Origin: Steroidobacteraceae bacterium
GTDB taxonomy: Bacteria > Pseudomonadota > Gammaproteobacteria > Steroidobacterales > Steroidobacteraceae
Direction: 5' to 3'
Assembly: GCA_041395505.1 (NCBI GenBank)
Contig: JAWLAG010000002.1
Span: 555,556 to 619,555 of the forward strand
DNA: 64,000 nucleotides
Part shown: positions 1 through 64,000 of the stretch, one piece after another
How the letters are laid out: each line of letters begins with the position of its first letter
How positions within the stretch are numbered: position 1 is the stretch's first letter
The notes under the pieces: model-generated
Told to the model about the DNA's origin: nothing
The model's input: only the letters and a program-made list of their open reading frames with translations
Database searches by the model: none
Position numbers and translations under genes: made by a program

Positions 1-391
1 TGACCGGAGAGCCGAGCGCACCAGTGACAGCAAAACGGCGGTCGAGCAGGCCCGTGGAGGCCTGGTCGCTCGCCAGCGAGTCCACGGCGATCACGTTGTA
101 ACCGAGATTGGGTATCGTCGCGCCGGCGCCGAGCAGCGACTGTACCTGCGCAGTGACGTCGATCGTGATGGTGGTTCCCGGTGTATTCAAAGAGGCCGGC
201 AATACGTCATCGAGACGGTAGCCGAGACCGTATACGATGGACACTTGAGCCGTTGAATCCCAGACTGTAAGGGTTAGTTCACCGTTGCCGGTGGACGCCG
301 GATCAATTTGTGCGAAAGCTGGCGCGGCAGCCATGCCAACAAAGGCAAGTGCTGTCGCCGCGATCGCGCCCATGAATGAATGCTTGAACAT
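1..391 (-). CDS. Hypothetical secreted protein, C-terminal part outside the window (partial)
   Basis: Reverse-strand ORF begins MFKHSFMGAIAATALAFVGMAAAPAFA (signal peptide with AxA cleavage site), ATG at 389-391. The reading frame continues to the window start. No recognisable domain. Confidence 0.45.
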   Translation of the reverse strand, partial: MFKHSFMGAIAATALAFVGMAAAPAFAQIDPASTGNGELTLTVWDSTAQVSIVYGLGYRLDDVLPASLNTPGTTITIDVTAQVQSLLGAGATIPNLGYNVIAVDSLASDQASTGLLDRRFAVTGALGSPV

Positions 392-639
392 AAACGTAGT
401 AACTCCCGATTGAGCGTTTTCCATTCCGCGCAACCACCCACCGCAATCGGGTCGTCGCTCGGTCCCCTGCTAGTCGGTTGGTACCGACACCGATTTCATG
501 CTTCACAAGATCAGAAAGGCAAAGCATTCCTCCGGCCACGACGACAATAGAAACCGCTCATGACAGCGCGGTTAAGGATTCTTGAAGCGCGTCACATAGC
601 CCGAGCGATGTGGGCAAACGTAAGACGAATGTGTGTCAA

Positions 640-1632
640 TCAAATCGCAACGCGATGGCGTTCGGCGTTGATCCCCAGACGATCGTTGGTTGCGTCTTCC
701 AGTTGCCAGCGGCGCTGGAGCGTCGCATAGACGCGATGCAATCCCGTTTCCAGAGGGATTTTTGCGCGCCAACCAAGCGAGGCCATCCTGCTGATATCGA
801 GAAGTTTGCGAGGTGTGCCGTCCGGATAGCTTTCGTCGAAACGGAATCGACCGCGGTAACCCACTACCTTACGAATCACTTCCGCAAGTTCGTAGATGCT
901 GATGTCCTCGCCAGAACCGATATTGATGGGGGCGGAGCTCTCATAGTGAAGCAACGCCGTCAGGAGTGCCTCGGCAAAATCGTCCGCATGTAGAAACTCG
1001 CGTCGGGGTCTGCCGCTGCCCCATACGACGACTTCCTCCGCGCCTTCGATACGTGCACGATGCATCCGCCACAGAAGCGCCGCAAGCACATGGGAGTCAC
1101 GCTCGTCGAAATTGTCTTCGCAACCATATAGATTGGTTGGCATCAGCGCGATTGCATTGAATCCGTGTTGCGCGCGCAATGCCTGGCACAGCTTTATGCC
1201 AGCAATCTTGGCAATTGCATAGAACTCGTTGGTCGTTTCGAGGGGACCGGTCAGCAGACTCTCTTCGCGTATCGGTTGCGAAGCGTTACGAGGGTAGATG
1301 CAACTTGAACCAAGAAAGACTAGTTTTCGCACACCGTAACGAAACGCGTTAAGGATCACGTTGCTTTGTATGGTGAGATTCTCGGCAATAAAATCCGCCG
1401 GCCGCGTGCTGTTGGCAAGTATGCCTCCGACGCGGGCAGCTGCGAGGATGACGATCTGGGGACGCTTGCGGGACATGAAGCGCGCCACTGCGCGCTCGTC
1501 GAGGAGGTCCAGCTGCCGACGACTGCGCGTTATTACATCGCTGAAGCCATGACGGACCAACGCGCGCCCGATGGCACTACCGGCCAAACCGCGATGGCCC
1601 GCCAGATACACGCGATCCGTAAGCGCAACCAC
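640..1632 (-). CDS. fcl: GDP-L-fucose synthase (GDP-4-keto-6-deoxy-D-mannose 3,5-epimerase/4-reductase)
   Basis: 330 aa. N-terminal Rossmann motif YLAGHRGLAGSAI, then a short-chain dehydrogenase/epimerase fold with FLGSSCIYP and NLYG motifs typical of Fcl. Lies immediately downstream of gmd on the same strand. Confidence 0.9.
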   Translation of the reverse strand: MVALTDRVYLAGHRGLAGSAIGRALVRHGFSDVITRSRRQLDLLDERAVARFMSRKRPQIVILAAARVGGILANSTRPADFIAENLTIQSNVILNAFRYGVRKLVFLGSSCIYPRNASQPIREESLLTGPLETTNEFYAIAKIAGIKLCQALRAQHGFNAIALMPTNLYGCEDNFDERDSHVLAALLWRMHRARIEGAEEVVVWGSGRPRREFLHADDFAEALLTALLHYESSAPINIGSGEDISIYELAEVIRKVVGYRGRFRFDESYPDGTPRKLLDISRMASLGWRAKIPLETGLHRVYATLQRRWQLEDATNDRLGINAERHRVAI

Positions 1633-1638
1633 GCGTTT

Positions 1639-2745
1639 TCAGTCCCCGTGTACGACGACTTGGAATCCCTGACGCAGCAACGCTGCATCGCGCCGCGCAA
1701 CGTGAAGGTCATTGTTCACCATTTCACGGACCATGTCGTGGAAGCTCATACGTGGCCGCCAATTGAGTTCGTTGCGTGCCCGCGCAGCGTCGCCGAGCAG
1801 CGTATCCACCTCAGCGGGACGAAAATACCGGGAATCCACACGCACAACTGTGCGCCCCGAAGCCAGATCGATCCCCGTCTCCGCAAGTCCTTCGCCACGC
1901 CACTCGATGCGCATCCCGAGCTCGAGGCCGGCGGTTTGGACAAATTCACGGACGGAGTGCTGTTCGCCGGTGGCGATTACGTAGTCTCGCGGCTCATGCT
2001 GCTGCAGCATGAGCCATTGCGCCTCAACGTAGTCACGCGCATGCCCCCAGTCTCGCCGCGCATCGAGATTTCCCAGGAATACGCACCGATCCAGACCGAG
2101 TTTGACCCGTGTAAGTCCGCGCGTAATCTTGCGCGAGACAAATGTCTCGCCGCGCAGTGGCGACTCATGATTGAAGAGGATTCCGCTACATGCAAATAGG
2201 CCATAGGATTCTCGGTAATTGACCGTAATCCAATGCGCGTAAAGCTTGGCGGCACCGTATGGCGAACGCGGATAGAACGGGGTTGTCTCTGACTGCGGTA
2301 CCTGCTGGACCTTACCGAACATTTCCGAAGTTGACGCCTGATAGAACCGAGTCTCTTTTTCGAGACCGAGAATGCGAATGGCTTCAAGGATGCGTAAGGG
2401 CCCCAGGGCATCCGCGTTCGCGGTGTATTCTGCGGTTTCGAACGATACGGCGACGTGACTCTGCGCGCCGAGGTTGTAGATTTCCAGCGGCCGCACGTGC
2501 TGCAGAACCCGTATCAGATTAGTGGCATCGGTCAAGTCGCCGTAATGCAGAATCAGGCGACGCGGCAATTCATGTGGATCTTTGTAGATCCCGTCGATGC
2601 GCTGTGTATTGAAGGATGATGCACGTCGCTTGACGCCATGCACCTCGTAGCCCTTGGCGAGCAGGAATTCGGCAAGGTAGGCGCCGTCCTGTCCGGTAAT
2701 GCCAGTGATGAGCGCGCGACGCGGCGCTATTCTGCCGAGTTCCAT
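1639..2745 (-). CDS. gmd: GDP-mannose 4,6-dehydratase
   Basis: [44 protein letters not shown] is almost identical to the conserved Gmd N-terminus. ORF runs to 2805 but the likely start is MELGR.. at about 2745. The stop lies 7 bp from the fcl start (operon). Confidence 0.9.
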
Positions 2746-2847
2746 CACCGCGATATTGATCCACGACTGTGACATCGACATGACGCCCGGACACACGGTT
2801 GTCACCTGAGTGCGCTACCGTGGTCGCATTTAACGGAATCAGCGAAT

Positions 2848-3933
2848 ATGCAAGATCGTGACAAGTATTTTCTGATCTGCGTCATTGGCTGCGCCTTGAT
2901 CTTGACCGCCCTTCGCGCGTATGCAACCGAGGCGAACGACCCGGTCGTCGCCCATGTCGGGCGCGATACTGTTTCCCAGTCCGCACTCGAAAGCCAAATT
3001 GCAGACAAACTGCAGGAGCAGCGACGGGCACTTGATCAGGCGCGCCTGCGTCTTGCGGCGGAATACGAGCGGGGCCGTTCGGAGTTGTTGCAATCCGCGC
3101 TCGAGCAGATGCTTGACGAGCGTGCCCTGCAACTCGAAATCGAGCGCACCAAGATGAGCCGGGACGAGCTGCTAGCCGCTGTACCGGTTCGGAAAATAGA
3201 GGACGCTGAGATTGTCGAGTTTTACGATCAGAGGCAGGTGGAAATTGGCGGCGCTCCGCTCGATCAGGTACGACAGCCCATAGTCAATTATCTTCAGCAG
3301 CGCGCGGAAAATGTTGCGAAACGGCGGTATCTTGATGAACTGCGTCGCAAGTATGATATTTCTGCCCACTTGGCGCCTTATCGTGTGAAAGTGGCCGATC
3401 AAGGCCCGTCGCTTGGACCTCCCGATGCACCTGTGACCGTCGTCGAATTCGCCGATTTCCAGTGTCCCTTCTGCGCGCAGATGGCACCGACCCTGCGGCG
3501 ACTGCGGGAGCTTTACCCGGACCAGGTTCGCGTGGTCTTCCGCCAACTTCCATTGCGCGATATCCATCCGCTTGCGGTCGACGCCGCACAGGCGAGTCTA
3601 TGTGCCGATTCCCAAGGCAAATTCTGGGATTTTCACGATCGTGTCTTTGCCGATCAAGCATCATTGTCGCGCTCGTTCTTATTACAGATTGCCGAATCTC
3701 TAACGCTTGATATGCCAGCGTTCGAGAAATGCATGACCGATCGACGCTACAATTCGCAAATCGCTGCTGACGTACAAGCAGCGCAGAACTTGTTTGTCGA
3801 GTCAACACCATATACGTTTGTGAACGGCCGACTCGTACGAGGTGCCGTCGACGTTGAAGAACTGCGAAGAATCGTTGACCAGGAGATACACTCGCACAAA
3901 GTTCAATTGCGAGCTCAACACCTCTTGCGCTAG
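2848..3933 (+). CDS. DsbA-family thiol:disulfide oxidoreductase with N-terminal TM and coiled-coil/SurA-N-like region
   Basis: 361 aa. Hydrophobic N-terminus, coiled-coil segment, then thioredoxin fold with CPFC active site (FADFQCPFCAQMAPTL) and DsbA-like C-terminus. Confidence 0.8.
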   Translation: MQDRDKYFLICVIGCALILTALRAYATEANDPVVAHVGRDTVSQSALESQIADKLQEQRRALDQARLRLAAEYERGRSELLQSALEQMLDERALQLEIERTKMSRDELLAAVPVRKIEDAEIVEFYDQRQVEIGGAPLDQVRQPIVNYLQQRAENVAKRRYLDELRRKYDISAHLAPYRVKVADQGPSLGPPDAPVTVVEFADFQCPFCAQMAPTLRRLRELYPDQVRVVFRQLPLRDIHPLAVDAAQASLCADSQGKFWDFHDRVFADQASLSRSFLLQIAESLTLDMPAFEKCMTDRRYNSQIAADVQAAQNLFVESTPYTFVNGRLVRGAVDVEELRRIVDQEIHSHKVQLRAQHLLR

Positions 3934-4125
3934 CGAATTTAACATTGAGTTCACACAGATCTGGCCGTCAGCGAGCCCGGGTCGTTTATGAATTGACGTG
4001 CACGGCCACGCGCGCTTCTAGCATCCCGCGCGTTTGCGGCACCCGCCAAAGTCACTTCACAACGATCTTTCGTGATGCTAAGCATCAGACAGCTGCGCGG
4101 CGACTTGTCAAGCCAGCGCGATTGT

Positions 4126-4844
4126 TCAGGACCTAGTTTGGTCCGGCCAGGCGCGCGTAAATTCGGTCAGGAAGATGCGACAACACGTTATCCACCGCCG
4201 TCCAGGCCGCGGGCACAACTGAGGCGACCGGTGCTGATGCGTATTGAGCAAATGAGCAGTCAACGATTGATCGAGTTGCCGTTGGTCATTTAGGCGCAAC
4301 ATGCCGCCTCGCGGGCGCGCGGTGCCGCGTAAAGGTATGCGCTCGAAAAAGGCACGGTACGCTACGGCTCGGCGACTGCAAAATTGCTGCTGATCGTCCT
4401 GTCTCTCCGACTGATTCCCAGTGTAGTCGTTGTCGACCTCATGGTCGTCCCAGGTCATCAGTCAAGGGCAGTAAGCGTGCGTCTCTTGAAGGTTGTAGTC
4501 GCTGCGATACGGCGCGTAGCGCGACCGATAGTTGTCAGGCGTTGTGCACTCGCCGCGGTCGTGATTCAGAACGTGCTGCTATCCCCAGGTCAATTCGCAA
4601 ATATTGTCACCAGGTGAACAATGATATCCGCCCCATCGTGGATCATGTGCCGGTAAGCCGAGTAGTAACCGTGCTCGTATTGTTGACAACAAGCGACGGC
4701 CACGCACCAGTCGCGATCAAAACTCGGCGCTGTTGCGATTGGGTGTTTTCCATCCCCGGGCGGGAGATGCGGCTCTTGCGGGAAACCGCATCTCCTCGCC
4801 CAACGTGCACAGTCCCGGTCGAAGTACCCGGACATCTCCCACAC
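4126..4844 (-). pseudogene. phoD: Decayed alkaline phosphatase D (PhoD-family) remnant
   Basis: Two short minus-strand ORFs in different frames carry PhoD metallophosphatase signatures: CCQQYEHGYYSAYRHM..DIIVHL (compare SCQxYExGYYxAYRxM..DxVxHLGDYIYE) and TWDDHEVDNDY (compare NWDDHEVxNDY). There is no intact long ORF. The region is flanked by AT-richer non-coding DNA. Confidence 0.55.
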
Positions 4845-5008
4845 TCTTGGCGGGCAAAGCCAGATTAGTGCGGAAACTTTTCAATTCGTTTGCGTATTGA
4901 TTGCTGTTGTCCGTCAAGTTATTCAACGCGCCGCATCCTGCGATCCGATGCCGTTGCGTGACACGCCAACGGGAAAAAACTTCAGCCATTCGGTAACATC
5001 CTGCACAT

Positions 5009-7294
5009 ATGACATCCATTGATCCGACCCGGCCATTTGCGCTCGCGGATTGGCTGGTCGACCCGGCGCTCGATGAAATATCCCGCGGTGGTGTTCGGAT
5101 CAAACTCGAGCCTCGCATGATGCGACTGCTGTGCATGCTCGCCCGGGATGCCGGCAAGGTTGTTTCGCAAACCGAGCTCCTCGACCACGTCTGGAGTGGC
5201 GTCATCGTCGGCCCCAACTCCGTCTACCAGGCGATAGCAAACCTGAGGCGACAGCTCGGCGACACGGACGAAACGGCTCGCTTCATTGCGACGGTGCCTC
5301 GCAAAGGGTACCGCCTGGTCGCCGAAGTCAGGCAACCACCGGATCCACCTGCCGCGCTGCCCGCACAGGTCACGCAACCGCCCGCGGCTGTCGCGGCGAG
5401 TGCTCGACCATCGACCACACGTAGCCGGCGCGAGATTGCGCTGGGGATCGTGGCAGCAATGATTCTCGCCATCGGTGCATGGTGGCAATTGCGCCAAACT
5501 GCGCTGCCGGCGGACAGACCAACGGTCGCCGTACTGCCCTTTGATGACCTCAGCGCCGAGGGAAACAATGAAGTGTTCTGCCAGGGGCTGACAGATGAAG
5601 TGCTGAACTCGCTCGCGCGTATTCCGAACCTGCGTGTCATCGGCCGCACGTCGAGCAGCCGTTTCGCGGACAGCACCGAAAATGCGCGGCAGATCGGCGG
5701 CACGTTGGGTGCTTCGCATCTGCTCGAAGGATCGGTCAGGCGATCGGGCAACCGTGTGCGGGTCAGCGCTCAACTGGTCAGCACGGAGGATGGTGTCGAA
5801 GTCTGGGCCAACTCCTACGACCGCGCCGCAAGCGACGCGTTGCAGATCCAGTCGGAAATAGCCCGGGCCGTAACCACGGCGTTGTCACTTAGGCTCTCGC
5901 CGGCCGTTGCGGAAAGGCTCGCAAGCGATCCGACCTCGAAAATGAGCGCCTACGATCTGTACCTGCTCGGCCGCAACCAGCAACAGAAACGTACGCCGGA
6001 GTCACTGGCTCGTGCGATTGAATATCACGAGGCTGCCATCGCCGCGGACCCTGGCTTTGCGCTGGCACACGCCGGATTGGCCGACGCCCAGATGGCACGC
6101 TACTACTATGCGGGTGCGTCGCTCGAGGAAACTGCGGCGCGCGTGCAGCCCGAGGTCGATGCGGCGCTGCGACTCGATCCAGAGCTGGCGGAAGCCTACG
6201 CCGCGTGGGCCGTGCTGTTGACAGAGCAGTGGCGCACGGATGAAGCCATCAAGGCATTGCAGCGTGCAGTCGCCATAAACCCGAACTACGGCGAGGCCTA
6301 CCTGCGCCTCGGTGCTGCCTACGAATACGCCAGCCGCCCACGCGATGCGCTGGCCGCCTACGATCAGGTCGCCCTGCTCGACCCATTGCACACCATCATG
6401 CACGTCCGTCGCTGCCTCGCTTTGCAGAATCTTGGGCGTTTCGCGGATGCCGAGCGTGCCTGCCAGCGGGCTTTCGAATTGCAGCCGGAAATTCCGAATG
6501 CACTCTGGGCCTGGGGACTGAACGACCTGGCGCAAGGCCGGCTGGAAGCGGCCGCCGGACACTACCTGGCGGCATTGAGCCGCGCACCCGCACGAGGCGA
6601 CATCCGTGCTGAGCTCGTGCTCATCTATCTCGATCTCGGCCAGTCGGAGCTGGCCAGGGAACAACTCGATCGGCTGCGAGCTGGCGCGCCGCCCGCTTTG
6701 CTGCGCGCAACGGCCGCGCGCTACCTGTTGGCGACGAGCCGCGACAAGATTGTCAATCTGCCCGCCGATCTTGATTCGATCCCCGGCGAGTCGCGTCGTG
6801 ACGCCGTTCAGTGGGCATTCCTCAGGCTTGCAGGCGGCGATCTCGCGGGGGCCAGGCAACGGGCCGCCGCTGCGCTCGAGAATCGCGCTGCGCTCCTCGA
6901 TGAACTGACCATGGGCGTCTACCAGACGCGCTGGGGGGTTTGCGATTTATGCGCGGCCGGTACGTTGCTGCGGACACTCGACGACAAGGCCTCCGCCGAA
7001 CCGTTGGAGCGCGATGCATTGCGAAACCTGGATGAACTGGAAGCCGCGGGGCACGTCTGGCATGGCCTGCATTACCTGCGAGCCGCTCTGCAGGCGCAGC
7101 GCGGCGACGCGACCAGTGCACTCGCCTCATTGCGGCGGGCGATCGGACTTGGCTGGCGCCGCGCCTGGTTGATGCGGCGTGACCCGAGTTTCGAATCCGT
7201 GCGCGGGCTGCCTGAGTACACGCGACTGCTCGCGCAGGTCGACGGTGCGAATGCAATCTCCGCCGCGAGTCTGGCAGTCAGCTCCCGCCAATGA
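5009..7294 (+). CDS. Membrane-anchored transcriptional regulator: CadC/OmpR-type winged-helix DNA-binding domain + TM + TolB-N-like + TPR repeats
   Basis: 761 aa. N-terminus FALADWLVDPALDEISRGGVRIKLEPRMMRLLCMLARDAGKVVSQTELLDHVWSG..VPRKGYRL is a trans_reg_C domain. A TM helix follows (IALGIVAAMILAIGAWW). The periplasmic part has VAVLPFDDLS..IPNLRVIGRTSS (TolB-N-like) and many TPR-like helical repeats. Confidence 0.8.
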   Translation: MTSIDPTRPFALADWLVDPALDEISRGGVRIKLEPRMMRLLCMLARDAGKVVSQTELLDHVWSGVIVGPNSVYQAIANLRRQLGDTDETARFIATVPRKGYRLVAEVRQPPDPPAALPAQVTQPPAAVAASARPSTTRSRREIALGIVAAMILAIGAWWQLRQTALPADRPTVAVLPFDDLSAEGNNEVFCQGLTDEVLNSLARIPNLRVIGRTSSSRFADSTENARQIGGTLGASHLLEGSVRRSGNRVRVSAQLVSTEDGVEVWANSYDRAASDALQIQSEIARAVTTALSLRLSPAVAERLASDPTSKMSAYDLYLLGRNQQQKRTPESLARAIEYHEAAIAADPGFALAHAGLADAQMARYYYAGASLEETAARVQPEVDAALRLDPELAEAYAAWAVLLTEQWRTDEAIKALQRAVAINPNYGEAYLRLGAAYEYASRPRDALAAYDQVALLDPLHTIMHVRRCLALQNLGRFADAERACQRAFELQPEIPNALWAWGLNDLAQGRLEAAAGHYLAALSRAPARGDIRAELVLIYLDLGQSELAREQLDRLRAGAPPALLRATAARYLLATSRDKIVNLPADLDSIPGESRRDAVQWAFLRLAGGDLAGARQRAAAALENRAALLDELTMGVYQTRWGVCDLCAAGTLLRTLDDKASAEPLERDALRNLDELEAAGHVWHGLHYLRAALQAQRGDATSALASLRRAIGLGWRRAWLMRRDPSFESVRGLPEYTRLLAQVDGANAISAASLAVSSRQ

Positions 7295-8063
7295 TTCGTT
7301 GCGGACAGGGATGCACTCGATACAGCACCTCGTAGTGCGCAATGAACTGGACACGCCGGGCACTTAGCGGATAGGTGATCAGCCAGAGCGGCAGGTTATC
7401 CGGCGTGACGTCGCTGTCTGCGCGCGGGGAGCGAGCCAACACAAGGGATCCGTTCAACGGACCCACGTCACTGAGGAATACGGGGTCAGTGGCGCTGACC
7501 TGTACCCACTTCGGCCAAAGTGTCTCGCATTCTGTCACGCTGCCCCTTCGCGGCATGGCCATCGAAGGCATGGAAGTGGCTTGGTGGCTGATCGGCTGCG
7601 TGATCGCAACGGGCTGGCCGTCATTACCCACGGCTGTACGACCACCCCGCGGCAGGGGCAATGCCTCGATTTCGTGTACAACCTGTGCAACGTTGCGCAG
7701 TTCAATGACTTCGTCCCGGCTGGCTGAACCACCCGCAATACGCACCGTCACGGGCGAGCCGCGGCCAAGATCCGGAATTGAAACAACCAGGCGCACCCGA
7801 CCAGAGGCGTCCTGGGAGTCCGCGGACGACTGGCAGCGATAACGCAGGCGATCCGGGTAGATGCAGGTGACCTCGAACGGACCCGCTCGGGCCGCGCTTG
7901 CCGAAAGATCGAAAGCGACTCGATTGACCGGTCCTGCCGGCCCGATGGCCTGGGCGCTCGGGACTGCCGACAACGCAGTCCTGCCTGTTACGATGGAGGC
8001 GCCTTCGGACGCCAACCCGGCGGTCGCAATCATGCAGCCTGCCACCGCGATCATCGATCGCAT
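7278..8063 (-). CDS. Hypothetical secreted protein
   Basis: Signal peptide MRSMIAVAGCMIATAGLA. No recognisable domain. Lies 50-70 bp downstream of the ECF sigma gene on the same strand. Confidence 0.5.
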   Translation of the reverse strand: MRSMIAVAGCMIATAGLASEGASIVTGRTALSAVPSAQAIGPAGPVNRVAFDLSASAARAGPFEVTCIYPDRLRYRCQSSADSQDASGRVRLVVSIPDLGRGSPVTVRIAGGSASRDEVIELRNVAQVVHEIEALPLPRGGRTAVGNDGQPVAITQPISHQATSMPSMAMPRRGSVTECETLWPKWVQVSATDPVFLSDVGPLNGSLVLARSPRADSDVTPDNLPLWLITYPLSARRVQFIAHYEVLYRVHPCPQRIIGGS

Positions 8064-8128
8064 GACGCGCGCGGATATCATGCGATGCTAAACGATCAGG
8101 CGAACGCAGTTGGCTCAACCGGGCAGCC

Positions 8129-8683
8129 CTAGCAGCCGGCCAGTGCCTGCCTGTCGAGAAGTCCGCGCAACCTTGCGATTGCATATTTCTTGCGGCTCAA
8201 TACCGTGTCGGTCGGTGCTTGGCATTTCGCAGCCATGTCACGGATGCTGCTGCCGCCGCACCACAATGCCAGAACCTTGCGCTGCTCCGCCGGCAGACGC
8301 TCGACGGCACTGCTGAGGACCTTGCGAACCTGGTCCTGCTGGGCGGCGGATTCCGGACCGCTCTCGTGCACCGCGTGATCAATCATCGTGTCGAGTATCG
8401 CTGGGTCGGTTGCACTGGTACGGGTGCTGGCATGCTTGCGCGTGTACTCGTCGAGGAACGCATTTCGAGCCACCGTGAAGAGAAAGGCACGCATTTGCGC
8501 CTCATCGGCACAGTCGCAGGCTGCGCGCGACTGCGCGTCCAGTACCTTCAGCCACGCAACTTGGGCCAGGTCCTCGGCGCGCTGTGGACAGCGGGTCATC
8601 CTGAACAGAAAGCGAACCAGGCTGCGGTGGTGGTGATTGAACAGTTGCGTTATGCACGGGCGGCTGGATTGGGCATTCGACAT
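8129..8683 (-). CDS. ECF-family RNA polymerase sigma-70 factor
   Basis: Region 2 (LAQVAWLKVLDA, FLFTVARNAFLDEYTRK) and region 4 (LPAEQRKVLALWCGGSSIRDMAAKCQAPTDTVLSRKKYAIARL) motifs. ORF extends to 8764. Start at MSNAQ.. (about 8683) gives a typical 184 aa. Confidence 0.8.
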   Translation of the reverse strand: MSNAQSSRPCITQLFNHHHRSLVRFLFRMTRCPQRAEDLAQVAWLKVLDAQSRAACDCADEAQMRAFLFTVARNAFLDEYTRKHASTRTSATDPAILDTMIDHAVHESGPESAAQQDQVRKVLSSAVERLPAEQRKVLALWCGGSSIRDMAAKCQAPTDTVLSRKKYAIARLRGLLDRQALAGC

Positions 8684-8862
8684 GGTAGTGGCTCCCGGGT
8701 TTGACACAGTGGTCATTGAGCCGGGCGCCGCGCGCAGGGTCCTCAAGCTAGGCTGAAGGATCACTCAAGAATTGCTTATGAGGGGCACCGGCCACTGCTG
8801 CCAAGCCATTTCCGGGCGGGTAATCGTTGTTACGTCGCATCCCAACGCCCAGGAGTCGACTC

Positions 8863-10109
8863 CCATGCCCGCCAAACCCAGCGTACTGGTCGCTGCCCTG
8901 ACAGGTTGCGCCACTGTCCTGCCGCAAGCATTTGCCGCCAATGCCGAATTCCAGAACTTTTTCTTCGATGTCTGCCAGTCTCCAACCGGGCAGCTCGCCG
9001 CCCGATGCGGGGAAACCCCCGCTGGCCTGGGCAATCTCTCCGGTGACAGCGAGTCATCGCTGAACCCCAGCCAGAACATCGGCCATAGCCGACCCGCATT
9101 GAGCTCGGCGCAATCGCGCAGCAAGGCGGTGCGCGAGAAGGGCGAAAAGCTGCGTGACGGCGGCCCGCTGTCAAACGGCGATGACACGACCGCGGTCGCC
9201 GGACCGCTGTCGGTACTCGTCAACATCCACGCGAGCTGGTTCGAGCGCGACAGCAAGGACAATGCTTCGGAACGAAATTTCGATGGCGACAGCCGGGCGC
9301 TCGAAATCGGGCTCGATTATCGTCGTTCGGACCGCCTGGTCATGGGCGCGCTGGTCGGCTATGAAAAGAGCGACTACGCCTTTGCGGCCGAAGCACCCGG
9401 CGTCAATTTCGTGCCCGCTGCGAGTGCGGGCTCGGCCGACGGCAAGCAGCGCTACCTTACCGTTTTCGGAACCTGGCGCATCAGCGACCGCTTCTACATG
9501 GAACTGAGCGCCGGTTCCGAGCGTGGCGATTCGGACTTCGCCCGCAACCCGGTCTTTCAGGAATCGACCAGGTCCCTTCCCCAGTTCGATGTGCGGGTGG
9601 CGGGCAGCGCCAGTATCCGCACCAACTGGGCGAGCATCAACGCGGGATTCGATCAACAGCGCGGTGCTGTCAGTTTCGGTCCCTATGCTGGTGTGACGCT
9701 CTCACGTACACGTATTGGATCTTACGAGGAAACCGATTTGAACGGATCGGGCCTCAACATGGCGTTCGATGCCTCGTCACGAAACTCGCTGTTGGCACAC
9801 GCGGGCATGCGTATCGGCTATTCTGCCAGCTCCCGGTTGGGCGTCGTATTGCCGCAGCTGCGCCTCGAGTATCAACAGGAACTCAAGGCTGATGCGGGGC
9901 GGGCAACAGCCCGCTTCGTCCAGGATGGCGCAGCAACGAACTATTCCTTCAACGGACAACAGGGCGATCGCAATGCCCTGAACGCCGGGCTTAGCGTGGC
10001 CTGCATACTGCCTGGTGGTTGGATGCCGTTCATTGACTATTCGATACTGGTCGGCAGTGAAGACTTCGACAGGCAGCGGGCCACGCTCGGCCTGCGGGTT
10101 GAGTTCTAA
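8863..10109 (+). CDS. Outer-membrane beta-barrel protein (autotransporter-beta-domain-like)
   Basis: AGGAG Shine-Dalgarno 8 nt upstream of ATG. Signal peptide MPAKPSVLVAALTGCATVLPQAFA. Alternating amphipathic beta-strand pattern. C-terminal ..LGLRVEF with terminal Phe, typical of OMP barrels. Confidence 0.6.
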
Positions 10110-12130
10110 CGAGCTTTTTCGCGCCCATCGGCGACCAGGAAGAATTCACCCGCCTCGTGACCGGCGAATCGGATCGGAGCGTACTCCGGCACCTGATCAA
10201 ATCGCATGTTCGCCGCGGCATAGGCAACACGGGCGGCAACCTCGCGATGCAATCGCTGGCCTTCGAGGATGCCATCGTTGGCATCCAGGACCTGAAGTAG
10301 CGCCTTGGCGAATACCGAGTGTCGCCCGCCGCCCGCGTCGAGCACGGGCGCAACGCCACCCGAGGTGAGTACCGTCCTTGACCGTTTCTGTGCCATGGTG
10401 CGCAACCAGTGCATGCGTTCGATATCACTCATGCCGGTGTCGAGGTGAGCCATGGCGGATCTCGTCAGCGCGCCCGCATAGCATGAATCGACGACCAGCA
10501 TGACCTGTTTGGCGCGCATGATATTGATGAGGTCGGTGACGGCAGTCGTTGGAATCCAGTTGGCCGTGCTGTTTCGTTCGGCGTCCACAGGTAACCAGTG
10601 GCCGCGCTGATTGACCTCATCGAGCTCACCATGCCCGGCGAAGTAGATCAGCAGGTTGTCTTCGCTGGTGAGTGACTCGCGCAGGTTGTTAAGCGCCGAA
10701 AGGACCTGATACCGATCCGCATCGATGAGCACAGTCGTTGCAAATCCATAGCGGCGCTGCAAAACATCCGCGAGATCCTTCGCATCATCGATGGGTGATG
10801 ACAATTTCGGGAGGAAGCGGTAATTGTTGTTACCGATGATCAGCGCGTGGAAACGGCCGAAGGCGCTGCGTGGCAGTTCGCCAGGTAGCCGGGTGCGGCT
10901 CGGCCGGTTATCCACGGCAGGATGCACGCTCGCGCCACGAAACGCGAAATGCAGATCGGAGCGTTTGCCCTGCGCATCGATGGCGGTGATCAGCACGGGG
11001 ATTTCGGCGTCGCTGGCCTTCAGATCCATCCTGAATACGCCGAACTCATTGGTATTCACAACCTGGTCATTGACACTCAACATGGTCAATCCGGCAGGTG
11101 CAGTCACGCGGCCGACAATATGGGTCCCGGTTGCGGTCGCAGCGACCGGTACGATGTCACGGGTCTTGCTGAGCAATGGTTCGATCAGCGTGACTTCCGG
11201 ACCTGCGAGCAATCCCTGCCTGATCGGCAGGCGCAGGCTCTCGAGTTCCGCACGAACTCGCTGAAGCTCACTGTCAAGCCCCGAGGCGCGGTCACGCTGG
11301 ACAGTCAATTCCTGTTCGCGAGCAGTCAACTGCGCGGTCAGCTGCACGAACCGAGCCTTCTCGTTCGCCAGAGCCGCATCCGAGTCAGTCGTGCCCGCTT
11401 CCAGCTCGGTGACTCGTTGCGCCTGGGCGGCACCTTCGCGTCGTGCGATCTCGAGTTGCGACTGTAGCTCATCAGCCACGCGGCGTTGTTCATCATAGTT
11501 GTGCTGCAGCGCTGCGGCTTTGCTTTGCAGCGCTTCGAGCGCGGTGGTCATCGAGGATTCTGCGGCGGCGGTTTGCAGCCTGTCGATGGCAACGCCAATG
11601 CCCTTGCCGGCCGCTCGACGGTACCACTCCAGGGCAGTCGCAGCATCGGGTGCAACGCCCAATCCCCGCTCGAAGAGCTGACCGATGTTGACCTCTGCGC
11701 GCGCATCGCCCTGATCAGCGGCACGACGGTACCAGCCCATCGCAGCAGCATAGTCGGGGCCAACGCCCATGCCGCGCTCGTAGATTTCACCGACGATTAC
11801 CTGCGCTGACTTGTCGCCCCGCTCAGCCGCCGGTAGCCAGGCCGCAAGCGCACTGGCGAGGTCCGCCCGATCGTAGGACACGAACTCGCCGCCCCGGATC
11901 TGGCACTCGCGGGCAGGCAATCGTGCCGGGCGACGCGCGGTCATATAGACGCTGCGCTGACCCAGGGTGCGCACCTGCCCCGGCAACAGGCAGTCGACCA
12001 CCAACCATTGCGTTGTGCTATCGGGTTCGGCTGCCACCGCTCGAGCGCCCCCGAGCGAAGTGGCCGCCATCGCCACGGCGCAAGCGCCGATGAAACCGCG
12101 TCGCCAATCCCCTGTTCGCGCAATAGACAC
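10106..12130 (-). CDS. Secreted Sel1-repeat / coiled-coil / caspase-like (peptidase C14) protein
   Basis: 674 aa. Signal peptide. Three Sel1-like repeats (AQVIVGEIYERGMGVGPDYAAAMGWYRRAADQGDARAEVNIGQLFERGLGVAPDAATALEWYRRAA). Long coiled coil. C-terminal caspase fold with catalytic His (LLIYFAGHGE) and Cys (MLVVDSCYAGAL). Confidence 0.8.
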   Translation of the reverse strand: MSIARTGDWRRGFIGACAVAMAATSLGGARAVAAEPDSTTQWLVVDCLLPGQVRTLGQRSVYMTARRPARLPARECQIRGGEFVSYDRADLASALAAWLPAAERGDKSAQVIVGEIYERGMGVGPDYAAAMGWYRRAADQGDARAEVNIGQLFERGLGVAPDAATALEWYRRAAGKGIGVAIDRLQTAAAESSMTTALEALQSKAAALQHNYDEQRRVADELQSQLEIARREGAAQAQRVTELEAGTTDSDAALANEKARFVQLTAQLTAREQELTVQRDRASGLDSELQRVRAELESLRLPIRQGLLAGPEVTLIEPLLSKTRDIVPVAATATGTHIVGRVTAPAGLTMLSVNDQVVNTNEFGVFRMDLKASDAEIPVLITAIDAQGKRSDLHFAFRGASVHPAVDNRPSRTRLPGELPRSAFGRFHALIIGNNNYRFLPKLSSPIDDAKDLADVLQRRYGFATTVLIDADRYQVLSALNNLRESLTSEDNLLIYFAGHGELDEVNQRGHWLPVDAERNSTANWIPTTAVTDLINIMRAKQVMLVVDSCYAGALTRSAMAHLDTGMSDIERMHWLRTMAQKRSRTVLTSGGVAPVLDAGGGRHSVFAKALLQVLDANDGILEGQRLHREVAARVAYAAANMRFDQVPEYAPIRFAGHEAGEFFLVADGREKAR

Positions 12131-12271
12131 TCCGCCACCTCACCGTCCTGCCACTGTGCCGCGATCAATAACGAACCACTTCGCACAAATGGCGTGCCGA
12201 CAGGCTCAAGACCACTTCCTCGCCATGATTCGTTCTGCACCGACAGGGAACGCGAAAGAGGCCTGACACCG

Positions 12272-13300
12272 ATGAATCCCGCACGAGATTTCCATATCAA
12301 GACGCTGCTTCTGATCGCGGGCTTGTCCCTGGCGAGCCAGACGCCTGGCCATTGCCAGGAGGTCGTCCAGACGGCCGATTTTCCACCCGTCGCCGCGCCG
12401 GGCGAGCTCACGTCGAGTGGCCCGATCATCCCGGACAGTCCGCCGCGACCGAGTTTCAAGCGACTTTTCGCGCAGACCCTGGGTAACGTCGTGCAAGCTG
12501 GCGGCGCGGTCCTGCTGAATGGATTGACTCAAACCATCACGGGCGGTTTGACTGAATGGTTCAGTCGCAAGTTGAAGGTCGCACCGCAGGCTTCCGTGGC
12601 CGCCCAGGAGCCACTCCCGGTGCCGGACGCGAACGGGTTCGCCCAATCTACCGGACAACCGCTGGTCTCGAGTGCGTCCCAACCGCGCTTCTTCGATCCG
12701 GCAACCGGCGCACCACTGACTGGCGATTCGCAGTTTTCCCAGAACCTGGAGGCCGGTGCGACGGGCGGCGAAATGTTTGCCGGCCTTGCATTCGAGGTTC
12801 ATTTGCTTTTTCCCGACGGATCGACGCAGCCTGTGGATCCGGCGGGTCATGAATTCCGGTCGGGGGACCGCTTCATCGTATTCCTGCGCCCCACACTGCC
12901 CGGACAGATGGACGTCTTCAATATCAATCCAGCCGGGCAGCAGACGCAGATTGACCATATCGATCTCGCTGGCGCGCAACTTGCCCAGCTGGGTCCATAC
13001 GAGTTCACTGCGCTCACAGGAAACGAACAGTTGCGGCTCGTCCTGACGCCCTGCGCGACGCCGCAACTTCTCGCAGCCACGCGGGACATCGTGAACGTTG
13101 CCGCCATCGATGCCGCTGGCAGCGGCCTTGGCAGTTGCGCGCAAGCGAACCGTTTCGCCGCCGCGGCGACGACCCGCGACATCCGCAAGGTAGCGGTCGA
13201 AGGTGCCACAGCGTTCGCGCTCGATGCGGTTGCGCCTGCGGAACTCGACTCAGGCGCCGTCGCACCACGCGAAATTACGATCTTCTTCAGACATCTTTAG
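12272..13300 (+). CDS. Hypothetical secreted protein
   Basis: Signal peptide MNPARDFHIKTLLLIAGLSLASQT. The longer ORF from 12008 overlaps the caspase gene and is probably artefactual. No recognisable domain. Confidence 0.5.
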   Translation: MNPARDFHIKTLLLIAGLSLASQTPGHCQEVVQTADFPPVAAPGELTSSGPIIPDSPPRPSFKRLFAQTLGNVVQAGGAVLLNGLTQTITGGLTEWFSRKLKVAPQASVAAQEPLPVPDANGFAQSTGQPLVSSASQPRFFDPATGAPLTGDSQFSQNLEAGATGGEMFAGLAFEVHLLFPDGSTQPVDPAGHEFRSGDRFIVFLRPTLPGQMDVFNINPAGQQTQIDHIDLAGAQLAQLGPYEFTALTGNEQLRLVLTPCATPQLLAATRDIVNVAAIDAAGSGLGSCAQANRFAAAATTRDIRKVAVEGATAFALDAVAPAELDSGAVAPREITIFFRHL

Positions 13301-13352
13301 ACAGCAACCCTCTGGCGCCGTATCCCGTTCAATCACTCCGGAGATTCATCGA

Positions 13353-14501
13353 ATGCAATTGACCCGCCGACAGCTGCTCGCCTGCGCGAGCGCCACGTTG
13401 CTGACACCCGCTGCGTTCGCACGCCCCAAGCAGCCCTACACCTCCTCCGCGCTCGGACTTGTCATGAAGGCCAATGCGAAAAGCAGGACGCACAGCTACT
13501 TCCTCGTCGTCAGCAGCTTTGAACGGTATTTTCTCGGCAGGCGCAGGGCGTCGTTGACAGGCTATCTCGTGAGCATCGGCACACCGCAGCTGGTCGCCGC
13601 CGCCAACTCGGCATTGCAGACATTATCCGTTGGGGTCAACGTGGATCCCGATGCGGTGCGCGCGCGTATCCGCGCCGCAATCGAACGAAATGTCTCCGGC
13701 GCGATGATGCAGGAGCTGCGGCCGGAGCAGCTCACACGCCTGCTTGGAGAACAGGGCTTTCGCACCGGCAATACATCGCTGGCGGCCGAGGGCGACTTCA
13801 TCGGCGGCGTACTGACGGCGGGTGGGGCCTTCGCCGGCGTTGCGGGCAGCAGCGCAGCCTCTACATCGGTTGCCGCCATCGCCACCGCGGGCGGCGCGGC
13901 GGCCGGAGGAGCCGGCATCGCTGCTGCATCGGCCGGGTATGGCGCATACCAGGTCGCGGGTGCATTTCTTGACGCGGTTGGCGCAAACGATGGCTATACG
14001 CTCGGTGACCTGATTTACGACCTGTTGCACCCTGGCGAAGAAGGCAACCGGGTCTGGAGCAGCGATTCGTCGAGCCAGGGCCCTGCATCGGGCACGACAT
14101 TGCCGCCCGGCTTCGGCCCTGAGTCCGATCCAGGCCGCAACATCGTGTTTCAGATCGTCATGGGGCTTGCAACCAATTCATCGCTCGGTCGCAACGTCAT
14201 TGCACGCCCGCCAACGCTCGCAAGCACGCCGATTCCAGGTGCCGACGGCGTGACCAACCTTGCGCTACTGTTGCGATTCGACGCAATGCTCGGTGGCGCG
14301 TATTTCAAATTGGTGCAGCGCTCGCTGAATGCGCGGCAAAACGGCACCGCTACGACGGATCCGGATATCACCCAGGGCACGGCCAACGGACCTATCATGG
14401 TCGACTACTCGAAGTGTCCGCCTGCCGATGTCAATGCGATGCGCCTTTCAGCCTACCTGGCGTCGGCAAGCGGCGCATTGACCCGCATCGCCGCACGCTA
14501 G
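13353..14501 (+). CDS. Hypothetical protein with Tat-like signal and Gly/Ala-rich segment
   Basis: GGAG 10 nt upstream. MQLTRRQLLACASATLLTPAAFA resembles a twin-arginine signal. Internal low-complexity GA-rich stretch. Confidence 0.5.
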   Translation: MQLTRRQLLACASATLLTPAAFARPKQPYTSSALGLVMKANAKSRTHSYFLVVSSFERYFLGRRRASLTGYLVSIGTPQLVAAANSALQTLSVGVNVDPDAVRARIRAAIERNVSGAMMQELRPEQLTRLLGEQGFRTGNTSLAAEGDFIGGVLTAGGAFAGVAGSSAASTSVAAIATAGGAAAGGAGIAAASAGYGAYQVAGAFLDAVGANDGYTLGDLIYDLLHPGEEGNRVWSSDSSSQGPASGTTLPPGFGPESDPGRNIVFQIVMGLATNSSLGRNVIARPPTLASTPIPGADGVTNLALLLRFDAMLGGAYFKLVQRSLNARQNGTATTDPDITQGTANGPIMVDYSKCPPADVNAMRLSAYLASASGALTRIAAR

Positions 14502-15818
14502 CTAGCGCGTACTGGCGGGTGGATGCTCGGCCAACCAGCGCATCGCCATCTGGACGCGGGTATGTCCACTCGGGTGATCGTAGAAGATAACCTCTTCAAT
14601 CGGACCTGGACTGATCTTGCGATAGGTTGACAGGCGCATGGCGACGCTGGCGAACCCTTCGGGTTCGCCGGCCGCATTCAGACCGAAGATGTCTGCCTCC
14701 GATTCGAAAACACGGGTGATGTTGTTGAACACCGGGGTCGCCAGGAAACCCAGCACCGACAGGATCGCCATCGCCAGCGGCAAGCCTGCAATGTCCCCTC
14801 GGTCATAGATGCCAAAGCGCGCGCCGCGTCTTGCGACGAAGCGGCTCAGGATCCGCTGCAGCAAATACAAGAGCAGCGCGATGACGAGCGCATAGCCTAT
14901 GATGGTCTTCCAGCCATGATGCAGCACGTAATGGCCCATCTCGTGGGCCATCACTGCGCGTATTTCCGGCAAGCTGGTATGCTCGAGAAGGTTGTCATTG
15001 AGACTGATGCGCGTCGTGCCGAGCGCGCCGGATACGTTGGCGCTGATCCGGGTTGTCTGCCGCGACGCATCGAAGCGATATACGTTATCCGCCGGCACGC
15101 CATTGGCGCGCGCCAGGGACAGGATCTGGTCACGCACCGGGCCGGCTTCAAGCGGCTTGTAGTCGTTGAATAGCGGCGCGATGAAAACCGGCGACAGGGC
15201 GACCAGAACAATTATCACCGCTGTAACGATACCGCTCGCCCAGACCCAGGCGTGTTCGCGCGCGCGTCGCACGGCCGCATAGATCGTGGCGATGACAGGC
15301 GCACCGATGAGGACATCGATGGCGAGCGACAGCAACTGCTCGCCGAACCAGGGCAGGAAGGTCTGTGTCGCGAGCTCGTACTGGCGTTCACGGTACCAGT
15401 TCTGGTAGATATCGAGCGGCAGCGTGAGCACCCAGGACACGACCAGAAAGATGGCGGCGAAGACCGCCGCCTGACGCCAGGGGCCGCCGGCGTGACGACC
15501 GATCAGATCGCGCAGGCGCGCCGCGCGTTTGCCCATGAGCCACCAGGCGGCGACCGCCAGTGACCATAGCAGGCCCCAGACTTGCAGCCAGTAGCCGCCT
15601 TCGAAGTAGGCGTCCGAGCGCGCCCGGGCGGCAGCGGGTAACGTGTCGATCCAGGCCTGTGTGGCCTTGTCGACATCGAAGTCCTTGTGCCATTCGGCTG
15701 CCGCAGGCACGGTCAGCTCAGCCGCGCCTGCCGTAAACGCCAGCGTCGCGAGCATCAAGCCCGACAGCAGGTAGGCTGCGGCTCGCGGCGCAAATCGGCA
15801 AGGTATCTTCATGGTCAT
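14502..15818 (-). CDS. M48-family zinc metallopeptidase (Ste24/HtpX-like) with multiple TM helices
   Basis: HEMGHYVLHH (HExxH) motif plus downstream Glu. Several hydrophobic helices. Start taken at MTMKIP (15818) before the signal-like segment. Confidence 0.8.
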   Translation of the reverse strand: MTMKIPCRFAPRAAAYLLSGLMLATLAFTAGAAELTVPAAAEWHKDFDVDKATQAWIDTLPAAARARSDAYFEGGYWLQVWGLLWSLAVAAWWLMGKRAARLRDLIGRHAGGPWRQAAVFAAIFLVVSWVLTLPLDIYQNWYRERQYELATQTFLPWFGEQLLSLAIDVLIGAPVIATIYAAVRRAREHAWVWASGIVTAVIIVLVALSPVFIAPLFNDYKPLEAGPVRDQILSLARANGVPADNVYRFDASRQTTRISANVSGALGTTRISLNDNLLEHTSLPEIRAVMAHEMGHYVLHHGWKTIIGYALVIALLLYLLQRILSRFVARRGARFGIYDRGDIAGLPLAMAILSVLGFLATPVFNNITRVFESEADIFGLNAAGEPEGFASVAMRLSTYRKISPGPIEEVIFYDHPSGHTRVQMAMRWLAEHPPASTR

Positions 15819-15928
15819 CGCCCTTTTCCGGGATACGGTGCGGCATTGTAACGGGATGGCCACCGCCGCCAACTGCCGATCCGACGGGCCGGTGGGATAT
15901 CATGTTCGCTTGCGACTGGAGAATCCCG

Positions 15929-16315
15929 ATGAGCTACCACTTCTCTAAAACGGTTAACCTGCCCTTCGATCAGGCGATCGCCAAAGTCACGGCGGAACTT
16001 GCCGCCCGCGGCTTCGGCGTGCTGACCGAAATCGACGTCGCCGCGACGCTGCGCAAGAAGATCAACGTCGAGTTTCGGCCCTATCGAATCCTGGGCGCCT
16101 GTAATCCGCGCTTTGCCTACCAGGCGCTGTCGGCGGAGGACAAGATCGGCACCATGCTGCCCTGCAATGTCATCGTCCAGGAGCTGGGGCCGGGCCGCGT
16201 CGAGGTATCCGCCGTCGACCCGATTGCATCCATGCAGGCAGTGCGTAACCCGTCGCTCGAACCCATTGCCACGCAAGTGCAGGGCCTGCTCAAGGAGTGC
16301 GTGGAAGCCGTGTAA
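15929..16315 (+). CDS. DUF302-domain protein
   Basis: GGAG upstream. MSYHFSKTVNLPFDQAIAKVTAELAARGFGVLTEIDV..ILGACNPRFAYQAL is characteristic of the DUF302 family. Confidence 0.75.
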   Translation: MSYHFSKTVNLPFDQAIAKVTAELAARGFGVLTEIDVAATLRKKINVEFRPYRILGACNPRFAYQALSAEDKIGTMLPCNVIVQELGPGRVEVSAVDPIASMQAVRNPSLEPIATQVQGLLKECVEAV

Positions 16316-16366
16316 CCGATTGGCCAGTTCTCGGGCCATTGTTCGTCGTGTGAAGGGATTTGCATC

Positions 16367-18430
16367 ATGCGGATGATTTGCTTCGGTCTCGCGGTGCTCA
16401 GCGCCACATTGACATCGGCCGTCGCGATTGCGGGGACGGCCACGCAGCCCGAGACAGCGGGCGTCGAGAACAAGGCGCCGCTGACGCTTGAGGACCTCTA
16501 TTCTCCAGTGTCGCTCCCCGACGCAGCGGTATCGCCATCGGGTCGTTACCTCGCGTTCATCAACCGCAATGAGGACGAGGATCAGCTGTTCGTCCTGGAC
16601 CTCGCGAACGGCAGTTCCGCCGCCATCATCGCCATGTCGCGCGACAAGGTGGTCCAGAAGTCCGATGCATATATCATTTCAGTGTATTGGAAGTCGGATC
16701 AAAGACTGATATTTCGCACGCGCGTCGTGCCCGATGAAGACGCGCGCACGTTCACCTACACAATTCAGCAATACCAGAAATTCGGCGACCGGCTGTTCGC
16801 CATTGATCGTGATGGCAAGAACCTCTTGCGGCTGCTGCAGGATAACCGTGACCAGGGCCTGGTCGGGACACTGGACCTCGGATCGATCGCAGACCTCCTG
16901 CCGAGGGATAACCAACACATCCTGATGATCGTCAATGGCGACTATGGCCCCAGCCTGATGCAGGTCGACATTGCCACGGGACGCGGTGCCGTCATCGAGA
17001 AACCGAACGCGAAGATTGTCAGCTGGTGGCTCGATGTCGATGGCAAACCCGTTGTGCAGGTACAGGTTTCGGCTGGCACAGTGACCTATCTGCGCAAACT
17101 CGACGATGGCAATTGGAAGCCCTTCCACAAGGAGCGATTGCGCGAAATGCGCGAACGCGACTCGGACTATGACGCCATCGGACCCGCGGATGTGGCGGGC
17201 AAATACTACGTGCTCGCACGACCACCGGGCCGCGACCGGCGAGGCGTGTACCTCTACGACCTCGGCAGCGAATCATTCGGCGAGCCGATCATCGAGCACA
17301 GCCAATTCGACCTGGAATCTGCGCATGCTTCCGCGGATGGCAAGGGTATTGCGTGGTATTGCTACCTGGCGCACGTTCGCGTCTGCGAGTTCTCCGATCC
17401 CCGGATCAACGCACATATGCGCGGTTTGCGAAAGTTCTTTTCCGATCGGGCCGACGTCTCTGTCTTCGATTCATCCACGGACAACAAAGTCTTCCTGCTG
17501 CGCGTTGCGGGTCCCGCTGACCCGCCGGGCTTCTACTATTATCAGGTCGAGCAGAAGAGTATCCAGCCGCTCGGGGCGTTTCAGGGCGCCACGATCGGCA
17601 AGGCCATGCCATCGATGCAGGTGATCGACTACCAGGCGCGTGATGGCCTGGCGTTGCATGGCTATCTGACGATGCCACCCGGTGCGGACGGCCTCAAGAA
17701 TCTGCCGCTCGTTCTTTTCCCGCATGGCGGACCGGAGATTCGCGATCATCTCGCCTACGATCAATGGGTGCAGTTCATGGCCGCGCGTGGCTATGCCGTC
17801 TTCCAACCCAATTTTCGCGGCTCGGATGGATTTGGCCGGGCATTCAGCGAAAAGGGTTATCGCGAGTGGGGCGGCAAAATGCAGGATGATTTGATCGACG
17901 GTCTCGATGCACTCGCTCGCACCCAGCGTGTTGACCCCCGGCGCGTCTGTGTCGTCGGCATATCCTACGGCGGCTATGCGGCCTTGATGGCCGCTGCGCT
18001 CACTTCCGAGCGGTTCAAGTGCGCGGCTTCCGTCGCTGGCCCAACCGACCTGGTCGAATTCATCAATTGGCGAAAGCGCAATTGGGGCGATCAGTCGGAG
18101 GGTTACAAGTACTGGCTGAAGTCGATTGGCAATCCGGAAACCGACACCGCGAAGCTCGAAGCGCGTTCACCCGTGAACCTGGCCGCCGACATCAAGATTC
18201 CGGTGCTATTGATGCATGGCAGCGAAGATTTCGTCGTGCCCGTTCAACAATCGCGTCTCATGGCCAAGGCGCTCACCAAGGCCGGCAACGCGACAGAGCT
18301 CGTCGAAGTCAAACTCGAGACCCATCCTGCCTGGTCGGACGACAACGAGAAGCTGGCACTCAGGACTCTTGACGAGTTCCTGCGAAAACACCTGGGGCCG
18401 GGCGTCGGACAGCCAGCCGGGTTGCAGTAG
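16367..18430 (+). CDS. S9-family serine peptidase (prolyl oligopeptidase/dipeptidyl aminopeptidase-like) with N-terminal beta-propeller
   Basis: Signal peptide. C-terminal alpha/beta-hydrolase with GGPEIRD..FQPNFRGSDGFG..VCVVGISYGGYAAL (GxSxGG nucleophile elbow) and downstream Asp/His. Confidence 0.85.
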   Translation: MRMICFGLAVLSATLTSAVAIAGTATQPETAGVENKAPLTLEDLYSPVSLPDAAVSPSGRYLAFINRNEDEDQLFVLDLANGSSAAIIAMSRDKVVQKSDAYIISVYWKSDQRLIFRTRVVPDEDARTFTYTIQQYQKFGDRLFAIDRDGKNLLRLLQDNRDQGLVGTLDLGSIADLLPRDNQHILMIVNGDYGPSLMQVDIATGRGAVIEKPNAKIVSWWLDVDGKPVVQVQVSAGTVTYLRKLDDGNWKPFHKERLREMRERDSDYDAIGPADVAGKYYVLARPPGRDRRGVYLYDLGSESFGEPIIEHSQFDLESAHASADGKGIAWYCYLAHVRVCEFSDPRINAHMRGLRKFFSDRADVSVFDSSTDNKVFLLRVAGPADPPGFYYYQVEQKSIQPLGAFQGATIGKAMPSMQVIDYQARDGLALHGYLTMPPGADGLKNLPLVLFPHGGPEIRDHLAYDQWVQFMAARGYAVFQPNFRGSDGFGRAFSEKGYREWGGKMQDDLIDGLDALARTQRVDPRRVCVVGISYGGYAALMAAALTSERFKCAASVAGPTDLVEFINWRKRNWGDQSEGYKYWLKSIGNPETDTAKLEARSPVNLAADIKIPVLLMHGSEDFVVPVQQSRLMAKALTKAGNATELVEVKLETHPAWSDDNEKLALRTLDEFLRKHLGPGVGQPAGLQ

Positions 18431-18442
18431 CGAGGCCCGGGC

Positions 18443-18973
18443 TCAGGCCTCGTCGAGTACGAGCTTTCCGTCCTTGACCGGGATGAACTTGCCTGGGTCA
18501 CGAGCCATGCGTACCGTTCCGGTCGCACCATCGAGCTGATAGGTCACCTTGAAGCCATCGGGCTCGCGGTGCGATTCGTAAACCGTCTTGCATTGCTGTT
18601 CCGTTGTCTCGTAGGTGTTGCCTTCCTGCACACGCTGCTGCACGCGATTGCCCGCGTAGCCGCCCGCAGCCGCCCCCGCGACCGTGGCAATGGTCTTGCC
18701 GGTACCGCCACCGACCTGATTCCCCAGCACACCTCCGACGACAGCACCGACCACGGTGCCTGTCACGCGCTTCTTGTCGCGAGGCTCCTGTTGATGGGTG
18801 ACGGTCACGTCGCGGCATTCCTGCCGGGGCGTCTTGACGAGCTTGGTGAGCGGCTCGGCACTCAGGACCTCGGCATTGTGGCTGCGTTCCCACGCGCTAT
18901 AACCGGCAATGGCGCCGCCGGCAGTAACAGCAGCGGCTCCGATGACTGCACCGACCAACATCGATCTGTTCAT
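18443..18973 (-). CDS. Glycine-zipper (17 kDa surface-antigen-like) outer-membrane lipoprotein
   Basis: Signal peptide, then GAVVGGVLGNQVGGGTGKTIATVAGAAAGGYAGN glycine-zipper motif and a C-terminal small domain. Confidence 0.65.
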   Translation of the reverse strand: MNRSMLVGAVIGAAAVTAGGAIAGYSAWERSHNAEVLSAEPLTKLVKTPRQECRDVTVTHQQEPRDKKRVTGTVVGAVVGGVLGNQVGGGTGKTIATVAGAAAGGYAGNRVQQRVQEGNTYETTEQQCKTVYESHREPDGFKVTYQLDGATGTVRMARDPGKFIPVKDGKLVLDEA

Positions 18974-19222
18974 GTTTGCACCTCACGCGCCAAGCGTTCG
19001 AACAACACCTTGCTGACATTACAGCAGCGCCGGCGCAGTCGGGAAAGTGACGGAGTCGACGGATCGTGACGGACAATGGCCCGCCGTGCTGTCGGACGAT
19101 ACTGACAAGCTGTTCGCGGCATCCATATCGTCAAATGACCTGACGACTGTCTTCGAATGGCAACAGGCGTTATCGTTGTGGTTTCATGGCAACGGCCCTG
19201 GAATGGCCGGGAGAGCTGCCGC

Positions 19223-19654
19223 ATGAATACGGCCTTGTTGTTCGCGCTTTGCGCCGGATGCGCGGCGGCCCTTTGGGCAATATTTCTCAAACTCGGTTCG
19301 AACCAGACAACAGCGGCTCTGGGTGCAGCGATCGTCTCGGCGACCGCACTGCTCGTCAACCTTGGCATCGTCATGGGCCTCAAGGCCGGTGGCCAGAGTA
19401 TCGAGCTCGATCGCAGGGCAGTCCTGTTCCTGGTGCTCGCCGGCATTGCGGCCGCCGGAGCCGATGCGTTTGCGCTGCTGACATTCGGGCGCGGTCTACG
19501 CCTCTCGAGCGCGTTCATCATCAACGCGACTGCGACCGCCATCGTGTTTCTGATTGGAATAGCGGCATTCAGGGAACCCATCAATGCCAGTCGCGTTGCA
19601 GCGCTCGCGCTCATCGGTGGCGGCATGTTGTGGTTGAACTACCAGAATGCCTGA
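19223..19654 (+). CDS. Small 4-TM membrane protein (EamA/SMR-like transporter)
   Basis: 143 aa, four predicted TM helices (ALLFALCAGCAAALWAIFL etc). The ORF from 19157 adds an unlikely N-terminal extension. Confidence 0.55.
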   Translation: MNTALLFALCAGCAAALWAIFLKLGSNQTTAALGAAIVSATALLVNLGIVMGLKAGGQSIELDRRAVLFLVLAGIAAAGADAFALLTFGRGLRLSSAFIINATATAIVFLIGIAAFREPINASRVAALALIGGGMLWLNYQNA

Positions 19655-19666
19655 AGCGAGGCAACG

Positions 19667-21286
19667 ATGTATCGAGTCACGCTCAAGGAATCGCTGTTTC
19701 CGGCACAGGACGGTGAGCCGGAAAACCTGACGACCATCGGCGCCATGCTGCGCCGATCGGTTGCCGCTGCACCCGAACGGGTTGCACTCAAGGAAATTGG
19801 CCAGGATGGCGCAGTTGGGCGCGTCTGGAGTTATGCGCAGTTGCTGGCGGACAGCGAGCGCCTGGCGCGCGCACTGGCATCGCGGCATGCACAGGGCGCA
19901 CGTATCGCCGTCTATGCCAACAATATTCCGGAATGGGTATTGCTCGAACTCGCCTGTGCCTTGGCCGGCGTCACGCTCGTTACCGTCAATCCTGCCTACC
20001 AGAAGCGCGAATTACGCTACGTTCTCGAGCAATCGAGATCGGAAGCCATCTACTACGTCACCGGGTTTCGCGGCAATCCGATGCAGGCCATCGTCGAGGC
20101 CGCGTGCAGCGATTTGTCTTCGGTGCGCCATCGTATACGGCTCACCGATCACGCTGGTCTATTTGCAGGCGAGCATGACGGCAGGCTCCGTGAACCCTCC
20201 CCGCGCGATCCGGTGCAGATCCAGTACACATCGGGCACCACCGGCTTTCCGAAAGGGGCCGTGTTACATCATCAGGGGCTGGTGCAGAATGCCCGTGACG
20301 GTATGGCTCGTTGCGGCGTCGAGCCAGGCGAAGTCGTGATGCACAACATGCCCATGTTTCACACGACCGGCTGCGCGATTCTGGCGATTGGCGGCTTGGG
20401 CGCCGGCGCAACGCTGCTGATGCCACCGCTATTCGACGCAGAGATGATCGTGAACGTGATCGCCAGGGAGCGAGCCGGATTCATTCTCGCGGTGCCCACC
20501 ATGCTCGTCGCACTGATCGACGCGGCGGAACGCAGCAGCGCCGACATGACGTCGATGCGGCACATCATGTCCGGCGGCGCCATGGTTGCGCCGGAATTGT
20601 GCCGCCGGGCAAGAGTCGTACTGAATGCACAGGTTCAGATTGTCTATGGCCAGACGGAGACCTCACCTCTCATTACACAAGCCTGGCACGACGACAGCAT
20701 CGAGGACCTGACAGGCACGATCGGCCAGCCAATGCCTCACACCGAGGTGTCCATACGCGATCCCGCGAGTAACGCCGTGGTACCGATCGGCGCCCAGGGC
20801 GAAATCTGCTGTCGAGGTTATCAGAACATGCTGGGCTACAACGACAACCCCGAGGCGACCGCGAAGGCCATCGACAGCGAGGGCTGGTTGCATACCGGTG
20901 ACCTCGGCACGATGGATGCGCGCGGCTATCTCAAGATCACCGGCCGCGTCAAGGAAATGATCATACGCGGCGGCGAGAATCTCTTTCCGGCGGAAATCGA
21001 AAACGCCCTGCTCGAGCACGAGGCGATTGCCGAGGTTGCCGTGGTCGGTGTGCCGGACGGGAAATGGGGCGAGCAGGTCGCCTGCTTCATGCGGGCGGCG
21101 ACCGGGGAGCGGCCAGACGCAACCGCCCTTAAGGCCTTCATACGCGAACGCCTTTCACCGCAGAAAACGCCGCGATACTGGGTTTGGGTCGATGCCTGGC
21201 CGCTCACCGGCTCGGGCAAGATCCAGAAATTCCGGTTGCGCGAGCAATTCGAGGCGGGCGAATTCGCGCTGGAGAGGAAGGCGTAG
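19667..21286 (+). CDS. AMP-dependent acyl-CoA synthetase/ligase
   Basis: AMP-binding motif IQYTSGTTGFPKGAVLHHQGL. Adenylate-forming family core motifs GEICCRGYQNMLGY and GWLHTGDLG..DARGYLKITGRVKE. Confidence 0.9.
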   Translation: MYRVTLKESLFPAQDGEPENLTTIGAMLRRSVAAAPERVALKEIGQDGAVGRVWSYAQLLADSERLARALASRHAQGARIAVYANNIPEWVLLELACALAGVTLVTVNPAYQKRELRYVLEQSRSEAIYYVTGFRGNPMQAIVEAACSDLSSVRHRIRLTDHAGLFAGEHDGRLREPSPRDPVQIQYTSGTTGFPKGAVLHHQGLVQNARDGMARCGVEPGEVVMHNMPMFHTTGCAILAIGGLGAGATLLMPPLFDAEMIVNVIARERAGFILAVPTMLVALIDAAERSSADMTSMRHIMSGGAMVAPELCRRARVVLNAQVQIVYGQTETSPLITQAWHDDSIEDLTGTIGQPMPHTEVSIRDPASNAVVPIGAQGEICCRGYQNMLGYNDNPEATAKAIDSEGWLHTGDLGTMDARGYLKITGRVKEMIIRGGENLFPAEIENALLEHEAIAEVAVVGVPDGKWGEQVACFMRAATGERPDATALKAFIRERLSPQKTPRYWVWVDAWPLTGSGKIQKFRLREQFEAGEFALERKA

Positions 21287-21294
21287 TCCGTTTA

Positions 21295-21367
21295 TGGGCC
21301 CGGTAGGATTCGAACCTACAACCAAGGGATTATGAGTCCCCTGCACTAACCGTTGTGCTACAGGCCC
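21295..21367 (-). tRNA. tRNA-Met (anticodon CAT; could also be tRNA-Ile2 if lysidinylated)
   Basis: Reverse complement folds as a cloverleaf: acceptor GGGCCTG/CGGGCCC, anticodon stem GGGGA/TCCCT with loop CTCATAA, T-arm GGTTCGAATCC. G1-C72 pair argues for an elongator rather than an initiator. CCA not encoded. Confidence 0.85.
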
Positions 21368-21524
21368 GTCGCGGCAAGCCCGTTATTCTAACAAGCCGGC
21401 GGGTCAGGTTCAGGCGCTACACTATATATATGTCGCGCCGGCCGTTTGGTCGGCCCGGGCGCGTATTGGATTCCCGCCCGGGCAGAGGTTAGCATCGCCT
21501 CCCCCGCCTACAGGAGTCACTCAC

Positions 21525-22136
21525 ATGAAGCTCTACTATACGCCCGGTGCCTGTTCACTGGCTCCGCATATCGCATTGCATGAGATCGGCGCGAAGTTCG
21601 AAACCGAAAAAGTGGATCTCGCCAAACACACGACGGCGAGCGGCGCGGACTACGTGAAGACGGTCACGTCCAAGGGCTACGTCCCAGCCCTGCAACTCGA
21701 CGATGGCAGCGTGCTGACGGAAGTTGGTGCCATCCTCAATTACCTGGCTGATCAAAAGCCCGCCGCGGGACTTGCGCCCGCAGCAGGCACCATGCCGCGC
21801 TACCGGCTGCTCGAGTGGCTCAATTACATCAGTTCGGAAGTGCACAAGAGCTTCAGCCCGATGTTTGCGCCAGGGGCGACCGATGACATGAAATCACTTG
21901 CGCTGGCGAACGTCGGCCGGCGCTTCGACTGGTTGTCGGGGCAGCTCAAGGATCGCAAGTTCCTGCTGGGAGATCAGTTTTCGGTTGCTGACATCTACCT
22001 GTTCACCGTGCTCGGCTGGACGAAGTTCGTGAACATCGATCTAGGCAAGTGGCCGGTACTCGCGAAATACAGCGCGTCCATTGGCAGCCGACCCGCCGTG
22101 CAGGGCGCGCTGCGCGCCGAAGGGTTGATGAAGTGA
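21525..22136 (+). CDS. Glutathione S-transferase
   Basis: AGGAG Shine-Dalgarno. MKLYYTPGACSLAPHIALHE..GYVPALQLDDGSVLTEVGAILNYLAD is a typical GST N-terminal thioredoxin-like domain, with a GST C-terminal helical domain. Confidence 0.9.
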   Translation: MKLYYTPGACSLAPHIALHEIGAKFETEKVDLAKHTTASGADYVKTVTSKGYVPALQLDDGSVLTEVGAILNYLADQKPAAGLAPAAGTMPRYRLLEWLNYISSEVHKSFSPMFAPGATDDMKSLALANVGRRFDWLSGQLKDRKFLLGDQFSVADIYLFTVLGWTKFVNIDLGKWPVLAKYSASIGSRPAVQGALRAEGLMK

Positions 22137-22453
22137 ATCCGTCATCTGGCGATCGTCCCGGATACCTGCTCGTTCAGGGTATCGTGACCGACCCGGAAGG
22201 GTTCAAGGCGTACAACGCTGCCCTGCCGCCGATCTACGAGAAATACGGCGGCCGGCACATCGCGCTGACTCCCGCACCAAAGGTCGAAGTCGCGGAGGGC
22301 AATGCGGAGATGCGCAGCATCGTGCTGTCGCGCTTCCCATCGAAGGCGGCTGCCTGGGCGTTCTGGAATTCTCCCGAGTACGCTGCGGCGAAGAAATTGC
22401 GTGAAGGCAAAGGCGAGTTCTTCGTCGCCGTACTCGAAGGCCTGCCCGAGTAA
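22133..22453 (+). CDS. DUF1330-domain protein
   Basis: In-frame GTG overlaps the GST stop (GTGA). YLLVQGIVTDPEGFKAYNAALPPIYEKYGGRHIAL..FWNSPEY matches DUF1330. The longer ORF from 22049 would overlap GST in another frame. Confidence 0.65.
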   Translation: MNPSSGDRPGYLLVQGIVTDPEGFKAYNAALPPIYEKYGGRHIALTPAPKVEVAEGNAEMRSIVLSRFPSKAAAWAFWNSPEYAAAKKLREGKGEFFVAVLEGLPE

Positions 22454-22461
22454 CGGCCACT

Positions 22462-24387
22462 TTGATTCGGGCCACCACTTTTGCCCAACTGCTGGCGCTG
22501 CGAATGAGCCGCCGGCAGTTCATCGGCGCGGGATCGGCGACGGTTGCGAATCTCGCCGTCGTCGGCTGCACGGGTGTCGGTGCGAGAGCGCTGCCGACAG
22601 GATCACAGCCGTCCGCATTTGACGCAATCAAACCCGGGCGGGAGGACGCACTGCGGCTTGCCCGCGGCTATCGCTACGATGTGATCGCACGCTGGGGCGA
22701 TGCGATTTTCAGTGATGACACCTCCCTCACCGGGGATGAAATACTCGCTGGCAAGCTCACGAGTGACGCGGCCGCAACGAGGCAGCTCGGGTGCATGGGC
22801 ACCAATTGCGATGGTATCGCCTACTTTGGCGACGCCGGCAGCTCGGCGCGCGGCGTTTTGTGCGTCAACAATGAGTTCGTGACGGCGGCGCTGACCTTTG
22901 CGGCTATCGCCGACTCGTCCGCGGGCCGCGCTGCAGGTCGCGAAGATTGGACAAGGCAAAATCCCCAGGCCGTCTCGTTCATGCAGGCCGCGCACGGCAT
23001 CAGCATCGTCGAGGTCGCGCGCTCATCGGGTCGATGGAAGATGCTGCGTGGCGGGCGGCGCAATCGCCGCATCTGCGCGACGACGCCGATCGCGATCGCT
23101 GGCCCGGCGGCGGGCGCTGCACTCCTGCGTACCCGCGCCGACCCGCAGGGCCGTACGGTGCTCGGGACGTTCGCCAATTGTTCGGCCGGCCGCACACCCT
23201 GGGGAACCTACCTCAGTGCCGAGGAGAACATCGACGATTACTTTGGCGGCAGCACCGATTGGCTCGCCGGCGAGCCGGACGCGGCGGTGCGCGATGCACA
23301 TCGGCGATTTCCGCTGCTGCAGCGCAGCCTCTATGGCTGGGAGTATGTCGACACGCGTTTCGATGTGCGAAGCAACCCGACCGAGCCATTGCGTCATGGC
23401 TGGATCGTCGAAGTCGATCCGCAGGACCCGGCGAGCCGACCGGTCAAGCGAACCGCGCTCGGTCGTTTCTCGCACGAAAGCGCCAATAGCGCGACAAGCC
23501 GTGATGGCCGGCTGGTCGTGTACATGGGTGATGACGACGAATTCGAATACATCTACAAGTTCGTGACGCGCGACGTCGTCAATCCCGTCGATCGACGCGC
23601 CAACCGCGATCTACTGGACAACGGTACGCTCTATGTGGCGCGCTTCGATGCGGACGGCAGCGGCCAATGGCTGCCACTGCGCTTCGATCCGAAGGGGCCG
23701 CTCGGGCCCGGGAGCGGTTTCGCTTCGGAGGCCGATGTCGTGATTCGGGCGCGCGCCGCGGCGGATCTTCTTGGCGCGACCCCGATGGACCGGCCGGAAG
23801 ATATCGAGCCCGATGCACGTAGCGGCCGTGTCTATATCGCCTGCACCAAGAACCCCGATCGCAGCGCGAACCCGGGCGAAAAGCAATGGTCCGGCAGGCT
23901 GATCGACACCGGTGTCGATGCAGCCAACCCACGCGCCAACAACCGCCGCGGCCACATTATCGAATTGAGCGAGAACGACGGCGATATGGCGGCATTGCGC
24001 TTCACCTGGGAGGTGTTCGTGTTTGCCGGCGGCGATGGCGCCGGCGCCGCGATGGCCTGTCCGGATAATCTCGCGATCGACCCGTCCGGCCGGCTCTGGG
24101 TGGTGACGGATACCGACGACCGAACACTGGCCAACAATGGCTGCTTCGTCATCGCAACACGAGGCGCTGCGCGCGGGCAACTGCAACAATTGGCCAGCGC
24201 CCCGGTCGGGGCGGAGCTCTCGGGCTGCGAGTTCACGCCTGACGGGCGAACGCTTTTCCTCAGCGTGCAGCATCCTGGCGAGGGTGGCACACTTGACGAA
24301 CCGGTCAGCGATTGGCCGGACGGCGAAGCTGCCCCACCTCGCTCGACGGTGGTTGCCGTCACACGCGATGACAGTGCCACAATCTAG
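22462..24387 (+). CDS. phoX: Alkaline phosphatase PhoX (Tat-exported)
   Basis: Twin-arginine signal MSRRQFIGAGSATVA. Long beta-propeller-like PhoX/DUF839 body with conserved GCMGTNCDG, RTPWGTYLSAEEN and LFLSVQHPGEG blocks. Confidence 0.85.
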   Translation: MIRATTFAQLLALRMSRRQFIGAGSATVANLAVVGCTGVGARALPTGSQPSAFDAIKPGREDALRLARGYRYDVIARWGDAIFSDDTSLTGDEILAGKLTSDAAATRQLGCMGTNCDGIAYFGDAGSSARGVLCVNNEFVTAALTFAAIADSSAGRAAGREDWTRQNPQAVSFMQAAHGISIVEVARSSGRWKMLRGGRRNRRICATTPIAIAGPAAGAALLRTRADPQGRTVLGTFANCSAGRTPWGTYLSAEENIDDYFGGSTDWLAGEPDAAVRDAHRRFPLLQRSLYGWEYVDTRFDVRSNPTEPLRHGWIVEVDPQDPASRPVKRTALGRFSHESANSATSRDGRLVVYMGDDDEFEYIYKFVTRDVVNPVDRRANRDLLDNGTLYVARFDADGSGQWLPLRFDPKGPLGPGSGFASEADVVIRARAAADLLGATPMDRPEDIEPDARSGRVYIACTKNPDRSANPGEKQWSGRLIDTGVDAANPRANNRRGHIIELSENDGDMAALRFTWEVFVFAGGDGAGAAMACPDNLAIDPSGRLWVVTDTDDRTLANNGCFVIATRGAARGQLQQLASAPVGAELSGCEFTPDGRTLFLSVQHPGEGGTLDEPVSDWPDGEAAPPRSTVVAVTRDDSATI

Positions 24388-24401
24388 TCTGGAGAAGAAG
24401 C

Positions 24402-25076
24402 GTGTCGATCCTGCTCAACGAACATGAAGCCCGGGTCCTCGGCTGTCTGATGGAAAAATCCGTGCTGACACCGGACCAGTATCCGCTCACGCTCAACTCC
24501 CTGACCAATGCCTGCAACCAGAAATCATCGCGCGAGCCTGTCATGGCAATGGATCCGGGTGAGGCACAGGCGGCTGTGCGCAGTCTTGCGGACAAGCACC
24601 TGGTGCACATCGAGGAGAACTTCCGCCGTGGCGTCGAGAAGTACAAACAACGCTTCTGCAATACGACGTTCAGCGATCTTCAGTTCGACAACGCCGAGTT
24701 CGCGATCATTTGCCTCTTGCTGTTGCGTGGACCACAGACGCCCGGTGAATTGCGCGCACATAGCGGCCGTCTGCACGATTTTGCCGACAATGAAGCAGTG
24801 GCGACGACGCTCGATGCACTGCAGAATCGCGGCGGCGAGGCGCTCATCGTCAAACTGCCGCGCCGCACCGGCCGCAAGGACAGCGAGTACATGCATCTGC
24901 TCTGCGGTCCGGTCGATTTCGCCGCCGAGGCCACCGTCACGACCAGTCCGCCGGCGACGACCCGCTCAACAACGGGCGAAACGCTGGGCGAGCGAGTCGC
25001 GCGGCTCGAGCACGAAGTGCAGTCGCTTCGTGAGCGCATCGACAACCTGACCGCGGCCGGACAGGTCGCGGACTGA
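24402..25076 (+). CDS. yceH: YceH-family (DUF480/UPF0502) protein
   Basis: N-terminus LNEHEARVLGCLMEKSVLTPDQYPLTLNSL..C and C-terminal coiled coil match the YceH family. Confidence 0.8.
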   Translation: MSILLNEHEARVLGCLMEKSVLTPDQYPLTLNSLTNACNQKSSREPVMAMDPGEAQAAVRSLADKHLVHIEENFRRGVEKYKQRFCNTTFSDLQFDNAEFAIICLLLLRGPQTPGELRAHSGRLHDFADNEAVATTLDALQNRGGEALIVKLPRRTGRKDSEYMHLLCGPVDFAAEATVTTSPPATTRSTTGETLGERVARLEHEVQSLRERIDNLTAAGQVAD

Positions 25077-25079
25077 GTC

Positions 25080-26315
25080 ATGAATTCATCCGAGCTTCTC
25101 AAGGAAATTCGCATCGATCGCAGCGGCGATGGAAATGACGGCAACAGCGCGATGCGCCGCTGGTGGATTCTCGCAGCGCTGGCGGTGCTTGTGGCGCTTG
25201 CGCTCGCATTCCTGTTCCTGCGAAAACCCGCCCTGGAGGTCGATGTCGTGCAGGCCGAGACCGCAACGGCCGACAAAGGCGCAGGCTCGGTGCTGGACGC
25301 TACTGGCTATGTGGTCGCGCGCCGGCAAGCAACAGTGTCGGCGAAAGTGACCGGCAAGGTGAGCGAAGTCCTTATCGAGGAAGGCATGCACGTCAAACAA
25401 GGTGACATCATGGCGCGCCTCGACGATGCCGATGCCCGATCACAACTCGAACTTGCGAATGCGCAGGTTTTTGCCGCCCGATCGCAGGCGGACGAGATCA
25501 GCGCCAATCTCGCGAGCGCGCAGCGCGACCTCAAGCGCCAGGAGGAACTGACAGAACGCAAACTGACCAGTCTGCAGAATCTCGACGCGGCCCGCACGCT
25601 GGTCGATGCGCTCACCGCCCGGCTGCAGAGCCAGCGTCGGCTCGCGGGCGTCGCCGAAGAGCAGCGCGCCGTTGCGCAGGTGCAGCTGGACAATACCGTG
25701 GTCCGCGCACCCTTTGACGGTGTTGTCACCGTCAAGGCCGCGCAGCCTGGCGAAATGGTCTCGCCGCTGTCCGCAGGTGGCGGATTTACCCGCACGGGGA
25801 TCGGCACGCTGGTCGACATGAACTCCCTCGAGATCGAGGTCGACGTCAACGAGAGCTACATCAACCGTGTCCGACCCGGTCAGGCTGTCGAAGCCGTGCT
25901 GAATGCATATCCCGACTGGGTCATTCCCGCCGAGGTGATCGCCATCATCCCGACCGCCGATCGCGCCAAGGCAACGGTCAAGGTACGCATTGGCCTCAAG
26001 ATCAGGGACGAACGCCTCGTTCCCGAGATGGGTGTGCGTGTCGCGTTTCTCCAGGACGCGAATTCGCTCGAGAGCGCGGCGGCCAATCGGCCAGCGGTGC
26101 TGGTCCCGGCGTCAGCATTGCGCGATGATGGCGGTACGGACATCGTATTCATCGTGCGCGACGGCAAGGCCCTGCGCCGCGCGGTCACAGCCGGCACCAC
26201 CATGCAGGAGCAGAGGCAGATACTCGGCGGGGTGAGTCCGGGAGACAAGGTCATAGTGGCGCCTCCCGCCGGGCTGGCGGACGGCACTGCCGTGCGGGTT
26301 CGGCAGACCAACTGA
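25080..26315 (+). CDS. Efflux periplasmic adaptor (HlyD/MacA-like membrane fusion protein)
   Basis: N-terminal TM helix, coiled-coil hairpin, lipoyl and beta-barrel regions typical of membrane fusion proteins. Start is 4 bp after the yceH stop. Confidence 0.85.
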   Translation: MNSSELLKEIRIDRSGDGNDGNSAMRRWWILAALAVLVALALAFLFLRKPALEVDVVQAETATADKGAGSVLDATGYVVARRQATVSAKVTGKVSEVLIEEGMHVKQGDIMARLDDADARSQLELANAQVFAARSQADEISANLASAQRDLKRQEELTERKLTSLQNLDAARTLVDALTARLQSQRRLAGVAEEQRAVAQVQLDNTVVRAPFDGVVTVKAAQPGEMVSPLSAGGGFTRTGIGTLVDMNSLEIEVDVNESYINRVRPGQAVEAVLNAYPDWVIPAEVIAIIPTADRAKATVKVRIGLKIRDERLVPEMGVRVAFLQDANSLESAAANRPAVLVPASALRDDGGTDIVFIVRDGKALRRAVTAGTTMQEQRQILGGVSPGDKVIVAPPAGLADGTAVRVRQTN

Positions 26316-26332
26316 TAACGATCGAGGACAGC

Positions 26333-27022
26333 ATGACGGAACCCATGGTCAAGGTCAGCCACGTCAACAAGGCCTATGCACGTGGCAAGCAGGAGATCGA
26401 GGTGCTGCACGATATCAGCCTCGAGATTTCCAAGGGCGATTTCGTGGCCATGATGGGACCGTCCGGATCGGGCAAGACCACGCTGCTGAACCTCATCGGC
26501 GGCCTCGACCAGCCATCCAGCGGCGAGGTCAGCGTCGGCGGTGAGCGGATCGATCGGCTGCGCGGCAGTGCGCTCGCGCGCTGGCGCGCCGCGAACGTCG
26601 GATTCGTGTTCCAGTTCTACAATCTCATGCCGGTGCTCACTGCGCAGAGCAATGTGGAATTGCCTCTGCTGTTGACGAAGCTGAGCGCCGCACAACGGCG
26701 CAAGAACGTGGAGATCGTACTGAGTGTCGTCGGTCTCGCGGACCGCATGCACCACAAACCGAGCGAATTGTCGGGCGGCCAGGAGCAACGAGTCGCCATT
26801 GCGCGTGCGGTCGTCTCCGACCCGCAACTGCTCGTCTGCGACGAACCCACCGGTGACCTCGACCGCTCGACTGCGGATGAAATCCTCTCACTCCTTCAGA
26901 CATTGAACCGGGACCACGGCAAGACCATCATCATGGTCACCCACGACCCGAAGGCCGCGGAATACGCAAAGCGCACCTTGCATCTCGACAAGGGCCGCCT
27001 TGCGGAGCCTGCGACCGCCTGA
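26333..27022 (+). CDS. ABC transporter ATP-binding protein (MacB/LolD-type)
   Basis: Walker A GPSGSGKTT, signature LSGGQEQRVAIARA, Walker B LLVCDEPTGDLD, H-loop. Confidence 0.9.
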   Translation: MTEPMVKVSHVNKAYARGKQEIEVLHDISLEISKGDFVAMMGPSGSGKTTLLNLIGGLDQPSSGEVSVGGERIDRLRGSALARWRAANVGFVFQFYNLMPVLTAQSNVELPLLLTKLSAAQRRKNVEIVLSVVGLADRMHHKPSELSGGQEQRVAIARAVVSDPQLLVCDEPTGDLDRSTADEILSLLQTLNRDHGKTIIMVTHDPKAAEYAKRTLHLDKGRLAEPATA

Positions 27023-27030
27023 GTCATCCG

Positions 27031-28188
27031 ATGACGAGAACCGGTTTCGTAGTTGCCAATCTGTTTCGTCGCAAGACACGCGGCGTGCTCACGCTGCTGT
27101 CCGTGATCAGCGCTTTCCTGTTGTTCGGTCTTTTGCAGGCCGTCAATGTTCTGTTCAATTCGGCGGCGGATTTCGTCGGTGCGACGCGCCTGGTCACCCA
27201 GGCGCGGGTGTCCTTTACGCAGCCGCTGCCGCTCCGGCTGTTGCCGCAATTGAAGGCCGTGCCGGGCGTCAAGGCGGTAACGCACAATCTCTGGTTCGGC
27301 GGCGTTTGGGAGCAGACCAATACGCCTCTGGTGGCCTTCACGGCCGACCCGGCGGGTTTGCACGAGGTCTATCCCGAGTGGGTCATGCCGGAGTCGCAAT
27401 GGCAGGCGTTCGCCAATACGCGCACCGGCATGATCGCCGGGCGCAAGATCGCACAGCAATACGGCTGGAAGGTCGGCCAGAAAATCCCGATGTCCTCGAA
27501 TATTTACCCCAAGAAGGACGGCAGCAAGGCATGGGCATTCGATCTGGTCGGAATCTATGATGGCAAGGATGCCCAATGGCAGAGCCAGACCGTGCAGATC
27601 TATGTCAACCATGAATACTTCGATGAAGAGAACCAGTTCGGCTCGGGGCGAACCAACATCTTCGAACTGGTCATCGACGACCCTTCGCAGGCAGCGGACA
27701 TCGCGCGTCGTGTGGACAAGATGTTCGAGAACTCTCCTGATGAGACCAAGACCCAGACCGAGAAGGATTTCAACGTCGGGTTCGTCAAGCAGCTCGGGGA
27801 TATCGGCCTGATCGTGCGCTGGATACTCTTCGCCGTATTCTTCACCTTGCTGCTCGTCGTCGGCAATACCATGGCGCAGAGTGTTCGCGAGCGCATTCCG
27901 GAGTTCGCCGTCATGAAAACGCTTGGATTCACCGACCGCGGTGTGCTGGGCCTCGTGCTCGCCGAAGCGGTGAGCGTCTGCCTGATCGGCGGCTTGATCG
28001 GCCTGGCGCTGGCAACGGCTGTCGGGGCAATGATCCAGTCCCAGACCGCCAACTTTCCAATCGCGGTCGATGCGACCGTCTGGATTACCGGTCTGGTTGC
28101 CGTGCTCGTCATGAGTCTGGCGGTGGGCGTCTTGCCAGCGCTGCGCGCGCATCGTCTGCGCATCGTGGACGCATTGGCGAATCGATAG
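27031..28188 (+). CDS. ABC transporter permease, FtsX/MacB-type (1 of 2)
   Basis: N-terminal TM, large periplasmic domain, and a C-terminal cluster of three TM helices typical of the FtsX fold. Confidence 0.85.
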   Translation: MTRTGFVVANLFRRKTRGVLTLLSVISAFLLFGLLQAVNVLFNSAADFVGATRLVTQARVSFTQPLPLRLLPQLKAVPGVKAVTHNLWFGGVWEQTNTPLVAFTADPAGLHEVYPEWVMPESQWQAFANTRTGMIAGRKIAQQYGWKVGQKIPMSSNIYPKKDGSKAWAFDLVGIYDGKDAQWQSQTVQIYVNHEYFDEENQFGSGRTNIFELVIDDPSQAADIARRVDKMFENSPDETKTQTEKDFNVGFVKQLGDIGLIVRWILFAVFFTLLLVVGNTMAQSVRERIPEFAVMKTLGFTDRGVLGLVLAEAVSVCLIGGLIGLALATAVGAMIQSQTANFPIAVDATVWITGLVAVLVMSLAVGVLPALRAHRLRIVDALANR

Positions 28189-28200
28189 GCTCGGCGTCGC

Positions 28201-29379
28201 ATGTTCAAGGAGACATCCGCAATCGTCGGCATCAATCTGCGCAGCATCCCGCAGCGCTGGGTGCCGTCGCTGGTCATCGTCGTGGGTCTGGCCGGTGTCG
28301 TCGCGGTCTTCACCGCCCTGCTCGCCATGGCCGAGGGTTTTCGCGCGACCGTGGCCGCGACGGGTCGCAATGACGTCGCCATAGTCCTGCGCGGCGGCTC
28401 CAGCGCGGAACTGAATTCCGGACTGACGCGGGAAGCCGCCCAACTGATCGCCCAGGGGCCGGGGATACGCCGCGATAGCGACAACAAGCCGATCGTTTCA
28501 GCCGAGCTCATCGTCATCGCGGAACTCCTCAAGCGTGACGTCGACAGCAGCGCAAATATCACGGTACGCGGTGTGCATCCACGCAATGGTTTCCTGCTGC
28601 GACCCAACCTCAAGATCACCGACGGCCGCGCCTTCGAACCCGGCCTGCGCGAATTGGTGGTGGGACGTGGCGTCACGCAGCAGTTCGACGGCGCGCAGCT
28701 CGGCGAAACAGTGCGCATGCGAGGTTCGGATTGGCGCATCGTGGGTATTTTCGATTCCCACGATGGCCACGACAGCGAGTTGTGGGCGGATGCCGACGTC
28801 GCGCAGTCGACATTCGCGCGACAGGGTTATAGCTCCGTTTCGGCCCTGCTCGAGACTCCGGCAAGCCTCAAGGGCCTTGCCGATGCGCTCAACCGCGATC
28901 CCCGCCTGGCCGTCGACGTCGAACGCGAGGTCGATTACTACAGCGCCCAGACCAAGCAGTTTCGCGCAACCATCGGCGTCCTCGCCGGCGTGGTGACGCT
29001 CATCATGGGGCTCGGCGCAGTATTTGCCGCGCTCAATACCATGTATGCCGCGGTCGCAGCGCGCGCGCGCGAGATCGCCACCTTGCGTGCCATCGGTTTT
29101 GGTGGGCTGCCCGTCGTGACCTCGGTCCTCCTCGAGGCGCTGCTGCTGTCACTCATCGGCGGCGCCATCGGCGCGGCGATTGCCTATGTGCTTTTCAACA
29201 ACGTGACGGCATCCACCCTCGGCAGCAGCTTCACGCAGATCGTGTTCAGTTTCAGGGTAACGCCGGGGCTCGTGCTGCGTGGGCTGATGATCGCGGTGAT
29301 TGTCGGCATGGTCGGCGGCCTGCTGCCAGCTATCCGCGCCGCCAGGCTTCCGGTGACGACCGCACTGCGCGCGCTTTAG
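28201..29379 (+). CDS. ABC transporter permease, FtsX/MacB-type (2 of 2)
   Basis: Same architecture as the preceding permease, and paralogous to it. Confidence 0.85.
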   Translation: MFKETSAIVGINLRSIPQRWVPSLVIVVGLAGVVAVFTALLAMAEGFRATVAATGRNDVAIVLRGGSSAELNSGLTREAAQLIAQGPGIRRDSDNKPIVSAELIVIAELLKRDVDSSANITVRGVHPRNGFLLRPNLKITDGRAFEPGLRELVVGRGVTQQFDGAQLGETVRMRGSDWRIVGIFDSHDGHDSELWADADVAQSTFARQGYSSVSALLETPASLKGLADALNRDPRLAVDVEREVDYYSAQTKQFRATIGVLAGVVTLIMGLGAVFAALNTMYAAVAARAREIATLRAIGFGGLPVVTSVLLEALLLSLIGGAIGAAIAYVLFNNVTASTLGSSFTQIVFSFRVTPGLVLRGLMIAVIVGMVGGLLPAIRAARLPVTTALRAL

Positions 29380-29489
29380 GAAAACTTCGCAGCGATTACT
29401 ACGGCGCGGTATCGACGTTCGTCCCGTGTCACTTGCATTGCGCCCGCGCGTTGGCAATGCTTCGTTGCATCGACGACTGGAGGCTCATC

Positions 29490-30041
29490 ATGCGGCCATC
29501 GATTTCCTCCGCAACGCTGGCGCTCATCGCCCTGGGTTTCGCTGCTTTGGCTCATCCGCAGAGTCCGCCCACGCCCGAAAAGCGCTGTCAGGACCCGGTA
29601 TTTCACCAGTTCGATTTCTGGCTGGGAGACTGGGACGTCTCCACCCCGGAGGGCGAACTCGCGGGCCATAACAGTATTTCCCGCGAGGAATACGGCTGCC
29701 TGCTCGTCGAGCACTGGACTTCCGCCAATGGTGTCACCGGCCAGAGCTACAACTTCGTCGACCGCGTTACGGGCCGTTGGCGTCAGATCTGGGTATCGGC
29801 TGGCGCGACCATCGATTACCAGGGTGGACTCGATGACCGGGGCCGCATGCGGCTCGAGGGAACGATCGGTTATCCGCCGGACAATCCGGCGAATGGCGCG
29901 CGCTTTCGCGGTACCTGGACGGCGAACGACGACGGCAGCGTCAGGCAGCACTTCGAACAATTCGATGCGGCAAAGGGTGAATGGACCGATTGGTTCGTCG
30001 GCATTTACCGCAAGCGCGACCCGTCATCGGCGCCGCGATAA
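29490..30041 (+). CDS. Hypothetical secreted protein
   Basis: GGAGG Shine-Dalgarno 7 nt upstream. Signal peptide MRPSISSATLALIALGFAALAHP. Trp-rich small beta-type protein, no recognisable domain. Confidence 0.5.
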   Translation: MRPSISSATLALIALGFAALAHPQSPPTPEKRCQDPVFHQFDFWLGDWDVSTPEGELAGHNSISREEYGCLLVEHWTSANGVTGQSYNFVDRVTGRWRQIWVSAGATIDYQGGLDDRGRMRLEGTIGYPPDNPANGARFRGTWTANDDGSVRQHFEQFDAAKGEWTDWFVGIYRKRDPSSAPR

Positions 30042-31255
30042 GCATCGGGGTAGCGTCCCAGCAGCAGGAACAGCAGCGCGACCCCGAGTATGCACGACGC
30101 AACGATCCGCAATCCCGGCGTATAGCTGCCGGTCCAGTCGCGCATCGCCGCAAACGCCGGCACCAGCACGCCCGGTCCCAACGCGAAAGCAACGAACAAG
30201 GCGCCATAGATGCGACCGAATTCGCGCACCCCGAAATAGCGCGACGCCATGTAGGCCATGAGATCCACCTCGGCTCCTGCGGCGAGGCCGGCCAGTACGA
30301 TCAGGCCAACCGTAACGACCAGTGGTTGTGGCGCGCCACTCAATAGCCAGAGTCCAAGCGCCGAGGGCAGGAAAAAGCTGAACGCCACGGCGGGTGCCCA
30401 ATAGCGATCCACCAGCATGCCGACGCCAATGCGGCCGATGATCACCGCGAGGCCAAATGAGCCGGCTATCGATGCCGCACTGACCGGCGCGAAGCCCTTC
30501 TCGATGAGGATGGGTGGAAAATTGTTGAGCACTCCGGTAATTGCGCCGGAGTAGGCGAAGAAGCCGACGCACATGATCCAGAACCGATAGTCGCGCATGG
30601 CCGCAAGCAGGCTGTGTCCGGCAACCGCGCGCCGTTCGACACCACCGCGTTGCGGTGAATCGTGCAGCCACAGGAAGCTCGCTGGCAGAGCAAGGCACAG
30701 GGGAAGCGCCGCGATCGCGTAATAGCCAACGCGCCAGCCGTGATGTTCGACGACCCAGGCGAAATACGGCTGGAAGACGAAACTCGCGACACCGGTGCCT
30801 GACAGCGCGATGCCCAGCGCAAGCCCGCGGTTGCGATCGAAGCGTGCCGCGAGCAATCGCGTGAAGGGCACCGCCAGCGTACCGCCGGAGGCGAAGGCCA
30901 TCAGGAAGTAGATGAGGTAGAAGTCGGTCAGCGATTGCGTGAGCGCGCCGAGCAGGATCAGGCCGATTCCAAAGCTCGCCTGCGAAATCAGCACCGGAAT
31001 GCGCGCCCCGATCCTGTCGACGAGAATGCCGATCACGATCGACATGATCACCACGGCGACCGTCACCACCGGCTGGACGGTCATGATTTCCTGTGTGCTC
31101 CAGCCGAACTGCGCCTGGAGCGGCTTGAGCACGACACCAATCGAATAGGGCAGCCCCAGCGTCGCAATGCCGCAGGCCAACCCGAGCACGCTTGCGATCA
31201 GCGGGCCGATCTGGCCCGCGAATTCACTTCGCGCGGGTGGGCTCGGCATCGCCAC
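30005..31255 (-). CDS. MFS transporter
   Basis: 12 predicted TM helices. MFS motif GILVDRIGAR between TM2 and TM3. Confidence 0.8.
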   Translation of the reverse strand: MAMPSPPARSEFAGQIGPLIASVLGLACGIATLGLPYSIGVVLKPLQAQFGWSTQEIMTVQPVVTVAVVIMSIVIGILVDRIGARIPVLISQASFGIGLILLGALTQSLTDFYLIYFLMAFASGGTLAVPFTRLLAARFDRNRGLALGIALSGTGVASFVFQPYFAWVVEHHGWRVGYYAIAALPLCLALPASFLWLHDSPQRGGVERRAVAGHSLLAAMRDYRFWIMCVGFFAYSGAITGVLNNFPPILIEKGFAPVSAASIAGSFGLAVIIGRIGVGMLVDRYWAPAVAFSFFLPSALGLWLLSGAPQPLVVTVGLIVLAGLAAGAEVDLMAYMASRYFGVREFGRIYGALFVAFALGPGVLVPAFAAMRDWTGSYTPGLRIVASCILGVALLFLLLGRYPDAYRGADDGSRLR

Positions 31256-32777
31256 GCGGCGGCTCAGCGGGCTTCATGTCACCGAGATACTTCGGCAGTT
31301 CGATGCCGGCCATCGCGGCAACGTCATGCAACGGTGGCAGGCTCTTGATCAGGCCCGCCAGAAAATTCGCCGTATTGCTGCCATTGCCGGCCGCGGCCGA
31401 GTCCCACACCGTGACCTTGTCGATCTTGATGCTCTTGATCGCTTCGACCTGCATGGCAACGATCTGTTCGATCTTCTCCGTCATGAGGAGCGTTGCGGCC
31501 GCTCGCGCATCGTTGTTCGCGCTTTGCACCAATGATTGATAACCGTGGGCCTTGGCGGACAGCACCTGCTGTACGCCACGGGCCTCGGCTTCGTATTTCA
31601 TCAGGATGGCATCCGCTTCGCCCTTGGCGTGACGCCGTATCCGCTCGGCTTCCGCTTCGGCCGAAATTTCCACCTTCTGCTTTTCGATTTCCTGGCGAAC
31701 GACCTCAGCTGCCGTCAGCCGTTGCTGTTCCGCCTTGGCCTGTGCTTTCTGGATCTCGACTTCCGCCTCGAAGTGGGCAACCTGGCCGCGTCGATTGGCT
31801 TCCGCCTGCTGCACCGACAGTTCGGCATTCGCGCGGGCGATGTTCGCCTTGGCGGTATTCTCGCCCGAAATCGCCTCCGCCTCCTGCCCCTCGACGTATA
31901 CGCGTCTTTCGGCCTCGGCTTTTTTCTTGCCCTTCTCCGCCGTCGCCTCGTTCTCGGCAACCTTGATGGCCATGTCGCGATTGGCCGCTGCTTCGCCGAT
32001 GGTTGCCAGCGTCTCCTGCTGTTGCACGTAGACGCGACGATCGGCTTCCGCCTGTTTCTGGCCCTTGTCGGATTCGGCAACGTTCTGCGCAACGCGGATG
32101 GACTTCTCGCGCACTGCTTCCGCCTCGCCTATCGAACCCTTCTTGTCCTGCTCGGCGACGTCGATCTTCGCCTGGTTGATGGCCTCCGAAGCCGCCTTCT
32201 TGCCGATGCTCTCGATGTAACCGGATTCGTCGGTGATGTCGGTGACATTGACGTTGATGAGGTACAGACCGACTTTGTTGAGCTCTGGCGCCACATTGCG
32301 GCGGATGGCGTCGAGGAATTTTTCGCGATCCTGATTGATCTGCTCGATGGTCAGCGACGCGACCGTAAGGCGCAGCTGACCGAAGATGATCTCCTTGGCC
32401 ATGCTCTCTATTGCATCCTGATCGAGGTTCAGCATGCGCTCCGCGGCATTGTTCATGATGGCGGGTTCTGTGCTGATGCCGACCGTGAAGGTGCAAGGCA
32501 CGTTGATGCGAATGTTCTGCAGCGATAGCGCCTTGGTGAGCGGGATGCCGATGGTCATCGGCGTAAGGCTCATGTAGGTGTAATCCTGGATCAACGGCCA
32601 GATAAAGGCGCCTCCGCCATGAATACAGCGTGCCGACTGGCCCGCTCCGACCTTGCCGTAGACGACCAGGATCTTGTCCGACGGGCAGCGCTTGTAACGC
32701 GCGGCCAGGAAGGTGATCGAAACGATCACCAGCAGGAACAACGCAATTATAGGTAACAGTGATTCGGCGAGCGGCAT
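31224..32777 (-). CDS. yqiK: Flotillin-like SPFH/band-7 protein (YqiK family)
   Basis: N-terminal TM, SPFH domain, then long Ala/Glu-rich coiled coil (EAEAERRVYV.. repeats) typical of bacterial flotillins. Confidence 0.85.
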   Translation of the reverse strand: MPLAESLLPIIALFLLVIVSITFLAARYKRCPSDKILVVYGKVGAGQSARCIHGGGAFIWPLIQDYTYMSLTPMTIGIPLTKALSLQNIRINVPCTFTVGISTEPAIMNNAAERMLNLDQDAIESMAKEIIFGQLRLTVASLTIEQINQDREKFLDAIRRNVAPELNKVGLYLINVNVTDITDESGYIESIGKKAASEAINQAKIDVAEQDKKGSIGEAEAVREKSIRVAQNVAESDKGQKQAEADRRVYVQQQETLATIGEAAANRDMAIKVAENEATAEKGKKKAEAERRVYVEGQEAEAISGENTAKANIARANAELSVQQAEANRRGQVAHFEAEVEIQKAQAKAEQQRLTAAEVVRQEIEKQKVEISAEAEAERIRRHAKGEADAILMKYEAEARGVQQVLSAKAHGYQSLVQSANNDARAAATLLMTEKIEQIVAMQVEAIKSIKIDKVTVWDSAAAGNGSNTANFLAGLIKSLPPLHDVAAMAGIELPKYLGDMKPAEPPRGDAEPTRAK

Positions 32778-32812
32778 GGTATTTACCTCAGTGGCAGGGA
32801 CACCGTGATTGA

Positions 32813-33370
32813 TCAGTCAAGCGGTACAACGACGAGCTTGCCAGCCGCTATTCGTTCGACCCGCACACGCGTACCGGACGTCAGGGTCGTGTCGGTTGCG
32901 CTTACTGCCTCGTACTCCCGCAGCCGATTGGCGACCAGGATCTGCACACTGCCGCCCGCTCTGGTTACGTTGGTATAGGCCGTACCCTCGGCGCCTACGG
33001 CGTCGCTCATCGCGACCGTACCGCTCGATTGCAGCCGCAACATGCCGAGGAAGATCCGCTGCATCAGCCATACCGATGCGAGACCCGCGCCAATTGCCAG
33101 AATGATGGCCGCCAATACGCCCCAGGTGGTGTTGCGGTAGAGCGCGAAACCAACCAGGCCGAACATGGTGAGAAACGATGACAGCCCCTGGATCGTCAGG
33201 AACTGGAAGCCGGAATCGCTGGAAAGATGGGGCGCGTCGAAATCCGATCCGTCGTGATCGAGCCCCGCGATCGCGAGCAACACCCGCGTCAGGAGCATGA
33301 CGCCGCCAACGATCGCGCAACCCAGGAACAGCTTCTCTACGGAATCAAACTGCTGAAACCAGGCCCACAT
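32813..33370 (-). CDS. yqiJ: NfeD/YqiJ-family membrane protein
   Basis: MWAWFQQFDSVEKLFLGCAIVGGVMLL.. hydrophobic N-terminal half and C-terminal OB-fold-like domain. Sits directly upstream of the flotillin gene (classical nfeD-flotillin pair). GGAG in the upstream region. Confidence 0.7.
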   Translation of the reverse strand: MWAWFQQFDSVEKLFLGCAIVGGVMLLTRVLLAIAGLDHDGSDFDAPHLSSDSGFQFLTIQGLSSFLTMFGLVGFALYRNTTWGVLAAIILAIGAGLASVWLMQRIFLGMLRLQSSGTVAMSDAVGAEGTAYTNVTRAGGSVQILVANRLREYEAVSATDTTLTSGTRVRVERIAAGKLVVVPLD

Positions 33371-33510
33371 CTTGGACTCCTCAGGAGGACAGGCTGCGGC
33401 TTCGCTGCGCGCGGCAATCCGTTGTTGTTCAATTGTACCGAGGCCTGCCGACAACAGTAGCCGTCGCCGGGCGCAACCGCAAGAGCCTCACGGCCAGGCG
33501 ATCGCAGCAC

Positions 33511-36012
33511 TCAGCTGCGCCGGCGCGCTCCCCTCGTTGGTGTTGCGGCGAGCGGATCTTCCGGCCAGGCATGGCGCGGATAGCGACCGCGCATTTCCTT
33601 CCTGACGTCGAAGTAGCCAGAGCGCCAGAATCCCGCGAGATCCCGCGTGATCTGGATTGGCCGCTGGGCGGGCGAGAGCAATACAAAGCCCAAGGGACAG
33701 GTCCCTCCCGCGAGCCGCGGGCCTGCCTCGAGTCCGAACAACTCCTGCAGCCGCAGCGCAACGACCGGTTGCTCCGGGTCGGAGTAGTCAATGGCACTGC
33801 GCGAGCCCGTCGGTGCCAGGAAATGCGTTGGCGCGAGGCTGTCCATGCGCGCAGACAACTCCGGTCCGATCAAACTCTGCAATGCGCTTTTGAGTGGCAC
33901 TTGCGCGAGATGGGCAGCGCGCGTCATGCCGTCGAGCCAGGGCGCCAGCCACTCGCCGAGCGTATGCCGCAACGACGTGTCGCTGACATCGGGCCAGCCG
34001 TCGTCGGCACGATGGCGCCGAAGAAATGCGACCCGCGCCTGCCACTGCCGAAGTGCGGGGGTCCATGGCAAAGCGCCGACGCCCAACTGGCGCAGCCCGT
34101 CCAGCATCGCTGCGAGAACTTCATCGCCTGCGGGCGCATCGAGCTTGCGCTCCTCGAGCGTGAGTGCATCCAGACGGACCTCGGCGCGCGCGACAACCAT
34201 CTGTTGTTCACGATCCCAGCGCACGATCTGGCGCTCTGTGATGCGCTCGCGATGCCAGCTGCGAAGCATGGCCTCTGAAAGCGGCGCAGCCAGCCGGATC
34301 CCGGCGTCGGCGCCGCCACCGTCGAGCTCGACTGCGACGAGATACTCGTTTCGCGCAATGCTCTGAGCCGGCGGCAGGCTCGCGCCACGGCCGCTCGCGA
34401 GGAGATAGCGGCTGGCGGATCCGTCGCGACGACGTGCGATGCGATCCGGAAAGGCGAGCGACAGTAGTGCGCCCGTGGCGTCGCCAGCCGCCGCTGGCAT
34501 GGCGGCCGTCTCATGGGCGCCGAGCCTACGCAGCAGGCGTTGGCTCTGTTGACGCAGCTCGGCGGCACGATTGCGGCGATGCCACTCGAGTACAACGCCG
34601 ATGTCAGTGCGCACGTGCGCGTCGATTTGCCGGTTGCCGCGCCGATCCATCTCGAGCAATGCGGCGAGTTCCGCGCCGAGCGGCGCGTCGCCGCGTGACG
34701 CGGCCTCCAGCATCATGTGTGCGAGGCGCGGATGAGCGCCCGAATGCGCAGCGTTACGTCCGTGCACGGTAATCCGGCCACGCGAGTCGACCATGCCGAG
34801 GCCGGCGAGCAGGTCCATCGCGGCCGCCAGTTGCGCGGGCGGCGGGACGTCGACCCAGTCGAGGCGTGATGGATCGTCAACGCCCCACAACAGCAGCTCC
34901 AGCGCCAACGGCGTCAGGTCGGCTACCGCAATCTCCGGTGCGGTCTGTGCCGCAAGCGTCTGCTGGGCACCGGCACTCCACATGCGATAGCACACACCGT
35001 CGGCAACGCGGCCCGCGCGTCCGGCACGTTGTGTCGCAGCGGCTTGCGAGATGCGCTCGGTGTGCAACCGCCCCATGCCGCTCGCCGGATCGAAGATCAT
35101 GCGACGCACGAGGCCGCAGTCGACGACCGCGCCGATTCCCGGGATGGTCAGGCTGGTCTGGGCAATGTTGGTGGCCAGGATGATGCGCCGAGCCGTACCG
35201 CTCCTCTCGAGTACTCGATCCTGCGCCTCGGTGTCGAGTTCGCCGTACAACGGCAGCACCAGCGCCTCGGCGGCAAACGGTGCATCGCCGAGGGCATTCT
35301 GCAATGCGCGAATCTCGCCGCCGCCTGGCAGGAAGACCAGCACGTCGCCCGCGGTTTCCCGCCATGCCTGCCCCACCGCGGACTGCAACGCGCGCATGAA
35401 CAAGGGCCAGTCATCGGTGGGCAGCGGCAACGCAGTGCCGACGTATCGCATCGCGACCTCGTACTCCTGCAGCGTCGATTCAATGACTTCTGCGTCGGGC
35501 AGAATTCGGCGCAGCGCCGCCAGGGCGAGCGTCGCCGACATGACCACGATGCGAAGATCGGTTGCAAGCTCTCGCCTGGCATCGAGCGCAAGTGCAAGCG
35601 CTAGATCGCATTGCAGGCTTCGTTCGTGAAATTCATCGAACAGCACCGCCGCCACGCCTTCCAGCGCCGGGTCGGTCTGCAGCATGCGGGTCAGCACACC
35701 CTCGGTAACGACTTCGATGCGCGTGTCCTTGCCGACCCGCGTGTCCAGGCGCGTGCGATAACCGATTTGGCCGCCGAGCGGTACGCGCAGGAGCCGGGCC
35801 ATACGCGCGGCCAGCGAACGGGCGGCCAATCGCCTCGGTTCCAGCATGATGATGCGCCGCCCCTTGGCCCAGGGTTCGCCCAGCAGCGCGAGGGGCACCA
35901 GCGTGCTCTTGCCGGCACCCGGTGGCGCCACCAGGATTGCCGATGCCGAGCGCCGCAACGCCGCGCCGATCGCAGGCAAGGATGCGGTTATGGGCAGTTC
36001 GGGCAAGAGCAT
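33511..36012 (-). CDS. hrpB: ATP-dependent RNA helicase HrpB (DEAH-box)
   Basis: Walker A VAPPGAGKST, DEFHER box, SATL, HA2 and HrpB C-terminal domains. 833 aa. Confidence 0.9.
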   Translation of the reverse strand: MLLPELPITASLPAIGAALRRSASAILVAPPGAGKSTLVPLALLGEPWAKGRRIIMLEPRRLAARSLAARMARLLRVPLGGQIGYRTRLDTRVGKDTRIEVVTEGVLTRMLQTDPALEGVAAVLFDEFHERSLQCDLALALALDARRELATDLRIVVMSATLALAALRRILPDAEVIESTLQEYEVAMRYVGTALPLPTDDWPLFMRALQSAVGQAWRETAGDVLVFLPGGGEIRALQNALGDAPFAAEALVLPLYGELDTEAQDRVLERSGTARRIILATNIAQTSLTIPGIGAVVDCGLVRRMIFDPASGMGRLHTERISQAAATQRAGRAGRVADGVCYRMWSAGAQQTLAAQTAPEIAVADLTPLALELLLWGVDDPSRLDWVDVPPPAQLAAAMDLLAGLGMVDSRGRITVHGRNAAHSGAHPRLAHMMLEAASRGDAPLGAELAALLEMDRRGNRQIDAHVRTDIGVVLEWHRRNRAAELRQQSQRLLRRLGAHETAAMPAAAGDATGALLSLAFPDRIARRRDGSASRYLLASGRGASLPPAQSIARNEYLVAVELDGGGADAGIRLAAPLSEAMLRSWHRERITERQIVRWDREQQMVVARAEVRLDALTLEERKLDAPAGDEVLAAMLDGLRQLGVGALPWTPALRQWQARVAFLRRHRADDGWPDVSDTSLRHTLGEWLAPWLDGMTRAAHLAQVPLKSALQSLIGPELSARMDSLAPTHFLAPTGSRSAIDYSDPEQPVVALRLQELFGLEAGPRLAGGTCPLGFVLLSPAQRPIQITRDLAGFWRSGYFDVRKEMRGRYPRHAWPEDPLAATPTRGARRRS

Positions 36013-36117
36013 GGGTGTTTTCGCATCGCCAACCGATCGCCCTTCTCTAACGGCAATCGTCGTCTGCTAGTATGCTGCGACTACGATAATAAACAGGGCA
36101 GTTCCAAGGAGCGAGTC

Positions 36118-36978
36118 ATGCGCACCGACCAGAGTCGACGGAGCGAGAACATCGAGGACTACCGGGGCCGGCGCTTTGGCGGCAAACCGGCCGGCATTGG
36201 CATCGGCGGCATATTGATCGCGCTGGCGCTCGCCTATTTCTTCAACATCGATCCGCGCACCGTGCTCGGCATGCAGCAGGCCGCAAGGCAGATGACTCAG
36301 CCACAGGGCGGCGAGGCAGACGGTCCGCCGGTGGTCGGCGCGCCCACCGACGCTGCCGCCGATTTCGTTGCGGCGGTACTTGGCGATACCGAGGACACCT
36401 GGGGCGAGATTTTCCAGGCAGCAGGCGAGCGTTATCCGCCACCGAAGCTGGTGTTGTTCAGCGAACAGGTATCGACCGGCTGCGGATTCGCAACTTCGGG
36501 CGCAGGGCCTTTCTATTGCCCCGCCGACCAGAAAGTCTATATCGATCTCAGTTTTTACGACCAGCTCGAGCGGGAATTCCAGGCGCCCGGCGATTTTGCG
36601 CGCGCCTATGTGCTCGCACACGAGGTCGGCCACCACGTGCAGACCATCATCGGTACCTCCGCCAAGGTCCGGGCGGCGCAGCAACGCGGCGACCAGGAAC
36701 AGGCCAACCAGTTGCAGGTGCGCATGGAACTGCAGGCCGATTGCTACGCCGGAATCTGGGCGAATCACGCCAATCGTTCCCGACAGATCCTCGAAGAGGG
36801 CGACATCGAGGAGGGTTTGCAGGCAGCCTCTGCGGTCGGCGATGACACCATTCAACGGCGCGTGCAGGGCCACGTTGTGCCGGAATCATTCACGCATGGC
36901 AGTGCGCGCCAGCGTATGGAGTGGTTCCAGCGCGGATTGCAGTCGGGATCCATGGACGCCTGCAACACGTTTCAATAG
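36118..36978 (+). CDS. Putative neutral zinc metallopeptidase (YpfJ-like)
   Basis: N-terminal TM (GIGIGGILIALALAYFF). HEVGHHVQ zinc-binding motif. Family resemblance to YpfJ/KPN-type Zn metalloproteases. The long upstream ORF extension from 35611 is antisense to hrpB and is rejected. Confidence 0.8.
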   Translation: MRTDQSRRSENIEDYRGRRFGGKPAGIGIGGILIALALAYFFNIDPRTVLGMQQAARQMTQPQGGEADGPPVVGAPTDAAADFVAAVLGDTEDTWGEIFQAAGERYPPPKLVLFSEQVSTGCGFATSGAGPFYCPADQKVYIDLSFYDQLEREFQAPGDFARAYVLAHEVGHHVQTIIGTSAKVRAAQQRGDQEQANQLQVRMELQADCYAGIWANHANRSRQILEEGDIEEGLQAASAVGDDTIQRRVQGHVVPESFTHGSARQRMEWFQRGLQSGSMDACNTFQ

Positions 36979-36987
36979 CCAAGCGGC

Positions 36988-37410
36988 ATGACCGGTGATG
37001 AGCGTGAACTGTGGTCGGTGGTCGAGGGCATGTTCGCCGCATTCACGGACGGACGCACCCATGACATCGATTCGGCGCTCGCCGATGAGTGCACGGTCTG
37101 GGACGTATTCGAGCCCACGCTGATCCGCAGCCGCGCCGAGCGCGATGCGTTTCATGTTCGCGACCAGGCCCAGGCGCGGGCTCGCGGACCGTTGTCGCTG
37201 CGGCTCGAGCCGCTGCTGATCAGTCGCTTTGACGATTTCGGCATCGTTCGCTATCACGTGCACTTCGAATATGCGCAGCCGAATGCAACGGCTGGCCATG
37301 TGCGCGTCACGGATGTGCTGCGCCGCTGCGGGAAGCGATGGCAGATCGTGCACCATCACGAAGGCATGCGGCCCGCCGGACCGCCGCCATATACGCTGGC
37401 ACCTCAATAG
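36988..37410 (+). CDS. NTF2-like/SnoaL-like (DUF4440-type) small protein
   Basis: 140 aa, cone-shaped alpha+beta fold pattern with conserved Trp/Asp/His positions typical of NTF2-like proteins. Starts 10 bp after the upstream stop. Confidence 0.6.
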   Translation: MTGDERELWSVVEGMFAAFTDGRTHDIDSALADECTVWDVFEPTLIRSRAERDAFHVRDQAQARARGPLSLRLEPLLISRFDDFGIVRYHVHFEYAQPNATAGHVRVTDVLRRCGKRWQIVHHHEGMRPAGPPPYTLAPQ

Positions 37411-37456
37411 CGCCGGGATTGCGAGGGTCGGCGCGATCGCCGGACACACCGGAGCG

Positions 37457-39571
37457 TCAGCGCTGCGTTTTGCCGCGCGGAGCTGCGCTTTTCCTGCGCG
37501 TGTGCTGGGTCCGGAAAGGCCGGGCGTGACGGCCGCTGCGCCTGCCCTCGCCTTGCAATCCCGTGCCGGGTGGCTGATGCGCAGGTACCAGTTGATGTCT
37601 GCCATTGCCGATCAGGTCCGCGCGCCCCATGCGCCGCAGGGCCTCACGCAACATCGGCCAGTTCTGCGCATCGTGATAGCGCAGGAATGCCTTGTGCAGC
37701 CGGCGCACTTTGAGGCCTCGCGGCACATGAACTGCCTCGCTGTCGCGATGCACACGGTGCAGTGGATTCCTGCCCGTGTGGTACATGGCGGTCGCGGTCG
37801 CCATGGGGCCGGGCAGGAAGGCCTGCACCTGATCGGCGCGATAGCGATTCTTCTTGAGCCATAGCGCGAGCTCGAGCATATCCTCGTCCGTGGTACCGGG
37901 ATGGGCGGCGATGAAATACGGGATGAGATATTGCTTCTTGCCCGCCGCGGCGGAATATTTGTCGAACAGCTCCTTGAACCGGTAGTAGGTGCCGATACCG
38001 GGCTTCATCATCTTCGACAACGGCCCCTCGCCGATGGCTTCGGGCGCGATCTTCAGGTAACCGCCGACGTGATGCTGCGCGAGTTCGCGTACATATTGCG
38101 GTGACTCGGCCGCGAGGTCGTAGCGCACACCCGAGGCCACCAGCACTTTCTTGACGCCAGGCACCGCCCGCGCCTTGCGATACAAACCGATCAGCGCGGA
38201 ATGATCGGTATCGAGGTTGCTGCAGATGGCGGGATAGACGCACGAGGGCCGCCGGCAGGCGGACTCGATCTCGCGGCTCTTGCAGGCAAGACGGTACATG
38301 TTGGCGGTCGGTCCGCCGAGATCGGAGATCACGCCGGTGAACCCGGGTACGGTATCGCGTATCGTGCCGATCTCGCGTAACACCGACGCCTCGGAGCGAT
38401 TCTGGATGATGCGACCCTCGTGTTCGGTGATCGAGCAGAAGGTGCAGCCGCCGAAGCAGCCACGCTGGATCGCGACGGAGAAGCGAATCATCTTGTAGGC
38501 CGGAATGGCCGCCTTGCCGTAGGCCGGGTGCGGCCGGCGGGCGTACGGCAATTCGTAGACACCGTCCATTTCCGCCGTCGTGAGTGGCACCGGTGGCGGA
38601 TTGAGCCAGACATCGTTTTCGCCGTGGCGCTGGACCAGGGCGCGGGCATTGCCGGGATTGGATTCCAGGTGCAGGATGCGCGAGGCGTGCGCGTAAAGCA
38701 CGGGATCGGAGCCGACCTGCTCGAAGGATGGCAGGCGTATGACGACCCGTTCGCGCGGCACGGCTTTCACTTGCCGCTCGAAGCGTGCGACAGGCACGCC
38801 TTGCGGGCGCAGCGCGTAGGGGTCCGGGTGCGTCGGCAGCGCGCCTGGCGTGTCGAGGTGGGTGGAGTCGATTTCCGAATAGTCCGCGGCGCGCTCGCGG
38901 CGAACGAATGCCGTGCCACGCAGATTGGTTATCGAGCCAACCGGCTCCTGTGCCGCGAGCCGGTGCGCGAGATCGACGACCGCGCGCTCGGCGTTGCCAT
39001 ACAGCAGCAGGTCCGCCTTGGCATCGAGCAGCACGGAGCGACGAACCTTCTCCGACCAGTAATCGAAATGCGCGATCCGGCGCAGGGACGCTTCGATACC
39101 GCCGATTACGACCGGCACGTCGCCGTAGGCTTCACGGGCACGCTGTGCGTAGACGATTACCGCGCGGTCAGGTCGACGCCCGCCTTCGCCATCGGGACTG
39201 TAAGCATCGTCGCTGCGAAGACGCCGGTCGGCTGTATAGCGATTGACCATCGAGTCCATGTTGCCGGCGGTGATGCCGAAGAACAGATTGGGGCGCCCCA
39301 GCGCGCGAAATGGCTCCACGGTTCGCCAGTCGGGTTGCGCAATGATGCCAACGCGAAAACCTTGCGCCTCGAGCGTTCGGCCGATGATCGCCATGCCGAA
39401 GCTCGGGTGATCGACATAGGCATCGCCCGTCACGATGATGACATCGCAACTGTCCCAGCCGAGTTCATTCATTTCGGCCCGGGACATGGGCAGGAAGGGC
39501 GCCGTTCCAAAGCGCTCCGCCCAGTACTTGCGGTAGCTCGCAAGTGGCTGTGCACTTGGAACAGGGGCCAT
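37457..39571 (-). CDS. ygiQ: YgiQ-family (UPF0313) radical SAM protein
   Basis: N-terminal YgiQ-specific domain ([40 protein letters not shown]). Radical SAM core with CFGGCTFC. Basic C-terminal tail. Confidence 0.9.
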
Positions 39572-39586
39572 GCTACGCCCCTGGCG

Positions 39587-41638
39587 TCATTTGCCGGTTT
39601 GCGTTGCCGCGAGGCCGCGAACGTGCTCGGCGCCTTCGCGCACCTCGTAGCTCGATCCGGCGAAATCGCCGCCGACCTCCTGGTAGCGCCCGCCCAGGCA
39701 TTGCGACAGGAAGCCTTCGGAGATCGCGTAGAACGACAGGCGGTTTTCAGGGCGGGCGAAGCCATGGCCCTCATCGGGATAGAGCACGTAGGTGACCGGC
39801 AGATTTTTTGCTTTCATTGCCGCTACGATCTGATCCGCCTCCGCCTGCTTGACCCGCGGATCGTTCGCACCCTGCGCAATCAGTAGCGGCCGCTCGATAG
39901 CCGAGACGCGGCTGAGCGGCGAGCGCTCGGCCAGCAATTTGCGGCCCTCCTCGGTGCGCGGATCGCCAACGCGGCGCGCCAGGTCCTCGAAGAACGACTT
40001 CCAGTAGGGCGGTATGGATTCGAGCAGGGTCATCAGGTTGGAGGGACCGACGATGTCGACCCCGCAGGCGAAGCGATCCGGTGTGAACGTGAGTCCGACC
40101 AGGGTGGCGTAGCCGCCGTAGGAGCCGCCGTAGATGGCGACCTTGTCCGCGGTCGTGATGTGCTTTGCGATGGCGTAGTCGACGGCGTCGATCAGGTCAT
40201 CGTGCATGCGCGCAGCCCATTGATGGTCACCGGCGTTGACGAATTCCTTGCCAAAACCCGTCGAACCACGGTAGTTCACCGAGAGCACGGCATATCCGCG
40301 ATTGGCGAGCCACTGGTGCTCCGCGTCGAAGCCGTAGTTGTCGCGCGCCCAGGGACCGCCGTGCACATTGAGTACCATGGGTAGCGGCGAGTCGGGTATG
40401 CCATCGCCATCCGGATCGGAGCCGCGCGGCAAGCTCAGGTAGCTCACCAGCGTGAGTCCATCGCGCGCCTTGATCGCAAGTGGATGCATGGCGACGAGTG
40501 GTGCGCCGATCAGCTGCGGACGCTGGTCGAAAAGCTTCACGACGCGGCCCGAATCGCGCTCATAGAGATAGCTCGCGTAGGCGCTGATCGGCTCATCGGA
40601 CACCACGATCCAACGCTTGTCATCGAGCGTGCGGCTCACGACTTCGAAACCCTCGCCGAGGGTATTGCGCAGGCGCTCGATATCGGCGCGCACGGCATCA
40701 TCGACCGCGGTGTACTCGTTGGTCAGGTAATTGACCGAATAGGCCTCGAGTACACGGCTGCGCGGATTGAGCCATACGCCCTGCACGTCGGCGCGCTCGT
40801 TCGCGGCGACGATCTTCCCGGCGCCGCTCGCAAGGTCGATGCTGACGAGCGCCGCCTTGTCGCGGCCTACGGCAGAGAGCAACAATGCGGAACGGCCGTC
40901 GCCACTGATGGCAACCGGGTTGGTGGTCAGGCTGTCGGCCTGGCCGAACCGAAGGAAACTCTGCCATTTGTCGCCATCGCGACGAAACAACTCGCCCCCA
41001 TCGGCATCGAGTTTTACGGCGAGTCGTGGCACCAGATCGAGATCTTCGAGGTAACCCGCGAAGCCCTGATCGTTGCGCTCGACGAGTCGGCGCTCGCCGG
41101 ATGCGATGTCGATTTCGTAGACATCGTGCCACTCCGGCGTACGGTCGTTGAGACCGACCAGTACCTTGCCCGGGTGCAGATGCGAGGCACCGATGACCTG
41201 CGCCTGGATGCCCTGCAGCGGCGTCAGGTCACGCTGTTTCGCATCGCGCACATCGACGCTGTACAGGCGCCAGTTCTCATCGCCACCCTCGTCCTGCAGA
41301 TAAAGGACGTGCTGGTTGTCGAATGACCAGAAGTGCTGCCTTATGCCGCGCTTGCGATCGTCTGTGATCGCGCGCGCGGCCGAGATGTCGTTGCTCGGCG
41401 CAACGAACACGTTCAACACGCCATCCTTCGGCGCGAGGTAGGAGATGTACGCGCCGTCCGGGCTCAAGCGCGCCTGGGTACGATCCGGATTGCCGAACAA
41501 TGCCGTGCGTGCAATGAGTGGAGTGGTTGTCTTTGTGTCGGACATCGTTGGCTCACCTTGTAGCGGCACGCAGGCTGCGAGCGATATCGCGGCCGGCAAC
41601 AGCAATCGTCTTATGTAGTTTGCAAACATCGGGGTCAC
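39587..41638 (-). CDS. S9-family serine peptidase with N-terminal beta-propeller (second paralog)
   Basis: Signal peptide. C-terminus NVHGGPWARDNYGFDAEHQWLANRGYAVLSVNYRGSTGFGKEF..IYGGSYGGYATL (GxSxGG) and Asp/His. Confidence 0.85.
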   Translation of the reverse strand: MTPMFANYIRRLLLPAAISLAACVPLQGEPTMSDTKTTTPLIARTALFGNPDRTQARLSPDGAYISYLAPKDGVLNVFVAPSNDISAARAITDDRKRGIRQHFWSFDNQHVLYLQDEGGDENWRLYSVDVRDAKQRDLTPLQGIQAQVIGASHLHPGKVLVGLNDRTPEWHDVYEIDIASGERRLVERNDQGFAGYLEDLDLVPRLAVKLDADGGELFRRDGDKWQSFLRFGQADSLTTNPVAISGDGRSALLLSAVGRDKAALVSIDLASGAGKIVAANERADVQGVWLNPRSRVLEAYSVNYLTNEYTAVDDAVRADIERLRNTLGEGFEVVSRTLDDKRWIVVSDEPISAYASYLYERDSGRVVKLFDQRPQLIGAPLVAMHPLAIKARDGLTLVSYLSLPRGSDPDGDGIPDSPLPMVLNVHGGPWARDNYGFDAEHQWLANRGYAVLSVNYRGSTGFGKEFVNAGDHQWAARMHDDLIDAVDYAIAKHITTADKVAIYGGSYGGYATLVGLTFTPDRFACGVDIVGPSNLMTLLESIPPYWKSFFEDLARRVGDPRTEEGRKLLAERSPLSRVSAIERPLLIAQGANDPRVKQAEADQIVAAMKAKNLPVTYVLYPDEGHGFARPENRLSFYAISEGFLSQCLGGRYQEVGGDFAGSSYEVREGAEHVRGLAATQTGK

Positions 41639-41759
41639 TCCGCGTGTAATGCAAAGGGCCGACTCGCGCCGGCCCCGCTCCTTGAGGGCAATTTTACCGC
41701 GCCGGGCGCGGCGCTGGCCAGATACAAAACGACTGCAATCAGATAACCTTCAGCGCCTC

Positions 41760-44700
41760 ATGAAGAACTCCCGGCCATCCGCGGTCATTGTCCGCGGCGC
41801 GCGTCAGAATAACCTCAAGAACCTGGACCTTGACATTGCCGCCGGCCAGCTCCTGGTGGTCACCGGCGTCTCCGGTTCGGGCAAGTCATCGCTGGTCTTC
41901 GACACGCTCTATGCCGAGGGTCAGCGCCGCTACGTCGAGACCTTTTCGACCTACGCGCGTCAGTTCCTCGACCGTATGGACAAGCCACAGGTCGATCGCA
42001 TCGAAGGCATACCGCCCGCCATCGCCATCGATCAGGTCAATCCGGTTCGAACGTCACGCTCGACCGTCGGCACGATGACCGAGCTCAACGACCATCTCAA
42101 ACTGCTGTTCGCGCGAGCGGCAAAGCTCTTTTGCCGGTGCTGCGGCAAGCCCGTGACCCGCGAAGATCCGGAGTCGGTTACCCGCGATCTCATGGCGCGC
42201 GCCGCAAGGTCGCCACAGTCGCGCTGGCTGGTGACTTTTGAAATCAGTGTGCCGGCGAATTTTCGGACCGAGGAAGTCCAGCAATACCTGGCGGCGCAAG
42301 GCTATCACCGCTACCGGGAGGTCGGGGCTGGCCGGGTCGAAGTCATCCAGGATCGATTGCGCATCGATCGCGCCGACCCATCGCGCCTCACCGAATCCGT
42401 CGAAGCGGCGTTGCGACTCGGCGGCGGCCGACTGGTCGCGCACCGGCTCGCGGGCGAGTCGGGCGAGGAAGTCGTCGAATCGGCGGCGTATACACAGGCC
42501 CTCGCCTGCGCGAGCTGCGATCTTGCCTATGCCGATGCGACACCGAGCCTGTTTTCATTCAACTCGCCTCTGGGCGCCTGTGAAACCTGCCGCGGCTTCG
42601 GGCGTGTCATCGGTATCGACTACGGCCTCGTGATTCCGGATGGGAGCAAAACACTGCGCGGTGGCGCCGTCAAACCCTGGCAGACCAAGGCATTTCGCGA
42701 ATGCCAGACGGATCTGCTGCGCTATGCGAGGCGCCGCGGGGTCGATGTCGATCGTCCCTGGGTCGAGCTCGATTCAGCCACCCGCCAGTGGGTCATCGAA
42801 GGCGAAGGCGGATTCGATGACAAGGTCTGGTATGGGGCGCGACGGTTCTTCGCCTGGCTCGAAAGCAAGTCCTACAAGATGCATATCCGCGTGCTGCTCT
42901 CGCGCTATCGCGCATACACGCCCTGCCAGGCCTGCGGCGGCGCTCGCCTGAAGACAGCGGCGCTGCTGTGGCGAATTGGCGGGCGCGATGCCGCCGAGCA
43001 GGCGTTGCAGGGCCGGCCGCGCTTTCGCCCGCAGGATGTGCAGTGGAACGATGAGATGCTCGCGGCGCTCCCCGGCTTGTCGATTCACGATCTGATGCAG
43101 CTGCCCATCGAAAGGCTGGCAGGTTTCTTCGGCGCGCTCGAGCTCGCCACCATGGAACAACGGGCACTCGACACGCTGCTGGGCGAGATTCGCCAGCGGC
43201 TCGGGTTCCTGGCGACCGTTGGGCTCGGCTACCTCACGCTCGACCGCCAGTCGCGCACGCTCTCCGGTGGCGAGGTCCAGCGCATCAACCTGACGACCGC
43301 GCTAGGTACGTCGCTGGTGAACGCCATGTTCGTGCTAGACGAACCATCGATAGGCCTGCACTCGCGCGACATCCATCGCCTGATGCAGGTGATGAAGAAG
43401 CTGCGCGATGCGGGTAACACGCTGCTCGTCGTCGAGCACGATCCCGAGATCATGCAGGAAGCGGATTGCCTGCTCGATCTCGGGCCGGGACCCGGCAGCA
43501 AAGGCGGCGAAATCGTCTATTACGGGGAGCCGCGAGGCGTGCTCGACACACCGAACTCTCTGACCGGGGACTATCTCGCAGCGCGGCGGCGCATTCCTGC
43601 ATTTTCCGGCGGCCCGCCGCGAGGCGCGGCGTGGCTGCGTCTCGTTGGCGCGCGCGAGAACAATCTGCGCGATATTGATTTTTCGATGCCGCTCGGTTGT
43701 CTCGTCTGCCTGACCGGTGTTTCCGGCTCCGGCAAATCAACCCTGGTCGATCTGGTGCTCTACCGCGCGCTGCGCAAAGCCATGGGCCAGCCGACCGAGG
43801 CGCCTGGCGAATTCCGCGAACTGACAGGCGCCGAGCAGATTCACGACGTCATCCTGGTGGATCAGTCGGCGATCGGTCGCACGACGCGTTCCAATCCGGC
43901 GAGCTATGTCGGCGCCTTCGACGCCATTCGCAAATTGTTCGCCGCCGAGCCACTGGCTCGTGAGCGCAAGTACACGGCAGGTACGTTCAGTTTCAATTCC
44001 GGCACGGGCCGCTGTGCGGAATGCAACGGCAATGGTTTCGAACACATCGAAATGCAGTTCCTCTCGGACGTGTATCTGCGCTGTCCGGCCTGCGACGGCA
44101 GGCGCTTTCGCGCCGAGGTGCTGCAGGTCGCCGTCGACGGTGCCGGCAGTCGGCGCGCCAGTATCGCCGATGTCCTCGCGATGACCGTTGCCGAAGCCGT
44201 GGAGTTCTTTGCGGCCGAACCAGAAATCCTGCGCAGGCTCGCTCCGCTCGTTGCAGTGGGCCTGGAGTACCTTGCGCTCGGTCAACCAGTGCCGACACTC
44301 TCCGGCGGTGAAGCACAACGACTCAAACTTGCCGGCCATCTCGCGAGCGCCTCAACAAGCGAGCGCGGCACGCTTTTCATATTGGACGAACCCACGACCG
44401 GTCTGCACTTCGAGGACATCGCGCGGCTCATGCGTGCGCTGCGCCAGTTGGTGGAGCGCGGCGATTCGCTGCTCGTGATCGAGCACAACCTGGATGTCAT
44501 CGCCGGTGCCGACTGGATCGTCGATCTTGGGCCCGAGGGCGGCGATGGCGGCGGGCGCATCGTATTTGCCGGCACGCCGGCGGCGCTCGCCGGAAACGCC
44601 AGCACTCACACCGGCGCGGCCCTTGGCCGTTACCAGCGTCGCGGTCGATTCATGAGCGAGCAGAGCCGCGGTCGCGCGCATCCGCGCGAGGAGCCCGAGC

Positions 44701-47270
44701 GCGCAATCTCGGTGCACAACGCGCGCGAGCACAACCTGCGGCAGATCGACGCCGTGATTCCACATGGTCGTTTTACGGTGTTGACAGGCGTGTCCGGCTC
44801 GGGCAAATCGACCCTTGCCTTCGACATCGTATTCAACGAGGGACAGCGTCGTTATCTCGAATCCCTGAACGCCTATGCGCGCCAGTTCGTGCAGCCTGCA
44901 GCGCGGGCGGATGTCGATTCGGTCACGGGCATACCGCCGACGGTCGCCATCGAGCAGCGCACCAGCCGCGGCGGCCGTCGCAGTACCGTGGCGACGCAGA
45001 CCGAGATCTACCATTTCCTGCGCCTGCTGTTTCAGAAGCTCGGTACGCAATATTGTCCCGATTGCGACGTTGCGATCAGACCGCAGAGCATGCCAGCGAT
45101 CGCCGCACAGATACTGCGCCGGCATCGGGGAAGGGAAATCACGCTGCTCGCGCCACTCGTGGTCGGCCGCAAGGGCTACTACACGGACCTCGCCGCCTGG
45201 GCGCTGCGCAAGGGCTATGGCCATTTGCGCGTCGATGGCGAGTTGACGCCGACCGCCGCCTGGCCGCGGCTGCGCCGCTACGAGCAGCACGACATCGAAC
45301 TGCCTGTCGCGACGCTGCGTCCCGACATACGGCGGGAAAAGGCCTTGCGCGATTCGCTCGCGGTCGCGCTCGATCATGGCAAAGGTATCGTGCAGGTACT
45401 TGCGGCGGGCGGGCGGATGACGACCTATTCGACCTTGCGCGCCTGTCCTTCCTGCCAGCGCAGCTTCGCGGAACTCGATCCCCGGCTGTTCTCGTTCAAC
45501 TCACCCCAGGGGTGGTGCCCGGCCTGTCGCGGCACGGGTTGCGTATCGAACGACGATGCCGAGGAGCCGCCCGACCCTGAAGGCGCCGCAATCTGCGAGC
45601 AATGTAACGGCAACCGCTTGAATGAAGTCGCGCTCCATGTGCGACTCTCCGGCCACTCTATCGCCACCTGGACTGCCGACACCGCGAGCGAGTGCCGGGC
45701 GAGACTTGGGCGTGTGAAACTTGATCGACGCGATCGCCTCATTGCCCGTGACATCCTTCCCGAGATCCGCGAGCGACTGGGATTTCTCGAGCGCGTGGGC
45801 CTAGGCTACCTGTCGCTGGCGCGTGCGGCGCCGACCCTGTCTGGCGGCGAGGCGCAGCGCATCCGTCTCGCGGCTCAACTCGGGTCGAACCTCAAAGGCG
45901 TTTGCTACGTGCTCGACGAACCCACGATCGGCCTGCATCCGCGCGACAACCGCATGCTGCTCGATGTGCTGGCACGCCTTGGACGCAACGGCAATACGCT
46001 GCTGGTCGTGGAGCACGACGAGGACACGATTCGAAGTGCGGATCACATCATCGACCTTGGGCCCGGCGCCGGCACGCGCGGTGGGCGGGTGATTGCAAGC
46101 GGCAGCCTGCAGCAATTGATGCGCACGCCCGAGTCGGTCACGGGCCGCGCGATGAAGGCAGCCGCGCAACGCGGCATCACGCTGAACGAAAACGCACCGC
46201 GCAGTGCGCGGTACCTGCGCATACGTGGCGCCAAGCGCAACAATCTGCGCAATATCGATGTCGACATCCCGCTGCATGCGCTCGCGCTGGTCACAGGTGT
46301 TTCCGGCTCGGGCAAATCGACACTGACCCGAGGCACGATCTACGAGAACCTGCTGCGCGTCGTCGGCAAACGCAGCACGCCGAAGACGTGGCTCGGTTGC
46401 AGGCGCGTATCCGGCTACGACAGCATAGACCGCGTGCTGGAAGTCGATCAGACGCCTATCGGCAAGACGCCGCGGTCCTGCCCCGCGACCTACGTCGGGA
46501 TCTGGGACGAGATCCGTCGGGTGCTGGCCAATACCACTGAAGCGCGGCTGCGCGGCTATAGCGCCAGCCGCTTCTCCTTCAATACGCCCGGTGGCCGCTG
46601 CCCGACCTGCGAAGGCCAGGGAATGAAGCGGATCGAGATGAGTTTTCTTCCGGACGTGAAACTGCCCTGCGATGCCTGCAACGGCCTGCGCTTTGATCCG
46701 CAGACACTGCAGGTGCGGCACCGCGGCCTGAACGCCGGCGAGATTCTGGCGATGGAAGTGGAGAGCGCTTGCGAGTTCTTCGCTGCCCACCGGCGCATCG
46801 CCGCGACACTGCGGCTGATGGTGCAGATCGGCCTGGGTTACCTGACACTCGGACAACACAGTCCGACGTTGTCGGGCGGCGAGGCGCAGCGAATCAAGCT
46901 GGTAGCGGAGCTTGCGCGCGCCGAAGGCAGCCGCCAGCACACCCTGTACCTGCTCGATGAGCCGACCGTCGGCCTGCACATGGCCGATGTCGAGCGACTG
47001 CTCGACGTGCTGCGCCGCCTGGTGGCAACCGGCAACAGTGTGCTCATTGTCGAGCACAATCTGCAGGTCATCGCCGCAGCCGATCATGTCATCGACCTTG
47101 GCCCGGAAGGTGGCAGCAACGGCGGCCGCATCGTCGCGAGTGGCACGCCGCGCCAAATCGCCTCGAACCGTGCTTCACATACCGGACGGATACTACGCCG
47201 GCACCTGCACAATCCGCGTGGCACGGGGCTATCGCGCGGAAGCGCCCGCGGGCGGGCGGTCTATAATTGA
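41760..47270 (+). CDS. uvrA: Tandemly duplicated UvrA-like ABC ATPase (excinuclease ABC subunit A paralog, about 1,836 aa)
   Basis: Four UvrA-type nucleotide-binding domains, each with Walker A GVSGSGKS(S/T)L. They sit at aa 30, 690, 1050 and 1500 counted from the ATG at 41760. Four ABC signature/Zn-finger modules ([66 protein letters not shown]). In effect two complete UvrA units fused head-to-tail. Confidence 0.85.
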
Positions 47271-47275
47271 CCGCC

Positions 47276-47578
47276 ATGAGTCACGATCTGGTGTGCTGGA
47301 AATGCGGCGCGAGCCTCGCCGCGCTGACGTTGCCGCTATCGCGCCGGGACGAGTGTCGCGCCTGCCGCGCAGAATTGCATGTCTGCCGCATGTGCTGCGA
47401 ATACGATCGCAATTACGCCAAGCACTGCCGGGAACCGACCACCGAGGAGGTCCGCGACAAGGAAGCCGCGAATTTCTGCGACTACTTCCGGCCGCGCAGC
47501 GGGGCTTTCGACGCGGCCAAAGGCGCCGCAGGGGAGCGCTCGCGTGCTGAACTCGACAAACTGTTCGGCGGCAAGTAG
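47276..47578 (+). CDS. Small Cys-rich (zinc-ribbon-like) protein
   Basis: 100 aa with CxxC..CxxC..CxxCC pattern (CWKCGASL..CRACRAELHVCRMCCEY). ATG lies 6 bp after the uvrA-like stop, and a TTG at 47267 overlaps it. No recognisable domain. Confidence 0.5.
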   Translation: MSHDLVCWKCGASLAALTLPLSRRDECRACRAELHVCRMCCEYDRNYAKHCREPTTEEVRDKEAANFCDYFRPRSGAFDAAKGAAGERSRAELDKLFGGK

Positions 47579-47581
47579 GGA

Positions 47582-49474
47582 TCAGCTCTTCAGGCGATCC
47601 GCCAGCCGATCGAGGAGCTTGGAGAATTTCCTGGTGCGGTTGTCGACCTGCACACGCAAGTGCCGCACGCCCGAGTCGTTGAGCAATTCGCCGCGCCCGT
47701 TGTCGATCTGAAGCTCGCTCGCACCGAGGATTTCCAGCGTTTCCTCGAGCGATTGCGGTGCGCCCGCCGGCTTGCTGCGACGACCGGGCGCCGTCGCCTT
47801 GAACTTGCTCTTCTCGTTGCGTACCGCGTCGATCTTGGCGCGCACCTGCTCGGGCGCCATACGCTGGACGGGTTCGCGCGGCTTGGCCGTCGAAGTTTCC
47901 TGATCGACATCGAACAACTTGAACTCGCCGCTGGCACTGGTGTCGACCTGCGGCTTGCGACTGGCCTGGGCCTTGTCCGCGGCGCTGGCCGAATCGGCTG
48001 CAGCCCTGTCCTTCTCGCCCTGGCCGACAGGAACGACCGCAACGGATGCGAAGTCCGAGCGCACGTAATGCGCAACCTGTTTCGCGGATACCGCATCGGA
48101 GAAGAAACCGAGCCGCAGGCCGAACCATTTTCGGCCATCGCGATCGCCTTCGACGGTGTATAGCGTATAGGCGCTGAAAATCGCGAGCGGCGGCACCTGC
48201 GCCAGGTCGATCGGTGTGACCGACCAGTCGAGCTGCACGGCAAAGGAAACCGGGGCGTTGTTCTCGAGCTGGCCGCGCAGGGCCCGCATCGTGCCGGTAT
48301 CGTCTGGACGCAGCAGCTGAATGTCGTTGGCCTCCGCTTCGGCGCCGCGCAATGTCGCGCTGTCACCGCTGTCGGAGCGCTGGCGCTCGAGCATCTTGAG
48401 CACCTGTGTATCCGACAACTCGGGCTTGGCGAGCCGCGCCGTTGGCGAAGCCGGCGCAACAACGGCGGCAGGTGCTGCAGATGGAGCCACGACGGCAGGT
48501 GCCGCGGGTGGAGCGGCCTTGGCGGCCGGTACGCGAGTCGGCGTCGGTGGTACTTTTGCACTCGCTACGCGGGTAGCCGCCGGCGGCTGGGGCACGGCGC
48601 GTGGCGGCGATGTTACAGCCGGTTTGGCGCCGCCCAATTGCGCAAGCACCTCGCGCACATTCGACGGTGGTACGTTGTTGCGCGGCAGCTTCTTGCGTCG
48701 CTGTGAACTCCTGGGCTCTGCGGCCGGAATGACAGCCGGCTTGGCGGGTTGTCCCCTGACGGGCGCAGCGCCTGCCGGCGCACGCGCGGCAGATGTCGTC
48801 GGAGCGGGCTTGGCCGCGGGCGCTGTCGTGGGGGCGGCTATGGACGGACGCGCTGCAGTCGTTGGCTTGACCGCGGCCGGGCGCGGCGGTGTTGCAACCG
48901 GCGCGGCAACCGGTGCGCCTGCGCCTCGCGCCACGGTTGCGGGCGGTGACGCCTTGCGCGGTGCGCTCGGCGCAGCTGCCGGTGCTGGCACAGCCGCCTG
49001 GGCTGGCGCGGCCGGCGTCACCGACGCGGTGCGCGGAGAATTCTTGCCTACGACGCAGGCAACAACCGGCGCCGCCTTGGGCGCTGGCGTCGCCACAACA
49101 TTCGGTGCAGCCGCTCTGGACGGTGCGGGAGCGGCGGCCGGCGCTGCGGCCTGCCGGGCGGCAGCCAGCTTCTTGCCTGGCGCATCACCCACCCATGCCG
49201 CGGGATAGATTTCCCGGACGATGTTCAGGAGCTCATTGGCTTCGCGACGCGTCGCGAAATAGCCCATGTGCAGGCGGAATCGCTCCCGACCCTCTTCCCG
49301 TCGGCGACTGACAAAGAACGTAAACCGCGCAAGCTCCGGCGACTGCGGTTTCACGAGTGCCATTGGCGTCGTGGACGAAGACAGATTGATGACGAATTGT
49401 CCCGATTGAGCGCCGCCCGACGCGGGGCCCGCGTGCACACCTGAGTCGTCGAGAGAACTCGCCGGTCGATTCAT
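47582..49474 (-). CDS. SPOR-domain protein with long Pro/Ala-rich linker
   Basis: N-terminal SPOR-like module (QFVINLSSSTTP..RFRLHMGYFATRREANELLNIVREIYPAAWV). About 250 aa of low-complexity P/A/T/V-rich sequence. Second SPOR-like module (YTLYTVEGDRDGRKWFGLRLGFFSDAVSAKQVAHYV) and a charged C-terminal region. Confidence 0.6.
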   Translation of the reverse strand: MNRPASSLDDSGVHAGPASGGAQSGQFVINLSSSTTPMALVKPQSPELARFTFFVSRRREEGRERFRLHMGYFATRREANELLNIVREIYPAAWVGDAPGKKLAAARQAAAPAAAPAPSRAAAPNVVATPAPKAAPVVACVVGKNSPRTASVTPAAPAQAAVPAPAAAPSAPRKASPPATVARGAGAPVAAPVATPPRPAAVKPTTAARPSIAAPTTAPAAKPAPTTSAARAPAGAAPVRGQPAKPAVIPAAEPRSSQRRKKLPRNNVPPSNVREVLAQLGGAKPAVTSPPRAVPQPPAATRVASAKVPPTPTRVPAAKAAPPAAPAVVAPSAAPAAVVAPASPTARLAKPELSDTQVLKMLERQRSDSGDSATLRGAEAEANDIQLLRPDDTGTMRALRGQLENNAPVSFAVQLDWSVTPIDLAQVPPLAIFSAYTLYTVEGDRDGRKWFGLRLGFFSDAVSAKQVAHYVRSDFASVAVVPVGQGEKDRAAADSASAADKAQASRKPQVDTSASGEFKLFDVDQETSTAKPREPVQRMAPEQVRAKIDAVRNEKSKFKATAPGRRSKPAGAPQSLEETLEILGASELQIDNGRGELLNDSGVRHLRVQVDNRTRKFSKLLDRLADRLKS

Positions 49475-49763
49475 GAAGTTTTTCCCCGGAACAATAAAGC
49501 GTACGCACTGACCGGGCTTGCGTGGCGTCCGCTGGGGAATCGAAGGTCGAGGACGCGATGCGCCTCGTCGGTAACCCCGCTGTCCAACAATCGACGGACC
49601 GGAAGCTTTGCGTCCCCGCCTCGCGACGGGTTTGCCCTTGTCAGAGCGGTAGAGTGGACAAGCGTGTGTCATCCGTCAAGCAAGGACTGTGTGGTACGCG
49701 TCGCATTCCACCGACAGCTGCGCCCGCGCGCTGGGCAACCAGACATATTGCGCGCCGGCTATT

Positions 49764-50297
49764 TTACGGATTCCAGAAACGGCCCGCGGCAACGAGGCGA
49801 TGAGAGAAATAGGGATCGTCCAGATAGGCAATGCTGACCACGCGTCCCGAACTCGGCGCATGCATGAATCGGCCGTCGCCCAGATACAGACCGACGTGAT
49901 CGGTGGCCTCGCCATTGATCCTGAAGAACAGGAGATCACCGGGTTTCAGATCCGCGATCGCAACCGGCAGCGCTCTGCGGCGTTGCTCGCGCGCCGTTCG
50001 CGGCACCACCACGCCGTGTTGTGCGTGGGTATAGAGCACCAGGCCACTGCAATCCATGCCCGTGCGATCCGCGCCGCCATAGCGATAGGGTGTGCCGACG
50101 AGCGACAGCGCATCGGTGGCGATCAGCGCGCCGAGCGTTTTCGGTGTTGCGGCGATGGGTGCGGTGTCGCTGCCCTGGCGATCCACGGACGTATCGGGCG
50201 CGGTCGTGGCGCAGGCCGCCAGCAGGGTCGGCAGGAGCAGCGCCGCCAGGCAAGATGGACCGCAGCTGCGTCGGCAACGCAATGCTGCCTCGCGCAT
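49764..50297 (-). CDS. NlpC/P60 (C40) peptidoglycan endopeptidase lipoprotein
   Basis: Lipoprotein signal ..LLAACATTAP. Catalytic Cys in GMDCSGLV, His in DHVGLYLGDGRFMHAP. Start trimmed to MREAAL to avoid overlap with the upstream gene. Confidence 0.8.
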   Translation of the reverse strand: MREAALRCRRSCGPSCLAALLLPTLLAACATTAPDTSVDRQGSDTAPIAATPKTLGALIATDALSLVGTPYRYGGADRTGMDCSGLVLYTHAQHGVVVPRTAREQRRRALPVAIADLKPGDLLFFRINGEATDHVGLYLGDGRFMHAPSSGRVVSIAYLDDPYFSHRLVAAGRFWNP

Positions 50298-50298
50298 C

Positions 50299-53133
50299 TC
50301 AGCCGGTCGCCGTGTACGGCAGCGACTCCTGGACGCTCGGTCGCTGCGCCAGCAATGTACTGATCTTTCGCGCCGGCAGGGGCCGCGACAGGAGATGTCC
50401 CTGGATGAAATCACAGCCATGTTGACGCAGGAACTCCAGCTGCTCGGCCGTCTCGACTCCCTCGGCAACGACCTCCTTGCCGAGCGCATGGGCCATGGTG
50501 ATGATCGTGTCGGTAAGCGTGGCCGACGCGCCATCGGCTGGCAGGTCCTCGACGAAACTGCGGTCGATCTTGACCACCGCGATCGGGTGCTGCCGCAGAT
50601 AGTTCATGGCCGAATACCCAGTGCCGAAATCATCGAGCGCGATACGTATCCCCAACTTTGCCAGACGCTCGAGCGCATCGCCAGCCGCGCTGGCTGCGAG
50701 CACGGACTCGGTCAACTCGAATTCCACGCAACTGGGTTCGATGGAAAATCGCTGCAGAATACTTTCCGTCAAACCGAAGAACTGCGGGCTATCGAGCTGC
50801 TTGGCGGAGATATTGACGGCCAGCCGGGCCGGCGCAATCTCCTGCGCTCGCCATTCGGCATACTGTTCGCAGGCTGTTTCCAGGACCCAGGCGCCGATGT
50901 CGATGATCAGGCCCGACTGCTCGGCGGCTGGTACGAATTCCTTTGGATCGCGCGGTCGGCCCCGGCTCGCCTGCCAGCGCAGCAGGGCCTCCACCGCGAC
51001 GATTGCGCCGTTGCTGCTCGCGAACTGCGGCTGATAATAGAGCGCGAATTCGCGTCGCTCGAGGGCGCGATGCAGGCCGCTGGTCGTCGCGGTTATTTTC
51101 AGGTCCCGCATGCGCGGCTCGAAGAACACGGCGCGCCCGCGACCACTGTCCTTGGCGCGATACATCGCAAGGTCTGCGTTGCGCATGGCGTCCTCGGCAC
51201 TGGTCGCATCATCGGGCAGCATGGTCACGCCGATACTGGCACCGATCCGGTAGTCCCTGCCGCCGATGCTCACGGGCTTGTGCAGGCTGTGAACGATACG
51301 CTCCGCAACGACCTGCGCGGCCTGTGGATCGGCAATTTGCCGCAGGATGATCGTGAATTCATCGCCACCGATACGCGCGACCGTGTCGCCGTCCTTGACG
51401 CAGCCACGCAGACGTTGGGCCGCAATGGCCAGCACCTGATCGCCCGCAGCATGTCCCAGGCTGTCGTTGATCTTCTTGAAGTGATCGAGATCGACGAACA
51501 GGAGAGCGCTGCGTGCCGAGCCGCCGGCAACCGCGGCGACTTCCTGTTCCAGCCGGTCGGCGAGCAGCAGGCGGTTCGGCAGCCCAGTCATGCCATCGTA
51601 GTGGGCCTGGCGGTAGAGAACCGCATCGCGCGCCTGCTTCGACAGCGCGGCCGCGAGACGTCCGGCGAACTCCTCGACCTGTCTGGCGGTATCGGGTACG
51701 ACGCTGGGTGCATCCTGGAACCCGACTGCCAGCAAAGCACGTAGATCGCCTTCGACATTGACGGGCCACATCCAGAAATACTCGCTGCCGGCCTCGCGCA
51801 ACGGCGCAATGACGCTGTGGCGTGGTTCTTCGCAGCGCGCAATGGTCAGTCCCTGCGGTGAATTCTCGACCATTGGCAGCAGTTCGGCATCGATGGGCAC
51901 ACGCGACATTTCGGCAGCCGCACGCTGGGCTGTCAGGAAATAGTTGCGCCCATAGGAGCGCGTATTCGGATCGAGCAGCACGATGCATGATGACGCAGCA
52001 CCGGTCGTTCGCAGCAATCGCTCCAGCAGGCCATCGACGATGGCCTCGACATCATCGGCTGCGAGCAGCATCCGGTCGACTTCAGCCAGGGTTTCGAGCG
52101 AGCGGAACTCGCCCTCGATGCGCGTCGCGGCGCGGTTGTAGGCATCGACTGCATCGCTGATCTCATCGGCCCGACGCGGCTCCAACCGCGCCTGCTGGTG
52201 CCGGCCCAGCCGGTCGAGCGCCGTCTGCAGCGCGGCCAGCGGTGCAACGTACAGACCGGTGAGGTAGATGACCGCGGCACCCACCGCCAGCAGCAGCGAC
52301 AGCACGGCGGCGAGCGTGATCAGTACGCCACGGGCGGTGAGCAAAGCGCCAGGCGTATTGGCCTGCATGGTGAGCACGGTCAGCGATTGCGGCGCAACGA
52401 GCCCCGAGGGCAGTTGCAGCAGAGCGCTGTGACCCAGCCACTCCCTGCCGCCCGCCTGCCAGCCGAAGCGTTCGGCCGAGGTCTCGAATGCCGCTGGATC
52501 GAACTGCGCACTGACGCCGGTTGGCAGAACCGCGTCGCGCGGAAAACCCGGCGGCGTGAGCAGCGCGCCAGCACCTGCGACAAGTACCAGACCGAATGTG
52601 GGCGCCTGGTCCGGGTCGCTGCCCAGGAGCCAATGCCTGTCGAGTTCGAAGATCGCGAGCCGCGCCTCGGCGGCCGGGCCAATCCTGCGCACGACGAAGA
52701 TGCTGGTATCGCTGTCGAACTGCGCCGTCACCAGCGCAGCCGTATCGACGTTGCGCAGCACGTCCTCGCCAGCGCCGCTACGCATCAAGGTTCGCGCCAC
52801 GGTACCGTTGTGATCTGCCGGCACGACGGTGACCGAGCTGAATGCCGGCGAGACGATCACGTTGGCGCGCAGCACCCGATCGTCACGCCCCGATGCACCG
52901 GCCACCAGCACGGCACTCACGTCACGCGCCGCCGCCAGGCGACTCTGCAGGCCCGAAACGGCTGCTTCGCTGCGCGCCCCGAGCTCACTTTGCATTCGCC
53001 CGGACTCATCGACCGATCGCTGCCATGAGATCAGTCCGAAGAGCACCAGCAGCGGGGCGCATGCGGCCAGGGAGATGACTTCCGCCATCCGCTGGCCGAT
53101 CGATGTTCTCAGATGGCGAAGCAGCTTCTGCAT
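50299..53133 (-). CDS. Membrane sensor diguanylate cyclase/phosphodiesterase (periplasmic sensor-TM-HAMP-GAF/PAS-like-GGDEF-EAL)
   Basis: N-terminal TM, periplasmic region and second TM. GGDEF motif RIGGDEFTI. EAL motif EALLRW with downstream DDFGTGYS and catalytic E/Q residues. Confidence 0.85.
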   Translation of the reverse strand: MQKLLRHLRTSIGQRMAEVISLAACAPLLVLFGLISWQRSVDESGRMQSELGARSEAAVSGLQSRLAAARDVSAVLVAGASGRDDRVLRANVIVSPAFSSVTVVPADHNGTVARTLMRSGAGEDVLRNVDTAALVTAQFDSDTSIFVVRRIGPAAEARLAIFELDRHWLLGSDPDQAPTFGLVLVAGAGALLTPPGFPRDAVLPTGVSAQFDPAAFETSAERFGWQAGGREWLGHSALLQLPSGLVAPQSLTVLTMQANTPGALLTARGVLITLAAVLSLLLAVGAAVIYLTGLYVAPLAALQTALDRLGRHQQARLEPRRADEISDAVDAYNRAATRIEGEFRSLETLAEVDRMLLAADDVEAIVDGLLERLLRTTGAASSCIVLLDPNTRSYGRNYFLTAQRAAAEMSRVPIDAELLPMVENSPQGLTIARCEEPRHSVIAPLREAGSEYFWMWPVNVEGDLRALLAVGFQDAPSVVPDTARQVEEFAGRLAAALSKQARDAVLYRQAHYDGMTGLPNRLLLADRLEQEVAAVAGGSARSALLFVDLDHFKKINDSLGHAAGDQVLAIAAQRLRGCVKDGDTVARIGGDEFTIILRQIADPQAAQVVAERIVHSLHKPVSIGGRDYRIGASIGVTMLPDDATSAEDAMRNADLAMYRAKDSGRGRAVFFEPRMRDLKITATTSGLHRALERREFALYYQPQFASSNGAIVAVEALLRWQASRGRPRDPKEFVPAAEQSGLIIDIGAWVLETACEQYAEWRAQEIAPARLAVNISAKQLDSPQFFGLTESILQRFSIEPSCVEFELTESVLAASAAGDALERLAKLGIRIALDDFGTGYSAMNYLRQHPIAVVKIDRSFVEDLPADGASATLTDTIITMAHALGKEVVAEGVETAEQLEFLRQHGCDFIQGHLLSRPLPARKISTLLAQRPSVQESLPYTATG

Positions 53134-53339
53134 GCTGACGCGTGTGCCCCGGTGGAGTTGTCCGCTAACTTAGCGAACAACCAAAGACCAAGATTGCGAG
53201 TTAACGCAATTTCGGGCCTGACACGGCAACGCCGATCCCGGAACTGCCGACTGCGTCACATGCCCCCTGTGGTTGACTCGCAACGTCGCAGGCGCTAGCG
53301 TCCGCCGCTCGAGCATTCAACTACCTGAGGGAGCCAACG

Positions 53340-53543
53340 ATGGCGAAAGCCAGAAGGACTACGCATCGCAGCAGCAAGGGCACCAAGCTCTATGCGGTTC
53401 GCGATGCCAAGGGCAGATTCAAGGACATCCAGAGCTACAAGCGCGCCCATGCAGCAGACCTGCGCCGCACCTCGAAGGCGGAAGCCGCCGGGAAGCCCGC
53501 GGCCAAGAAAGCGACGCGCAAGAAAGCCAGCAAGAAGAAATAG
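53340..53543 (+). CDS. Small lysine/arginine-rich protein (67 aa)
   Basis: GGAG 9 nt upstream of ATG. Stop is followed immediately by a GC-rich hairpin plus T-tract. KGTKLYAVRDAKGRFKDIQSYKRAH core followed by a KKATRKKASKKK tail. Confidence 0.5.
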   Translation: MAKARRTTHRSSKGTKLYAVRDAKGRFKDIQSYKRAHAADLRRTSKAEAAGKPAAKKATRKKASKKK

Positions 53544-53549
53544 CACGCT

Positions 53550-53581
53550 CCGGCAGCCACCGTCGCTGGCTGCCGGTTTTC
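53550..53581. terminator. Rho-independent terminator (stem CCGGCAGCC..GGCTGCCGG + TTTT)
   Basis: Perfect 9-bp inverted repeat with 8-nt loop followed by TTTT, between convergent genes 53340..53543 (+) and 53596..54288 (-). Could serve both. Confidence 0.55.
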
Positions 53582-53595
53582 GCGAGAACAGATCG

Positions 53596-54288
53596 CTAAT
53601 TTCCGGGCGCAGTTCGGAGCTTGCCAAGCTCCTGCATGGCGTCGTAGGCGTAGCGATAGACGCCACGACGGCCACTGCGGGCACAACCCAGCATTGCGCG
53701 CGCCACCGTATTGGCGCTGATGGCCCGGTACTGCCGTCGCGGGCCACCCAGGAATGGATTGACCGCCGGCATGACCAGCATGGCCGCGAGCTCCGCTGGC
53801 CGCAGTTCGCGGCGCAATCCCAACAGCAGGCCGGGCTGCAGGATATCGAGAGAGCTGAACCCGAGAGCGGCAACAGCGGTTTCCAGCTCGCCCTTGGTCC
53901 GAAGATAGAAGTTGGTCGATGCGCTGTTGGCGCCCGCCGCGGTCAGCAGCACGAAGCGCTGCGCGCCACCCGCGCGCGCGGCCCGCCCAAAAGCCATCAC
54001 GAGGTCGTGGTCGACGCGACGAAACTCCGCCTGTGAGCCGGCACGCTTGATGGTCGTGCCGAGACAGCAGAATGCCGTATCGCAACGCGATCCCTTGAGC
54101 TGTGCCTCCAGCCGCTCGAACTGCACGATCCGGTTCGCGAGCCGCGAGTGATCGCCCGGCAGCGGCCGGCGGGTGATGGCCACCACCCGCGTGAAATCCG
54201 GCACCTCGAGCAGCAGGCTGAGCAGTCGACTACCGACGAAACCGCTGGCGCCCGCGATCCAGGCCTGCTTCGAATCCGTATCGTTCAT
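53596..54288 (-). CDS. NAD(P)H-binding Rossmann-fold protein (atypical SDR/epimerase-like)
   Basis: QAWIAGASGFVGSRLL (GxxGxxG). Short 230-aa NAD(P)-binding fold. Start at MNDTDS. Confidence 0.75.
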   Translation of the reverse strand: MNDTDSKQAWIAGASGFVGSRLLSLLLEVPDFTRVVAITRRPLPGDHSRLANRIVQFERLEAQLKGSRCDTAFCCLGTTIKRAGSQAEFRRVDHDLVMAFGRAARAGGAQRFVLLTAAGANSASTNFYLRTKGELETAVAALGFSSLDILQPGLLLGLRRELRPAELAAMLVMPAVNPFLGGPRRQYRAISANTVARAMLGCARSGRRGVYRYAYDAMQELGKLRTAPGN

Positions 54289-54470
54289 TATTATTCTGCC
54301 ATTGTATTGCGCAGGCACGGCCTTGGCACGCCCAAAGCGCACATCGGGCGCGCCGCCAGGGCTGATCTGCTCGCCAGCACGGAACCCCGGGGGCGTCGCG
54401 AAGGTCAGCTATGGCTGATTGCAGGTTCAAGAAGCGATAGTATGACCGCGACAGCGAACGGGGTGCACCC

Positions 54471-55811
54471 ATGAGGCGATTTGCGGCGTTGATCTGCGGC
54501 ATGCTGACCCTGTCAGCCGCCGCCTGGGCCCAGGACGACAGCGAGCGGCTGGCCCTCTATCAGCAATTTCGCGCCGAATTCGATGCGCGCCGCTTCGAGG
54601 ACGCACTGGCGCGGGCCAACGAGCTGGTCAGTGCGACCGAAAGCACTTTCGGCAACGATGCGCTCGAGCTGGCCATCCCGCTTACCAACGTCGGCACGAC
54701 CGCGCTGCGCCTCGGCAACCTGGGTCTTGCCGAGACATCCTATCTGCGCAGCGTCACGGTGCTCGATGCGAATACCCGCGGCGCCAATGCCGATCTCATC
54801 CCGCCGTTGCATGGACTCGGCCTGACCTACCTGGCGAAGAATGATCCGACGAGCGCCGCGATCGCACTACGCCGCGCGGTCGATCTGTCGCGTAACCTCA
54901 ACGGCCTATACAACATCGGGCAGCTGCCGATCGTGGAGTCGCTGATCAGCGCCGAGGTCGCGCTGAATCAGCTTGCGGACGCCGAGAAGGAGCACCAATA
55001 CGCCTATCGCATCGCGGAAACCAACTACGGCGCGACCGACCCGCGCATGTTGCCCGCCATGGCGAACTACGCGGCCTGGTTCGAGTCCATGGGCCGCTTC
55101 TCGACGGCACGGCGCATGTACGCGCAGGCACTCGGCGTTGCCGAGAACAGTCTGGGCAAAGCCGCCCTCGAGTCGGTGCCGCCATTGCGCGGGATCGCCC
55201 GCACCTACATGCTCGAATTCCTGCTCGGCTACGAGGATCCCGAGGCCAGCGCCGCTGCGCAGGATCCGTTTGCATCCCAGAACCAGACGGGCGCGCAACT
55301 GCAGCGGGTCAATACCGACGGCGAGAAAGCGCTGCTGATTGCGCTCGATCGCATCAACAAGGCGACACCACCCGATCTCGGATTGCGCGGCCAGACCCTG
55401 CTCGACCTCGGCGACTGGTACCTTGTGGGCGCCAATTCCGCCAAGGCGCTCGGTGTCTACCAGCAAGCCTGGCCCGACCTGGTGGCCAGCAACCAGTTGG
55501 ACCTGGTCGCGAAGCCGCGCCAGCTCGCCTACAAGGCGCCGTCGAGTTCCATCACGCGCTCGAGCTACGACCCCGACAAGGAGGATCTTCGGGTGGTCGA
55601 AGTGAAATGCAGCGTGAGCGAAACGGGCAAGATCGGCGATTGTGAGTCGATGCGCAGCGAGGCGTCGGACGCCCAGGAGCGCTCGGTGATTTTCGCGGCG
55701 AAGAAATCCCGCTATGCGCCACGCATGGAAAACGGGGTAACGGTACCGACCGAAGGCATCATCGTGCGCGACTCGCTCGTGGTCGCCAAGCCCGCGCCAC
55801 CGAAATCTTGA
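54471..55811 (+). CDS. Secreted TPR-like protein with TonB-C-like C-terminal domain
   Basis: Signal peptide MRRFAALICGMLTLSAAAWA. Helical-repeat body. C-terminal 80 aa (VVEVKCSVSETGKIGDCESMRS..YAPRMENGVTVPTEGIIVRDSLV) resembles a TonB/TolA C-terminal fold. Confidence 0.55.
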   Translation: MRRFAALICGMLTLSAAAWAQDDSERLALYQQFRAEFDARRFEDALARANELVSATESTFGNDALELAIPLTNVGTTALRLGNLGLAETSYLRSVTVLDANTRGANADLIPPLHGLGLTYLAKNDPTSAAIALRRAVDLSRNLNGLYNIGQLPIVESLISAEVALNQLADAEKEHQYAYRIAETNYGATDPRMLPAMANYAAWFESMGRFSTARRMYAQALGVAENSLGKAALESVPPLRGIARTYMLEFLLGYEDPEASAAAQDPFASQNQTGAQLQRVNTDGEKALLIALDRINKATPPDLGLRGQTLLDLGDWYLVGANSAKALGVYQQAWPDLVASNQLDLVAKPRQLAYKAPSSSITRSSYDPDKEDLRVVEVKCSVSETGKIGDCESMRSEASDAQERSVIFAAKKSRYAPRMENGVTVPTEGIIVRDSLVVAKPAPPKS

Positions 55812-55816
55812 CGCTG

Positions 55817-56611
55817 CTATCGCCCTGCGAGTCGTTCCTGTGGTGGTGGCACGGGCGCAGGCTCCGCGGCCGGCGGCACCGGTTCGGGTAGGGATGCCGG
55901 CGGCGACACAACACCAGTCGCCGGTGCCGTGTCGATGATGGGTACGGCCTCGATGCGATTCGCCCTCGCGCCAGTCGCACTCGCCAGCAGGGGCGCGCCA
56001 TCGCGCAACTGCGCCGCCAGCGTCATCTCGGGAAACTGCACCAGGAATTTCGCGACGGCATCGCGCATGGCGCGCTGGCTGGCGAGGATCAGCGGATTGC
56101 CGCTCGAGACACCCTTCGCGGCACTGTTGCCATAGCCGGTGAGCGTCAGGCTATCAACGGCTGCGCCATCGGGCGTCAGGACGTTGAATCGATAGCGAAT
56201 GGTGACGGCATAGTAGCCGCCACCGGTGTCCTTCGCGGTCGCGAAGGAGAACTGTTCGATCCTGGGTTCGAAAATCGCGCGTAATCCGCTCGCGGCATGA
56301 GCCTCCTCGAGCGTCGAGAACTCGGCGACATCCTTGAATTCCGCGCCGAACAAAGCGCGCACCATGGCAAGGTGGCCCGGTCCAAGTTCGATGGACCAGG
56401 GCACGCCCCAGCGCGATTCCTTATGGACGAAATTGCGCATGTCGGGCTGCACGAGCAGGCCGACGCGTGCTTCGATTGGATTGACGAGCGCACGCGGCAA
56501 CGCCACGGCAGGTGCGATTTCGACGCCGCCGCAGCCGACGATCAGCGCCGCGGCGAGGCAGGCGCCGACCGTTGCGCCAACGCGGCTCAGCGCTCGCCGC
56601 TGAGACACTTG
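55817..56611 (-). CDS. Lipoprotein with Pro-rich C-terminus (last gene of the MotA/VWA/FHA operon)
   Basis: Lipobox ..AAALIVGCGG. C-terminal PPASLPEPVPPAAEPAPVPPP. Start uncertain: ATG at 56692 would overlap the upstream gene by 105 nt, GTG at about 56611 is preferred. Confidence 0.5.
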   Translation of the reverse strand, partial: QVSQRRALSRVGATVGACLAAALIVGCGGVEIAPAVALPRALVNPIEARVGLLVQPDMRNFVHKESRWGVPWSIELGPGHLAMVRALFGAEFKDVAEFSTLEEAHAASGLRAIFEPRIEQFSFATAKDTGGGYYAVTIRYRFNVLTPDGAAVDSLTLTGYGNSAAKGVSSGNPLILASQRAMRDAVAKFLVQFPEMTLAAQLRDGAPLLASATGARANRIEAVPIIDTAPATGVVSPPASLPEPVPPAAEPAPVPPPQERLAGR

Positions 56612-57639
56612 CGCACCCCGCCAAATTCGACCGCAAAGCCGCAGGCGTCGTCCTGGGTGATGCCGACGAAGGTACCGTCGTTCTGCGCGCACATACTGCG
56701 CATTAAGGCGGAAAACTTGATGTTTGTAAATGCCGTGGGACCGGCCACGGCGGGGAATCCAATGGCATGGATGCGCACCATCTTGCGGCCGCCCTTGCCG
56801 GGCAGATTGACCGCCGCCACGGCATCGAGCGCCGTCTGGATGTAATCGCCGGTGTATTCATCGCCGAGCACATAGAGGCTGATGCGCTTGTCCGGCGCCC
56901 AATATCGCCTGATGGCCTCCACGATGCCTTCGACCGGGCTGGAATTGCTGTACGGCGCCCAGTCGGGCATGCGCTCGAGGATGCGCCGCCGCTGCCGGTC
57001 GTTGTCCTCGAGCCACTTGCCGCGGGTGCCCTCGAACATGGGCCGGCCCTCGTCGTCCATGACCTGCAGTCCCTTGACCTTGGGATAGATATCGAGGATT
57101 TCAGTCATCACACCGGCCGCCGTATCCCAGTGCTGGCCGTGCATGCTGTTCGAGGTATCGATGATGAAAATGATGTATTCGCTGTCGACTGGAATGCCGC
57201 CGATCGCGTCCGAACGCAACGGCCGGTCGGGTACCTTGGCTTCGAGCAGCTTGACGTCGGCCGTCAACTGCCGGTAGGCGTCTGCCAGCTCGTTCTCGAC
57301 GATATCGCTCACGCTCGCTTCGTTGCGCGATGTCTTGAACTCACCGCGCACGCTGCTGATATCGCCGGCAAGACGGCTCAGGCGCCTTTTCTCGATCGTG
57401 AGCTTGTCGATGCGACCCTGCAATTCGCGGTTGAGTTGATCGGTCTCGCCGCGCAACGCGAACAGCTCTTCCTGCAGTTTCTTCAATTGCTGGGACAGGT
57501 CCTGTCGCGATTTTTCGATGATCACGGGCTGGCCGAATTCCGACAGCACGAGAAGCAGGATAACCGCGCCGAAACCGCAGCAAATGCAGTCGATGAACGA
57601 CAGGCTGATGATTTCGGTCTCGCGTTGTCGCCGCTTCAT
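56587..57639 (-). CDS. ExbD/TolR-like TM helix + coiled coil + VWA-domain protein (paralog 1)
   Basis: N-terminus MKRRQRETEIISLSFIDCICCGFGAVILLLVL has a single TM helix with buried Asp (compare ExbD/TolR NxTPxIDVxxVLL). Coiled coil follows. VWA domain with MIDAS DTSNS (FIIDTSNSM) and downstream Thr/Asp. Confidence 0.8.
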   Translation of the reverse strand: MKRRQRETEIISLSFIDCICCGFGAVILLLVLSEFGQPVIIEKSRQDLSQQLKKLQEELFALRGETDQLNRELQGRIDKLTIEKRRLSRLAGDISSVRGEFKTSRNEASVSDIVENELADAYRQLTADVKLLEAKVPDRPLRSDAIGGIPVDSEYIIFIIDTSNSMHGQHWDTAAGVMTEILDIYPKVKGLQVMDDEGRPMFEGTRGKWLEDNDRQRRRILERMPDWAPYSNSSPVEGIVEAIRRYWAPDKRISLYVLGDEYTGDYIQTALDAVAAVNLPGKGGRKMVRIHAIGFPAVAGPTAFTNIKFSALMRSMCAQNDGTFVGITQDDACGFAVEFGGVRKCLSGER

Positions 57640-58724
57640 GGCCAGTCCCGCGATGGCATCACGAAACTGCCGCCGCTCTTGCGCGCGACCATCCAGTAAC
57701 GATGTGTCGCAGGCAGATCGCCTTTCATGGGCAGCAAAACGACGTCGATGGGCGTCTTTGCGGGCAGGTCACGCGTTGCGGCATCGAACAGTTTGGCGCG
57801 ATCGCGCACGGAGATGTATTTGGCGAATCCCGGCGGGGTGCTGCCCTGCGTTGGCAGGCCATCGGTGATCAACACGATCTGATCCGGCGCAGGCTTCAGG
57901 TCCTTCAAAGCCGCCAGCGCATTGACCAGGCTCGTGCCCTCCTCCGGTACGAGTTCACGGACGGCGTCGCGCAAGCGTCCGCGTGTGGCGCGGTCATCGG
58001 CACGCAACCACTTGCCTGCAGTCTCGCCGAGCACGGCCTTCGAATTGACGTTGAATGCATACAGCTGGTAGCTCGATTCGCCGGGCAACTGCGTGCTGAG
58101 CCAGTCGACGATGCGCACTGCGCGGCGCCACTTCTCGGTGCGCCGGCGCGTCTCAGGCGCGGTATTGCGCAAACGAAGGATCTCCACGACGTCGTCGTGC
58201 ATCATGCTGGCCGAGCGGTCCAGCAGGATCAGGATTCGCTTGCCACGCAAATTAAGGCCATTGATATAGCGTCTCGGACCGCCACGCAGCTTGCCCGTCG
58301 CCGAGGGTAGATCATCTTCGCCCGCACGCGCCGACAACCGCCGCGATTCCTCCTCCAGCGAACGCACGTCGGCCTTCAGTTTCTCGATGTGCTCGCGTCG
58401 CGCCAGCGTCTCCTTGTCGAAGACGGACGACTGCTCGCGCCGTTCCTGGATCTCCTGCACGAAGCGTCGCGCGCGCTCGGCGGCGGATGCGGTTTCACTG
58501 GTGGTCTTCTCGAGCGTATTGCGCAACACGACCAGATTCTTGGTGCCTTCCAGCACTTCGATTTCGAGACGGCTGACTTCGGCCGCGAGATCGTCGGTAC
58601 GCCGGATACGCTCCTGGCCGCTTTGTGCGCTGATGATGGTATAGAAAAGGATCACGGCACCGAAGCCGCAGCTGATGCAGTCGAGGAAGGACAGGCTGAA
58701 GACTTCGACCTTGCGGCGGGGCAT
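57636..58724 (-). CDS. ExbD/TolR-like TM helix + coiled coil + VWA-domain protein (paralog 2)
   Basis: N-terminus MPRRKVEVFSLSFLDCISCGFGAVILFYTII. Coiled coil. VWA MIDAS LLDRSASM, downstream T and D (VLITDGLPT). Its stop overlaps the paralog-1 start (ATGA). Confidence 0.8.
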   Translation of the reverse strand: MPRRKVEVFSLSFLDCISCGFGAVILFYTIISAQSGQERIRRTDDLAAEVSRLEIEVLEGTKNLVVLRNTLEKTTSETASAAERARRFVQEIQERREQSSVFDKETLARREHIEKLKADVRSLEEESRRLSARAGEDDLPSATGKLRGGPRRYINGLNLRGKRILILLDRSASMMHDDVVEILRLRNTAPETRRRTEKWRRAVRIVDWLSTQLPGESSYQLYAFNVNSKAVLGETAGKWLRADDRATRGRLRDAVRELVPEEGTSLVNALAALKDLKPAPDQIVLITDGLPTQGSTPPGFAKYISVRDRAKLFDAATRDLPAKTPIDVVLLPMKGDLPATHRYWMVARKSGGSFVMPSRDWP

Positions 58725-58726
58725 GC

Positions 58727-60046
58727 TCAGTCGCCAGCCAGAAACTGCGCATAGATCGGCGGACTGCCGATGCGCAGCAGGTCACCGGCATGCAGCGGCG
58801 TGCGCTTCGCGACGCGTTGGCCGTTGTGGAAGCTGCCGTGGCGACTGTGATCCACGAGGTAGTGCCGGTCGCCATCGGCCTCGATGGTGCAGTGATGGCG
58901 CGACACGCCCTGCGCGTTTGCCGGCAACGGAATATCGCAGCCCTCGCGCCCAAGGGTCCTGTGTTCGGCAGCCAATTCGAAACGCTGGCCGTTGATGGCG
59001 ATTGCGGTGGGCGTTGCCGGGGTCGCACTTCGAATCGGCGTCCAGGCCGGCGCGAACACGGGCTCTGCCAGTGTCGGCACGGCAAGTGCCAGTGCGAGCC
59101 CCGAACCTGCGACCGCTTGCCGCGATGCCGCCATCGCCGCGACGCCTTGTGGCAGCAGTGCCATTCGACCCGCGCAGACCGCCGCGATCGCCACCGGGAA
59201 ACCTGGCCAGTGCTCGCAGTGCCGCGGCAGGAGAAGCGAAACGTCGCTCACGGCGCCGAGCTCCGCCAGCACTTGCTGCACGCGCTCATAGAGTGGCGCT
59301 GCGGCGTACTGCAGGTCGGCCGCCGCAATCCTGGCGGTGAACGCTCGTCCCTGCGAACTCAGTTGTACCTGTGCCAATTGCCCGTGCGCCAGACGCTCCA
59401 GCACACGCGGCAGCGCATCGTATAGCTGTTGTTCGAGCTGTCCGTGATGGAGAGGATCGAAGCGGGTCTGGCGCACCATGCTGGCCGCGATGCACTCGAG
59501 CCACAGCTCCTGCATGCGGATCAGCCCGATGCCCTCCACGGTTACGGATCGCAGCCTGCGCGCAGCCGCGCCGGTTTCTACCAGGCTTGCAGCAACGTGA
59601 TGAAGACCCACTTCGAGCACGATCGCGGCACCTTGCACGCCGCTTGCAGCCGCGCTGAGTGCAGCAGCGTCGCACAGTTGCGGCTCGGGCAACTCGAGCG
59701 CCGCGAACAGTCCGGGAATCACGCCGAGCGGAGCGATGTCGAAGCGCGCCGGGACGGCGACGACGTACTGGTCGTCGCTGCCGCCGTAGCTGGCAAGACG
59801 CCTGCGTAACTCGCTCGCAAGCAGCATGTTGTTGGCATCATCGTCGCCGTTGCCAAGCTGCAGGCTTTGCCAGTGATCGCTGCTGACCCGTTCCGGCGCC
59901 TCGCGCAGCAGGGATTGCGCGTCATCGCCGAGGCTGCCGTTGCCGGCCGAGCCATTGTCGACGAGGCTCGGTCGGCAATCGAGCAACACGCCGTCGCTCG
60001 CGATGGCATACGACGCGTCGTCGACATGCAGACCGAGGCAGGCCAT
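58727..60046 (-). CDS. Actin/Hsp70-like N-terminal domain + C-terminal FHA-domain protein
   Basis: C-terminal FHA (LGREGCDIPLPANAQGVSRHHCTIEADGDRHYLVDHSRHGSFHNGQRV..GDLLRIG). N-terminus LGLHVDDASYAIASDG..YVVAVPARFD..LCDAAALSAAA resembles phosphate-1/adenosine motifs of sugar-kinase/Hsp70/actin ATPases (tentative). Start set at MACLGL so the gene abuts motA-like without overlap. Confidence 0.75.
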   Translation of the reverse strand: MACLGLHVDDASYAIASDGVLLDCRPSLVDNGSAGNGSLGDDAQSLLREAPERVSSDHWQSLQLGNGDDDANNMLLASELRRRLASYGGSDDQYVVAVPARFDIAPLGVIPGLFAALELPEPQLCDAAALSAAASGVQGAAIVLEVGLHHVAASLVETGAAARRLRSVTVEGIGLIRMQELWLECIAASMVRQTRFDPLHHGQLEQQLYDALPRVLERLAHGQLAQVQLSSQGRAFTARIAAADLQYAAAPLYERVQQVLAELGAVSDVSLLLPRHCEHWPGFPVAIAAVCAGRMALLPQGVAAMAASRQAVAGSGLALALAVPTLAEPVFAPAWTPIRSATPATPTAIAINGQRFELAAEHRTLGREGCDIPLPANAQGVSRHHCTIEADGDRHYLVDHSRHGSFHNGQRVAKRTPLHAGDLLRIGSPPIYAQFLAGD

Positions 60047-60051
60047 GGCCG

Positions 60052-60891
60052 TCAGTGCGCCTGCATGTTGCGGATGACTTTCTGATCGAGATAGGTTTCG
60101 GCATCGTGCACGAGCCGCTCCTGCACGAGCTGCAACTGGTGCAGCAGGAACATCAGCAGTATCGACAGCAACAGCGCGATCAGCGTTGAATTGAATGCCA
60201 CACCGAGTCCGGCGGTGACGCCGCTGATATCGCCCGATACAGCCTTGTGTGCCTGCGAGAGTGCATCGCCGATGCCGCGCACCGTACCGATGAAGCCGAT
60301 GGCCGGTATGGCCCAGGCGATGTAGCGCAGCATCGACAGCTCCGAATCGAGACGCTCGGACTCGGTCTCGCATACCGCGTGGGCCACATCGGACACGTCC
60401 TGGACGTTTCGCGTCGCGCCAAACCGTCCGAGTGCGGCAAGGAGTGCGCGCGGCACGAGCGCGTTGCGTTGCTCAGCCGGCAGCGCCTCGAGTTGCCGCG
60501 AGTACTCGCGCGTGTCCTCGGGCAGTATGCGCATGCCCTCCGGAATGCGCAGTACTTCCCCGTCCAGGATCTGCCGCTCGCGACGCTGCGACAGGGCCTT
60601 GTAGCCCATGATCGCAAGGGCCCAGAGCATGAGGATGATCTCGGATTCCTGCTCGTAGTCCTTGATGAGGATGTAGGGACTGCGCTCGGCGACGAAATTC
60701 GGGTCCTGGTCCATGGCGAGTTTCTGCGCGGCCATGATGGCATTCGCCGTCGGTCGCACATGCAGGACATAGATCGTGTGTACCAGCAGGATCGCCAGCA
60801 TCAGCGCCGCTACGTTGAATGAAAACTCATTCGGATAGCGCCGCAGCTGCAGCAGATTGGCCGGACTGGAAATTGCATTCGTGTCATTCAT
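60052..60891 (-). CDS. MotA/TolQ/ExbB-family proton-channel protein
   Basis: 3-4 TM helices with conserved C-terminal block AIPAIGFIGTVRGIGDALSQA..GVAFNSTLIALLLSILLMFLL. Confidence 0.85.
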   Translation of the reverse strand: MNDTNAISSPANLLQLRRYPNEFSFNVAALMLAILLVHTIYVLHVRPTANAIMAAQKLAMDQDPNFVAERSPYILIKDYEQESEIILMLWALAIMGYKALSQRRERQILDGEVLRIPEGMRILPEDTREYSRQLEALPAEQRNALVPRALLAALGRFGATRNVQDVSDVAHAVCETESERLDSELSMLRYIAWAIPAIGFIGTVRGIGDALSQAHKAVSGDISGVTAGLGVAFNSTLIALLLSILLMFLLHQLQLVQERLVHDAETYLDQKVIRNMQAH

Positions 60892-60906
60892 GGTCTGCGC
60901 CTGCAG

Positions 60907-61182
60907 TTAGATGTCGATTGGAAACGAGACGTTATTGTCAGCCGAATCGCGCATGCTCGGGTCGCTCTCCGCATCCGCGCCCTGGCTCAAGGGTTCGGCC
61001 GGCTTTTCCTGGGCCTGCGGCTCCGCGGTATCCGTTTTCTCCACGGGCTCCTGCTGTTGCGCCTGTGCTTCCTGGGCCAGGAGGCGCGTACCGTAGAGAA
61101 CGGCGGTGCCACAGAGCAGCGCCGCAAGGGCGGTCAGGGCGATCAACGCCAGGGTCTGGCGCTCAGCGCGACGCAAGGGCAT
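60907..61182 (-). CDS. Small single-TM protein with acidic/Gln-rich tail
   Basis: 91 aa, TM LALIALTALAALLCGTAVLYG. Packed between motA-like and the upstream FHA-PEGA-FGE gene (20-nt overlap). Confidence 0.45.
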   Translation of the reverse strand: MPLRRAERQTLALIALTALAALLCGTAVLYGTRLLAQEAQAQQQEPVEKTDTAEPQAQEKPAEPLSQGADAESDPSMRDSADNNVSFPIDI

Positions 61183-63652
61183 TGCTGTCCTCCTCGGTGT
61201 ACTGCACGCCAGCGGGATCAGCGTAGCGCGCTATCCGAAACCCAAGATTGTTGGCTGCGACATCGCCGGCCTCGCGCCAGGCCAGGCGCAGCTCGGCGGT
61301 GAGCGTCGTGCGCCAGCTTGCGCCGCGAAACACATGGCTGCGCCCACTCTCCGGGCCCAGCGGGTCGATACTCGCCTCTCGATCCGGAAACGCGGCGTAA
61401 CGATCATTGACCCACTCGGACACGTTGCCGCCCATGTCGAAGAGTCCGGAGGGATTGGCTGGAAACCGGCCGGTTGGTGCGACTGCCTTGTACTCGTCAC
61501 TGTGGCCCGCAAGCGCCGAGCCGAGAATGCCGCCCGCCTCGCTGCCACCGAGATTGTCCCGCCCGCTCGGCACGGGCAGGCTGTTCCCCCAGGCATAACG
61601 CAGGAGACCGCCCGGGGACACGCGCGCCGCGTACTCCCATTCGGCCTCGGTCGGCAGACGATAGCCATCGCCGACGGGCGTACGCAGCACCCAGTGGTCC
61701 GAACGCCGCTCGTAGGCTTCGGCGAGTCCGGCTTCACGTGACAACCAATTGCAATACTCGACGGCCTCTGCCCAGTCGACACCGGTGACGGCCTGGGAGT
61801 CGAGATCGATGCTGAGATCGCCGACGATGCCCGACTTGTGATCGGGGCGAAATCGCCGAAATTCGCCGTTGCTGACTTCGGTCACGCCGATGTAGAACGG
61901 GCGCTTCAGCGTGACCGCGCGCAGCGACTCATTGGGACGTCGCCCCTGTTCGCGCCGCGCGCTGCCCATGTTGAACTGACCGCCCGTGATGAGCTGCAAG
62001 GCAGCACCCGTGGGCGCGCGGATGGTTCGCGCCAGGGCTTCGCGGCGCGCACCGGGACGGAACAGCTGGTAATCAACCTGGCGCGCCACGCCCGGTAACA
62101 GCGCCACCTTCTGCGTGAGGGGTTCGAAACCCTCGGCGCGCAACTCCAGCTGGTAATCGCCTGCCGGCAGATCAACGCGAAGCGGCGCGCGTCCACGGAC
62201 GACACCGTTGATGAATACATCGGCCGCGGCGGGTTCGCCGGCTATATTCAGACTCACGTTGAGCGCTTCGAGTGCAACCTTGAGCTGCTCGGTCTTGCCT
62301 GCCACTGCCGTGAACTGCACGGCGCGGCTGCGATAGCCACGCCGCGACACCAGCACCGGATAATCGACTCCCGGTGCGAGACTGACAGTCAGTGGCGTGC
62401 GGCCACGATACTTGCCGCCGACAGAAACCTCCGCCGCGGAAGGCTGACTGCGAACCTCGAGCAGTGCATCCGGTGCGCCAAGATCGATGGGACCAAGATC
62501 CATCGTCCGGCCCGCCTGCACCACGACGCTGCTGTCCCAGGCACGGGCGTCGCTCGCCGTGATGCGCAGCCTGTGTACGCCGGCAGGCAGCTCGAGACGC
62601 GCCGGAAGCGCTTGCGCCGGTTGGTCGTCGACGCGAAGCAGGGCGGCCGCGCTGCTGCTCGAGACATTGACGACGCCCCAGTCGGGTTGCATTTCGATTG
62701 CGATCGTCTGTCGCAGGCCACCACCCTCGACGTCGATCTTGCCGATCGCATCGAGATAGCGCTTGGCCCGCAGGGTGATGGTATGCGCGCCCGGCTTGAT
62801 CTCGAGCTCGCCCGGCACTTTCCCCGCCTCGGCACCATCGACGTAGGCGAGCGCAGCGATGTCGGCCGTGTCGACCGTCACGAGACCCGGCTTCCTGACG
62901 AGCCGGATCCGGACCGGTGCGGTCATGCCGTCGCTCGCCACGATCGCGACTTCGCCATCGTAATAGCCCTCGCGGCGCGCGCGCAGCTGGTGTCGACCTG
63001 CAAATACGAACAGGGTGTCGCCGGCATGCCAGCTGAACAGGCTGCCTGTCGCGCGAACGTTGAGGTCATTGGGCGCCAGATCGAGCGGCACGCGAATCAG
63101 CGCGGCAATGAACAGCGTCGTTGCGAGCGCCGCGGCGGAGACCGCCGCCAGCACCCAGCGCAGGCGTTGGGTCGGCGGTGCGGCTGAGCGGCGACGAGGG
63201 AGCGTTGTGCCGACCGGAAGCTGCACCGCAATGGGCTTGATGGCGATCGACTCTTCGCTGTGGGTCACCACGCGAGTCGTAGCGGGAAGTTGCCCGGGCG
63301 CCTGGGTGCGATTGGCAACATCGTGCTCGACGTCGAGGGCGAGTGTGCCGTCCGCCTCCTGCAAACGAAGTTGCACGCGGCCGCAGTGAACGACATCGCC
63401 CGGCGCGAGATCGTGGTGATCATCGAGACGGTCGCCATTGACGTCGACTGCGGGGGCGCCGGCGAGCTTCACGAGCCGCAGCCGACCGTCGATGACTTCG
63501 ATGTTGAGCATCGGCCCGGTCGGGCCGGGCACGACGATCGTCGCACCGGCCCCGCCGATGGTCAGCGGCAGCCGCATCCGCCGCTGCCCCTGCGGCTCGA
63601 TGATCGTCAGGTCGGTGAGTTCGCGCATTGCGGGACGCGCGCCGGTGGTCAT
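61163..63652 (-). CDS. FHA + TM + PEGA repeats + FGE-sulfatase (SUMF1-like) domain membrane protein
   Basis: N-terminal FHA-like (LPLTIGGAGATIVVPG..LAPGDVVHCGRVQLRL). TM (WVLAAVSAAALATTLFIAALI). Several PEGA-like repeats (VSVGGKYRGRTPLTVSLAPGVDYPVLVSRRGY, VFINGVVRGRAPLRVDLPAGDYQLELRAEGF). C-terminal FGE-sulfatase fold (GVDWAEAVEYCNWLS..YRLPTEAEWEYAAR..MGGNVSEWVND..GFRIARY). Confidence 0.8.
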   Translation of the reverse strand: MTTGARPAMRELTDLTIIEPQGQRRMRLPLTIGGAGATIVVPGPTGPMLNIEVIDGRLRLVKLAGAPAVDVNGDRLDDHHDLAPGDVVHCGRVQLRLQEADGTLALDVEHDVANRTQAPGQLPATTRVVTHSEESIAIKPIAVQLPVGTTLPRRRSAAPPTQRLRWVLAAVSAAALATTLFIAALIRVPLDLAPNDLNVRATGSLFSWHAGDTLFVFAGRHQLRARREGYYDGEVAIVASDGMTAPVRIRLVRKPGLVTVDTADIAALAYVDGAEAGKVPGELEIKPGAHTITLRAKRYLDAIGKIDVEGGGLRQTIAIEMQPDWGVVNVSSSSAAALLRVDDQPAQALPARLELPAGVHRLRITASDARAWDSSVVVQAGRTMDLGPIDLGAPDALLEVRSQPSAAEVSVGGKYRGRTPLTVSLAPGVDYPVLVSRRGYRSRAVQFTAVAGKTEQLKVALEALNVSLNIAGEPAAADVFINGVVRGRAPLRVDLPAGDYQLELRAEGFEPLTQKVALLPGVARQVDYQLFRPGARREALARTIRAPTGAALQLITGGQFNMGSARREQGRRPNESLRAVTLKRPFYIGVTEVSNGEFRRFRPDHKSGIVGDLSIDLDSQAVTGVDWAEAVEYCNWLSREAGLAEAYERRSDHWVLRTPVGDGYRLPTEAEWEYAARVSPGGLLRYAWGNSLPVPSGRDNLGGSEAGGILGSALAGHSDEYKAVAPTGRFPANPSGLFDMGGNVSEWVNDRYAAFPDREASIDPLGPESGRSHVFRGASWRTTLTAELRLAWREAGDVAANNLGFRIARYADPAGVQYTEEDSNALASR

Positions 63653-63659
63653 GTCGGCC

Positions 63660-64000
63660 TCAGATGGCTTCGTCGCAGCGCACGATGACCGTCTGAACGC
63701 TCTCTCCCGGCGTTACGACTATCTCGCGGCGCACGTCGCGGTAGCCGGTACGCGTACCGACCACGACATAACGTCCGGGTTTCAGTTCGACTTGTCGTCG
63801 CATGAAGCTTCCGTACTGCCCGACACGCGTGATGCTCACCGTGGTCGCGTCGTCAGACTCGAGCACGACCGATACTGGTTTGTCGTATTCGGGCAGCAAA
63901 AGTTCGATTCGGGCGATCTGCGAGCGCAGCACGGGTCCCTGGGGACTGATGCCGCGGGCCTGCTCGAGGAGCGAGTCGGCCTCGTTGCGGACTTCGGCAG
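63660..64000 (-). CDS. PEGA-domain protein, N-terminal part outside the window (partial)
   Basis: C-terminal sequence ..VSITRVGQYGSFMRRQVELKPGRYVVVGTRTGYRDVRREIVVTPGE is a PEGA repeat. The frame stays open to the window end. Confidence 0.5.
   Translation of the reverse strand, partial: AEVRNEADSLLEQARGISPQGPVLRSQIARIELLLPEYDKPVSVVLESDDATTVSITRVGQYGSFMRRQVELKPGRYVVVGTRTGYRDVRREIVVTPGESVQTVIVRCDEAI

Follow-up and report, generated by a model that had tools for sequence, protein, structure and literature searches.

An FGE-fold membrane protein that appears to partner a putative proton-driven envelope motor in Steroidobacteraceae and is probably kinase-regulated

In 2025 a channel combined with a paired vWA core was described as a putative motor (PMC12204202, Mol Biol Evol, section 8, Fig. 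4c-d). The clusters encoding these TolQ-like/TPH-vWA force transducers contain a tolQ/motA-like gene, lack a tolR/exbD gene and specify two heterologous TM-tethered vWA proteins, which are characterized by an N-terminal helix with a conserved Asp. The same features are found in an operon of a Steroidobacteraceae bacterium (GenBank assembly GCA_041395505.1, contig JAWLAG010000002.1), located within a stretch of 64,000 nucleotides that is referred to here as the window. By its genes the operon corresponds to a TolQ-like/TPH-vWA cluster, and a 5:2 complex is predicted. The words 'sulfatase', 'PEGA' and 'kinase' have zero occurrences in the published description (PMC12204202), and an FGE/PEGA protein, FHA and Hsp70-like proteins are also unmentioned; at all loci inspected here, by contrast, the gene immediately before the tolQ-like one specifies an FGE/PEGA protein.

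Individual modules of this protein are shared with other envelope and signalling systems. PorK/GldK, of type IX secretion and gliding, likewise has a non-catalytic FGE fold, and a MotA/ExbB-family motor is encoded alongside it. Among the NCBIfam models GldK scores best (TIGR03525, E 8e-26; 91 bits, cut-off 350), and PorK structures are matched at E 1e-11. The Steroidobacteraceae protein, however, is not a lipoprotein (no lipobox) and is anchored in the inner membrane via its PEGA stalk. An identification as PorK/GldK was rejected on account of this score, of the FHA-like and TM N-terminus and of the missing partners: a Pfam search of the operon returned no homologues of PorL, PorM or PorN. YscD/EscD of the T3SS and EssC/YukB of the T7SS resemble the protein in their degenerate cytoplasmic FHA fold, single TM helix and beta-rich periplasmic modules within an envelope machine, and EssC/YukB are among its best sequence and structure matches. 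Unlike these systems, the operon contains neither a secretion ATPase nor any further secretion gene, and ring-building motifs are likewise missing; the protein differs in its periplasmic part, made of five PEGA repeats and an FGE fold, and in a conserved Thr motif that follows the FHA-like domain.

Bacterial Ser/Thr kinases with PEGA or FGE-sulfatase sensors also combine a TM helix and a PEGA/FGE-fold ectodomain with Ser/Thr phospho-signalling. Here, in contrast, the kinase is a separate polypeptide with a TPR and PEGA-like ectodomain of its own, and an FHA-like domain stands in the kinase's place. Rv1747, an ABC transporter of M. tuberculosis, and the T6SS pair PpkA-Fha1 exemplify membrane machines regulated by Ser/Thr kinases, in which assembly depends on an FHA reader and the acceptor Thr is located in a disordered linker by an FHA domain. 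A putative acceptor Thr in a disordered linker beside an FHA domain, a Ser/Thr kinase and a putative FHA reader recur in the present case, but the candidate reader FHA is carried by an Hsp70-like protein, the FHA of the FGE/PEGA protein itself is degenerate and the machine is a TolQ-like/vWA motor. No paper was found on an architecture of FGE-sulfatase, PEGA and FHA, or on a combination of FHA, MotA, vWA, kinase and Hsp70. Judged from its sequence and neighbourhood, the protein appears to be a conserved partner of a putative proton-driven envelope motor and is probably regulated by a kinase.

Operon and domain organization

The features of the operon and of the FGE/PEGA protein are collected in Table 1. 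The open reading frame is real and has exactly the coordinates of the original prediction. The protein is identical in sequence to NCBI MAG protein P0001 of a Steroidobacteraceae bacterium, and about 90-92 full-length homologues share 33-49% identity with it. In a metagenome scan for related loci at least 600 stretches were matched. When the full-length alignment of the FGE/PEGA protein served as query, generic FGE-domain proteins dominated and only the first nine loci represented the family, whereas querying with the MotA alignment yielded a far cleaner set. About 100 loci share the gene order; they come from Steroidobacteraceae and other Gammaproteobacteria, and also from Sneathiella and a 'delta proteobacterium' MAG. 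The FGE/PEGA gene lies directly upstream of the MotA-like gene in all loci with enough flank; L008 carries a 4.7-kb insertion between the two.

Table 1. Genes, domains and motifs of the operon, with positions in the window
Feature	Nucleotides	Strand	Residues	Description
Upstream gene, 3' end	63660..64000	-		C-terminal PEGA/CarboxypepD_reg-like beta-sandwich of TM-TPR protein; leaves window edge
FGE/PEGA protein gene	61163..63652	-	829 aa	ATG start; order FHA-like, linker, TM, five PEGA, FGE-like
FHA-fold domain	63323..63616	-	13-110	Predicted cytoplasmic; without phosphothreonine-binding residues
HDVANRTQAP motif	63296..63325	-		Just after FHA-like domain; family consensus HLxGNxTxxP (core GNxTxxP)
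Candidate phospho-acceptor T116	63305-63307 (codon)	-	116	At start of disordered linker
Disordered linker			111-163	Between FHA-like domain and TM
TM helix, single	63095..63163	-	164-186	N-in; Kyte-Doolittle, AF2, Arg-rich flank
PEGA repeats, five in tandem	62063..63094	-	187-530	Beta-sandwiches, predicted periplasmic
FGE-sulfatase-fold (C-type-lectin-like) domain	61223..62026	-	543-810	Without catalytic Cys pair
Small protein	60907..61182	-	91 aa	Single TM, acidic Pro-rich tail
MotA/TolQ/ExbB-family channel protein	60052..60891	-	279 aa	PF01618 E 4e-15
Hsp70-NBD-like protein	58727..60046	-	439 aa	C-terminal canonical FHA domain
vWA paralogue 1	57636..58724	-		TolR/ExbD-like transpore helix SLSFLDC, coiled coil, vWA with MIDAS DRSAS
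vWA paralogue 2	56587..57639	-		TolR/ExbD-like transpore helix SLSFIDC, coiled coil, vWA with MIDAS DTSNS
Last operon gene	55817..56692	-		Orthologue of 245-aa gene of L001; tblastn E 4e-73 over 55937-56554

Downstream of the FGE/PEGA gene, the ATG of the small protein overlaps the 3' end of that gene by 20 nt and is preceded by a GAGGAGG ribosome-binding site; a small ORF occupies the same position in loci L001, L002, L004, L005, L166 and L167. The MotA/TolQ-like proteins of the loci are 37-76% identical. In the Hsp70-like protein the N-domain profile matches Hsp70 NBDs at E 1e-7, and the FHA domain (about nt 58742-58990, Pfam FHA E 1.3e-15) displays the motifs LGR, GVSRHHC and DHSRHGS. Both vWA paralogues retain the Asp of the transpore helix. 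Together, the TolQ/MotA-like channel and the heterologous pair of proteins with TolR-like helix, coiled coil and vWA would constitute a putative proton-driven 5:2 motor. The last gene of the operon has no family match and no Pfam match; its true start probably lies downstream of the ORF call, because the call overlaps the preceding gene. A conserved lipoprotein gene, gC, lies upstream, beyond the window, and has no solved homologue by sequence. Known anti-phage defence systems were considered as well: the PADLOC models do not match the FGE/PEGA protein, and only a weak ZorA match (E 9e-5) falls on the MotA-like protein, reflecting the shared MotA/ExbB family.

The domain order that had been read from the sequence, FHA-like, TM, PEGA and FGE, is borne out by Pfam, HMM and AF2 analyses, and the full-length AF2 model has a pLDDT of 87.8. 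Residues 164-186 form the sole hydrophobic window with a Kyte-Doolittle score above 1.6, and the helix spans residues 164-183 in the AF2 model. Five Arg directly precede this segment and an acidic stretch directly follows it, so an N-in/C-out topology is expected from the positive-inside rule; this reading of the sequence agrees with the originally proposed placement of the FHA-like side in the cytoplasm and of PEGA and FGE outside. The PEGA repeats were likewise found as claimed. The Pfam match (PF08308, E 4e-34) reaches 116.9 bits (cut-off 20.8), an iterated HMM search resolves five repeats (residues 187-251, 258-320, 328-386, 398-461 and 468-530), and the AF2 model of the region consists of five beta-sandwiches. 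The protein is a bitopic protein of the inner membrane; its FHA-like domain, in the cytoplasm, is degenerate, and its FGE-like head, on the outside, is non-enzymatic. This architecture is combined with the loss of catalytic and phosphothreonine-binding residues, a conserved place in the operon and co-variation with the kinase. On the periplasmic side, the five PEGA repeats would form a stalk that ends in a non-catalytic FGE-fold head, the role of which may be binding.

The neighbouring kinase and the linker threonine

The gene upstream of the FGE/PEGA gene ends 7 nt before its ATG. Translated, the last 339 nt of the window (63660-63998) match the C-terminus of the Ser/Thr kinase of L001 (tblastn E 1e-39, 59% identity); used as a query, this 112-aa C-terminal fragment retrieved short fragments only, none of them identical. 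In orthologous loci a Ser/Thr kinase is encoded directly upstream of the FGE/PEGA gene, either as the N-terminal part of the TM-TPR protein or beside it, and by orthology the upstream gene of the window genome would encode a kinase domain beyond the window edge. The original prediction had proposed a trans-membrane target or adaptor of a kinase encoded elsewhere, with a kinase or PP2C phosphatase to be sought within 10 kb beyond the window edge. The link to a Ser/Thr kinase stands, and the C-terminus of its gene is indeed at the edge, but its place is directly next door in orthologous loci, and the flanks of homologous loci, inspected over 10 kb, showed no PP2C. The idea of a kinase target also survives in an altered form: it is a conserved linker Thr that tracks the kinase, and the true FHA reader would be the Hsp70-like protein encoded two genes downstream.

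The motif that contains this Thr is highly conserved, with Thr in 87/88 family members, Asn at position -2 in 84/88 and Pro at +3 in 85/88. The AF2 pLDDT falls below 50 for residues 113-165, and T116, which lies in this linker, should therefore be accessible to a kinase. Co-variation was assessed in a sample of about 45 loci. Since the catalytic motif of the kinases varies (HGDIK, HHDIK, HRDLKC) and some kinase ORFs are split, activity status was scored by motif inspection and not by a bare 'HRD' pattern. Wherever an active kinase and an assessable N-terminus of the FGE/PEGA protein coexist, the FHA-like domain and the Thr are both present (33/33 loci), and a canonical FHA domain (SRxH) is encoded in all 28 kinase loci whose Hsp70-like gene could be assessed. 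The picture is reversed in the 11 loci that are kinase-less or harbour a pseudokinase (L132 and L160, with AHGNLSP and GFG): none has the Thr, and 10 have a degenerate FHA or no Hsp70-like gene. In L135 the FHA domain is still canonical, with no kinase gene next to it. An apparent 'degenerate FHA' in L002 is due to a frameshift, the canonical domain being found in another reading frame.

The loci that have no kinase and retain the FHA-like domain are few (n=3). None has the Thr, which is replaced by a gap in L003, by Leu in L010 and by Asn in L135. The nearest relatives of each carry kinases (L135, for example, is 60-62% identical to L153 and L159), and the three loci therefore represent separate losses. 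The Thr was also used in the opposite direction: it predicted a kinase and an FHA gene for the divergent homologues P0091 and P0081, and both were found in both cases, in different gene arrangements.

These patterns lead us to favour, with moderate confidence, a three-part phospho-switch composed of the kinase, T116 on the FGE/PEGA protein and the FHA domain of the Hsp70-like reader, acting at the conserved motor operon, with the protein's own FHA-like domain as a scaffold. The switch would have been acquired in the window lineage, where the Ser/Thr kinase, a membrane protein, would form one polypeptide with the TM-TPR protein encoded upstream. A periplasmic signal would activate the kinase and lead to phosphorylation of T116; the Hsp70-like ATPase would then dock on pT116 at the motor complex by its FHA domain. 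Both phosphorylation and docking are proposed here on the strength of sequence patterns. The 'GR' arginine is replaced in many of the Hsp70-like FHA domains, so pThr binding by them is not certain, and Pro at pT+3 is not a classic FHA preference.

The association of kinase and canonical FHA in 28/28 loci could also arise if the pair worked without the FGE/PEGA protein, either because the kinase, once autophosphorylated, is recognized by the FHA domain of the Hsp70-like protein or because the kinase phosphorylates that protein; T116 would then be structural and its loss coincidental. Binding of an FHA domain to its autophosphorylated cognate kinase is the common pattern in Actinobacteria, as in PknB-GarA, PknH-EmbR and PknF-Rv1747, and structures from these systems appear among the Foldseek matches of the FHA-like domain. 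What speaks against coincidence is the behaviour of the Thr itself, which is otherwise so nearly universal in the family: it has disappeared from all three kinase-less lineages, independent of one another, in which the surrounding domain and the following Pro-Pro are still found, and the two predictions based on it were confirmed. A kinase-FHA pair that bypasses the FGE/PEGA protein is on this evidence rather unlikely, and the three-part switch is preferred.

The FHA-like domain and the FGE-fold head

A different role for the N-terminus had been proposed at the outset: the FHA domain itself would bind phosphothreonine, for instance on the autophosphorylated kinase, making the protein a classical FHA adaptor. 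The fold is confirmed. The family profile of the N-terminus matches solved FHA domains (FhaA 3po8, E 2.9e-5; EssC 5fwh, E 1.3e-4), and hhalign pairs it with the canonical FHA domain of the operon at 96.7% probability (E 3.4e-10). The AF2 model (pLDDT 87.6) is all-beta over residues 14-110 and has the eleven-stranded beta-sandwich of FHA domains; the best 50 Foldseek matches in the PDB are all FHA domains, headed by Rv1747 FHA-2. Pfam, which does recognize the PEGA and FGE-sulfatase regions, gives no FHA match (PF00498) at the N-terminus, and the sole FHA-clan match, Yop-YscD_cpl, remains below its cut-off (E 0.012, 16 bits against 33).

The function assigned to this fold is another matter, as the residues expected of a canonical phosphothreonine reader are absent. 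GR has become GG, SRxH has been lost through a deletion of 3 residues, and the S-x-N/H-G-T loop varies across 44 sequences. The nearly invariant G22, R24 and D86 could form a non-canonical site, and the presence of the domain in all 33 kinase loci, together with its frequent absence from kinase-less ones, would suit an adaptor. The domain nevertheless persists in the three kinase-less loci described above, and the FHA domains of EssC/YukB are among its nearest matches by both sequence and structure; to our knowledge, the FHA-like domains of EssC/YukB and YscD do not bind pThr. Direct phosphothreonine binding by this domain is accordingly judged improbable, and under the preferred three-part switch it would be a phospho-independent scaffold, comparable to the FHA-like domains of YscD or EssC.

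At the opposite end of the protein the claimed FGE-sulfatase domain is matched by PF03781 over residues 554-809 (E 9e-45; score 153.7 bits, cut-off 23.3), and homology to FGE/SUMF1 is clear (human FGE 2afy, E 4e-19). The two catalytic Cys of the human enzyme, C336 and C341, align to Thr/Thr (T782 and T785). The original prediction had left open whether the Cys pair is kept and had considered that the domain may be a non-catalytic binding domain; the family alignment settles the point, as the catalytic region contains no Cys in 88/88 members, with Thr or Ser and Phe or Val at the two positions. Since the pair is missing throughout, the FGE-like domain is regarded as a binding module and not an enzyme, a use to which Cys-less FGE-fold domains are widely put (PMC7159879). 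In NCBI the protein is named 'SUMF1/EgtB/PvdO family nonheme iron enzyme', as if it catalysed formylglycine generation or a sulfoxide-synthase-type reaction in the periplasm, but such an activity is very improbable despite this source annotation, the strong Pfam match and the homology to human and bacterial FGE, given the loss of the copper-binding Cys pair, NCBIfam scores far under the cut-offs for GldK, PvdO (58 against 500), EgtB (30 against 360) and SenA (42 against 420), and the lack of a DinB-like iron-binding domain in Pfam searches. A DGR-type hypervariable FGE domain was also discarded: the C-terminal region is conserved, with invariant G804, F805 and R806, and no reverse transcriptase is encoded nearby.

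Implications

The family, which comprises some 90 proteins or more, bears the misleading database name 'nonheme iron enzyme', and this is corrected here. The N-terminal domain would add another case of FHA-fold domains that have lost phosphopeptide binding and serve as scaffolds in envelope machines. The TolQ-like/TPH-vWA motor, proposed only in 2025, is supplied with a constant set of associated genes, foremost among them that of the FGE/PEGA protein.

On a broader and more tentative view, which we hold with less confidence than the switch itself, the cluster of 10-11 genes would represent an uncharacterised proton-driven trans-envelope machine. Its parts would be the lipoprotein, the TM-TPR protein, the protein with five PEGA repeats and an FGE head, the small TM protein, a TolQ-like pentamer and a heterodimeric TolR-like/vWA axle, and the FGE/PEGA protein would provide a periplasm-spanning stalk and binding head comparable to PorK. 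In one lineage the assembly or the activity of this machine may be gated by a eukaryote-like relay that runs from the Ser/Thr kinase through pThr116 to the FHA-Hsp70 protein. The three parts of this switch, namely the kinase, the acceptor Thr and the FHA-Hsp70 reader, are gained and lost together among the loci; if the model is true, it would be the first example of Ser/Thr-phosphorylation control of a 5:2 motor.

Architecture of the membrane protein

The open reading frame singled out by the original prediction is confirmed in the window sequence, with the same coordinates, an ATG start and a length of 829 aa, and its product is identical to a protein of one Steroidobacteraceae metagenome-assembled genome (MAG) at NCBI. 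Approximately 92 full-length homologues of 800–840 aa (33–49% identity) are available, nearly all from Steroidobacteraceae MAGs or metagenomes. The PEGA repeats (Pfam, E 4e-34) and the C-terminal FGE-sulfatase domain are both recovered. In an AlphaFold2 model computed from 88 sequences (mean pLDDT 87.8), five beta-sandwiches and then the FGE fold follow a single helix, which is preceded by five arginines and succeeded by an acidic stretch; because of these flanks, the positive-inside rule predicts a cytoplasmic N-terminus, in agreement with the proposed single-helix topology.

Coordinates of the protein, its operon and neighbouring features (nt in the window unless stated)
Feature	Position	Description
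Operon gene 1	63660-63998	3' end of STK/TPR gene
Operon gene 2	61163-63652 (-)	FGE/PEGA protein
N-terminal domain	aa 14-110	all-beta in AlphaFold2 model
Linker	aa 113-165	disordered, pLDDT <50 in model
Hydrophobic segment	aa 164-186	the only one
Helix	aa 164-183	AlphaFold2 model
PEGA units (five)	aa 187-251, 258-320, 328-386, 398-461, 468-530	family-iterated HMM
FGE-sulfatase domain	aa 554-809	Pfam, E 9e-45
Operon gene 3		91-aa TM protein
Operon gene 4		MotA/TolQ/ExbB family, PF01618
Operon gene 5		439 aa; Hsp70-NBD-like (profile vs PDB, E 1e-7), C-terminal canonical FHA (Pfam, E 1.3e-15)
Operon gene 6	57636-58724 (-)	TolR/ExbD-like helix, coiled coil, vWA; MIDAS DRSAS
Operon gene 7	56587-57639 (-)	paralogue of gene 6; MIDAS DTSNS
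Operon gene 8		last gene, no function assigned
TPR_12 + TonB_C protein	54471-55811 (+)	446 aa, convergent to gene 8
HAMP-GAF-GGDEF-EAL protein	50299-53133 (-)	944 aa, cyclic-di-GMP signalling
UvrA-like protein	41649-47270 (+)	1873 aa; duplicated ABC ATPase, UvrA_inter, UvrA_DNA-bind
Lipobox gene	L001 6193-7521	380-440 aa with orthologues, two positions upstream of the FGE/PEGA gene
Radical-SAM gene	L001 3464-4558; L002 3419-4504; L166 5300-6376	few genes upstream
Hsp70-like/FHA gene	L002 13624-14984	apparent frameshift in long-read assembly; canonical FHA (GISRSHC) and N-terminal domain in different frames
Insertion	L008 12394-17139	~4.7 kb between FGE/PEGA and tolQ-like genes
Pseudokinase gene	L132, L160, about 5400-7700	upstream; catalytic loop AHGNLSP, GFG replaces DFG

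The N-terminal domain had been read as an FHA domain, a view that stands for the fold and fails for the ligand-binding residues. The protein has no match to Pfam FHA, and its N-terminal 166 aa alone hit only Yop-YscD_cpl, of the FHA clan, under cut-off (E 0.012, 16 bits). A profile of 44 family N-termini matches the solved structures of FhaA/Rv0020c (E 2.9e-5) and EssC (1.3e-4), followed by Rv1747, Ki-67, GarA and Rad53; the top 50 Foldseek matches in the PDB to an AlphaFold2 model of aa 1–135 (pLDDT 87.6) are exclusively FHA domains; and hhalign pairs the N-terminal profile with the operon's canonical FHA domain at 96.7% probability (E 3.4e-10). By profile and model, the domain adopts an FHA fold. 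Alignments with both the structures and the canonical domain place 'GG' opposite the 'GR' motif, a three-residue deletion at the 'GVSRxHC' loop and variable residues opposite 'DHSRYGT'. The phosphothreonine-binding residues are thus gone and the domain is non-canonical, which argues against the canonical FHA adaptor first envisaged. The same loss is seen in YscD and EssC/YukB, whose FHA-like domains are phospho-independent scaffolds, and YscD and EssC-type scaffolds resemble the protein in topology. The profile also detects, in a representative library, very large proteins with 5–8 tandem FHA-like repeats (P0097, 5734 aa; P0098, P0109, P0116, P0117, P0141).

A non-catalytic role for the FGE domain, raised earlier as an option, is borne out: T782 and T785 stand opposite catalytic C336 and C341 of human FGE (E 4e-19), cysteine is missing from the region of this pair throughout the 88-member family, and the domain is non-enzymatic. 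FGE-fold (C-type-lectin-like) domains without the cysteines are in wide use as binding modules (PMC7159879). Scores for NCBIfam GldK, PvdO, EgtB and SenA lie far under all cut-offs. With the cysteine pair missing and these scores so low, the label 'SUMF1/EgtB/PvdO family nonheme iron enzyme' in the source annotation is misleading; the former rules out an FGE, the latter an EgtB/PvdO enzyme or PorK/GldK.

The operon of the proposed motor and its surroundings

The gene belongs to a tightly packed operon on one strand. The two vWA paralogues share an invariant Asp in the TolR/ExbD-like N-terminal helix (SLSF[IL]DC), and since the MIDAS motif DxSxS is intact in both, they could plausibly bind periplasmic ligands in a metal-dependent way. 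Orthologous loci add two or three upstream genes, one with a lipobox (LxGC); this conserved gene has many invariant residues, matches neither a Pfam family nor a solved homologue, and recurs as a second copy downstream in L003.

Across approximately 100 loci, the FGE/PEGA gene immediately precedes the tolQ-like gene wherever the flank suffices; the L008 insertion separates genes adjacent in all other loci. Carriers beyond Steroidobacteraceae include Pseudohongiellaceae, Luminiphilus, Lysobacterales, Pseudomonadales and SAR92 among Gammaproteobacteria, one 'delta proteobacterium' MAG and Sneathiella. A 2025 study in Mol Biol Evol (PMC12204202) put forward this core, the channel with its paired 'transpore-helix vWA' (TPH-vWA) proteins, as a new kind of motor-driven force transducer; it mentions neither an FGE/PEGA protein, nor a kinase, nor an FHA domain. 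The FGE/PEGA protein is a constant, previously undescribed partner within this cluster.

The convergent TPR_12 + TonB_C gene recurs in L001 and L005, with a TPR_12-only protein there in L002; a TonB-C-terminal domain beside a TolQ-like motor cluster is perhaps no coincidence. Synteny extends to the UvrA-like gene, as its L005 orthologue (1840 aa) occupies the same relative position. The cyclic-di-GMP protein is encoded a few kb from the operon. An MFS transporter gene adjoins the radical-SAM gene in L001 and L002 and occurs without it in L005; the radical-SAM recurrence may be synteny only.

Kinase, threonine and canonical FHA domain

The kinase supposed to be encoded elsewhere turns out to be next door. 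A Pkinase-TM-TPR protein of 725–817 aa is encoded immediately upstream in L001, L002 and L005, by a gene that frequently overlaps the FGE/PEGA start. Translation of the window's final 339 nt gives a match to the C-terminus of this protein (59% identity, E 1e-39), with a stop codon 7 nt ahead of the FGE/PEGA ATG; by orthology, the kinase domain of this genome probably lies past the window edge.

Loci were classed by the state of the kinase, of the Hsp70-like protein's FHA domain and of the FGE/PEGA N-terminus. All 33 active-kinase loci with an assessable N-terminus, whether the kinase is TPR-fused, a separate ORF (L153, L159, L167) or alone without a TPR gene (L166), combine the FHA-like domain with a threonine just past its last strand (GNxTxxP, YVTxPP or GDTAPP; T116 in the window protein), and the Hsp70-like protein carries a canonical FHA in 28/28 with an assessable gene. 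Eleven loci have no active kinase, the gene being absent or a pseudokinase (L132, L160). In ten of them the Hsp70-like gene is missing or its FHA is degenerate, and eight lack the FGE/PEGA N-terminal domain altogether; L135 is exceptional in having a canonical FHA though no adjacent kinase. The L132 and L160 pseudokinases accompany a degenerate Hsp70-like FHA and an FGE/PEGA protein without the FHA-like domain.

In the three domain-keeping loci without an active kinase, the threonine is gone (a gap in L003, Leu in L010, Asn in L135) and the following Pro-Pro kept; because the nearest relatives of each bear kinases, these losses are independent. T116 is kept in 87/88 family members, the sole exception being the kinase-less L003 protein. 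As a predictive test, the divergent threonine-bearing proteins P0091 and P0081 were examined: kinase and FHA genes are present at both loci. By gene content and alignment, kinase, threonine and canonical FHA form a three-part module gained and lost together.

A possible link between kinase and motor

In the most probable reading, the membrane kinase, which carries a separate TPR and PEGA-like ectodomain in the periplasm, would phosphorylate T116 in the juxta-FHA linker; the canonical FHA of the Hsp70-like ATPase would then dock on pT116 and bring this ATPase to the motor complex, the FHA-like domain of the FGE/PEGA protein serving as scaffold. In the main rival reading, T116 is incidental and it is the autophosphorylated kinase to which the FHA reader binds; the kinase–FHA association is then accounted for, but not the repeated, specific loss of the threonine. 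On the periplasmic side, the PEGA stalk and FGE-fold head would be well placed to reach peptidoglycan or the outer membrane; alternatively, they might engage the lipoprotein or the MIDAS domains of the two vWA proteins. In signalling logic, the protein is likely to be similar to Rv1747 or the T6SS Fha1 pathway. The system is of interest chiefly because it offers a way to test whether Ser/Thr phosphorylation is linked to a 5:2-type motor.
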